From Eledone cirrhosa (Eukaryota), in contig OZ024759.1 of assembly GCA_964016885.1 (NCBI GenBank), forward strand, positions 27,094,001 to 27,158,000: a DNA stretch of 64,000 nucleotides, in the 5' to 3' direction. Both the position numbers and the translations under genes were made by a program. Position 1 is the stretch's first letter, and each line of letters starts with the position of its first letter. A model generated the notes under the pieces. The model searched no databases, was not told where the DNA came from, and was given only the letters and a program-made list of their open reading frames with translations. This document shows, in pieces, positions 1 to 64,000 of the stretch.

Positions 1-232
1 CAGTCTCTCGGGGTATATTTGCAATGGTGGCAACACAGCCTTTACTTTATTACAACAGTTATTTTCATTTCTAAATTTCAAAGCTTCACAGTGATCACAC
101 GAAACATTCATATCACTAATATGAAATTCTTCTAGATTTCCATTAATATTAATTGTTGGCCAATTTCTCTTATGACGCTCATTATCCATTCTTCTCTGTC
201 TGAATGTTTTCCATTCTAAGTCTATTTGCATG
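1..232 (-). pseudogene. Helitron RepHel N-terminal Cys-rich fragment (runs off window start)
   Basis: Same sequence as 39139-39369, which translates to SCDHCEALKFRNENNCCNKVKAVLPPL. Confidence 0.85.
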
Positions 233-332
233 GAATAATTATATTCTGTTGTTTATTATGTAATTAAATAGCTCTGTACGATACATAGAGCATTCTTCTT
301 TTCTTTACCTTTTCTATAGAAATACAAGAACA

Positions 333-381
<49 letters not shown>

Positions 382-420
382 GTGTGTATATACATAAACA
401 AGACTGTTATTACTCCAACC

Positions 421-3400
421 AGATGAAACTCTGTCATGTAATGTTATCGACATATCTGCCCTTGGGGCTAATAATTGTCATGTAATGTTATGGACATCTC
501 TGCCCCTGTGGCTAATAATTCTGTCATGTAATGTTATGGACATCTCTGCCCCTGTGGCTAATAATTCTGTCATGTAATGTTATGGACATCTCTGCCCCTG
601 TGGTTAATAATTCTGAGAGAGATAAAACAAGTGAGGGATTAGAGTGTTGAAACAAGAGAGAGAGAGGAAGAGAGAGAGAGAGCGAGATGAAATGAGACAG
701 GGAGAGCGAGATGAAACGCGAGAGTGAGAGAAGCGATATGAAACGAGAGAGTGAGAGCGAGATGAAACGAGAGAGAGAGAGAGCGAGATGAAACGAGACA
801 GAGAGAGCGAGATGTAATGAGAGAGAGAGAGAGAGCGGGATGGAACGAGACAGAGAGGAAACGAGAGAGAGAGGAAACGAGAGTAGAGAGCGAGATGAAA
901 CAGGAGAGAGAGAGCGAGATGAAACGAGAGGGAGAGAGAGATGAAACGAGGGAGATAGAGATGAAACGAGAGAGAGGAAGAGAGAGATGGAACGAGAGAG
1001 AGGAAGACAGAGATGAAACGAGAGAGAGAGAGAGATGAAACGAGAGAGAGAGAGCGCGAGATGAAACGAGAGAGAGAGAGCGCGAGATGAAACGACAGAG
1101 AGAGAGAGAGATGAAAGGAGGGAGATAGAGATGAAACGAGAGAGAGGAAGAGAGAGATGGAACGAGCGAGAGGAAGAGAGAGATGGAACGAGAGAGAGGA
1201 AGACAGAGATGAAACGAGAGAGAGCGAGATGAAACGAGAGAGAGAGAGAGCGAGATGAAACGAGAGAGAGGAAGAGAGAGAGCGCCAGATGAAACTCTGT
1301 CATGTAATGTTATGGACATATCTGCCCTTGGGGCTAATAATTGTCATGTAATGTTATGGACATCTCTGCCCCTGTGGCTAATAATTCTGTCATGTAATGT
1401 TATGGACATCTCGGCCCCTGTGGCTAATAATTCTGACATGTAATGTTATGGACATCTCTGCCCCTGTGGCTAATAATTCTGACATGTAATGTTATGGACA
1501 TCTCTGCCCCTGTGGCTAATAATTCTGTCATGTAATGTTATGGACATCTCTGCCCCTGTGGCTAATAATTCTGCCATGTAATGTTATGGACATCTCTGCC
1601 CCTGTGGCTAATAATTCTGCCATGTAATGTTATGGACATCTCTGCCCCTGTGGCTAATAATTCTGACATGTAATGTTATGGACATCTCTGCCCTGTGGCT
1701 AATAATTCTGACATGTAATGTTATGGACATCTCTGCCCCTGTGGCTAATAATTCTGAGAGAGATGAAACAAGTGAGGGATTAGAGAGAGATAAAACAAGT
1801 GAGGGATTAGAGTGTTGAAACAAGAGAGAGAGAGGAAGAGAGAGAGAGAGCGAGATGAAATGAGACAGGGAGAGCGAGATGAAACACGAGAGTGAGAGAA
1901 GCGAGATGAAACGAGAGAGTGAGAGCGAGATGAAACGAGAGAGAGAGAGAGCGAGATGAAACGAGACAGAGAGAGCGAGATGTAATGAGAGAGAGAGAGA
2001 GCGGGATGGAACGAGACAGAGAGGAAACGAGAGAGAGGAAACGAGAGTAGAGAGCGAGATGAAACGAGAGGGAGAGAGAGATGAAACGAGAGAGAGCAAG
2101 AGAGAGATGGAACGAGAGAGAGGAAGACAGAGATGAAACGAGAGAGAGAGAGAGCGAGATGAAACTCTGTCATGTAATGTTATGGACATATCTGCCCTTG
2201 GGGCTAATAATTGTCATGTAATGTTATGGACATCTCTGCCCCTGTGGCTAATAATTCTGTCATGTAATGTTATGGACATCTCTGCCCCTGTGACTAATAA
2301 TTTTGTCATGTAATGTTATGGACATCTCTGCCCCTGTGGCTAATAATTCTGACATGTAATGTTATGGACATCTCTGCCCTGTGGCTAATAATTCTGACAT
2401 GTAATGTTATGGACATCTCTGCCCCTGTGGCTAATAATTCTAAGAGAGATGAAACAAGTGAGGGATTAGAGAGAGATAAAAAAGTGAGGGATTAGAGTGT
2501 TGAAACAAGAGAGAGAGAGGAAGAGAGAGAGAGAGAGCGAGATGAAATGAGACAGGGAGAGCGAGATGAAACGAGACAGAGAGGAAACGAGAGAGAGGAG
2601 ACGAGAGTAGAGAGCGAGATGAAACAGAAGAGAGAGAGCGAGATGAAACGAGAGGGAGAGAGAGATGAAACGAGTGAGCGAGAGAGAGATGAAACGAGGG
2701 AGATAGAGATGAAACGAGAGAGAGGAAGAGAGAGATGGAACGAGAGAGAGGAAGAGAGAGAGGAAGACAGAGATGAAACGAGAGAGAGAGAGAGCGAGAT
2801 GAAATGAGAGAGAGAGAGCGCGAGATGAAACGAGAGAGAGAGAGAGCGCGAGATGAAACGACAGAGAGAGAGACAGATGAAAGGAGGGAGATAAAGATGA
2901 AACGAGAGAGAGGAAGAGAGAGATGGAACGAGAGAGAGGAAGAGAGAGAGGAAGACAGAGATGAAACGAGAGAGAGAGAGAGCGAGAGGAAACGAGAGAG
3001 AGAGAGCGCAAGATGAAACGAGAGAGAGAGAGCGCGAGATGAAACTCTGTCATGTAATGTTATTGACATATCTGCCTCTGTGGCTAATAATTGTCATGTA
3101 ATGTTATGGTCATCTCTGCCCCTGTGGCTAATAATTCTGTCATGTAATGTTATGGACATCTCTGCCCCTGTGGTTAATAATTCTGACATGTAATGTTATG
3201 GTCATCTCTGCGCCTGTGGCTAATAATTCTGAGAGAGATGAAACAAGTGAGGGATTAGAGTGTTGAAACAAGAGAGAGAGAGCGAGATGAAATGAGAGAG
3301 TGTGAGCGAGATGAAACGAGACAGGGAGAGCGAGATGAAACGAGAGAGTGAGAGCGAGATGAAACGAGAGAGTGAGAGCGAGATGAAACGAGAGAGAGAG

Positions 3401-6400
3401 AGCGAGATGAAATGAGAGAGAGAGAGCGAGATGAAATGAGAGAGAGAGAGCGAGATGAAACGAGACAGAGAGAGAACGAGATGAAACGAGAGAGTGAGAG
3501 CGAGATGAAACGAGAGAGAGAGAGCGAGATGAAACGGGAGGGAGAGAGAGATGAAACGAGAGAGAGTGGAAACGAGAGTAGAGAGCGAGATGAAACAGGA
3601 GAGAGAGAGAGCGAGATGAAACAGGAGAGAGAGAGCGAGATGAAACGAGAGGGAGAGAGAGATGAAACGAGAGAGCGAGAGAGAGATGAAACGAGGGAGA
3701 TAGAGATGAAACGAGAGAGAGGAAGAGAGAGATGGAACGAGAGAGAGGAAGATAGAGATGGAACGAGAGAGAGGAAGACAGGGATGAAACGAGAGAGAGA
3801 GAGAGCGAGATGAAACAGGAGAGAGAGAGCGAGATGAAACGAGAGGGAGAGAGAGATGAAACGAGAGAGCGAGAGAGAGATGAAACAAGGGAGATAGAGA
3901 TGAAACGAGAGAGAGGAAGAGAGAGATGGAACGAGAGAGAGGAAGAGAGAGATGGAACGAGAGAGAGGAAGACAGAGATGAAACGAGAGAGCGAGATGAA
4001 ACGAGAGAGAGGAAGAGAGAGAGCGCCAGATGAAACTCTGTCATGTAATGTTATGGACATATCTGCCCTTGGGGCTAATAATTGTCATGTAATGTTATGG
4101 ACATCTCTGCCCCTGTGGCTAATAATTCTGAGAGAGATGAAACAAGTGAGGGATTAGAGAGAGATAAAACAAGTGAGGGATTAGAGTGTTAAAACAAGAG
4201 AGAGAGAGAGCGAGATGAAACGCGATAGTGAGAGAAGCGAGATGAAACGAGAGAGTGAGAGCGAGATGAAACGAGAGAGAGAGAGAGCGAGATGAAACGA
4301 GACAGAGAGAGCGAGATGTAATGAGAGAGAGAGCGAGCGGGATGGAACGAGACAGAGAGGAAACGAGAGTAGAGAGCGAGATGAAACGAGAGGGAGAGAG
4401 AGATGAAACGAGAGAGCGAGAGAGAGATGAAACCAGGGAGATAGAGATGAAATAAGAGAGAGGAAGAGAGAGATGGAACGAGAGAGAGGAAGACAGAGAT
4501 GAAACGAGAGAGAGAGAGAGCGAGATGAAACGAGACAGAGAGAGCGCGAGATGAAACGAGAGAGAGAGAGCACGAGATGAAACGACAGAGAGAGAGACAG
4601 ATGAAAGGAGGGAGATAGAGATAAAACGAGAGAGAGGATGAGAGAGATGGAACGAGAGAGAGGAAGAGAGAGATGGAACGAGAGAGAGGAAGACAGAGAT
4701 GAAACGAGAGAGAGAGAGAGCAAGATGAAACGAGAGAGAGAGAGCGCGAGATGAAACTCTATCATGTAATGTTATTGATATATCTGCCCCTGTGGCTAAT
4801 AATTGTCATGTAATGTTATGGTCATCTCTGCCCCTGTGGCTAATAATTCTGTCATGTAATGTTATGGACGTCTCCGCCCCTGTGGCTAATAACTCTGACA
4901 TGTAATGTTATGGACATCTCTGCCCTGTGGCTAATAATTCTGACATGTAATGTTATGGACATCTCTGCCCCTGTGGCTAATAATTCTGAGAGAGATGAAA
5001 CAAGTGAGGGATTAGAGAGAGATAAAACAAGTGAGGGATTAGAGTGTTGAAACAGGAGAGAGAGAGCGAGATGAAACGCGATAGTGAGAGAGGCGAGATG
5101 AAACGAGAGAGTGAGAGCGAGATGAAACGGGACAGAGAGAGCGAGATGTAATGAGAGAGAGAGAGAGCGGGATGGAACGAGACAGAGAGGAAACGAGAGT
5201 AGAGAGCGAGATGAAACGAGAGGGAGAGAGAGATGAAACGAGAGAGCGAGAGAGAGATGAAACGAGGGAGATAGAGATGAAACGAGAGAGAGGAAGAGAG
5301 AGATGGAACGAGAGAGAGGAAGACAGAGATGAAACGAGAGAGAGAGAGAGCGAGATGAAACGAGAGAGAGAGAGCGCAAGATGAAACGAGAGAGAGAGAG
5401 CGCGAGATGAAACGACAGAGAGAGAGACAGATGAAAGGAGGGAGATAGAGATGAAACGAGAGAGAGGAAGAGAGAGATGGAACGAGAGAGAGGAAGACAG
5501 AGATGAAACGAGAGAGAGAGCGAGATGAAACGAGAGAGAGGAAGAGAGAGAGCGCGAGATGAAACTCTCTCATGTAATGTTATCGACATATCTGCCCTTG
5601 GGGCTAATAATTGTCATGTAATGTTATGGACATCTCTGCCCCTATGGCTAATAATTCTGTCATGTAATGTTATGGACATCTCTGCCCCTGTGGCTAATAA
5701 TTCTGTCATGTAATGTTATGGACATCTCTGCCCCTGTGGCTAATAATTCTGACATGTAATGTTATGGACATCTCTGCCCCTGTGGCTAATAATTCTGCCA
5801 TGTAATGTTATGGACATCTCTGCCCTGTGGCTAATAATTCTGACATGTAATGTTATGGACATCTCTGCCCCTGTGGCGAATAATTCTGAGAGAGATGAAC
5901 CAAGTGAGGGATTAGAGAGAGATAAAACAAGTGAGGGATTAGAGTGTTGAAACAAGAGAGAGAGAGGAAGAGAGAGAGAGAGCGAGATGAAACAAGAGAG
6001 TGAGAGAAGCGAGATGAAACGAGAGAGTGAGAGCGAGATCAAACGAGAAAGAGAGACAGCGAGATGAAACGAGACAGAGAGGAAACGAGAGAGAGAGGAA
6101 ATGAGAGAGAGGAAACGAGAGTAGAGAGCGAGATGAAACAGGAGAGAGAGAGCGAGAAGAAACGAGCGGGAGAGAGAGATGAAACGAGAGAGCGAGAGAG
6201 AGATGAAACGAGGGAGATAGAGATGAAACGAGAGAGAGGAAGAGAGAGATGGAACGAGAGAGAGGAAGACAGAGATGAAACGAGAGAGAGAGAGAGCGAG
6301 ATAAAACGAGACAGAGAGAGCGCGAGATGAAACGAGAGAGAGAGAGCGCGAGATGAAACGACAGAGAGAGAGACAGATGAAAGGAGGGAGATAGAGATGA

Positions 6401-7942
6401 AACGAGAGAGAGGATGAGAGAGATGGAACGAGAGAGAGGAAGAGAGAGATGGAACGAGAGAGAGGAAGACAGAGATGAAACGAGAGAGAGAGCAGGATGA
6501 AACGAGAGAGAGAGAGCGCAAGATGAAACGAGAGAGAGAGAGCGCGAGATGAAACTCTGTCATGTAATGTTATTGACATATCTGTCCCTGTGGCTAATAA
6601 TTGTCATGTAATGTTATGGTCATCTCTGCCCCTGTGGCTAATAATTCTGTCATGTAATGTTATGGACATCTCTGCCCTTGTGGCTAATAATTCTGAGATA
6701 TATTAAACAAGTGAGGGATTAGAGTGTTGAAACAAGAGAGAGAGAGCGAGAAGAAATGAGAGAGTGAGAGCGGGATGAAATGAGAGAGAGAGAGCGAGAT
6801 GAAACGGGAGGGAGAGAGAGATGAAACGAGAGAGAGAGGAAACGAGAGTAGAGAGCGAGATGAAACAAGAGAGAGAGAGAGCGAGATGAAACAGGAGAGA
6901 GAGAGCGAGATGAAACGAGAGGGAGAGAGAGATGAAACGAGAGAGCGAGAGAGAGATGAAACAAGGGAGATAGAGATGAAACGAGAGAGAGGAAGAGAGA
7001 GATGGAACGAGAGAGAGGAAGAGAGAGATGGCACGAGAGAGAGGAAGACAGAGATGAAACGAGAGAGAGAGAGCGAGATGAAACGAGAGAGAGAGAGCGC
7101 GACATGAAACGAGAGAGAGAGAGCGCTAGATGAAACGACAGAGAGCGAGACAGATGAAAGAAGGGAGATAGAGATGAAACGAGAGAGAGGAAGAGAGAGA
7201 TGGAACGAGAGAGAGGAAGACAGAGATGAAACGAGAGAGAGAGAGAGCAAGATGAAACGAGAGAGAGAGAGAGCGCAAGATGAAACGAGAGAGAGGAAGA
7301 GAGAGATGGAACGAGAGAGAGGAAGAGAGAGATGGCACGAGAGAGAGGAAGACAGAGATGAAACGAGAGAGAGAGAGCGAGATGAAACGAGAGAGAGAGA
7401 GCGCAAGATGAAACGAGAGAGAGAGAGCGCGAGATGAAACGACAGAGAGAGAGACAGATGAAAGAACGGAGATAGAGATGAAACGAGAGAGAGGAAGAAA
7501 AAGATGGAACGAGAGAGAGGAAGAGAGAGATGGAACGAGAGAGAGGAAGACAGAGATGAAACGAGAGAGAGAGAGAGCGAGATGAAACGAGAGAGAGGAA
7601 GACAGAGATGAATCGAGAGAGAGGGAGAGCGAGATGAAACGAGAGAGAGAGCGCGCAAGATGAAACTCTGTCATGTAATGTTATTGACATATCTGCCCCT
7701 GTGGCTAATAATTGTCATGTAATGTTATGGTCATCTCTGCCCCTGTGGCTAATAATTCTGTCATGTAATGTTATGGACATCTCTGCCCCTGTGGCTAATA
7801 ATTCTGACATGTAATGTTATGGACATCTCTGCCCTTGTGGCTAATAAATCTGACATGTAATGTTATGGAAATCTCTGCCCCTGTGGCTAATAATTCTGTC
7901 ATGTAATGTTATGGAAATCTCTGCCCCTATGGCTAATAAATC
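421..7942 (+). repeat. Composite satellite, forward arm: 8 modules of [46-bp monomer block + fixed linker + GA-rich block] plus a final monomer block
   Basis: Monomer is ctgtcatgtaatgttatggacatctctgcccctgtggctaataatt (46 bp). Blocks start at ~431, 1295, 2166, 3046, 4037, 4758, 5566, 6556 and 7667. Linker is aaacaagtgagggattagagtgttgaaacaag. GA blocks are built on GAGATGAAAC(GA)n. Confidence 0.97.
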
Positions 7943-10900
7943 AGAATTATTAGCCACAGGGGCAGAGATGTCCATAACATTACATGTCAGAATTATTAGC
8001 CACAGGGGCAGAGATGTCCATAACATTACATGACAGATTTATTAGCCACAGGGGCAGAGATGTCGATAACATTACATGTCAGATTTATTAGCCACAGGGG
8101 CAGAGATGTCCATAACATTACATGTCAAAATTATTAGCCACAGGGGCAGAGATGTCCATAACATTACATGACAGATTTATTAGCCACAGGGGCAGAGATG
8201 TCCATAACATTACATGACAGAATTATTAGCCACAGGGGCAGAGATGTCCATAACATTACATGACAGAATTATTAGCCACAGGGGCAGAGATTTCCATAAC
8301 ATTACATGACAATTATTAGCCCCAAGGGCAGATATGTCCATAACATTACATGACAGACTTTCATCTCGCGCTCTCTCTCTCTCGTTTCATCTCACGCTCT
8401 CTCTCTTCCTCTCTCTCGTTTCATCTCGCGTTCTCTCTCTTCCTCTCTCTCGTTTCATCTCGCTCTCTCTCTCGTTTCATCTCTGTCTTCCTCTCTCTCG
8501 TTCCATCTCTCTCTTCCTCTCTCTCGTTCCATCTCTCTCTTCCTCTCTCTCGTTTCATCTCTCTCTCTCGTTTCATCTCTATCTCCCTCGTTTCATCTGT
8601 CTCTCTCTCTGTCGTTTCATCTCCCTCTATCTCTCTCTCGCTCTCTCGTTTCATCTCTCTCTCCCTCTCGTTTCATCTCGCTCTCTCTCTCCTGTTTCAT
8701 CTCGCTCTCTCTCTCCTGTTTCATCTCGCTCTCTACTCTCGTTTCCTCTCTCTCGTATCCTCTCTCTCGTTTCCTCTCTCTCTCGTTTCCTCTCTCTCTC
8801 GTTTCCTCTAGCTCTCACTCTCTCGTTTCATCTCGCTCTCTCTCTCTCATTTCATCTCGCTCTCTCTCTCTCGTTTCATCTCGCTCTAACCTGTCTCGTT
8901 TCATTTCGCTCTCTCTCTCTCTCGTTTCATTTCGCTCTCTCTGTCTCATTTCATCTCGCTCTCTCTCTCTCATTTCAACTCGCTCTCTCTCTCTCATTTC
9001 ATCTCGCTCTCTCTCTCTCGTTTCATATCGCTCTCACTCTCTCATTTCATCTCGCTCTCTCTCTCTCGTTTGATCTCGCTCTCACTCTCTCTTCCTCTCT
9101 CTCTCTTGTTTCAACACTCTAATCCCTCACTTGTTTCATCTCTCTCTTATCCCTCACTTGTTTCATCTCTCTCAGAATTATTAGCCACAGGGGCAGAGAT
9201 ATCCATAACATTACATGTCAGAATTATTAGCCACAGGGGCAGAGATGTCCATAACATTACATGACAGATTTATTAGCCACAGGGGCGGAGATGTCCATAA
9301 CATTACATGACGAATTTATTAGCCACAGGGGCAGAGATGTCCATAACATTACATGACAGAATTATTAGCCACAGGGGCAGAGATGTCCATAACATTACAT
9401 GACAGAATTATTTGCCACAGGGGCAGAGATGTACATAACATTACATGACAATTATTAGCCCCAAGGGCAGATATGTCCATAACATTACATGACAATTATT
9501 AGCCCCAAGGGCAGATATGTCCATAACATTACATGACAGACTTTCATCTCGCGCTCTCTCTCTTCCTCTCTCTCGTTTCATCTCGCTCTCTCTCTCTCGT
9601 TTCATCTCGCTCTCTCTCTCTCTCGTTTCATCTCGCGCTCTCTCTCTTCCTCTCTCTCGTTTCATCTCGCTCTCTCTCTCGTTTCATATCTGTCTTCCTC
9701 TCTCTCGTTCCATCTCTCTATTCCTCTCTCTCTCGTTTCATCTAGCTATCACTCTCCCGTTTCATCTCCCTCTATCTCTCTCTCGCTCTCTCGTTTCATC
9801 TCTCCCTCCCTCTCATTTCATCTCGCTCTCTCTCTCCGGTTTCATCTCGCTCTCTCTCTCTCCTGTTTCATCTTGCTCTCTACTCTCGTTTCCTCTCTCT
9901 CGTTTCCTCTCTCTCGTTTCCTCTATCTCTCGTTTCCTCTCTCTCTCGTTTCATCTAGCTCTCACTCTCTCGTTTCATCTCGCTCTCTCTGACTCGTTCC
10001 ATCTCGCTCTCACTCTCTCGTTTCATCTCGCTCTCTCTCTCTCATTTCATCTCGCTCTCTCTCTCTCATTTCATCTCGATCTCTCTATCTCGTTTCATCC
10101 CGCTCTCTCTGTCTCGTTTCATCTCGCTCTCTCTCTCTCATTTCATCTCGCTCTCTCTCTCTCATTTCATCTCGCTCTCTCTCTCTCTCTCGTTTCATCT
10201 CACTCTCAATCTCTCATTTCATCTCGCTCTCTCTCTCTCATTTCATCTCGCGCTCTCTCTCTTCCTCTCTCTCGTTTCATCTCGCGCTCTCTCTCTTCCT
10301 CTCTCTCGTTTCATCTCGCTCTCTCTCTCTCGTTTCATCTTGCGCTCTCTCTCTTCCTCTCTCTCGTTTCATCTCGCGCTCTCTCTCTTCCTCTCTCTCG
10401 TTTCATCTTGCTCTCTCCCTCTCTCTTTTCATCTCGCGTTCTCTCTCTTCCTCTCTCTCGTTTCATCTCTGTCTTCCTCTCTCTCGTTCCATCTCTCTCT
10501 TCCTCTCTCTCGTTCCATCTCTCTCTTCCTCTCTCTCGTTTCATCTCTCTCTCTCGTTTCATCTCTATCTCCCTCGTTTCATCTGTCTCTCTCTCTGTCG
10601 TTTCATCTCCCTCTATCTCTCTCTCGCTCTCTCGTTTCATCTCTCTCTCCCTCTTGTTTCATCTCGCTCTCTCTCTCCTGTTTCATCTCGCTCTCTCTCT
10701 CCTGTTTCATCTCGCTCTCTACTCTCGTTTCCTCTCTCTCGTATCCTCTCTCTCGTTTCCTCTCTCTCTCGTTTCCTCTCTCTCTCGTTTCCTCTAGCTC
10801 TCACTCTCTCGTTTCATCTCGCTCTCTCTCTCTCATTTCATCTCGCTCTCTCTCTCTCGTTTCATCTCGCTCTAATCTGTCTCGTTTCATTTCGCTCTCT

Positions 10901-13900
10901 CTCTCTCTCGTTTCATTTCGCTCTCTCTGTCTCGTTTCATCTCGCTCTCTCTCTCTCATTTCAACTCGCTCTCACTCTCTCATTTCATCTCGCTCTCTCT
11001 CTCTCGTTTGATCTCGCTCTCACTCTCTCTTCCTCTCTCTCTCTTGTTTCAACACTCTAATCCCTCACTTGTTTCATCTCTCTCTTATCCCTCACTTGTT
11101 TCATCTCTCTCAGAATTATTAGCCACAGGGGCAGAGATATCCATAACATTACATGTCAGAATTATTAGCCACAGGGGCAGAGATGTCCATAACATTACAT
11201 GACAGATTTATTAGCCACAGGGGCGGAGATGTCCATAACATTACATGACGAATTTATTAGCCACAGGGGCAGAGATGTCCATAACATTACATGACAGAAT
11301 TATTAGCCACAGGGGCAGAGATGTCCATAACATTACATGACAGAATTATTTGCCACAGGGGCAGAGATGTACATAACATTACATGACAATTATTAGCCCC
11401 AAGGGCAGATATGTCCATAACATTACATGACAATTATTAGCCCCAAGGGCAGATATGTCCATAACATTACATGACAGACTTTCATCTCGCGCTCTCTCTC
11501 TTCCTCTCTCTCGTTTCATCTCGCTCTCTCTCTCTCGTTTCATCTCGCTCTCTCTCTCTCTCGTTTCATCTCGCGCTCTCTCTCTTCCTCTCTCTCGTTT
11601 CATCTCGCTCTCTCTCTCTCTCGTTTCATATCTCTCTTCCTCTCTCTCGTTCCATCTCTCTATTCCTCTCTCTCTCGTTTCATCTAGCTATCACTCTCTC
11701 GTTTCATCTCCCTCTATCTCTCTCTCGCTCTCACGTTTCATCTCTCCCTCCCTCTCATTTCATCTCGCTCTCTCTCTCCGGTTTCATCTCGCTCTCTCTC
11801 TCTCCTGTTTCATCTTGCTCTCTACTCTCGTTTCCTCTCTCTCGTTTCCTCTCTCTCGTTTCCTCTCTCTCTCATTTCCTCTCTCTCTCGTTTCATCTAG
11901 CTCTCACTCTCTCGTTTCATCTCGCTCTCTCTGACTCGTTCCATCTCGCTCTCACTCTCTCGTTTCATCTCGCTCTCTCTCTCTCTCATTTCATCTCGCT
12001 CTCTCTCTCTCATTTCATCTCGATCTCTCTGTCTCGTTTCATCCCGCTCTCTCTGTCTCGTTTCATCTCGCTCTCTCTCTCTCATTTCATCTCGCTCTCT
12101 CTCTCTCATTTCATCTCGCTCTCTCTCGCTCTCTCGTTTCATCTCACTCTCAATCTCTCATTTCATCTCGCTCTCTCTCTCTCATTTCATCTCGCGCTCT
12201 CTCTCTTCCTCTCTCTCGTTTCATCTCGCGCTCTCTCTCTTCCTCTCTCTCGTTTCATCTCGCTCTCTCTCTCTCGTTTCATCTTGCGCTCTCTCTCTTC
12301 CTCTCTCTCGTTTCATCTCGCTCTCTCTCTCTCATTTCATCTCGATCTCTCTGTCTCGTTTCATCCCGCTCTCTCTGTCTCGTTTCATCTCGCTCTCTCT
12401 CTCTCATTTCATCTCGCTCTCTCTCTCTCATTTCATCTCGCGCTCTCTCTCTTCCTCTCTCTCGTTTCATCTCGCGCTCTCTCTCTTCCTCTCTCTCGTT
12501 TCATCTCGCTCTCTCTCTCTCTCTCGTTTCATCTTGCGCTCTCTCTCTTCCTCTCTCTCGTTTCATCTCGATCTCTCTCTGTCTCGTTTCATCTCTGTCT
12601 TCCTCTCTCTCGTTTCATCTCTCTCTCTCGTTTCATCTCTGTCTTCCTCTCTCTCGTTCCATCTCCCTCTTCCTCTCTCTCGTTCCATCTCTCTCTTCCT
12701 CTCTCTCGTTTCATCTCTCTCTCTCGTTTCATCTCTATCTCCCGCGTTTCATCTGTCTCTCTCTCTGTCGTTTCATCTCCCTCTATCTCTCTCTCGCTCT
12801 CTCGTTTCATCTCTCTCTCCCTCTCGTTTCATCTCGCTCTCTCTCTCCTGTTTCATCTCGCTCTCTCTCTCCTGTTTCATCTCGCTCTCTACTCTCGTTT
12901 CCTCTCTCTCGTTTCGTCTCTCTCGTTTCCTCTCTCTCTCGTTTCATCTAGCTCTCCCACTCTCGTTTCATCTCGCTCTCTCTGACTCGTTCCATCTCGC
13001 TCTCACTCTCTCGTTTCATCTCGCTCTCTCTCTCTCATTTCATCTCGCTCTCTCTCTCTCATTTCATCTCGCTCTCTCTCTCTCGTTTCATCTCGCTCTC
13101 TCTGTCTCGTTTCATCTCGCTCTCGCTCTCTCTGTCTCGTTTCATCCCGCTCTCTCTCTCTCATTTCATCTCGCTCTCTCTCTCTCATTTCATCTCGCTC
13201 TCTCTCTCTCTCTCGTTTCATCTCGCTCTCACTCTCTCATTTCATCTCGCTCTCTCTCGTTTGATTTCGCTCTCACTCTCTCTTCCTCTCTCTCTCTTGT
13301 TTCAACACTCTAATCCCTCACTTGTTTCATCTCTCTCAGAATTATTAGCCACAGGGGCAGAGATGTCCATAACATTACATGTCAGAATTATTAGCCACAG
13401 GGGCAGAGATGTCCATAACATTACATGACAGATTTATTAGCCACAGGGGCAGAGATGTCCATAACATTACATGACGAATTTATTAGCCACAGGGTCAGAG
13501 ATGTCCATAACATTACATGTCAGAATTATTAGCTACAGGGGCAGAGATGTCCATAACATTACATGTCAGAATTATTAGCCACAGGGGCAGAGATGTCCAT
13601 AACATTACATGACAGATTTATTAGCCACAGGGGCAGAGATGTCCGTAACATTAAATGACAGATTTATTAGCCACAGGGGCAGAGATTCCATAACATTACA
13701 TGTCAGAATTATTAGCCACAGGGGCAGAGATTTCCATAACATTACATGACAGAATTATTAGCCACAGGGGCAGAGATGTCCATAACATTACATGACAGAA
13801 TTATTAGCCACAGGGGCAGAGATGTCCATAACATTACATGACAATTATTAGCCCCAGGGGCAGATATGTCCATGACAGAGTTTCATCTCTCGCTCTCTCT

Positions 13901-15105
13901 CTTCCTCTCTCTCGTTTCATCTCGCTCTCTCTCTCGTTTCATCTCGCTCTCTCTCTCTCTCGTTTCACCTCTGTCTTCTTCTCTCTCGTTTCATCTCTCT
14001 CTTCCTCTCTCTCGTTCTATCTCTCTCTTCCTCTCTCTCGTTTCATCTCTCTCTCTCGTTTCATCTCTATATCCCTCGTTTCATCTGTCTCTCTCTCTGT
14101 CGTTTCATTTCCCTCTATCTCTCTATCGCTCTCTCGTTTCATCTCTCTCTCCCTCTCGTTTCATCTCGCTCTCTCTCTCCTGTTTCATCTCGCTCTCTCT
14201 CTCCTGTTTCATCTCGCTCTCTACTCACGTTTCCTCTCTCTCGTTTCCTCTCTTTCTCGTTTCATCTCTCTCTCGTTTCATCTCTCTATGTCTCATTTCA
14301 TCTCGCTCTCTCTCTCTCTCATTTCATCTCGTTCTCTCTCTCTCTCATTTCATCTCGCTCTCACTCTCTCGTTTCATCTCGCTCTCTCACTCTCGTTTCA
14401 TCTCGCACTCTCTCTCTCGTTTCATCTCTCTCTCTCTCTCTCTCTCATTTCATCTCGCTCTCTGTCTCGTGTCATCTCGCTCTCTCTGTCTCTCGTTTCA
14501 TCTCGCTCTCACTCTCTCGTTTCATCTCACTCTAACTCTCTCATTTCATCTCGCTCTCCCTGTCTCGTTTCATCTCGCTCCCACTCTCTCATTTCATCTC
14601 ACTCTCTTTCTCTCATTTCATCTCGCTCTCTCGCTCTTGTTTCAACACTCTAATCCCTCACTTGTTTCATCTCTCTCTAATCCCTCACTTGTTTCATCTC
14701 TCTCTTGTTTCAATTCTTTCTCTCTCTCTCTCTCACTCTCTCTCTCTCTCTCTCTCTCTTTCTATCCCCTCTCTCTTTCTCTCCCCTCTCTCTGTTGTTT
14801 CATCCCTCACCCTCTTGTTTCATCCCCTTCTCTCCCTCTCTCTCTCTTCCCCTCTATCTCTATTCCTCTCTCTCATCCCCTCTCTCTCTCTTCCTCTCTC
14901 TCTCTTCCTCTCTCCCCTCACCCTCTTGTTTCAACTCTCTCCTCGTTTCAACTCTCTCCTCGTTTCAACTCTCTCCTCGTTTCAACTCTCTCCTCGTTTC
15001 AACTCTCTCTCTCTCCTCTCGTTTCAACTCTCTCTCTCTCCTCGTGTTTCAACCATCTCCTCTCTTGTTTCAACTCTCTCACCTCTCGTTTCAACTCTCT
15101 CTCTC
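7943..15105 (-). repeat. Composite satellite, inverted arm: 4 longer modules plus a terminal CT tract with GTTTCAAC words
   Basis: Reverse-complement monomer aattattagccacaggggcagagatgtccataacattacatgacag in blocks at ~7943, 9174, 11112 and 13338, separated by CT-rich blocks. Confidence 0.97.
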
Positions 15106-15302
15106 TGTGTCTCCAATGTGTATACCGATATATATACCGAAGAATGTACATAAACACACATGCATACACGCATGTGTATATATATATACATACATGTGTC
15201 TCTCTCTCTCCCTATATATATGTACATATGTGTAAATATGTACATACATATTAGTGTATATATATTGCTATCTATATGCATATTTGTATTAATTATACTG
15301 TA

Positions 15303-15475
15303 TGGTGAATTGGCAGTATCGGTAGAGGGTCTGACGCCATGCTTTCCAGCATAGTTACGTCCCTTTACGATCCGAGGTCAACTTTGCCTTTCATCCTTAC
15401 GGGGTCGATAAAATAAAGTACCAGTAATGTACTGGTTAATTACTGACCTTGTGCCTAAAATAGAAACAATTATTA
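15303..15475 (+). mobile_element. tRNA-derived SINE, octopus type (also ~28397-28570 and 54472-54644)
   Basis: A-box-like head tggtgaattggcagtatcggtagag and core gtcaactttgcctttcatccttacggggtcgataaaataaagtaccagt, recognised from memory as octopus SINE sequence. Confidence 0.8.
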
Positions 15476-16032
15476 GTTCAAAGAGAAACCACCATCATAG
15501 AGAAACCACCGTCCTACCTGAAATATTATGTTATCATATTAAATATTTCTTATACTGTCATGTTTTTTCTTTAAAACGATTGCATTTCAATAAAGTGAAG
15601 AAAACTATTATATACTGTTGTTATATCATTATACTTTAGTTTTAACTTATTATTTCTATGTGTATAAATATAATGTATGTAAGTGTGTTTGAAAATATAT
15701 AATAATAATATGCATGTTTGAAGCAGGGTTCAACTGAAATATCTACACCGGTAACTTAATTAGTGTTACACCTTAGGCATAAACTATTTGGCATTCTTTG
15801 AAGGAGGTACTAGGTTTTTCACTGTCTTAAATGGAGTATACACGCGCACACAATGCATATATATAAATTGTTTTTCTCTGTACAAAGAGATTGACATCAT
15901 TTCTTAAATCATTATTTAGGGTTTTACAACAAAACATATTGTATGTGTAATTATACAAATTGAATTTAAGTATTTATTTTAAAATTTTACATACACTTTA
16001 GTAGTATATATATATATATATATATTCATTTG

Positions 16033-16850
16033 TGATGCCATGCATTGTATTGTACACTTCGACATATGAATTACGTTCATGCAACACTTCTCTTATCATA
16101 GCCATTTTTTGTGGTGAGCAGTCATTATTTGTTGGTACTAGGGCAGTGGATTGGCAGTATCGGTAGAGCGCCAGACACCATGCTTTACAGCATAGGGTTA
16201 TGGCCATTTACGTTCTGGGTTCAAATCCCTCCAAGGTTGACTTGGTTTTCATCCTTATGAGGTCGATAGAATAAAGTACCAGTAATTGCTGGCCTTGTGC
16301 CAGAAACAATTATTTGGTTGTACTTCCAATCTGTGCTACACACCTTCGTTCCCATCAATAATATATAACTGGCCATATTGTGGTGTATTTTCTGCAGGTT
16401 ACAGAGATGGGGGTGTAGTGATATGTTTGACCCTGAATATGAAAGCTATACGGGCCTCTGCCGGGTGGTAACACCAAATGAAGTGAAATAAATGTAGTTT
16501 TAATTGCAGATGTTTCTGTGAAATCAACTGCTTCCTGGCCTCTTTCAAAGAGATTTCTCAGTCTCTCAGGGTATATTTGCAATGGTGGCAACACAACCTT
16601 TCCTTTATTACAACAGTTACAATTTTCATTTCTAAATTTCAAAGCTCCACAGTGATCACACGAAACATTCATATCACTAATATGAAATTCTTCTACATTT
16701 CCATTAATATTAATTGTTGGCCAATTTCTCTTACAACGCTCATTATCCATTCTTCTCTGTCTGAATGTTTTCCATTCTGTTGTTTATTATGTAATTAAAT
16801 AGCTCTGTACAATACATAGAGCATTCTTCTTTTCTTTACCTTTTCTATGG
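16033..16850 (-). pseudogene. Helitron RepHel N-terminal part, interrupted by a SINE (copy 55202-56019)
   Basis: ORF 16355-16750 reads CDHCGALKFRNE..CCNKGKVVLPPL..P.RLRNLF and PGRGPYSFHIQGQTYH, typical Helitron N-terminal motifs. Frameshifted. Confidence 0.88.
16141..16308 (+). mobile_element. tRNA-derived SINE inserted in the Helitron ORF (also 29234-29401, 38721-38888, 55310-55477)
   Basis: Head ggcagtggattggcagtatcggtagagc, B-box gggttcaaatcc, core ttttcatccttatgaggtcgatagaataaagtaccagt. Flanked by an imperfect 16-bp direct repeat (attatttgttggtact / attatttggttgtact). Confidence 0.85.
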
Positions 16851-17399
16851 AAATACAAGAACAAACATGTAAATATATATATATATGTATATACATAAAC
16901 AAGACTGTTATTGCTCCAACCAGTCTATTTACCTTTGATAACTATCCTAAATATAAATACACCTATACCATACATACATATATCATATATGTTTTTGATG
17001 CCGTGGTATAGCAGAGATAAGCAAGAAGAGAAAAGAAAATGAAAAGGAGAAAAAAAAAGAAGTAAGAAGTCGGGGGAGGGACAGACACTTCACCCCAGTC
17101 TAAGTGGTCCCTCAGCCGCAACCTGTGGAAGAAACTTAAAAGCGTTACCTCGGAGCAAGGCCAGAGACACCTGCTACAATAGTCGCCCCTCCTCATGAGG
17201 CTCCTGTCATCTTTCCTCCCGACTTTATGGAGGAAATCAGCAGTACAGGGACCAAGTATGGCAGAGGTCTCAATGGAGTGGAAGAGGTGAGTCAGGCCTT
17301 GGTACTATCTTACTATCCTCTGCATTGCGGGGTGTGGAGCCTAGGTTTGTGGCTGTAGCTATATTTGAACTTTTATATGAAATTTCAGTTTTATATTTT

Positions 17400-17484
17400 T
17401 CACATCATAAAACTTAATCTTAGTCTTTTGCAGCTCATCTTGTTTCATCTCGCAGCACACGATTTGGGAACCACTGCTCTAGAG
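17400..17484. mobile_element. hAT-Charlie/Buster-type transposon terminus (TIR also at 20441, 30495, 56633, 59424); inner boundary unknown
   Basis: ttgggaaccactg (17464-17476) is the reverse complement of CAGTGGTTCCCAA and is followed by ctctagag, matching the Charlie NTCTAGAN 8-bp target consensus. Confidence 0.75.
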
Positions 17485-17808
17485 ATAGAAAAAGTATATT
17501 TTATGCAGGGCTTCCCTGAGACATAAAAACTATTTCAAGAGATCGACATGGGTAGAAAGGTTGAGAAATGCTGCACAATGTTCTTTGGTTTTTGTTCACC
17601 TTTAAATAATCATGTATAAAATATCGGGTGTGCAAGATTTCATGAAAAGGTATAACATTTTTTATGCTGGTCTTGCAGGGACTAGCTCCAATTGAGAGTT
17701 GTACCAATTCCCACTAAACTCGAAACTCCTGGACAATATATACATATCTTTATAAGTTCCTGTGTATTGTGTCGCTGTATAATGAAACATAAATATATAC
17801 CATGCATG

Positions 17809-18056
17809 TCAGTCAGATTTGAACTCACTATATTTGGCGTTTTATAGACATAATTTGTTTGTTAAAACAATTGATTAAATAATAACTAAATAAAATTAAT
17901 TCTACAATCCTGGATAGGGAATGAACTTATAACTTCATAATAGAAGCCATCTATTCGAGCAGTATTGCCATCTAAGCCACCAGGTTACTTACAGAACTTC
18001 ATTCAAATATAAAATATAAAATATATGCCAGACATAGTGAGTTCGAATCTGACTGA
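17809..18056. mobile_element. ~250-bp MITE-like element with 30-bp TIRs (also 20786, 30840, 56978, 59769)
   Basis: tcagtcagatttgaactcactatatttggc (17809-17838) and gccagacatagtgagttcgaatctgactga (18027-18056) match 27/30 as an inverted repeat, around an AT-rich interior. Confidence 0.65.
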
Positions 18057-18171
18057 TTAGTTGGTCATTGTCCCAGCCAACAGTTTAAATCGCCAACCAG
18101 TAGGTGACATCGACTAGGTTGGGAAAACTTGGTTAAGTAGCTCCAGTTATTGCTACGTTAGACATATTCAA

Positions 18172-18275
18172 GACTTATCGACACCGAATGGAAGAAAGGT
18201 AAAGTTGAACTCAGAGTAAAGAACAGGAAAAATACTGCAAAGAATTCTATCTGATGTTCTAACAATTCTACCAAA
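18172..18275 (-). mobile_element. Degenerate tRNA-SINE fragment (also ~21149, 31203, 57341, 60132)
   Basis: Reverse complement reads tggtagaattgttagaac...ctgagttcaactttacctttcttccattcggtgtcgataag, homologous to the plus-strand SINEs. Confidence 0.65.
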
Positions 18276-18362
18276 TTACCTTATGTATATATATTTATAT
18301 CTAGAGATAAGAAGAAAACTGAAAGAAAGAAAAGAAAAAAAATGAGACCTTATATGTAACCC

Positions 18363-19428
18363 ATGTTACAACTCAATATATATATATTTGGGTTGTAACA
18401 TATTCCCGCCGGTGAAATAAAAATTTTAATAGAAAAACGGCGGGAATATATGTTACAACCCAATCTATATATATTTGAGTTGTAACATATATTCCCGCCG
18501 TTGAAATAAAAATTTTAATAGAAAAACGGCGGGAATATATGTTACAATCCAATCTAGATATATTTGGGTTGTAACATATATTCCCGCCGTTGAAATAAAA
18601 ATTTTAATAGAAAACCGGCGGGAATATATGTTACAACCCAATCTATATATATTTGGGATGTAACATATATTCCCGCCGTTGAAATAAAAATTTTAATAGA
18701 AAAACGGCGGGAATATATGTTGCAACCCAATCTACATATATTTGGGTTGTAACATATATTCCCGCCGTTGAAATAAAAATTTTAATAGAAATACGGCGGG
18801 AATATATGTTACAACCCAATCTATATATGTTTGGGTTGTAACATATATTCCCGCCGTTTTTCTATTAAAATTTTTATTTCAACGGCGGAAATATATGTTA
18901 CAACCCAAATATATGTAGATTGGGTTGCAACATATATTCCCGCCGTTTTTCTATTAAAATTTTTATTTCAACGGCGGGAATATATGTTACAATCCAAATA
19001 TATATAGATTGGGTTGTAACATATATTCCCGCCGTTTTTCTATTAAAATTTTTATTTCAACGGCGGGAATATATGTTGCAACCCAAATATTTATAGATAG
19101 GGTTGTAACATATATTCCCGCCGTTTTTCTATTAAAATTTTTATTTCGACGGCGGGAATATGTTACAACCCAAATATATATAGATTGGGTTGTAACATAT
19201 ATTCCCGCCGTTTTTCTATTAAAATTTTTATTTCAACGGCGGGAATATATGTTACAACTCAAATATATATAGATTGGGTTGTAACATATATTCCCGCCGT
19301 TTTTCTATTAAAATATTTATTTCAACGGCGGGAATATATGTTACAACCCAAAAATATGTAGATTGGGTTGTAACATATATTCTCGCCGTTTTTCTATTAA
19401 AATTTTTATTTCACCGGCGGGAATATAT
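18363..19428. repeat. Fold-back array of 89-bp palindromic units (5 forward + 7 reverse)
   Basis: Unit is gttgtaacatatattcccgccgtt-gaaataaaaattttaatagaaa-aacggcgggaatatatgttacaac-ccaatctatatatatttgg; period 89 (18480 to 18569). Loop orientation flips at ~18825. Confidence 0.95.
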
Positions 19429-19485
19429 ACCCTGAGAGACTGAGAAATCTCTTTCAAAGAGATTTCTCAGTCTCTCAGGGTATAT
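19425..19485. repeat. Perfect 30+1+30-bp palindrome at a duplication junction (copy 58416-58476)
   Basis: atataccctgagagactgagaaatctcttt-c-aaagagatttctcagtctctcagggtatat. Confidence 0.95.
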
Positions 19486-19790
19486 TTGCAATGGTGGCAA
19501 CACAACCTTTCCTTTTTTACAACAGTTACAATTTTCATTTCTAAATTTCAAAGCTCCACAGTGATCACACGAAACATTCATATCACTAATATGAAATTCT
19601 TCTACATTTCCATTAATATTAATTGTTGGCCAATTTCTCTTACGACGCTCATTATCGATTCTTCTCTGTCTGAATGTTTTCCATTCTAAGTCTATTTGCA
19701 TGGAATAATTATATTCTGTTGTTTATTATGTAATTAAATAGCTCTGTACAATACATAGAGCATTCTTCTTTTCTTTACCTTTTCTATGGA
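19450..19790 (-). pseudogene. Truncated Helitron N-terminal fragment (copy 58441-58781)
   Basis: ORF 19411-19701 reads CDHCGALKFRNENCNCCKKGKVVLPPL and is cut by the palindrome junction. Confidence 0.85.
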
Positions 19791-19798
19791 AATACAAG

Positions 19799-19865
<67 letters not shown>

Positions 19866-21604
19866 ATATACATAAACAAGACTGTTATTGCTCCAACCAG
19901 TCTATTTATCTTTGATAACTATCCTAGATATAAATACACCTATACCATACATACATATATCATATATGTTTTTGATGCCGTGGTATAGCAGAGATAAGCA
20001 AGAAGAGAAAAGAAAATGAAAAGGAGAAAAAAAAAGAAGTAAGAAGTCGGGGGAGGGACAGACACTTCACCCCAGTCTAAGTGGTCCCTCAGCCGCAACC
20101 TGTGGAAGAAACGTAAAAGCGTTACCTCAGAGCAAGGCCAGAGACACCTGCAACAATAGTCGCCCCTCCTCATGAGGCTCCTGTCGTCTTTCCTCCCGAC
20201 TTTATGAAGGAAATCAGCAGTACAGGGACCAAGTATGGCAGAGGTCTCAATGGAGTGGAAGAGGTGAGTCAGGCCTTGGTACTATCTTACTATCCTCTGC
20301 ATTGCGGGGTGTGGAGCCTAGGTTTGTGGCTGTAGCTATATTTGAACTTTTATATGAAATTTCAGTTTTATTTTTTTCACATCATAAAACTTAATCTTAG
20401 TCTTTTGCAGCTCATCTTGTTTCATCTCGCAGCACACGATTTGGGAACCACTGCTCTAGAGATAGAAAAAGTATATTTTATGCAGGACTTCCCTGAGACA
20501 TAAAAACTATTTCCAGAGATCGACATGGGTAGAAAGGTTGAGAAATGCTGCACAATGTTCTTTGGTTTTTGTTCACCTTTAAATAATCATGTATAAAATA
20601 TCGGGTGTGCAAGATTTCATGAAAAGGTATAACATTATTTATGCTGATCTTGCAGGGACTAGCTCCAATTGAGAGTTGTACCAATTCCCACTAAACTCGA
20701 AACTCCTGGACAATATATACATATCTTTATAAGTTCCTGTGTATTGTGTCGTTGTATAATGAAACATAAATACATACCATGCATGTCAGTCAGATTTGAA
20801 CTCACTATATTTGGCGTTTTATAGATATAATTTGTTTGTTAAAACAATTGATTAAATAATAACTAAATAAAATTAATTCTACAATCCTGGATAGGGAATG
20901 AACTTATAACTTCATAATAGAAGCCATCTATTCGAGCAGTATTGCCATCTAAGCCACCAGGTTACTTACAGAACTTCATTCAAATATAAAATATAAAATA
21001 TATGCCAGACATAGTGAGTTCGAATCTGACTGATTAGTTGGTCATTGTCCCAGCCAACAGTTTAAATCGCCAACCAGTAGGTGACATCGACTAGGTTGGG
21101 AAAACTTGGTTAAGTAGCTCCAGTTATTGCTACGTTAGACATATTCAAGACTTATCGACACCGAATGGAAGAAAGGTAAAGTTGAACTCAGAGTAAAGAA
21201 CTGGAAAAATACTGCAAAGAATTCTATCTGATGTTCTAACAATTCTACCAAATTACCTTATGTATATATATTTATATCTAGAGATAAGAAGAAAACTGAA
21301 AGAAAGAAAAATGAGACCTTATATGTAACCCATGACCAGGATTGAAACCGAAACCATGACTACCACCATCTCTGGTATCACCCACCAGACCACCATGAAA
21401 GATACAAACATCTGCTTTTTTAATATTTATAAGCCTACTTTCAATATTAAAGTAATTAACATGTGGTGTTGTTCATGCCTTTCTCTATGTTATTGGTAAA
21501 AAATAAAGTATTTAAACCTCAAATTTTGTTATTCAAATATGCTTGCTTATGTAATTATAAATGTCGCAGAATACACACACATATATAGATGTGAAAATAT
21601 TCAG

Positions 21605-21790
21605 GACCCCAACGGCTGTGCTACTGCCGTTTCGACATCTATATATATATCTTTTAGTCCTAGGCTCTTTCAGCGCAGAAAGAATTCTCCAATGATCACA
21701 ACCAGCTAATGGTGCCCAGTGGAAGCACTTTAGTCTAATTATAACCCCAACGATCACGATTAGCGGCGGCTTTTTCGAGTCTGAGGTTGA
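21605..21790 (-). mobile_element. Possible decayed Penelope-like 3' end with a hammerhead-like motif (also ~31662, ~60587)
   Basis: Minus strand reads CTGAAAGAG...CGAAACGGC-agtagcaca-GCCGT, with an upstream NRDRWGYN peptide. Degenerate. Confidence 0.35.
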
Positions 21791-22124
21791 CTGCCAGATA
21801 TATATATATATCTATATATATATATATATATTTTTTTATACTTTGCTAGAATCCCGGAGAACAACAGAAAGATGCTGAGTTCAGAGTTTAAAAAACATGT
21901 CCTCCTTTAATATAAAAACAATCCGAGTCTTGTAAAAGTGTTATTACTGTAATATAAAGTAGAAACCCTTTATTTAAACAAAGCTGAGATGCAGCGATCA
22001 TCAAAGCAAACCCCAAAATGTAAACAAACTTCTCGCAGGTGCTGGCAGATACACGATAACATGTGTATACGAAGTGTAACAGGGAGTTGGGTCGTATTAT
22101 ATGACTTTCAAATTGACCCCTATT

Positions 22125-22813
22125 ATATTCAAATTATCCCCTGTGGGGCGTGCACCCCACGTTGAGAATCCCTCATAAATAAATATATGTGAGTGTGTTG
22201 CTATGACTGCTATTTCTAGCAGGTTTACTGCAGTCCTGTAGACGCACAACAAAAACCGGAAGTGGCAGCCATTAAAAAACTTTGGCTTAAAATCAGGCAA
22301 AAGTTTTTTAACAATTTGCCAAGAAAGATAACTCTTGTCTTACTTAATCGCAAAAATCGAGGCAAAAAATTTTGCGGGTGTGCAGTTTGTTTGGTGTATT
22401 TGACTGCTATTTCTAGCATATATGGACACTTTAGAAATAGCAGCGAAACACGGGAAACATAAGAAAGAAGGACACACACGTATATATATATACATATATA
22501 TATGCACAGATATATACATTTAAATATATATATTTATATATACATACACGCGCGCACACACACCTATACGTAGATATGGGTGTGTGTATAGCTGGTATAT
22601 ATATATATATGTATGGGTGAGTGTATAGCTGGTATATATATATATATATATATAGGTGTGTGTCCTTCTTTCTGCTGTTTTCCGTTTTTCGCTGCTATTT
22701 CTAAAGTGTCCATACATGCTAGAAATAGCAGTCATAGCAACACACTCACATATATTTATTTATGAAGGATTCTCAACGTGGGGTGCACGCCCCACAGGGG
22801 ATAATTTGAATAT
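22125..22813. repeat. Nested inverted-repeat element with ~97-bp arms (also 33854-34586, 61105-61844)
   Basis: 22125-22221 is a near-perfect reverse complement of 22717-22813. Inner inverted pair ~22400-22460 / 22655-22735. Centre is (TA)/(CA) microsatellite. Confidence 0.85.
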
Positions 22814-23409
22814 CCCCCTCTTTATATCAATTAGCACTAACTCTCTCCCTCTCTATATCTACTACACGGCACTCTCTTCCAATACCCCTCTCTATATGAA
22901 GTAACACCAAACTCTCCCCCTCTCTATATATTAAGCACTAAGTCAGGAATTTTTTTCTTCTTTCGTGCAGAGAGAGTAAAGTTGATTAAATCTACTGCAG
23001 TGAATTACTGGTATTTTATTTAATAAAAATTAAAATTTACTATTTGTCTTCGTTTAATTTTCGTTTTTCTTTACATAGTTTCGTTTCGTTAAATGTCTCC
23101 AGAATTTGTTTTTACTTTTACCGGATATTGAAGGTGTAAACTTGGTGTTGTCTAGAAACGTGTTAGAAATATTTTTCTTTTAATTGTGAAGAATTTAACC
23201 GCAAAGTAAGTTTTTTTTACTGTTTATTTGTGGCTGGGACAACGTATGGTATGTGTTAATGTAAATGGTGAAGGTTTAAAGATTCTTTTTACAACTGAAA
23301 ATCAGTTTGTTGTTGCTGCTAATTACTTAACGCATGGAATAGATTAAAAAAATACAGGATTGTTTCTCGGAAGAGAGAAAGAAGAAACAACAAATCACAG
23401 AAGCGGGTA

Positions 23410-23590
23410 GCACACACATTTGGGACCACATACAACACAAAAACAGGTAATCCACACATCTGGGACCACATACAACACACCAGCAGGTAATACATACATC
23501 TAGGACCACATAAGCAGGTAATACACACATCTAGGACCACATACAACACACAAGCAGGTAATACACACATCTAGGACGACATACAACCAA
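23410..23590. repeat. ~40-bp minisatellite, 4-5 degenerate units (also ~35180, ~62441)
   Basis: Repeats of gcaggtaatacacacatctaggaccacatacaacacacaa. Confidence 0.8.
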
Positions 23591-23659
23591 AGGCAGGCGA
23601 AAGGGGTGGACAAACGAGCTGCTACTAGATCAAAAGATAACAGTATCGCGAGGAGCACT

Positions 23660-23890
23660 GGGAAACCTCTCTAATGATTTTTTTAGGCAAGCCAGCACGT
23701 CTGCAGCGTTACCTCGGGCGATGGCGAGGCTGAGGAGCTGGAACAACCAAGTGCCCTCACGAGCTTCACCAGTCACCTTCGTCAGGCTAGCCGCCAGTGA
23801 AGATAGGAATCTCGCAGTCAGTATCCCGACTCCCCCAAACGCCACAGGCTGGAAAATGTAGTTGGCCGACAGATCACAGTATTACTTAAC
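23660..23890 (-). mobile_element. 3' fragment of an RLE-type (CRE-like) non-LTR retrotransposon (also ~35430-35660, 62691-62921)
   Basis: Translates YIFQPVAF(G/E)GVG..TARFLSSLA...TGEAREGTWLFQLLSLAIARGNAADVL, matching the C-terminal F.P.A.E..G..G...QR.S.AI.RGNA motif of CRE-type elements. Confidence 0.8.
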
Positions 23891-23905
23891 AGTGATAGAT
23901 ATTCT

Positions 23906-23980
23906 GTCTAAAGGAGGGGCGTGCAACAGGCGGCCCGCGGGCCACAATCGAGCCCACCTGACCAGTCAGAGTGGCCCGCA
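23906..23980 (+). mobile_element. hAT-Charlie-type 5' terminus (also 35675, 62937)
   Basis: Target-like 8-mer gtctaaag followed by gaggggcgtgcaacaggcggcccgcgggccacaatcgagccc, resembling the MER58/Charlie start CAGGGG..CAAAC..CGGCCCGCGGGCCA. Confidence 0.65.
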
Positions 23981-24033
23981 ATGACTCTTGTAGGCTTATT
24001 TAGAATTTTTTCCATACCCGTAATACTTCTGTT

Positions 24034-24400
24034 AGTTGACCTATACTAAAGGACTTCACTGATAGGGTTATATGTGTTATAATTTCCCAGTTGACCTATA
24101 CTAAAGGACTTCACTGATAGGGTTATATGTGTTATAGTTTCCCAGTTGACCTATACTAAAGGGCTTCACTGATAGAGTTATATGTGTTATAGTTTCCCAG
24201 AGGGCTTCACTGATAGGGTTATATGTGTTATAGTTTCCCAGTTGACCTATACTAAAGGACTTCACTGATAGGGTTATATGTGTTATAGTTTCCCAGTTGA
24301 CCTATACTAAAGGACTTCACTGATAGGGTTATATGTGTTATCGTTTCCCAGTTGACCTATACTAAAGGGCTTCACTGATAGAGTTATATGTGTTATAGTT
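24034..24400. repeat. 55-bp minisatellite, 6 full + 1 truncated units (same layout at 63065-63432)
   Basis: Unit agttgacctatactaaaggacttcactgatagggttatatgtgttatagtttccc; period 55 (24035, 24090, 24145). Confidence 0.95.
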
Positions 24401-24973
24401 TGAAACAAACTACCTGCATCAGTTATTATACTTTTATAACACCGCTATATTACCTACATGAAAGAGGTAAATATTTATTTCTCTTGTCTTCTTAAATGTA
24501 TAGAACATTTTTCTTATATATATTCTTAACATAGCTAGGACCGTTTATTATTTACTAGTCTCTACTCCTAGGACTTTGCTGGTCTCATGTCCCCTCCATC
24601 AACACACACTCGGTAGAAAGCTGGTCGTCGGATGTAAAGTGGCCCTGATTACAGGTCTAGTATTGAAGCCTTTCGGCTTGAGCCTTGCTGATGCCGACAC
24701 AGTTCCTGTGGTAGTTTTGGTAGCACAGGTGACATTTTATTGTGTTTAGGTACCGGCTAGTGCGGACACAGAGAGCACAACCAGGTGGTGAGCTGGCAAC
24801 GACCAAGTGTAGAGGGCCAGCTTTGAAATTCGAGCGACGGAGTGAACTAGTAAAAGAGGCAGGGTAAGCAGCATTGGTTCTAACGGTGGGACTAGAACGG
24901 AGGTTGGGTGGTGCTGGGGGTGGGCTAACAGCTAACAGTTGTAGGAGTGGTGGGGGTTTGCTAGGATTAATTT

Positions 24974-26570
24974 TTACATCTGTCTGTGAACTCTTGAAAA
25001 AGCAACATACAATTGTCCAGGGTTAAATACTTGCTCAGGGAGGAACAGACCCACTTTATCATGTATTTGACCATGGTTCTTGTTGATTGTCATGGCATAT
25101 GACAGTCTTAATGGAAACTGGGGTCTTTCCAAAGTAAAAGGGATGTTGGCACCACTGGGGGATAACTTCAGTCTTGGGATCAAAACACACCTGCCCATGA
25201 AAGGACCATAGATATGAGAAGCTTTGATAAAATGTTTATGCAGTTCTACTACTTCTAATCTTGTGCCATTACATAATCTGTTCTGGATTGAAATATTCCA
25301 TAGAAGCATTATTATTGATCCTGCTTATAATTGGAGTTTGTGAGGCGGCATCCCAGAAGGTGTAAGCAAGTTCATTTAGCTTGAACCAGGCAGCAAGGGT
25401 CCCTGCATTTCTACCACAACCTGAGCATTGCCTCTTTGAAAGTAAACTCTGTTTGTTCTCCAGGTGTGTGGCTAGGCTGTATACTGTATGTGATGTACCA
25501 TGAAGCTTAAATTCCGAGAGACACGACACTGCTTCTGGCTGAGACACATACCTGCAACAAAGATAGGTTCTTATTTCATCATGGTTGTGTTGGTTCTGAG
25601 CCTCATTAGGTAATGCATTATTCGTTACTTCTATAGATGTACAATCATGCCCCATGTAACATATTTAAAGAGGTACTTGACACTTTTTACAGAAGCGCAA
25701 ACTTCAACATTAATATGTGCACAATATTTCTTAAGCAAAAAGGCATTAAATGGCATAACATTCCTGTTATCTACTGAATGTCATCCAATTTACACTGCAG
25801 TTCCTGTCTTGCACCTCCTGTACTCTGGGTATCCATTTAGGTTCAATAATGTTTCCCTTCTGTAGGTTTTTGGATAGTTCTTTTTGAAAAATCCATTTTG
25901 TATAAATGGGGGAAAAGGGTTTCCAGAACCACATGGCCTGTGGATCATAAACTTTTAAACCTGCTCATGTAGTACTGGATCATCTTCCAATGCAGGTATT
26001 TCTGCTGACACGATTCTGTCAATGTCTTCTCTGTTTCTTATCTTGTCTTCATTTTTTAAGGCTCAGTGTTATCATCTGTTTAGATAATTCATTAAACCAT
26101 TATACTCATCCACTCACAATTGGGCTTGATTGTTCCTCAAATATTGAAGCCTGCATCCCTCTACTTTCATATAGGCATCCACTAAATACTGCTAAAATAA
26201 TTTACCTGCCCTATATATCGCACTAAATCCTCCTCTATATGCTATACAGTATATGTAATACTCCTGCATTGTCAGTCTATTGCAAACACAGGTCCTACAT
26301 TCCTCTCCATGGCACTATGCCACCAAAATTCACCATTATCGGTCGGTCATGAGGTCCAAGTGGCATGAATTATGTGGTATTTTCTGAGGAGGATGGTCTT
26401 TAGGAAAGATGATAATATCTCTTTGTACAGGTGGTGTGCCCTCAATCCCCCACAAAACAACAGCTATCATTACTAGTTGGTAAATTAGAGCAGCTCATAT
26501 CTGATCCTCTTCTAAATCTTAATTCACAGTTCTGTACACGACAATTTTCTCTTCTTGCACTTTGCTGTTT
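24974..26570 (-). pseudogene. Helitron Rep + PIF1 helicase remnant, internally deleted
   Basis: Peptides GKLF*QYLVDAYMKVEG, DIDRIVSAEIP, HINVEVCASVKSVKYLFKY..GHD, DEIRTY..RYVS..EA, and helicase C-terminus LCNGTRL, QFPLRLSYAMTINK..GQ, GQLYVAFSRV. Stops and frameshifts present. Confidence 0.93.
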
Positions 26571-29126
26571 GAGATGAAACAAGATAGCAATGTCCATAAC
26601 ATTACATGTCAGAATTATTAGCCACAGGGGCAGAGATGTCCATAACATTACATGTCAGAATTATTAGCCACCGGGGCAGAGATGTCCATAACATTACATG
26701 TCAGAATTATTAGCCACAGGGGCAGAGATGTCCATAACATTACATGACAGAATTATTAGCCACAGGGGCAGAGATGACCATAACATTACATGACAGATTT
26801 ATTAGCCACAGGTGCAGAGATGACCATAACATTACATGACAGAATTATTAACCACAGGGGCAGAGATGACCATAACATTACATGACAATTATTAGCCCCA
26901 GGGGCAGATATGTCCATAACATTACATGACAGAGTTTCATCTCGCGCTCTCTCTCTCTCGTTTCATCTCGCTCTCTCTCTCTCTCGTTTCATCTCTGTCT
27001 TCCTCTCTCTCATTTCATCTCTGTCTTCCTCTCTCTCGTTCCATCTCTCTCTTCCTCTCTCTCGTTCCATCTCTCTCTTCCTCTCTCTCGTTTCATCACT
27101 CTCTCTCGTTTCATCTCTATTTCTCTCTCTCGTTTCATCTGTCTCTCTCTCTGTCGTTTCATCTCCCTCTATCTCTCTCTCGCTCTCTCATTTCATCTCT
27201 CTCTCCCTCTCGTTTCATCTCGCTCTCTCTCTCCTGTTTCATCTCGCTCTCTCTCTCCTGTTTCATCTCGCTCTCTAGTCTCGTTTCCTCTCTCTCTCAT
27301 TTCATCTCGCTCTCTCTCTCTCATTTCATCTCGCTCTCACTCTCTCTCATTTCATCTCGCTCTCTCTCTCTCATTTCATCTCGCTCTCACTCTCTCATTT
27401 CATCTCGCTCTCACTCTCTCTCATTTCATCTCGCTCTCTCTCTCTCTCTCGTTTCATCTCGCTCTCTCTCTCTCATTTCATGTCGCTCTCACTCTCTCTC
27501 ATTTCATCTCGCACTCACTCTCTCATTTCATCTCGCTCTCTCTCTCTCTCGTTTCATCTCGCTCTCTCTGTCTCATTTCATCTCGCTCTCTCTCTCTCTC
27601 TCTCTCTCGTTTCATCTCGCTCTCTCTCTCTCTCATTTCATCTCACTCTCTCTCTCTCTCGTTTCATCTCGCTCTCACTCTCTCATTTCATCTCGCTCTC
27701 TCTCTCTCGTTCCATCTTGCTCTCTCTCTCTCTTCCTCTCTCTCTTGTTTCAACACTCTAATCCCTCACTTGTTTCATCTCTCTCTAATCCCTCACTTGT
27801 TTCATCCCTCACCCTCTTGTTTCATCCCCCTCTCCCTCTTCCTCTCTCTCTCTTCCTCTCTCTCTCTTCCTCTCTCTCTCTCTTTCTCTCTCTCTCTTCC
27901 TCTCTCTCTCTCTTCCTCTCTCTCTCTCTCTTCCTCTCTCTCTCTCTTTCACACTCTATCTCCGACTCGTTTCATCACTCTCTCCCCTCTCTCCCCTCAC
28001 CCTCTTGTTTCAACTCTCTCTTCGTTTCAACTCTCTCTCCTCTCGTTTCAACTCTCTCTCTCTCTCTCTCCTCTCGTTACAACTCTCTCTCTCTCTCCTC
28101 TCGTTTCAACTCTCTCTCTCTTTTCTCGTTTCAACTCTCTCCTCTCTTGTTTCAACTCTCTCACCTCTCGTTTCAACTCTTTCTCTCTGTGTCTCCAATG
28201 TGTAATAAACCGTGACTCATATATATATACCGAAGTATGTACATAAACACATACATACACGCATGTGTATATATATATATACATACATGTGTCTCTCTCT
28301 CTCTCCCTATATATATGTATATATGTATAAATATGTACATACATATTAGTGTATATATATTGCTATCTATATGCATATTTGTATAATTATACTGTATGGT
28401 GAATTGGCAGTATCGGTAGAGGGTCTGACGCCATGCTTTCCAGCATAGTTACGTCCCTTTACGATCCGAGGTTAACTTTGCCTTTCATCCTTAAGGGGTC
28501 GATAAAATAAAGTACCAGTAATGTACTGGTTAATTGCTGGCCTTGTGCCTAAAGTAGAAACAATTATTAGTTCAAAGTGAAACCACCATCCTACCTGAAA
28601 TATTATGTTATCATATTAAATATTTCTTATACTGTCATGTTTTTTCTTTAAAACGATTGCATCTCAATAAAGTGAAGAAAACTATTATATACTGTTGTTA
28701 TATCATTATACTTTAGTTTTAACATTTCTATGTGTATAAATATAATGTATGTAAGTGTGTTTGAAAATATATAATAATAATATGCATGTTTGAAGCAGGG
28801 TTCAACTGAAATATCTATACCAGTAACTTAATTAGTGTTACACCTTAGGCATAAACTATTTGGCATTCTTTGAAGGAGGTACTAGGTTTTTCGCTTTCTT
28901 AAATGGAGTATACACGCGCACACGATGCATATATATAAATTGTTTTTCTCTGTACAAAGAGATTGACATCATTTCTTAAATCATTATTTAGGGTTTTACA
29001 ACAAAACATATTGTATGTGTAATTATACAAATTGAATTTAAGTATTTATTTTAAAATTTTACATACACTTTAGTAGTATCATCATCATCATCATCATCAT
29101 TTTACGTCCGCTTTTCCCTCATTTGT
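26571..29126 (-). mobile_element. 2.55-kb composite insertion in the Helitron ORF: one satellite module + CT tail + SINE + AT-rich DNA
   Basis: Flanks gctgtt-tga...tga-tgccatgc compared with the uninterrupted gctgtttgatgccatgc at ~38608-38624. About 7-8 46-bp monomers at 26591-26935 and a CT block to ~28190. Confidence 0.85.
29079..29118 (-). mobile_element. Short 5'-truncated retroelement tail ending in (GAT)n
   Basis: (atc)n-attttacgtccgcttttcc replaces the (TA)n seen at the paralogous site 16005-16025. Confidence 0.6.
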
Positions 29127-29985
29127 GATGCCATGCATTGTATTGTACACTTCGACATATGGATTATATTCATGCAACACCTCTCATATCATAGCCATTT
29201 TTTGTGGTGAGCAGCCATTATTTGTTGGGACTAGGGCAGTGGATTGGCAGTATCGGTAGAGCGTCAGACACCATGCTTTGCAGCATAGGGTTATGGCCCT
29301 TTACGTTCTGGGTTCAAATCCCTCTAAGGTTGACTTTGTTTTCATCCTTATGAGGTCGATAGAATAAAGTACCAGTAATTGCTGGCCTTGTGCCAGACAA
29401 AATTATTTGGTTGTACTTCCAATCTGTGCTACACACCTTCGTTCCCATCAATAATATATAACTGGCCATATTGTGGTGTATTTTCTGCAGGTTACAGAGA
29501 TGGGTGTGTATTGATATGTTTGACCCTGAATATGAAATCTATACGGGCCTCTGCCGGGTGGTAACACCAAATGAAGTGAAATAAATGTAGTTTTAATTGC
29601 AGATGTTTCTGTGAAATCAACTGCTTCCTGGCCTCTTTCAAAGAGATTTCTCAGTCTCTCAGGGTATATTTGCAATGGTGGCAACACTACCTTTCCTTTA
29701 TTACAACAGTTACAATTTTCATTTCTAAATTTCAAAGCTCCACAGTGATCACACGAAACATTCATATCACTAATATGAAATTCTTCTACATTTCCATTAA
29801 TATTAATTGTTGGCCAATTTCTCTTACGACGCTCATTATCCATTCTTCTCTGTCTGAATGTTTTCCATTCTAAATCTATTTGCATGGAATAATTATATTC
29901 TGTTGTTTATTATGTAATTAAATAGCTCTGTACAATACATAGAGCATTCTTCTTTTCTTTACCTTTTCTATGGAAATACAAGAAC
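29127..29985 (-). pseudogene. Helitron RepHel N-terminal part (continuation of 24974-26570)
   Basis: ORF 29448-29885 with CDHCGALKF..CC.KGKV and GPYRFHIQGQTY. Confidence 0.88.
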
Positions 29986-29989
29986 AAAC

Positions 29990-30027
<38 letters not shown>

Positions 30028-31924
30028 ATATACATAAACAAGACTGTTATTGCTCCAACCAGTCTATTTACCTTTGATAACTATCCTAAATATAAATACA
30101 CCTATACCATACATACACATATCATATATGTTTTTGATGCCGTGGTATAGCAGAGATAAGCAAGAAGAGAAAAGAAAATGAAAATGAGAAAAAAAAAGAA
30201 GTAAGAAGTCGGGGGAGGGACAGACACTTCACTCCTGTCGTCTTTCCTCCCGACTTTATGGAGGAAATCAGCAGTACAGGGACCAAGTATGGCAGAGGTC
30301 TCAATGGAGTGGAAGAGGTGAGTCAGGCCTTGGTACTATCTTACTATCCTTTGCATTGCGGGGTGTGGAGCCTAGGTTTGTGGCTGTAGCTATATTTGAA
30401 CTTTTATATGAAATTTCAGTTTTATATTTTTCACATCTTAAAACTTAATCTTAGTCTTTTGCAGCTCATCTTGTTTCATCTCGCAGCACACGATTTGGGA
30501 ACCACTGCTCTAGAGTTAGAAAAAGTATATTTTATGCAGGGCTTCCCTGAGGCATAAAAACTATTTCAAGAGATCGACATGGGTAGAAAGGTTGAGAAAT
30601 GCTGCACAATGTTCTTTGGTTTTTGTTCACCTTTAAATAATCATGTATAAAATATCGGGTGTGCAAGATTTCATGAAAAGGTATAACATTATTTATGCTG
30701 ATCTTGCAGGAACTAGCTCCAATTGAGAGTTGTACCAATTCCCACTAAACTCGAAACTCCTGGACAATATATACATATCTTTATAAGTTCCTGTGTATTG
30801 TGTCGTTGTATAATGAAACATAAATATATACCATGCATGTCAGTCAGATTTGAACTCACTATATTTGGCGTTTTATAGATATAATTTGTTTGTTAAAACA
30901 ATTGATTAAATAATAACTAAATAAAATTAATTCTACAATCCTGGATAGGGAATGAACTTATAACTTCATAATAGAAGCCATCTATTCGAGCAGTATTGCC
31001 ATCTAAGCCACCAGGTTACTTACAGAACTTCATTCAAATATAAAATATAAAATATATGCCAGACATAGTGAGTTCGAATCTGACTGATTAGTTGGTCATT
31101 GTCCCAGCCAACAGTTTAAATCGCCAACCAGTAGGTTACATCGACTAGGTTGGGAAAACTTGGTTAAGTAGCTCCAGTTATTGCTACGTTAGACATATTC
31201 AAGACTTATCGACACCGAATGGAAGAAAGGTAAAGTTGAACTCAGAGTAAAGAACTGGAAAAATACTGCAAAGAATTCTATCTGATGTTCTAACAATTCT
31301 ACCAAATTACCTTATGTATATATATTTATATCTAGAGATAAGAAGAAAACTGAAAGAAAGAAAAAAAAATGAGACCTTATATGTAACCCATGACCGGGAT
31401 TGAAACCGAAACCAGGACTACCACCATCTCTGGTATCACCCACCAGACCACCATGAAAGATACAAAAATCTGCTTTTTAATATTTATAAGCCTACTTTCA
31501 ATATTAAAGTAATTAACATGTGGTGTTGTTCATGCCTTTCTCTATGTTATTGATAAAAAATAAAGTATTTAAACCTCAAATTTTGTTATTCAAATATGCT
31601 TGCTTATGTAATTATAAATGTCGCAGAATACACACACATATATAGATGTGAAAATATTCAGGACCCCAACGGCTGTGCTACTGCCGTTTCGACATCTATA
31701 TATATATCTTTTAGTCCTAGGCTCTTTCAGCGCAGAAAGAATTCTCCAATGATCACAACCAGCTAATGGTGCCCAGTGGAAGCACTTTAGTCTAATTATA
31801 ACCCCAACGATCACGATTAGCGGCGGCTTTTTCGAGTCTGAGGTTGACTGCCAGATATATATATATATATTTTTATACTTTGCTAGAATCCCGGAGAACA
31901 ACAGAAAGATGCTGAGTTCAGAGT

Positions 31925-32563
31925 TTAAAAAACATGTCCCCTTTAATATAAAAACAATCCGAGTCTTGTAAAAGTGTTATTACTGTAATATAAAGTAGAA
32001 ACCCTTTATTTAAACAAAGCTGCGATGCAGCGATCATCAAAGCAAACCCCAAAATGTAAACAAACTTCTCGCAGGTGCTGCCAGATACACGATAACATGT
32101 GTATACGAAGTGTAACAGGGAGTTGGGTCGTATTATATGACTTTCAAATTGACCCCTATTATATTCAAATTATCCCCTGTGGGGCGTGCACCCCACGTTG
32201 AGAATCCCTCATAAATAAATATATGTGAGTGTGTTGCTATGACTGCTATTTCTAGCAGGTTTACTGCAGTCCTGTAGACGCACAACAAAAACCGGAAGTG
32301 GCAGCCATTAAAAAACTTTGGCTTAAAATCAGCCAAAAGATTTTCAATAATAGTAAAATTTTATTTTTGACAAGGACGATAACTTTTGTCTTACTTAATC
32401 GCAAAAATCGAGGCAAAAATTTTGAGGGTGTGCAGTTTACACGCTAAAAATAAACCTGCTAGAAATAGCAGTCATAGCAACTCACTTACATATATTTATA
32501 TATCATATATATATATATATATATATATGGACACTTTAGAAATAGCAGCGAATAACAGAAAGG

Positions 32564-32658
<95 letters not shown>

Positions 32659-33680
32659 TATATATATATGCCCCAGCATACACACACACACACACATATA
32701 TATACATATATATATGCCCCAGCATGGTCTTGGACGATCGTCTAACTAAGGCCAATAATAAAATCCTTCAAAATAAATTAAACACTACTAAATCCGGGGT
32801 TACAACTTGGATTACTTAAAAGTCAGTAAAGCTGTAAAGATTCTATATTGTAAATAGGTGGTCGCATGTTCGAATCCGGGCAAATCTCGAGAAAAATAAC
32901 AAAAAGAAGGACAATGTAAAAATAGCAGCCATAAACGAGAGGAGGACACACACACAAACACACACACATGTATATATATATATATGTGTGTCTGTGTATG
33001 TGTTTGGCTGCTATATATATATATAGCGGTCAACACACACACACGTACATATATAAGTGTGTGTGTTTGGCTGATATATATATATATATATATATATGAT
33101 ATATAAATATATGTGAGTTGCTATGACTGCTATTTCTAGCAGGTTTATTTTAGCGTGTAAACTGCACACCCGCAAAATTTTTGCCTCGATTTTTGCGATT
33201 AAGTAAGACAAAAGTTATCGTCCTTGTCAAAAATAAAATTTTACTATTATTGAAAATCTTTTGGCTGATTTTAAGCCAAAGTTTTTTAATGGCTGCCACT
33301 TCCGGTTTTTGTTGTGCGTCTACAGGACAGCCATAAACCTACTAGAAATAGCAGTCATAACAACACACTTATGTATATTTATATATCAGGGATTCTCAAC
33401 GAAGGGTACACGCCCCACAGGGGGCAATTTGAATTTAATAGGGGCCAATTAGAAAGTGATATAATACGACCAAACTTCCAGTTACACTTTGTTCACATGT
33501 TATCCTGTATCTGGCAGCAGCTACGAGAAGTTTGTTTATATTTTGAAGTTTGTTTTGATCATCGCGGCATCGTAGCTTTGTTTAATTAAAGCATTTCTAC
33601 TTTATATTACAGTAGTAACACTTTTACAAGACTCGGTTTATTTCTATATTAAAAGGGAACATAAACCTAATTTTTAAACG
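31925..33680. mobile_element. Long-inverted-repeat (~600-bp arms) non-coding element
   Basis: ~31925-32520 is the reverse complement of ~33085-33680 (mirror ORFs 32133-32336 minus and 33261-33452 plus). Spacer is microsatellite-rich. Confidence 0.8.
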
Positions 33681-33682
33681 TT

Positions 33683-33720
33683 GAGGTGGGGCATGGAGCA
33701 AAAAAGGTTTGGAACTACTG
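33683..33720 (+). mobile_element. Degenerate hAT-Charlie-type 3' terminus
   Basis: gtggggcatggagcaaaaaaggtttggaactactg resembles AAAAAGGTTGGGAACCACTG ends. Confidence 0.45.
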
Positions 33721-35803
33721 AAGACAACGAATCATCGTTTTTATTAATGTAAACAAACTTCTCGCAGGTGCTGCCAGATACACGATAACATGTGTATACG
33801 AAGTGTAACAGGGAGTTGGGTCGTATTATATGACTTTCAAATTGACCCCTATTATATTCAAATTATCCCCTGTGGGGCGTGCACCCCACGTTGAGAATCC
33901 CTCATAAATAAATATATGTGAGTGTGTTGCTATGACTGCTATTTCTAGCAGGTTTACTGCAGTCCTGTAGACGCACAACAAAAACCGGAAGTGGCAGCCA
34001 TTAAAAAACTTTGGCTTAAAATCAGGCAAAAATTTTTTAACAATTTGCCAAGAAAGATAACTCTTGTCTTACTTAATCGCAAAAATCGAGGCAAAATTTT
34101 GCGGGTGTGCAGTTTGTTTGGTGTATTTGACTGCTATTTCTAGCATATATGGACACTTTAGAAATAGCAGCGAAACACGGGAAACATAAGAAAGAAGGTC
34201 ACACACGTATATATATATATATATAATTATGTATCTGTATATATATATATATATATACATATATACATATATATATGCACAGATATATACATTTAAATAT
34301 ATATATTTATATATACATACACGCGCGCACACACACCTATACGTAGATATTGGTGTGTGTATAGCTGGTATATATATATATATGTATGGGTGAGTGTATA
34401 GCTGGTATATATATATATATATATATAGGTGTGTGTCCTTCTTTCTGCTGTTTTCCGTTTTTCGCTGCTATTTCTAAAGTGTCCATACATGCTAGAAATA
34501 GCAGTCATAGAAACACACTCACATATATTTATTTATGAGGGATTCTCAACGTGGGGTGCACGCCCCACAGGGGATAATTTGAATATCCCCCTCTTTATAT
34601 CAATTAGCACTAACTCTCTCCCTCTCTATATCTACTACACGGCACTCTCTTCCAATACCCCTCTCTATATGAAGTAACACCAAACTCTCCCCCTCTCTAT
34701 ATATTAAGCACTAAGTCAGGAATTTTTTTCTTCTTTCGTGCAGAGAGAGTAAAGTTGATTAAATCTACTGCAGTGAATTACTGGTATTTTATTTAATAAA
34801 AATTAAAATTTACTATTTGTCTTCGTTTAATTTTCGTTTTTCTTTACATAGTTTCGTTTCGTTAAATGTCTCCAGAATTTGTTTTTACTTTTACCGGATA
34901 TTGAAGGTGTAAACTTGGTGTTGTCTAGAAACGTGTTAGAAATATTTTTCTTTTAATTGTGAAGAATTTAACCGCAAAGTAAGTTTTTTTTACTGTTTAT
35001 TTGTGGCTGGGACAACGTATGGTATGTGTTAATGTAAATGGTGAAGGTTTAAAGATTCTTTTTACAACTGAAAATCGGTTTGTTGTTGCTGCTAATTACT
35101 TAACGCATGGAATAGATTAAAAAAATACAGGATTGTTTCTCGGAAGAGAGGAAGAAGAAACAAATCACAGAAGCGGGTAGCACACACATTTGGGACCACA
35201 TACAACACAAAAACAGGTAATCCACACATCTGGGACCACATACAACACACCAGCAGGTAATACATACATCTAGGACCACATAAGCAGGTAATACACACAT
35301 CTAGGACCACATACAACACACAAGCAGGTAATACCCACATCTAGGACGACATACAACCAAAGGCAGGCGAAAGGGGTGGACAAACGAGCTGCTACTAGAT
35401 CAAAAGATAACAGTATCGCGAGGAGCACTGGGAAACCTCTCTAATGATTTTTTAGGAAAGCCAGCACGTCTGCAGCGTTACCTCGGGCGATGGCGAGGCT
35501 GAGGAGCTGGAACAACCAAGTGCCCTCACGAGCTTCACCAGTCACCTTCGTCAGGCTAGCCGCCAGTGAAGATAGGAATCTCGCAGTCAGTATCCCGACT
35601 CCCCCAAACGCCACAGGCTGGAAAATGTAGTTGGCCGACAGATCACAGTATTACTTAACAGTGATAGATATTCTGTCTAAAGGAGGGGCGTACAACAGGC
35701 GGCCCGCGGGCCACAGTCGAGCCCACCTGACCAGTCAGAGTGGCCCGCAATGACTCTTGTAGGCTTATTTAGAATTTTTTCCATACCCGTAATACTTCTG
35801 TTA

Positions 35804-36444
35804 GTTGACCTATACTAAAGGACTTCACTGATAGGGTTATATGTGTTATAATTTCCCAGTTGACCTATACTAAAGGACTTCACTGATAGGGTTATATGTG
35901 TTATAGTTTCCCAGTTGACCTATACTAAAGGACTTCACTGATAGGGTTATATGTGTTATAGTTTCCCAGTTGACCTATACTAAAGGACTTCACTGATAGG
36001 GTTATATGTGTTATAATTTCCCAGTTGACCTATACTAAAGGACTTCACTGATAGGGTTATATGTGTTATAGTTTCCCAGTTGACCTATACTAAAGGGCTT
36101 CACTGATAGAGTTATATGTGTTATAGTTTCCCAGAGGGCTTCACTGATAGGGTTATATGTGTTATAGTTTCCCAGTTGACCTATACTAAAGGACTTCACT
36201 GATAGGGTTATATGTGTTATAGTTTCCCAGTTGACCTATACTAAAGGACTTCACTGATAGGGTTATATGTGTTATAGTTTCCCAGTTGACCTATACTAAA
36301 GGACTTCACTGATAGGGTTATATGTGTTATAGTTTCCCAGTTGACCTATACTAAAGGACTTCACTGATAGGGTTATATGTGTTATAGTTTCCCAGTTGAC
36401 CTATACTAAAGGGCTTCACTGATAGAGTTATATGTGTTATAGTT
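35804..36444. repeat. 55-bp minisatellite, expanded allele (11 full + 1 truncated)
   Basis: Same unit as at 24034; the same truncated unit is retained at ~36135. Confidence 0.95.
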
Positions 36445-37017
36445 TGAAACAAACTACCCGCATCAGTTATTATACTTTTATAACACCGCTATATTACCTA
36501 CATGAAAGAGGTAAATATTTATTTCTCTTGTCTTCTTAAATGTATAGAACATTTTTCTTATATATATTCTTAACATAGCTAGGACCGTTTATTATTTACT
36601 AGTCTCTACTCCTAGGACTTTGCTGGTCTCATGTCCCCTCCATCAACACACACTCGGTAGAAAGCTGGTCGTCGGAGGTAAAGTGGCCCTGATTACAGGT
36701 CTAGTATTGAAGCCTTTCGGCTTGAGCCTTGCTGATGCCGACAGAGTTCCTGTGGTAGTTTTGGTAGCACAGGTGACATTTTATTGTGTTTAGGTACCGG
36801 CTAGTGCGGACACAGAGAGCACAACCAGGTGGTGAGCTGGCAACGACCAAGTGTAGAGGGCCAGCTTTGAAATTCGAGCGACGGAGTGAACTAGTAAAAG
36901 AGGCAGGGTAAGCAGCATTGGTTCTAACGGTGGGACTAGAACGGAGGTTGGGTGGTGCTGGGGGTGGGCTAACAGCTAACAGTTGTAGGAGTGGTGGGGG
37001 TTTGCTAGGATTAATTT

Positions 37018-39460
37018 TTACATCTGTATGTGAACTCTTGAAAAAGCAACATACAATTGTCCAGGGTTAAATACTTGCTCAGGGAGGAACAGACCCACTT
37101 TATCATGTATTTGACCATGGTTCTTGTTGATTGTCATGGCATATGACAGTCTTAATGGAAACTGGGGTCTTTCCAAAGTAAAAAGGATGTTGGCACCACT
37201 GGGGGCTAACTTCAGTCTTGGGATCAAAACACACCTGCCCATCAAAGGACCATAGATATGAGAAGCTTTGATAAAATGTTTATGCAGTTCTACTACTTCT
37301 AATCTTGTGCCATTACATAATCTGTTCTGGATTGAAATATTCCATAGAAGCATTAGTATTGATCCTGCTTTTAATTGGAGTTTGTGAGGCGGCATCCCAG
37401 AAGGTGTAAGCAAGTTCATTTAGCTTGAACCAGGCAGCAAGGGTCCCTGCATTTCTACCACAACCTGAGCATTGCCTCTTTGAAAGTAAACTCTGTTTGT
37501 TCTCCAGGTGTGTGGCTAGGCTGTATAATGTATGTGATGTACCATGAAGCTTAAATTCGGAGAGACACGACACTGCTTCTGGCTGAGACACATACCTGCA
37601 ACAAAGATAGGTTCTTATTTCATCATGGTTGTGTTGGTTCTGAGCCTCATTAGGTAATGCATTATTCGTTACTTCTATAGATGTACAATCATGCCCCATG
37701 TAACATATTTAAAGAGGTACTTGACACTTTTTACAGAAGCGCAAACTTCAACATTAATATGTGCACAATATTTCTTAAGCAAAAAGGCATTAAATGGCAC
37801 AACATTCCTGTTATCTACTGAATGTCATCCAATTTACACTGCAGTTCCTGTCTTGCACCTCCTGTACTCTGGGTATCCATTTAGGTTCAATAATGTTTCC
37901 CTTCTGTAGGTTTTTGGATAGTTCTTTTGGAAAAATCCATTTTGTATAAATGGGGGAAAAGGGTTTCCAGAACCACATGGCCCGTGGATCATAAACTTTT
38001 AAACCTGCTCATATAGTACTTGATCATCTTCCAATGCAGGTATTTCTGCTGACACGATTCTGTCAATGTCTTCTCTGTTTCTTATCTTGTCTTCATTTCT
38101 TAAGGCTCAGTGTTATCATCTGTTTAGATAATTCATTAAACCATTATACTCATCCACTCACAATTGGGCTTGATTGTTCCTCAAATATTGAAGCCTGCAT
38201 CCCTCTACTTTCATATAGGCTTCCACTAAATACTGCTAAAATAATTTACCTGCCCTATATATCGCACTAAATCCTCCTCTATATGCTATACTGTATATGT
38301 AATACTCCTGCATTGTCAGTCTATTGCAAACACAGGTCCTGCATTCCTCTCCATGTCACTATGCCACCAAAATTCACCATTATGGGTCGGTCATGAGGTC
38401 CAAGTGGCATGAATTATGTGATATTTTCTGAGGAGGATGGTCTTTAGGAAAGATGATAATATCTCTTTGTACAGGTGGTCTGCCCTCAATCCCCCACAAA
38501 ACAACAGCTATCATTACTAGTTGGTAAATTATAGCAGCTCATATCTGATCCTCTTCTAAATCTTAATTCACAGTTCTGTACACGACAATGTTCTCTTCTT
38601 GCACTTTGCTGTTTGATGCCATGCATTGTATTGTACAATTCACATATGGATTACATTCATGCAACACCTCTCTTATCATAGCCATTTTTTGTGGTGAGCA
38701 CTCATTATTTGTTGGTACTAGGGCGGTGGATTGGCAGTATCGGTAGAGCGTCAGACACCATGCTTTGCAGCATAGGGTTATGGCCCTTTACGTTCTGGGT
38801 TCAAATCCCTCCAAGGTTGACTTTGTTTTCATCCTTATGAGGTCGATAGAATAAAGTACCAGTAATTGCTGGCCTTGTGCCAGAAACAATTATTTGGTCG
38901 TACTTCCAATCTGTGCTACACACCTTCGTTCCCATCAATAATATATAACTGGCCATATTGTGGTGTATTTTCTGCAGGTTACAGAGGTGGGGGTGTAGTG
39001 ATATGTTTGACCGTGAATATGAAAGCTATACGGGCCTCTGCCGGGTGGTAACACCAAATGAAGTGAAATAAATGTAGTTTTAATTGCAGACGTTTCTGTG
39101 AAATCAACTGCTTCCTGGCCTCTTTCAAAGAGATTTCTCAGTCTCTCGGGGTATATTTGCAATGGTGGCAACACAGCCTTTACTTTATTACAACAGTTAT
39201 TTTCATTTCTAAATTTCAAAGCTTCACAGTGATCACACGAAACATTCATATCACTAATATGAAATTCTTCTAGATTTCCATTAATATTAATTGTTGGCCA
39301 ATTTCTCTTATGACGCTCATTATCCATTCTTCTCTGTCTGAATGTTTTCCATTCTAAGTCTATTTGCATGGAATAATTATATTCTGTTGTTTATTATGTA
39401 ATTAAATAGCTCTGTACGATACATAGAGCATTCTTCTTTTCTTTACCTTTTCTATAGAAA
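37018..39460 (-). pseudogene. Most contiguous Helitron RepHel remnant (no satellite insertion)
   Basis: ORFs 38935-39369, 37313-37699 and 37018-37419 (NLLTPSGMPPHKLQLKAG..MLL.N...LCNGTRL..GQLYVAFSRV). Confidence 0.93.
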
Positions 39461-39470
39461 TACAAGAACA

Positions 39471-39517
<47 letters not shown>

Positions 39518-39556
39518 GTGTGTATATACATAAACAAGACTGTTATTACTCCAACC

Positions 39557-42500
39557 AGATGAAACTCTGTCATGTAATGTTATCGACATATCTGCCCTTG
39601 GGGCTAATAATTGTCATGTAATGTTATGGACATCTCTGCCCCTGTGGCTTATAATTCTGTCATGTAATGTTATGGACATCTCTGCCCCTGTGGCTAATAA
39701 TTCTGTCATGTAATGTTATGGACATCTCTGCCCCTGTGGTTAATAATTCTGAGAGAGATAAAACAAGTGAGGGATTAGAGTGTTGAAACAAGAGAGAGAG
39801 AGGAAGAGAGAGAGAGAGCGAGATGAAATGAGACATGGAGAGCGAGATGAAACGCGAGAGTGAGAGAAGCGATATGAAACGAGAGAGTGAGAGCGAGATG
39901 AAACGAGAGAGAGAGAGAGCGAGATGAAACGAGACAGAGAGGAAACGAGAGAGAGAGGAAACGAGAGTAGAGAGCGAGATGAAACAGGAGAGAGAGAGCG
40001 AGATGAAACGAGAGGGAGAGAGAGATGAAACGAGGGAGATAGAGATGAAACGAGAGAGAGGAAGAGAGAGATGGAACGAGAGAGAGGAAGACAGAGATGA
40101 AACGAGAGAGAGAGAGAGATGAAACGAGAGAGAGAGAGCGCGAGATGAAACGAGAGAGAGAGAGCGCGAGATGAAACGACAGAGAGAGAGAGAGATGAAA
40201 GGAGGGAGATAGAGATGAAACGAGAGAGAGGAAGAGAGAGATGGAACGAGCGAGAGGAAGAGAGAGATGGAACGAGAGAGAGGAAGACAGAGATGAAACG
40301 AGAGAGAGCGAGATGAAACGAGAGAGAGAGAGAGCGAGATGAAACGAGAGAGAGGAAGAGAGAGAGCGCCAGATGAAACTCTGTCATGTATTGTTATGGA
40401 CATATCTGCCCTTGGGGCTAATAATTGTCATGTAATGTTATGGACATCTCTGCCCCTGTGGCTAATAATTCTGTCATGTAATGTTATGGACATCTCGGCC
40501 CCTGTGGCTAATAATTCTGACATGTAATGTTATGGACATCTCTGCCCCTGTGGCTAATAATTCTGACATGTAATGTTATGGACATCTCTGCCCCTGTGGC
40601 TAATAATTCTGTCATGTAATGTTATGGACATCTCTGCCCCTGTGGCTAATAATTCTGCCATGTAATGTTATGGACATCTCTGCCCCTGTGGCTAATAATT
40701 CTGCCATGTAATGTTATGGACATCTCTGCCCCTGTGGCTAATAATTCTGACATGTAATGTTATGGACATCTCTGCCCTGTGGCTAATAATTCTGACATGT
40801 AATGTTATGGACATCTCTGCCCCTGTGGCTAATAATTCTGAGAGAGATGAAACAAGTGAGGGATTAGAGAGAGATAAAACAAGTGAGGGATTAGAGTGTT
40901 GAAACAAGAGAGAGAGAGGAAGAGAGAGAGAGAGCGAGATGAAATGAGACAGGGAGAGCGAGATGAAACACGAGAGTGAGAGAAGCGAGATGAAACGAGA
41001 GAGTGAGAGCGAGATGAAACGAGAGAGAGAGAGAGCGAGATGAAACGAGACAGAGAGAGCGAGATGTAATGAGAGAGAGAGAGAGCGGGATGGAACGAGA
41101 CAGAGAGGAAACGAGAGAGAGGAAACGAGAGTAGAGAGCGAGATGAAACGAGAGGGAGAGAGAGATGAAACGAGAGAGAGCAAGAGAGAGATGGAACGAG
41201 AGAGAGGAAGACAGAGATGAAACGAGAGAGAGAGAGAGCGAGATGAAACTCTGTCATGTAATGTTATGGACATATCTGCCCTTGGGGCTAATAATTGTCA
41301 TGTAATGTTATGGACATCTCTGCCCCTGTGGCTAATAATTCTGTCATGTAATGTTATGGACATCTCTGCCCCTGTGGCTAATAATTTTGTCATGTAATGT
41401 TATGGACATCTCTGCCCCTGTGGCTAATAATTCTGACATGTAATGTTATGGACATCTCTGCCCTGTGGCTAATAATTCTGACATGTAATGTTATGGACAT
41501 CTCTGCCCCTGTGGCTAATAATTCTAAGAGAGATGAAACAAGTGAGGGATTAGAGAGAGATAAAAAAGTGAGGGATTAGAGTGTTGAAACAAGAGAGAGA
41601 GAGGAAGAGAGAGAGAGAGAGCGAGATGAAATGAGACAGGGAGAGCGAGATGAAACGAGACAGAGAGGAAACGAGAGAGAGGAGACGAGAGTAGAGAGCG
41701 AGATGAAACAGAAGAGAGAGAGCGAGATGAAACGAGAGGGAGAGAGAGATGAAACGAGTGAGCGAGAGAGAGATGAAACGAGGGAGATAGAGATGAAACG
41801 AGAGAGAGGAAGAGAGAGATGGAACGAGAGAGAGGAAGAGAGAGAGGAAGACAGAGATGAAACGAGAGAGAGAGAGAGCGAGATGAAATGAGAGAGAGAG
41901 AGCGCGAGATGAAACGAGAGAGAGAGAGAGCGCGAGATGAAACGACAGAGAGAGAGACAGATGAAAGGAGGGAGATAAAGATGAAACGAGAGAGAGGAAG
42001 AGAGAGATGGAACGAGAGAGAGGAAGAGAGAGAGGAAGACAGAGATGAAACGAGAGAGAGAGAGAGCGAGAGGAAACGAGAGAGAGAGAGCGCAAGATGA
42101 AACGAGAGAGAGAGAGCGCGAGATGAAACTCTGTCATGTAATGTTATTGACATATCTGCCTCTGTGGCTAATAATTGTCATGTAATGTTATGGTCATCTC
42201 TGCCCCTGTGGCTAATAATTCTGTCATGTAATGTTATGGACATCTCTGCCCCTGTGGTTAATAATTCTGACATGTAATGTTATGGTCATCTCTGCGCCTG
42301 TGGCTAATAATTCTGAGAGAGATGAAACAAGTGAGGGATTAGAGTGTTGAAACAAGAGAGAGAGAGCGAGATGAAATGAGAGAGTGTGAGCGAGATGAAA
42401 CGAGACAGGGAGAGCGAGATGAAACGAGAGAGTGAGAGCGAGATGAAACGAGAGAGTGAGAGCGAGATGAAACGAGAGAGAGAGAGCGAGATGAAATGAG

Positions 42501-45500
42501 AGAGAGAGAGCGAGATGAAATGAGAGAGAGAGAGCGAGATGAAACGAGACAGAGAGAGAACGAGATGAAACGAGAGAGTGAGAGCGAGATGAAACGAGAG
42601 AGAGAGAGCGAGATGAAACGGGAGGGAGAGAGAGATGAAACGAGAGAGAGTGGAAACGAGAGTAGAGAGCGAGATGAAACAGGAGAGAGAGAGAGCGAGA
42701 TGAAACAGGAGAGAGAGAGCGAGATGAAACGAGAGGGAGAGAGAGATGAAACGAGAGAGCGAGAGAGAGATGAAACGAGGGAGATAGAGATGAAACGAGA
42801 GAGAGGAAGAGAGAGATGGAACGAGAGAGAGGAAGATAGAGATGGAACGAGAGAGAGGAAGACAGAGATGAAACGAGAGAGAGAGAGAGCGAGATGAAAC
42901 AGGAGAGAGAGAGCGAGATGAAACGAGAGGGAGAGAGAGATGAAACGAGAGAGCGAGAGAGAGATGAAACAAGGGAGATAGAGATGAAACGAGAGAGAGG
43001 AAGAGAGAGATGGAACGAGAGAGAGGAAGAGAGAGATGGAACGAGAGAGAGGAAGACAGAGATGAAACGAGAGAGCGAGATGAAACGAGAGAGAGAGAGA
43101 GCGAGAAGAAACGAGAGAGAGGAAGAGAGAGAGCGCCAGATGAAACTCTGTCATGTAATGTTATGGACATATCTGCCCTTGGGGCTAATAATTGTCATGT
43201 AATGTTATGGACATCTCTGCCCCTGTGGCTAATAATTCTGAGAGAGATGAAACAAGTGAGGGATTAGAGAGAGATAAAACAAGTGAGGGATTAGAGTGTT
43301 AAAACAAGAGAGAGAGAGAGCGAGATGAAACGCGATAGTGAGAGAAGCGAGATGAAACGAGAGAGTGAGAGCGAGATGAAACGAGAGAGAGAGAGAGCGA
43401 GATGAAACGAGACAGAGAGAGCGAGATGTAATGAGAGAGAGAGCGAGCGGGATGGAACGAGACAGAGAGCAAACGAGAGTAGAGAGCGAGATGAAACGAG
43501 AGGGAGAGAGAGATGAAACGAGAGAGCGAGAGAGAGATGAAACGAGGGAGATAGAGATGAAATGAGAGAGAGGAAGAGAGAGATGGAACGAGAGAGAGGA
43601 AGACAGAGATGAAACGAGAGAGAGAGAGAGCGAGATGAAACGAGACAGAGAGAGCGCGAGATGAAACGAGAGAGAGAGAGCACGAGATGAAACGACAGAG
43701 AGAGAGACAGATGAAAGGAGGGAGATAGAGATAAAACGAGAGAGAGGATGAGAGAGATGGAACGAGAGAGAGGAAGAGAGAGATGGAACGAGAGAGAGGA
43801 AGACAGAGATGAAACGAGAGAGAGAGAGAGCAAGATGAAACGAGAGAGAGAGAGCGCGAGATGAAACTCTATCATGTAATGTTATTGATATATCTGCCCC
43901 TGTGGCTAATAATTGTCATGTAATGTTATGGTCATCTCTGCCCCTGTGGCTAATAATTCTGTCATGTAATGTTATGGACGTCTCCGCCCCTGTGGCTAAT
44001 AACTCTGACATGTAATGTTATGGACATCTCTGCCCTGTGGCTAATAATTCTGACATGTAATGTTATGGACATCTCTGCCCCTGTGGCTAATAATTCTGAG
44101 AGAGATGAAACAAGTGAGGGATTAGAGAGAGATAAAACAAGTGAGGGATTAGAGTGTTGAAACAGGAGAGAGAGAGCGAGATGAAACGCGATAGTGAGAG
44201 AGGCGAGATGAAACGAGAGAGTGAGAGCGAGATGAAACGGGACAGAGAGAGCGAGATGTAATGAGAGAGAGAGAGAGCGGGATGGAACGAGACAGAGAGG
44301 AAACGAGAGTAGAGAGCGAGATGAAACGAGAGGGAGAGAGAGATGAAACGAGAGAGCGAGAGAGAGATGAAACGAGGGAGATAGAGATGAAACGAGAGAG
44401 AGGAAGAGAGAGATGGAACGAGAGAGAGGAAGACAGAGATGAAACGAGAGAGAGAGAGAGCGAGATGAAACGAGAGAGAGAGAGCGCAAGATGAAACGAG
44501 AGAGAGAGAGCGCGAGATGAAACGACAGAGAGAGAGACAGATGAAAGGAGGGAGATAGAGATGAAACGAGAGAGAGGAAGAGAGAGATGGAACGAGAGAG
44601 AGGAAGACAGAGATGAAACGAGAGAGAGAGCGAGATGAAACGAGAGAGAGGAAGAGAGAGAGCGCGAGATGAAACTCTCTCATGTAATGTTATCGACATA
44701 TCTGCCCTTGGGGCTAATAATTGTCATGTAATGTTATGGACATCTCTGCCCCTATGGCTAATAATTCTGTCATGTAATGTTATGGACATCTCTGCCCCTG
44801 TGGCTAATAATTCTGTCATGTAATGTTATGGACATCTCTGCCCCTGTGGCTAATAATTCTGACATGTAATGTTATGGACATCTCTGCCCCTGTGGCTAAT
44901 AATTCTGCCATGTAATGTTATGGACATCTCTGCCCTGTGGCTAATAATTCTGACATGTAATGTTATGGACATCTCTGCCCCTGTGGCGAATAATTCTGAG
45001 AGAGATGAACCAAGTGAGGGATTAGAGAGAGATAAAACAAGTGAGGGATTAGAGTGTTGAAACAAGAGAGAGAGAGGAAGAGAGAGAGAGAGCGAGATGA
45101 AACAAGAGAGTGAGAGAAGCGAGATGAAACGAGAGAGTGAGAGCGAGATCAAACGAGAAAGAGAGACAGCGAGATGAAACGAGACAGAGAGGAAACGAGA
45201 GAGAGAGGAAATGAGAGAGAGGAAACGAGAGTAGAGAGCGAGATGAAACAGGAGAGAGAGAGCGAGAAGAAACGAGCGGGAGAGAGAGATGAAACGAGAG
45301 AGCGAGAGAGAGATGAAACGAGGGAGATAGAGATGAAACGAGAGAGAGGAAGAGAGAGATAGAACGAGAGAGAGGAAGACAGAGATGAAACGAGAGAGAG
45401 AGAGAGCGAGATAAGACGAGACAGAGAGAGCGCGAGATGAAACGAGAGAGAGAGAGCGCGAGATGAAACGACAGAGAGAGAGACAGATGAAAAGAGGGAG

Positions 45501-47052
45501 ATAGAGATGAAACGAGAGAGAGGATGAGAGAGATGGAACGAGAGAGAGGAAGAGAGAGATGGAACGAGAGAGAGGAAGACAGAGATGAAACGAGAGAGAG
45601 AGCAAGATGAAACGAGAGAGAGAGAGCGCAAGATGAAACGAGAGAGAGAGAGCGCGAGATGAAACTCTGTCATGTAATGTTATTGACATATCTGTCCCTG
45701 TGGCTAATAATTGTCATGTAATGTTATGGTCATCTCTGCCCCTGTGGCTAATAATTCTGTCATGTAATGTTATGGACATCTCTGCCCTTGTGGCTAATAA
45801 TTCTGAGATATATTAAACAAGTGAGGGATTAGAGTGTTGAAACAAGAGAGAGAGAGCGAGAAGAAATGAGAGAGTGAGAGCGGGATGAAATGAGAGAGAG
45901 AGAGCGAGATGAAACGGGAGGGAGAGAGAGATGAAACGAGAGAGAGAGGAAACGAGAGTAGAGAGCGAGATGAAACAAGAGAGAGAGAGAGCGAGATGAA
46001 ACAGGAGAGAGAGAGCGAGATGAAACGAGAGGGAGAGAGAGATGAAACGAGAGAGCGAGAGAGAGATGAAACAAGGGAGATAGAGATGAAACGAGAGAGA
46101 GGAAGAGAGAGATGGAACGAGAGAGAGGAAGAGAGAGATGGCACGAGAGAGAGGAAGACAGAGATGAAACGAGAGAGAGAGAGCGAGATGAAACGAGAGA
46201 GAGAGAGCGCGACATGAAACGAGAGAGAGAGAGCGCTAGATGAAACGACAGAGAGCGAGACAGATGAAAGAAGGGAGATAGAGATGAAACGAGAGAGAGG
46301 AAGAGAGAGATGGAACGAGAGAGAGGAAGACAGAGATGAAACGAGAGAGAGAGAGAGCAAGATGAAACGAGAGAGAGAGAGAGCGCAAGATGAAACGAGA
46401 GAGAGGAAGAGAGGGATGGAACGAGAGAGAGGAAGAGAGAGATGGCACGAGAGAGAGGAAGACAGAGATGAAACGAGAGAGAGAGAGCGAGATGAAACGA
46501 GAGAGAGAGAGCGCAAGATGAAACGAGAGAGAGAGAGCGCGAGATGAAACGACAGAGAGAGAGACAGATGAAAGAACGGAGATAGAGATGAAACGAGAGA
46601 GAGGAAGAAAGAGATGGAACGAGAGAGAGGAAGAGAGAGATGGAACGAGAGAGAGGAAGACAGAGATGAAACGAGAGAGAGAGAGAGCGAGATGAAACGA
46701 GAGAGAGGAAGACAGAGATGAATCGAGAGAGAGGGAGAGCGAGATGAAACGAGAGAGAGAGCGCGCAAGATGAAACTCTGTCATGTAATGTTATTGACAT
46801 ATCTGCCCCTGTGGCTAATAATTGTCATGTAATGTTATGGTCATCTCTGCCCCTGTGGCTAATAATTCTGTCATGTAATGTTATGGACATCTCTGCCCCT
46901 GTGGCTAATAATTCTGACATGTAATGTTATGGACATCTCTGCCCTTGTGGCTAATAAATCTGACATGTAATGTTATGGAAATCTCTGCCCCTGTGGCTAA
47001 TAATTCTGTCATGTAATGTTATGGAAATCTCTGCCCCTATGGCTAATAAATC
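39557..47052 (+). repeat. Composite satellite forward arm, copy 2
   Basis: Colinear with 421-7942. Confidence 0.97.
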
Positions 47053-50000
47053 AGAATTATTAGCCACAGGGGCAGAGATGTCCATAACATTACATGTCAG
47101 AATTATTAGCCACAGGGGCAGAGATGTCCATAACATTACATGACAGATTTATTAGCCACAGGGGCAGAGATGTCCATAACATTACATGTCAGATTTATTA
47201 GCCACAGGGGCAGAGATGTCCATAACATTACATGTCAAAATTATTAGCCACAGGGGCAGAGATGTCCATAACATTACATGACAGATTTATTAGCCACAGG
47301 GGCAGAGATGTCCATAACATTACATGACAGAATTATTAGCCACAGGGGCAGAGATGTCCATAACATTACATGACAGAATTATTAGCCACAGGGGCAGAGA
47401 TTTCCATAACATTACATGACAATTATTAGCCCCAAGGGCAGATATGTCCATAACATTACATGACAGACTTTCATCTCGCGCTCTCTCTCTCTCGTTTCAT
47501 CTCACGCTCTCTCTCTTCCTCTCTCTCGTTTCATCTCGCGTTCTCTCTCTTCCTCTCTCTCGTTTCATCTCGCTCTCTCTCTCGTTTCATCTCTGTCTTC
47601 CTCTCTCTCGTTCCATCTCTCTCTTCCTCTCTCTCGTTCCATCTCTCTCTTCCTCTCTCTCGTTTCATCTCTCTCTCTCGTTTCATCTCTATCTCCCTCG
47701 TTTCATCTGTCTCTCTCTCTGTCGTTTCATCTCCCTCTATCTCTCTCTCGCTCTCTCGTTTCATCTCTCTCTCCCTCTCGTTTCATCTCGCTCTCTCTCT
47801 CCTGTTTCATCTCGCTCTCTCTCTCCTGTTTCATCTCGCTCTCTACTCTCGTTTCCTCTCTCTCGTATCCTCTCTCTCGTTTCCTCTCTCTCTCGTTTCC
47901 TCTCTCTCTCGTTTCCTCTAGCTCTCACTCTCTCGTTTCATCTCGCTCTCTCTCTCTCATTTCATCTCGCTCTCTCTCTCTCTCGTTTCATCTCGCTCTA
48001 ACCTGTCTCGTTTCATTTCGCTCTCTCTCTCTCTCTCGTTTCATTTCGCTCTCTCTGTCTCATTTCATCTCGCTCTCTCTCTCTCATTTCAACTCGCTCT
48101 CTCTCTCTCATTTCATCTCGCTCTCTCTCTCTCGTTTCATATCGCTCTCACTCTCTCATTTCATCTCGCTCTCTCTCTCTCGTTTGATCTCGCTCTCACT
48201 CTCTCTTCCTCTCTCTCTCTTGTTTCAACACTCTAATCCCTCACTTGTTTCATCTCTCTCTTATCCCTCACTTGTTTCATCTCTCTCAGAATTATTAGCC
48301 ACAGGGGCAGAGATATCCATAACATTACATGTCAGAATTATTAGCCACAGGGGCAGAGATGTCCATAACATTACATGACAGATTTATTAGCCACAGGGGC
48401 GGAGATGTCCATAACATTACATGACGAATTTATTAGCCACAGGGGCAGAGATGTCCATAACATTACATGACAGAATTATTAGCCACAGGGGCAGAGATGT
48501 CCATAACATTACATGACAGAATTATTTGCCACAGGGGCAGAGATGTACATAACATTACATGACAATTATTAGCCCCAAGGGCAGATATGTCCATAACATT
48601 ACATGACAATTATTAGCCCCAAGGGCAGATATGTCCATAACATTACATGACAGACTTTCATCTCGCGCTCTCTCTCTTCCTCTCTCTCGTTTCATCTCGC
48701 TCTCTCTCTCTCGTTTCATCTCGCTCTCTCTCTCTCTCGTTTCATCTCGCGCTCTCTCTCTTCCTCTCTCTCGTTTCATCTCGCTCTCTCTCTCGTTTCA
48801 TATCTGTCTTCCTCTCTCTCGTTCCATCTCTCTATTCCTCTCTCTCTCGTTTCATCTAGCTATCACTCTCCCGTTTCATCTCCCTCTATCTCTCTCTCGC
48901 TCTCTCGTTTCATCTCTCCCTCCCTCTCATTTCATCTCGCTCTCTCTCTCCGGTTTCATCTCGCTCTCTCTCTCTCCTGTTTCATCTTGCTCTCTACTCT
49001 CGTTTCCTCTCTCTCGTTTCCTCTCTCTCGTTTCCTCTATCTCTCGTTTCCTCTCTCTCTCGTTTCATCTAGCTCTCACTCTCTCGTTTCATCTCGCTCT
49101 CTCTGACTCGTTCCATCTCGCTCTCACTCTCTCGTTTCATCTCGCTCTCTCTCTCTCATTTCATCTCGCTCTCTCTCTCTCATTTCATCTCGATCTCTCT
49201 GTCTCGTTTCATCCCGCTCTCTCTGTCTCGTTTCATCTCGCTCTCTCTCTCTCATTTCATCTCGCTCTCTCTCTCTCATTTCATCTCGCTCTCTCTCTCT
49301 CTCTCGTTTCATCTCACTCTCAATCTCTCATTTCATCTCGCTCTCTCTCTCTCATTTCATCTCGCGCTCTCTCTCTTCCTCTCTCTCGTTTCATCTCGCT
49401 CTCTCTCTCTTCCTCTCTCTCGTTTCATCTCGCTCTCTCTCTCTCGTTTCATCTTGCGCTCTCTCTCTTCCTCTCTCTCGTTTCATCTCGCGCTCTCTCT
49501 CTTCCTCTCTCTCGTTTCATCTTGCTCTCTCCCTCTCTCGTTTCATCTCGCGTTCTCTCTCTTCCTCTCTCCCGTTTCATCTCTGTCTTCCTCTCTCTCG
49601 TTCCATCTCTCTCTTCCTCTCTCTCGTTCCATCTCTCTCTTCCTCTCTCTCGTTTCATCTCTCTCTCTCGTTTCATCTCTATCTCCCTCGTTTCATCTGT
49701 CTCTCTCTCTGTCGTTTCATCTCCCTCTATCTCTCTCTCGCTCTCTCGTTTCATCTCTCTCTCCCTCTCGTTTCATCTCGCTCTCTCTCTCCTGTTTCAT
49801 CTCGCTCTCTCTCTCCTGTTTCATCTCGCTCTCTACTCTCGTTTCCTCTCTCTCGTATCCTCTCTCTCGTTTCCTCTCTCTCTCGTTTCCTCTCTCTCTC
49901 GTTTCCTCTAGCTCTCACTCTCTCGTTTCATCTCGCTCTCTCTCTCTCATTTCATCTCGCTCTCTCTCTCTCGTTTCATCTCGCTCTAATCTGTCTCGTT

Positions 50001-53000
50001 TCATTTCGCTCTCTCTCTCTCTCGTTTCATTTCGCTCTCTCTGTCTCGTTTCATCTCGCTCTCTCTCTCTCATTTCAACTCGCTCTCTCTCTCTCATTTC
50101 ATCTCGCTCTCTCTCTCTCGTTTCATATCGCTCTCACTCTCTCATTTCATCTCGCTCTCTCTCTCTCGTTTGATCTCGCTCTCACTCTCTCTTCCTCTCT
50201 CTCTCTTGTTTCAACACTCTAATCCCTCACTTGTTTCATCTCTCTCTTATCCCTCACTTGTTTCATCTCTCTCAGAATTATTAGCCACAGGGGCAGAGAT
50301 ATCCATAACATTACATGTCAGAATTATTAGCCACAGGGGCAGAGATGTCCATAACATTACATGACAGATTTATTAGCCACAGGGGCGGAGATGTCCATAA
50401 CATTACATGACGAATTTATTAGCCACAGGGGCAGAGATGTCCATAACATTACATGACAGAATTATTAGCCACAGGGGCAGAGATGTCCATAACATTACAT
50501 GACAGAATTATTTGCCACAGGGGCAGAGATGTACATAACATTACATGACAATTATTAGCCCCAAGGGCAGATATGTCCATAACATTACATGACAATTATT
50601 AGCCCCAAGGGCAGATATGTCCATAACATTACATGACAGACTTTCATCTCGCGCTCTCTCTCTTCCTCTCTCTCGTTTCATCTCGCTCTCTCTCTCTCGT
50701 TTCATCTCGCTCTCTCTCTCGTTTCATCTCGCGCTCTCTCTCTTCCTCTCTCTCGTTTCATCTCGCTCTCTCTCTCTCTCGTTTCATATCTCTCTTCCTC
50801 TCTCTCGTTCCATCTCTCTATTCCTCTCTCTCTCGTTTCATCTAGCTATCACTCTCTCGTTTCATCTCCCTCTATCTCTCTCTCGCTCTCACGTTTCATC
50901 TCTCCCTCCCTCTCATTTCATCTCGCTCTCTCTCTCCGGTTTCATCTCGCTCTCTCTCTCTCCTGTTTCATCTTGCTCTCTACTCTCGTTTCCTCTCTCT
51001 CGTTTCCTCTCTCTCGTTTCCTCTCTCTCTCATTTCCTCTCTCTCTTGTTTCATCTAGCTCTCACTCTCTCGTTTCATCTCGCTCTCTCTGACTCGTTCC
51101 ATCTCGCTCTCACTCTCTCGTTTCATCTCGCTCTCTCTCTCTCATTTCATCTCGCTCTCTCTCTCTCATTTCATCTCGATCTCTCTGTCTCGTTTCATCC
51201 CGCTCTCTCTGTCTCGTTTCATCTCGCTCTCTCTCTCTCATTTCATCTCGCTCTCTCTCTCTCATTTCATCTCGCTCTCTCTCTCTCGTTTCATCTCACT
51301 CTCAATCTCTCATTTCATCTCGCTCTCTCTCTCTCATTTCATCTCGCGCTCTCTCTCTTCCTCTCTCTCGTTTCATCTCGCGCTCTCTCTCTTCCTCTCT
51401 CTCATTTCATCTCGCTCTCTCTCTCTCTCGTTTCATCTTGCGCTCTCTCTCTCTTCCTCTCTCGTTTCATCTCGCTCTCTCTCTCTCATTTCATCTCGAT
51501 CTCTCTGTCTCGTTTCATCCCGCTCTCTCTGTCTCGTTTCATCTCGCTCTCTCTCTCTCATTTCATCTCGCTCTCTCTCTCTCATTTCATCTCGCGCTCT
51601 CTCTCTTCCTCTCTCTCGTTTCATCTCGCGCTCTCTCTCTTCCTCTCTCTCGTTTCATCTCGCTCTCTCTCTCTCTCTCGTTTCATCTTGCGCTCTCTCT
51701 CTTCCTCTCTCTCGTTTCATCTCGATCTCTCTCTGTCTCGTTTCATCTCTGTCTTCCTCTCGCTCGTCCCATCTCTCTCTTCCTCTCTCTCGTTCCATCT
51801 CTCTCTTCCTCTCTCTCGTTTCATCTCTCTCTCTCGTTTCATCTCTGTCTTCCTCTCTCTCGTTCCATCTCCCTCTTCCTCTCTCTCGGTCCATCTCTCT
51901 CTTCCTCTCTCTCGTTTCATCTCTCTCTCTCGTTTCATCTCTATCTCCCGCGTTTCATCTGTCTCTCTCTCTGTCGTTTCATCTCCCTCTATCTCTCTCT
52001 CGCTCTCTCGTTTCATCTCTCTCTCCCTCTCGTTTCATCTCGCTCTCTCTCTCCTGTTTCATCTCGCTCTCTCTCTCCTGTTTCATCTCGCTCTCTACTC
52101 TCGTTTCGTCTCTCTCGTTTCCTCTCTCTCTCGTTTCATCTAGCTCTCCCACTCTCGTTTCATCTCGCTCTCTCTGTCTCGTTCCATCTCGCTCTCACTC
52201 TCTCGTTTCATCTCGCTCTCTCTCTCTCATTTCATCTCGCTCTCTCTCTCTCATTTCATCTCGCTCTCTCTCTCTCGTTTCATCTCGCTCTCTCTGTCTC
52301 GTTTCATCTCGCTCTCGCTCTCTCTGTCTCGTTTCATCCCGCTCTCTCTCTCTCATTTCATCTCGCTCTCTCTCTCTCATTTCATCTCGCTCTCTCTCTC
52401 TCTCTCGTTTCATCTCGCTCTCACTCTCTCATTTCATCTCGCTCTCTCTCGTTTGATTTCGCTCTCACTCTCTCTTCTATCTCTCTCTCTTGTTTCAACA
52501 CTCTAATCCCTCACTCTTTTCATCTCTCTCAGAATTATTAGCCACAGGGGCAGAGATGTCCATAACATTACATGTCAGAATTATTAGCCACAGGGGCAGA
52601 GATGTCCATAACATTACATGACAGATTTATTAGCCACAGGGGCAGAGATGTCCATAACATTACATGACGAATTTATTAGCCACAGGGTCAGAGATGTCCA
52701 TAACATTACATGTCAGAATTATTAGCTACAGGGGCAGAGATGTCCATAACATTACATGTCAGAATTATTAGCCACAGGGGCAGAGATGTCCATAACATTA
52801 CATGACAGATTTATTAGCCACAGGGGCAGAGATGTCCGTAACATTAAATGACAGATTTATTAGCCACAGGGGCAGAGATTCCATAACATTACATGTCAGA
52901 ATTATTAGCCACAGGGGCAGAGATTTCCATAACATTACATGACAGAATTATTAGCCACAGGGGCAGAGATGTCCATAACATTACATGACAGAATTATTAG

Positions 53001-54274
53001 CCACAGGGGCAGAGATGTCCATAACATTACATGACAATTATTAGCCCCAGGGGCAGATATGTCCATGACAGAGTTTCATCTCTCGCTCTCTCTCTTCCTC
53101 TCTCTCGTTTCATCTCGCTCTCTCTCTCGTTTCATCTCGCTCTCTCTCTCTCTCGTTTCACCTCTGTCTTCTTCTCTCTCGTTTCATCTCTCTCTTCCTC
53201 TCTCTCGTTCTATCTCTCTCTTCCTCTCTCTCGTTTCATCTCTCTCTCTCGTTTCATCTCTATATCCCTCGTTTCATCTGTCTCTCTCTCTGTCGTTTCA
53301 TTTCCCTCTATCTCTCTCTCGCTCTCTCGTTTCATCTCTCTCTCCCTCTCGTTTCATCTCGCTCTCTCTCTCCTGTTTCATCTCGATCTCTCTCTCCTGT
53401 TTCATCTCGCTCTCTACTCACGTTTCCTCTCTCTCGTTTCCTCTCTTTCTCGTTTCATCTCTCTCTCGTTTCATCTCTCTATGTCTCATTTCATCTCGCT
53501 CTCTCTCTCTCTCATTTCATCTCGTTCTCTCTCTCTCTCATTTCATCTCGCTCTCACTCTCTCGTTTCATCTCGCTCTCTCACTCTCGTTTCATCTCGCA
53601 CTCTCTCTCTCGTTTCATCTCTCTCTCTCTCTCTCTCTCATTTCATCTCGCTCTCTGTCTCGTGTCATCTCGCTCTCTCTGTCTCTCGTTTCATCTCGCT
53701 CTCACTCTCTCGTTTCATCTCACTCTAACTCTCTCATTTCATCTCGCTCTCCCTGTCTCGTTTCATCTCGCTCCCACTCTCTCATTTCATCTCACTCTCT
53801 TTCTCTCATTTCATCTCGCTCTCTCGCTCTTGTTTCAACACTCTAATCCCTCACTTGTTTCATCTCTCTCTAATCCCTCACTTGTTTCATCTCTCTCTTG
53901 TTTCAATTCTTTCTCTCTCTCTCTCTCTCACTCTCTCTCTCTCTCTCTCTCTCTCTTTCTATCCCCTCTCTCTTTCTCTCCCCTCTCTCTGTTGTTTCAT
54001 CCCTCACCCTCTTGTTTCATCCCCTTCTCTCCCTCTCTCTCTCTTCCCCTCTATCTCTATTCCTCTCTCTCATCCCCTCTCTCTCTCTTCCTCTCTCTCT
54101 CTCTCTTCCTCTCTCCCCTCACCCTCTTGTTTCAACTCTCTCCTCGTTTCAACTCTCTCCTCGTTTCAACTCTCTCTCTCTCCTCTCGTTTCAACTCTCT
54201 CTCTCTCCTCGTGTTTCAACCATCTCCTCTCTTGTTTCAACTCTCTCACCTCTCGTTTCAACTCTCTCTCTCTC
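47053..54274 (-). repeat. Composite satellite inverted arm, copy 2
   Basis: Colinear with 7943-15105; same switch sequence ggctaataaatc|agaattattagcc. Confidence 0.97.
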
Positions 54275-57200
54275 TGTGTCTCCAATGTGTATACCGATAT
54301 ATATACCGAAGAATGTACATAAACACACATGCATACACGCATGTGTATATATATATACATACATGTGTCTCTCTCTCTCCCTATATATATGTACATATGT
54401 GTAAATATGTACATACATATTAGTGTATATATATTGCTATCTATATGCATATTTGTATTAATTATACTGTATGGTGAATTGGCAGTATCGGTAGAGGGTC
54501 TGACGCCATGCTTTCCAGCATAGTTACGTCCCTTTACGATCCGAGGTCAACTTTGCCTTTCATCCTTACGGGGTCGATAAAATAAAGTACCAGTAATGTA
54601 CTGGTTAATTACTGACCTTGTGCCTAAAATAGAAACAATTATTAGTTCAAAGAGAAACCACCATCATAGAGAAACCACCGTCCTACCTGAAATATTATGT
54701 TATCATATTAAATATTTCTTATACTGTCATGTTTTTTCTTTAAAACGATTGCATTTCAATAAAGTGAAGAAAACTATTATATACTGTTGTTATATCATTA
54801 TACTTTAGTTTTAACTTATTATTTCTATGTGTATAAATATAATGTATGTAAGTGTGTTTGAAAATATATAATAATAATATGCATGTTTGAAGCAGGGTTC
54901 AACTGAAATATCTACACCGGTAACTTAATTAGTGTTACACCTTAGGCATAAACTATTTGGCATTCTTTGAAGGAGGTACTAGGTTTTTCACTGTCTTAAA
55001 TGGAGTATACACGCGCACACAATGCATATATATAAATTGTTTTTCTCTGTACAAAGAGATTGACATCATTTCTTAAATCATTATTTAGGGTTTTACAACA
55101 AAACATATTGTATGTGTAATTATACAAATTGAATTTAAGTATTTATTTTAAAATTTTACATACACTTTAGTAGTATATATATATATATATATATTCATTT
55201 GTGATGCCATGCATTGTATTGTACACTTCGACATATGAATTACGTTCATGCAACACTTCTCTTATCATAGCCATTTTTTGTGGTGAGCAGTCATTATTTG
55301 TTGGTACTAGGGCAGTGGATTGGCAGTATCGGTAGAGCGCCAGACACCATGCTTTACAGCATAGGGTTATGGCCATTTACGTTCTGGGTTCAAATCTCTC
55401 CAAGGTTGACTTTGTTTTCATCCTTATGAGGTCGATAGAATAAAGTACCAGTAATTGCTGGCCTTGTGCCAGAAACAATTATTTGGTTGTACTTCCAATC
55501 TGTGCTACACACCTTCGTTCCCATCAATAATATATAACTGGCCATATTGTGGTGTATTTTCTGCAGGTTACAGAGATGGGGGTGTAGTGATATGTTTGAC
55601 CCTGAATATGAAAGCTATACGGGCCTCTGCCGGGTGGTAACACCAAATGAAGTGAAATAAATGTAGTTTTAATTGCAGATGTTTCTGTGAAATCAACTGC
55701 TTCCTGGCCTCTTTCAAAGAGATTTCTCAGTCTCTCAGGGTATATTTGCAATGGTGGCAACACAACCTTTCCTTTATTACAACAGTTACAATTTTCATTT
55801 CTAAATTTCAAAGCTCCACAGTGATCACACGAAACATTCATATCACTAATATGAAATTCTTCTACATTTCCATTAATATTAATTGTTGGCCAATTTCTCT
55901 TACAACGCTCATTATCCATTCTTCTCTGTCTGAATGTTTTCCATTCTGTTGTTTATTATGTAATTAAATAGCTCTGTACAATACATAGAGCATTCTTCTT
56001 TTCTTTACCTTTTCTATGGAAATACAAGAACAAACATGTAAATATATATATATATGTATATACATAAACAAGACTGTTATTGCTCCAACCAGTCTATTTA
56101 CCTTTGATAACTATCCTAAATATAAATACACCTATACCATACATACATATATCATATATGTTTTTGATGCCGTGGTATAACAGAGATAAGCAAGAAGAGA
56201 AAAGAAAATGAAAAGGAGAAAAAAAAAGAAGTAAGAAGTCGGGGGAGGGACAGACACTTCACCCCAGTCTAAGTGGTCCCTCAGCCGCAACCTGTGGAAG
56301 AAACTTAAAAGCGTTACCTCGGAGCAAGGCCAGAGACACCTGCTACAATAGTCGCCCCTCCTCATGAGGCTCCTGTCATCTTTCCTCCCGACTTTATGGA
56401 GGAAATCAGCAGTACAGGGACCAAGTATGGCAGAGGTCTCAATGGAGTGGAAGAGGTGAGTCAGGCCTTGGTACTATCTTACTATCCTCTGCATTGCGGG
56501 GTGTGGAGCCTAGGTTTGTGGCTGTAGCTATATTTGAACTTTTATATGAAATTTCAGTTTTATATTTTTCACATCATAAAACTTAATCTTAGTCTTTTGC
56601 AGCTCATCTTGTTTCATCTCGCAGCACACGATTTGGGAACCACTGCTCTAGAGATAGAAAAAGTATATTTTATGCAGGGCTTCCCTGAGACATAAAAACT
56701 ATTTCAAGAGATCGACATGGGTAGAAAGGTTGAGAAATGCTGCACAATGTTCTTTGGTTTTTGTTCACCTTTAAATAATCATGTATAAAATATCGGGTGT
56801 GCAAGATTTCATGAAAAGGTATAACATTTTTTATGCTGGTCTTGCAGGGACTAGCTCCAATTGAGAGTTGTACCAATTCCCACTAAACTCGAAACTCCTG
56901 GACAATATATACATATCTTTATAAGTTCCTGTGTATTGTGTCGCTGTATAATGAAACATAAATATATACCATGCATGTCAGTCAGATTTGAACTCACTAT
57001 ATTTGGCGTTTTATAGACATAATTTGTTTGTTAAAACAATTGATTAAATAATAACTAAATAAAATTAATTCTACAATCCTGGATAGGGAATGAACTTATA
57101 ACTTCATAATAGAAGCCATCTATTCGAGCAGTATTGCCATCTAAGCCACCAGGTTACCTACAGAACTTCATTCAAATATAAAATATAAAATATATGCCAG

Positions 57201-57531
57201 ACATAGTGAGTTCGAATCTGACTGATTAGTTGGTCATTGTCCCAGCCAACAGTTTAAATCGCCAACCAGTAGGTGACATCGACTAGGTTGGGAAAACTTG
57301 GTTAAGTAGCTCCAGTTATTGCTACGTTAGACATATTCAAGACTTATCGACACCGAATGGAAGAAAGGTAAAGTTGAACTCAGAGTAAAGAACAGGAAAA
57401 ATACTGCAAAGAATGCTATCTGATGTTCTAACAATTCTACCAAATTACCTTATGTATATATATTTATATCTAGAGATAAGAAGAAAACTGAAAGAAAGAA
57501 AAGAAAAAAAATGAGACCTTATATGTAACCC

Positions 57532-58419
57532 ATGTTACAACTCAATATATATATATTTGGGTTGTAACATATTCCCGCCGGTGAAATAAAAATTTTAATA
57601 GAAAAACGGCGGGAATATATGTTACAACCCAATCTATATATATTTGAGTTGTAACATATATTCCCGCCGTTGAAATAAAAATTTTAATAGAAAAACGGCG
57701 GGAATATATGTTACAATCCAATCTAGATATATTTGGGTTGTAACATATATTCCCGCCGTTGAAATAAAAATTTTAATAGAAAACCGGCGGGAATATATGT
57801 TACAACCCAATCTATATATATTTGGGATGTAACATATATTCCCGCCGTTGAAATAAAAATTTTAATAGAAAAACGGCGGGAATATATGTTGCAACCCAAT
57901 CTACATATATTTGGGTTGTAACATATATTCCCGCCGTTGAAATAAAAATTTTAATAGAAATACGGCGGGAATATATGTTACAACCCAATCTATATATGTT
58001 TGGGTTGTAACATATATTCCCGCCGTTTTTCTATTAAAATTTTTATTTCAACGGCGGGAATATATGTTACAACCCAAATATTTATAGATAGGGTTGTAAC
58101 ATATATTCCCGCCGTTTTTCTATTAAAATTTTTATTTCGACGGCGGGAATATGTTACAACCCAAATATATATAGATTGGGTTGTAACATATATTCCCGCC
58201 GTTTTTCTATTAAAATTTTTATTTCAACGGCGGGAATATATGTTACAACTCAAATATATATAGATTGGGTTGTAACATATATTCCCGCCGTTTTTCTATT
58301 AAAATATTTATTTCAACGGCGGGAATATATGTTACAACCCAAAAATATGTAGATTGGGTTGTAACATATATTCTCGCCGTTTTTCTATTAAAATTTTTAT
58401 TTCACCGGCGGGAATATAT
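57532..58419. repeat. 89-bp fold-back array, copy 2 (5 forward + 5 reverse)
   Basis: 178 bp (2 units) shorter than 18363-19428; the inter-copy offset drops from 39169 to 38991. Confidence 0.95.
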
Positions 58420-58793
58420 ACCCTGAGAGACTGAGAAATCTCTTTCAAAGAGATTTCTCAGTCTCTCAGGGTATATTTGCAATGGTGGCAACACAACCTT
58501 TCCTTTTTTACAACAGTTACAATTTTCATTTCTAAATTTCAAAGCTCCACAGTGATCACACGAAACATTCATATCACTAATATGAAATTCTTCTACATTT
58601 CCATTAATATTAATTGTTGGCCAATTTCTCTTACGACGCTCATTATCGATTCTTCTCTGTCTGAATGTTTTCCATTCTAAGTCTATTTGCATGGAATAAT
58701 TATATTCTGTTGTTTATTATGTAATTAAATAGCTCTGTACAATACATAGAGCATTCTTCTTTTCTTTACCTTTTCTATGGAAATACAAGAACA

Positions 58794-58848
<55 letters not shown>

Positions 58849-61800
58849 ATATACATAAACAAGACTGTTATTGCTCCAACCAGTCTATTTATCTTTGATA
58901 ACTATCCTAGATATAAATACACCTATACCATACATACATATATCATATATGTTTTTGATGCCGTGGTATAGCAGAGATAAGCAAGAAGAGAAAAGAAAAT
59001 GAAAAGGAGAAAAAAAAAGAAGTAAGAAGTCGGGGGAGGGACAGACACTTCACCCCAGTCTAAGTGGTCCCTCAGCCGCAACCTGTGGAAGAAACGTAAA
59101 AGCGTTACCTCAGAGCAAGGCCAGAGACACCTGCAACAATAGTCGCCCCTCCTCATGAGGCTCCTGTCGTCTTTCCTCCCGACTTTATGAAGGAAATCAG
59201 CAGTACAGGGACCAAGTATGGCAGAGGTCTCAATGGAGTGGAAGAGGTGAGTCAGGCCTTGGTACTATCTTACTATCCTCTGCATTGCGGGGTGTGGAGC
59301 CTAGGTTTGTGGCTGTAGCTATATTTGAACTTTTATATGAAATTTCAGTTTTATTTTTTTCACATCATAAAACTTAATCTTAGTCTTTTGCAGCTCATCT
59401 TGTTTCATCTCGCAGCACACGATTTGGGAACCACTGCTCTAGAGATAGAAAAAGTATATTTTATGCAGGACTTCCCTGAGACATAAAAACTATTTCCAGA
59501 GATCGACATGGGTAGAAAGGTTGAGAAATGCTGCACAATGTTCTTTGGTTTTTGTTCACCTTTAAATAATCATGTATAAAATATCGGGTGTGCAAGATTT
59601 CATGAAAAGGTATAACATTATTTATGCTGATCTTGCAGGGACTAGCTCCAATTGAGAGTTGTACCAATTCCCACTAAACTCGAAACTCCTGGACAATATA
59701 TACATATCTTTATAAGTTCCTGTGTATTGTGTCGTTGTATAATGAAACATAAATACATACCATGCATGTCAGTCAGATTTGAACTCACTATATTTGGCGT
59801 TTTATAGATATAATTTGTTTGTTAAAACAATTGATTAAATAATAACTAAATAAAATTAATTCTACAATCCTGGATAGGGAATGAACTTATAACTTCATAA
59901 TAGAAGCCATCTATTCGAGCAGTATTGCCATCTAAGCCACCAGGTTACTTACAGAACTTCATTCAAATATAAAATATAAAATATATGCCAGACATAGTGA
60001 GTTCGAATCTGACTGATTAGTTGGTCATTGTCCCAGCCAACAGTTTAAATCGCCAACCAGTAGGTGACATCGACTAGGTTGGGAAAACTTGGTTAAGTAG
60101 CTCCAGTTATTGCTACGTTAGACATATTCAAGACTTATCGACACCGAATGGAAGAAAGGTAAAGTTGAACTCAGAGTAAAGAACTGGAAAAATACTGCAA
60201 AGAATTCTATCTGATGTTCTAACAATTCTACCAAATTACCTTATGTATATATATTTATATCTAGAGATAAGAAGAAAACTGAAAGAAAGAAAAATGAGAC
60301 CTTATATGTAACCCATGACCAGGATTGAAACCGAAACCATGACTACCACCATCTCTGGTATCACCCACCAGACCACCATGAAAGATACAAACATCTGCTT
60401 TTTTAATATTTATAAGCCTACTTTCAATATTAAAGTAATTAACATGTGGTGTTGTTCATGCCTTTCTCTATGTTATTGGTAAAAAATAAAGTATTTAAAC
60501 CTCAAATTTTGTTATTCAAATATGCTTGCTTATGTAATTATAAATGTCGCAGAATACACACACATATATAGATGTGAAAATATTCAGGACCCCAACGGCT
60601 GTGCTACTGCCGTTTCGACATCTATATATATATCTTTTAGTCCTAGCTCTTTCAGCGCAGAAAGAATTCTCCAATGATCACAACCAGCTAATGGTGCCCA
60701 GTGGAAGCACTTTAGTCTAATTATAACCCCAACGATCACGATTAGCGGCGGCTTTTTCGAGTCTGAGGTTGACTGCCAGATATATATATATATCTATATA
60801 TATATATATATTTTTTTATACTTTGCTAGAATCCCGGAGAACAACAGAAAGATGCTGAGTTCAGAGTTTAAAAAACATGTCCCCCTTTAATATAAAAACA
60901 ATCCGAGTCTTGTAAAAGTGTTATTACTGTAATATAAAGTAGAAACCCTTTATTTAAACAAAGCTGAGATGCAGCGATCATCAAAGCAAACCCCAAAATG
61001 TAAACAAACTTCTCGCAGGTGCTGGCAGATACACGATAACATGTGTATACGAAGTGTAACAGGGAGTTGGGTCGTATTATATGACTTTGAAATTGACCCC
61101 TATTATATTCAAATTATCCCCTGTGGGGCGTGCACCCCACGTTGAGAATCCCTCATAAATAAATATATGTGAGTGTGTTGCTATGACTGCTATTTCTAGC
61201 AGGTTTACTGCAGTCCTGTAGACGCACAACAAAAACCGGAAGTGGCAGCCATTAAAAAACTTTGGCTTAAAATCAGGCAAAAGTTTTTTAACAATTTGCC
61301 AAGAAAGATAACTCTTGTCTTACTTAATCGCAAAAATCGAGGCAAAAAATGTTGCGGGTGTGCAGTTTGTTTGGTGTATTTGACTGCTATTTCTAGCATA
61401 TATGGACACTTTAGAAATAGCAGCGAAACACGGGAAACATAAGAAAGAAGGACACACACGTATATATATATACATATATATATGCACAGATATATACATT
61501 TAAATATATATATTTATATATACATATATATATGCACAGATATATACATTTAAATATATATATTTATATATACATACACGCGCGCACACACACCTATACG
61601 TAGATATGGGTGTGTGTATAGCTGGTATATATATATATATGTATGGGTGAGTGTATAGCTGGTATATATTATATATATATATATAGGTGTGTGTCCTTCT
61701 TTCTGCTGTTTTCCGTTTTTCGCTGCTATTTCTAAAGTGTCCATACATGCTAGAAATAGCAGTCATAGCAACACACTCACATATATTTATTTATGAGGGA

Positions 61801-64000
61801 TTCTCAACGTGGGGTGCACGCCCCACAGGGGATAATTTGAATATCCCCCTCTTTATATCAATTAGCACTAACTCTCTCCCTCTCTATATCTACTACACGG
61901 CACTCTCTTCCAATACCCCTCTCTATATGAAGTAACACCAAACTCTCCCCCTCTCTATATATTAAGCACTAAGTCAGGAATTTTTTTCTTCTTTCGTGCA
62001 GAGAGAGTAAAGTTGATTAAATCTACTGCAGTGAATTACTGGTATTTTATTTAATAAAAATTAAAATTTACTATTTGTCTTCGTTTAATTTTCGTTTTTC
62101 TTTACATAGTTTCGTTTCGTTAAATGTCTCCAGAATTTGTTTTTACTTTTACCGGATATTGAAGGTGTAAACTTGGTGTTGTCTAGAAACGTGTTAGAAA
62201 TATTTTTCTTTTAATTGTGAAGAATTTAACCGCAAAGTAAGTTTTTTTTACTGTTTATTTGTGGCTGGGACAACGTATGGTATGTGTTAATGTAAATGGT
62301 GAAGGTTTAAAGATTCTTTTTACAACTGAAAATCAGTTTGTTGTTGCTGCTAATTACTTAACGCATGGAATAGATTAAAAAAATACAGGATTGTTTCTCG
62401 GAAGAGAGAAAGAAGAAACAACAAATCACAGAAGCGGGTAGCACACACATTTGGGACCACATACAACACAAAAACAGGTAATCCACACATCTGGGACCAC
62501 ATACAACACACCAGCAGGTAATACATACATCTAGGACCACATAAGCAGGTAATACACACATCTAGGACCACATACAACACACAAGCAGGTAATACACACA
62601 TCTAGGACGACATACAACCAAAGGCAGGCGAAAGGGGTGGACAAACGAGCTGCTACTAGATCAAAAGATAACAGTATCGCGAGGAGCACTGGGAAACTTC
62701 TCTAATGATTTTTTTAGGCAAGCCAGCACGTCTGCAGCGTTACCTCGGGCGATGGCGAGGCTGAGGAGCTGGAACAACCAAGTGCCCTCACGAGCTTCAC
62801 CAGTCACCTTCGTCAGGCTAGCCGCCAGTGAAGATAGGAATCTCGCAGTCAGTATCCCGACTCCTTCAAACGCCACAGGCTGGAAAATGTAGTTGGCCGA
62901 CAGATCACAGTATTACTTAACAGTGATAGATATTCTGTCTAAAGGAGGGGCGTGCAACAGGCGGCCCGCGGGCCACAATCGAGCCCACCTGACCAGTCAG
63001 AGTGGCCCGCAATGACTCTTGTAGGCTTATTTAGAATTTTTTCCATACCCGTAATACTTCTGTTAGTTGACCTATACTAAAGGACTTCACTGATAGGGTT
63101 ATATGTGTTATAATTTCCCAGTTGACCTATACTAAAGGACTTCACTGATAGGGTTATATGTGTTATAGTTTCCCAGTTGACCTATACTAAAGGGCTTCAC
63201 TGATAGAGTTATATGTGTTATAGTTTCCCAGAGGGCTTCACTGATAGGGTTATATGTGTTATAGTTTCCCAGTTGACCTATACTAAAGGACTTCACTGAT
63301 AGGGTTATATGTGTTATAGTTTCCCAGTTGACCTATACTAAAGGACTTCACTGATAGGGTTATATGTGTTATCGTTTCCCAGTTGACCTATACTAAAGGG
63401 CTTCACTGATAGAGTTATATGTGTTATAGTTTGAAACAAACTACCTGCATCAGTTATTATACTTTTATAACACCGCTATATTACCTACATGAAAGAGGTA
63501 AATATTTATTTCTCTTGTCTTCTTAAATGTATAGAACATTTTTCTTATATATATTCTTAACATAGCTAGGACCGTTTATTATTTACTAGTCTCTACTCCT
63601 AGGACTTTGCTGGTCTCATGTCCCCTCCATCAACACACACTCGGTAGAAAGCTGGTCGTCGGATGTAAAGTGGCCCTGATTACAGGTCTAGTATTGAAGC
63701 CTTTCGGCTTGAGCCTTGCTGATGCCGACACAGTTCCTGTGGTAGTTTTGGTAGCACAGGTGACATTTTATTGTGTTTAGGTACCGGCTAGTGCGGACAC
63801 AGAGAGCACAACCAGGTGGTGAGCTGGCAACGACCAAGTGTAGAGGGCCAGCTTTGAAATTCGAGCGACGGAGTGAACTAGTAAAAGAGGCAGGGTAAGC
63901 AGCATTGGTTCTAACGGTGGGACTAGAACGGAGGTTGGGTGGTGCTGGGGGTGGGCTAACAGCTAACAGTTGTAGGAGTGGTGGGGGTTTGCTAGGATTA

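Follow-up and report, generated by a model that had tools for sequence, protein, structure and literature searches.

A spacerless strand switch in a compound satellite of a cephalopod genome, probably the product of one recent inversion or template switch copied with its host macro-repeat

The satellite described here is a compound array folded back on itself, and we consider it probable (about 0.72) that a single recent inversion or template switch within a tandem array produced the fold, which was then copied passively, together with a 12-40-kb macro-repeat, to 66 sites of the genome. It was studied in a 64,000-nucleotide stretch of Eledone cirrhosa DNA (C20:27094001-27158000, hereafter the window), which belongs to a genome of 3.0 Gb. 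Tandem Repeats Finder and a monomer map resolve the array into blocks of 46-bp monomers that alternate with AG-rich degenerate repeats. Its two subarrays run in opposite orientations and hold unequal numbers of monomers, which is the arrangement known as a macro-dyad. A first-pass annotation had let forward and inverted modules meet at 7942/7943, and both the coordinates and the module counts given there hold in the monomer map (Table 1).

Table 1. Features of the folded satellite and its host unit, in window coordinates
Feature	Position	Strand	Remarks
Dead Helitron RepHel gene, 5' coding fragment	1-252	-	Left flank of the satellite
Left border	419-422	+	CCAG microhomology where flank and mid-array module meet; present at 35 sites in the genome
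Left arm, inverted-derived	421-7942	+	9 blocks of 46-bp monomers, 8 short AG-rich spacers
Near-perfect mirror	7713-8173		230 bp per side, 11-12 mismatches, ungapped
Head-to-head switch	7931-7955		GGCTAATAAATC-A-GAATTATTAGCC; 66 sites show the pattern, and the 50 listed are all identical
Right arm, oriented as in unfolded relatives	7943-15105	-	4 blocks, 3 long spacers, CT-rich tail
Insert remainder, non-satellite	15106-16032		AT-rich; includes a piece that we take to be SINE-like
Helitron Rep-region fragment	16033-16783	-	Stops and frameshifts
Helitron Rep/helicase remnant	24600-26572	-	Internal deletion
Unfolded single-module version of the satellite insert	26573-29128	-	TGA on both sides
Satellite-free unit copy	36078-39558	-	One TGA (empty site); Pif1 2B at 37021-37419; Helraiser E 3.6e-37
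Second folded satellite copy	39557-54300		Belongs to the following higher-order unit (39.1 kb); its switch is centred at 47053

Block by block, the left arm holds 4, 10, 6, 4, 2, 5, 7, 3 and 6 monomers, with each of the eight spacers measuring 420-985 bp. The blocks of the right arm hold 9, 8, 8 and 11 monomers and are separated by spacers of about 830, 1580 and 1870 bp, after which the tail follows. At the centre of the window's switch, the single unpaired A between GGCTAATAAATC and GAATTATTAGCC is accompanied by a mismatch three bases away and by 2 bp of microhomology (TC); foreign sequence is absent, and the description of the switch as spacerless stands but for that one base. As the annotation had stated, the arms are not mirror copies of each other: the ungapped mirror, whose longest perfect run is 40 bp, ends at 230 bp, and beyond it the arm-to-arm alignment becomes patchy, at 74-84%. 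The longest exact inverted match between the two arms measures 124 bp. The kilobases of dsRNA that the annotation would expect from read-through transcription have to be set against a true mirror of no more than about 230 bp on each side. This low identity between left and right arm likely reflects module turnover. For the central 460 bp, a single-strand DNA fold of -248 kcal/mol is predicted, against -39 kcal/mol for an unfolded block of equal length, both energies being predictions only.

The fold is not confined to the window. A survey of monomer and switch across the genome, which the first-pass annotation had put forward as a check, yielded 2,892 exact matches of a satellite 41-mer in the 3.0 Gb and 66 sites with the switch pattern (0-6 central bases allowed), against 0 for the reversed pattern that served as control. 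All 50 switch sites listed of the 66 carry the same 25 bases, with 16 of them on C18, 13 on C20 and 21 on C25. This identity on three non-homologous chromosomes indicates one origin, and a single founder junction that spread by duplication, with signs of flipping afterwards, is likely. A dedicated pattern for switch centres shortened by 3-33 bp found 0 matches genome-wide; since the centre could lose entire 46-bp monomers without leaving a trace, selection could still act on the switch. The stretches retrieved around switches hold 764 of the 41-mer matches for 23 switches, which would place about three quarters of the satellite in the switch clusters. Within the window, positions 1-19250 recur at 39139-58419 with 98% identity, and the two folded satellites are 99.8% identical over aligned bases. 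The recurrence of the switch at 47052/47053, which the annotation had held against a chimeric read, is therefore present but does not count as an independent case, as it is a copy within a 39.1-kb tandem repeat. On C20, a tandem array of ~12-kb units spans 458 kb and includes 12 switches, and the higher-order units measure about 25-49 kb from switch to switch.

A dead Helitron RepHel gene, located within a tandem macro-repeat family, carries an insert of 2.5 kb, and the satellite belongs to this insert. The filled insertion site shows TGA on both sides, the empty site a single TGA. Homology of the host unit to the Helitron Helraiser RepHel protein (PDB 7lcc) is found on the minus strand (E 3.6e-37 and 9e-6), but these remnants are broken and internally deleted, with many stops and frameshifts in place of an intact RepHel frame. 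The satellite-free relatives on C23 and C24 likewise contain no frame of RepHel length. Pif1_2B is the sole Pfam match above the cut-off among the first 12 host-unit frames, and 22 further frames gave no match; a host gene that could explain the amplification was not found by Pfam among the frames of the unit. A PHD-finger-like frame (24660-25022, minus strand, E 1.6e-4, below the Pfam cut-off) follows the Helitron helicase remnant. In head-to-tail concatemers of Helitrons, the 5' TC terminus and the 3' hairpin-CTRR terminus meet at the unit junction. A scan for the terminal hairpin gave two weak candidates per unit and no more, and neither the scan nor the family comparison identified Helitron termini in the unit, which diverges from the family copies at 24429. 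Among 257 candidates of a DNA search with the Helitron remnant, the 40 that were scored are 99-100% identical and lie on C18, C20, C25 and one small contig. An Rfam search of window 1-40000 returned 48 matches at E<=0.1, all below the gathering score and mostly assigning hairpins or AT repeats to miRNA models.

Several other repeats are found in the host unit or share its components. Tandem arrays of 40 bp and 55 bp occupy window positions 23396-23597 and 24034-24401, and the 55-bp array differs in length among host-unit copies. Inverted duplications centred on AT-rich repeats are present at 31937-33658 and 22401-22734; in the satellite-free relatives on C23, a version of 1.2 kb has arms that are ~89% identical. 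An 89-bp satellite with a two-hairpin monomer (18363-19428 and 57532-58419; 733 exact matches of a 26-mer taken from it) changes the direction of its loops inside the array: of the 34 arrays examined, 33 show one such reversal and the remaining one shows more. At 19430-19480, the Helitron 5' coding part is linked to this array by a perfect fold-back of its own sequence, 22 bp long, which turns at a natural quasi-palindrome of 6 bp. About three of the 46-bp monomers also stand alone at C7:42.1728 Mb, within an element that is presumably SINE-like, and are possibly a templated insertion.

Three versions of the unit coexist in one genome: one without the satellite, one with the satellite unfolded and one with it folded. 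Relatives with an unfolded satellite were found at C1:212.62 Mb, C18:25.0 Mb and C25:14.69 Mb, and the arrays on C1 and C25 are all-minus. The satellite-free relatives, at C23:8.6, 15.2 and 17.4 Mb and at C24:3.8 Mb, form separate 8-16-kb tandem arrays with periods of 8.2-8.6 kb and 15.5 kb. In 48 copies, folded and unfolded, the insert flank departs from the window copy by at most 1.9% substitutions, and the satellite-free relatives depart from it by 1.8-4.1%. Because these relatives differ by no more than about 4%, the fold looks young rather than old, contrary to the ancient inversion that had been suggested at first, although gene conversion could have reset the flank divergence on which this sequence-based dating depends. 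In a flank tree, the folded copies share a weakly supported group (65/93) with five unfolded copies, and the tree is too shallow to settle whether the folded copies are monophyletic.

The origin of the fold is best approached via its second junction. A partner tail-to-tail junction (GCC-ACA-TGTAATG), with a 3-bp microhomology (ACA), is present at 16 sites genome-wide. In the C25 and C18 copies examined, the flank is followed by a short block in minus orientation and then by the tail-to-tail junction; from there the plus arm leads to the head-to-head switch, beyond which come the minus arm and again flank. When both junctions are placed in the phase of the monomer, they match reciprocally at one of the breaks and share an overlap of 11-14 bp at the second. 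A single inversion whose ends were staggered would leave this pattern, as would two template switches; by our estimate, chance would produce such a match in ~1 of 8 cases. The 2-3 bp of microhomology at both junctions also suggest one inversion or template switch. Of the hairpin-replication scar considered earlier, the template switch is retained, but a second, reciprocal-looking junction, the tail-to-tail one, exists beside the switch. At the left border, the CCAG join with its 4-bp microhomology is likely a later deletion, which removed the partner junction in 35 copies, the window's included.

We propose that the sequence of events would have started with an insertion at a TGA and continued with the expansion of satellite modules, after which an inversion would have created one tail-to-tail and one head-to-head junction. 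The CCAG-microhomology deletion may then have eliminated the tail-to-tail junction from the window's lineage. Tandem and inter-chromosomal duplication of the folded unit would have followed, during which unequal exchange between corresponding arms of different copies could have added modules to an arm or removed them, and an occasional opposite-arm crossover might account for the flipped centre on C18. Under this scheme, recent descent of all copies from one switch would account for its conservation, and a function is not required.

The behaviour of the arms was followed in 31 of the 66 switches in context, by typing spacers with k-mers that are found exclusively in one of the window's two arms. 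Strictly left-type and right-type arms flank 12 of 12 switches on the main C20 stretch and 4 of 4 on C25, at lengths that vary from 2.8 to 10.8 kb (left) and from 3.9 to 12.3 kb (right). This retention of left and right module types in 16 of 16 copies bears out the proposal that each arm amplified separately. Spacers on C1 are mostly intermediate in type. On C18, 9 of 14 switches are flipped relative to the right-hand flank, which stands at both ends in 3 of the 14, and in 2 the Helitron flank does so; right-type modules are found on both sides of 11 of the 14, and one arm is chimeric, passing from left-type to right-type. On C20, one tail-to-tail junction is reversed with respect to three others examined, and a new head-to-head junction lies at C20:27237730. 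The flips against the flank on C18 suggest arm-to-arm recombination, and flips and chimeras together fit occasional opposite-arm crossover, as the accessible text of a study on yeast inverted-repeat amplicons describes (PMC6007334). Copy number and the C18 flips could nevertheless include assembly errors, given the 200-N gaps inside the C18 and C20 arrays.

Such gaps would favour the view that the switch itself arose during assembly or from a chimeric read, as would the fact that none of the contigs and reads examined runs across both full arms. We nevertheless hold this to be very improbable, since the 66 sites have site-specific variants and differing arm lengths, the switch centre is asymmetric, and two other libraries have short reads that contain the switch. 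These RAD-seq raw reads pass from the left arm through the switch in 17 cases in run X16 and in 10 cases in X17; after six bases of the right arm their match ends at an AATT that is presumably the library cut site, and unrelated letters follow, so that they support the junction in other libraries by a few bases only. Switch-crossing reads were absent among the matches listed for run X18, the Logan contigs of X1-X5 contain no piece spanning the switch, and plain tandem monomers, which supplied most of the read depth (495 and 95 reads with an opposite-strand joint), were left out as support. A further alternative, which we judge unlikely but worth considering, is that the fold promotes its own amplification: as a palindrome without a spacer it would provoke breaks or fork U-turns, set off rolling-circle or break-induced amplification, and in this way have made the folded lineage the largest and given rise to the flipped isomers. 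The folded lineage indeed fills megabase clusters on C18, C20 and C25, the satellite-free arrays seen being smaller; flipped and chimeric isomers occur on C18, the unit has further inverted junctions, and the available part of PMC6007334 connects inverted repeats in yeast with rolling-circle amplification, in which inversions and deletions are frequent. However, satellite-free relatives form tandem arrays too, though with a 1.2-kb palindrome of their own, small deletions at the switch centre are missing, flips amount to 0 of 16 in the C20 and C25 copies, and the fold is absent from most cluster units. It is similarly doubtful that the folded satellite is a self-amplifying flip-flop, whose centre would trigger amplification of the 12-40-kb unit and whose arms would recombine and thereby invert the centre and neighbouring units. 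If this were true, a macro-dyad domain of the Tribolium type would have been caught at birth in a mollusc, with all ancestral stages in the same genome.

The view that selection maintains the fold as a functional strand-switch domain, (peri)centromeric or organising heterochromatin, as proposed for Tribolium, appears quite improbable. Its appeal lies in the invariant switch and in a layout that matches the Tribolium macro-dyads, which in the accessible text of PMC12581902 consist of two inverted subarrays of ~10-16 kb, without a spacer and with the same switch on several chromosomes. Yet just three chromosome-scale contigs occur among the switch matches listed, and the 2,892 exact 41-mer matches in 3.0 Gb mark a minor satellite, not one that dominates the (peri)centromeres of most chromosomes; the invariance, moreover, is explained by recent common descent. 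A DNA transposon of the foldback type, the giant element of the earlier reading, whose long inverted termini would consist of tandem repeats, is the least credible option and largely refuted. The tandem repeats within long inverted arms do recall Tetris and Rehavkus, as far as the available text of PMC4079207 and PMC12581902 describes them. Unlike these, the satellite has no terminal inverted repeats, its outer ends being non-complementary, no 8-10-bp target duplication, no middle domain and no independent insertion sites, as 35 copies share one identical left flank.

One inversion or template switch with passive copying thus remains our preferred reading, and it has a parallel among known inverted rearrangements. 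DUP-TRP/INV-DUP at PLP1 arises by template switching with two junctions, 1-4 bp of microhomology and a normal-inverted-normal order, according to the accessible part of PMC4352052. The satellite shares with it the order and the two microhomology junctions, and inverted repeats yield inversion isomers there as well. It differs in that both junctions lie in 46-bp monomers and that a duplicate and a true inversion are indistinguishable for the inverted part. The case also allows the persistence and flipping of a 230-bp near-perfect palindrome to be measured in an animal germ line.

The nearest likeness is found in beetles, and the satellite does not reveal a new class of element, as its layout is already known from beetle satellites; a search of the octopus and cephalopod literature, thin on subscription journals, found no report of such a satellite. 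In the text available, TfSat01 and TfSat03 of T. freemani form two-subarray macro-dyads with a spacerless switch conserved on several chromosomes (PMC12581902), and the TmSat1/TmSat2 cassettes of T. madens form macro-dyads with spacerless conserved switches (PMC13081366). Unequal inverse subarrays of ~10-16 kb, the lack of foreign sequence at the switch, fixed borders and variable monomer numbers are shared between the beetle arrays, as described there, and ours. In Tribolium, the conservation of inversion points has been taken to indicate function, and the T. madens paper, in its accessible part, also states that this conservation may reflect spread and not function (PMC13081366). The present switch, which is just as invariant and spacerless on three chromosomes and goes back to a single, likely recent event, could therefore serve as a useful neutral counter-example. 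On the same accessible accounts, the Tribolium arrays contain thousands of switches and rank as major satellites of putative (peri)centromeres, whereas here 66 switches belong to a minor two-tier satellite hosted by a dead-Helitron macro-repeat; and since unfolded and satellite-free relatives are present and a partner junction is retained, the origin of the fold is traceable in a way that sets it apart from its beetle counterparts.
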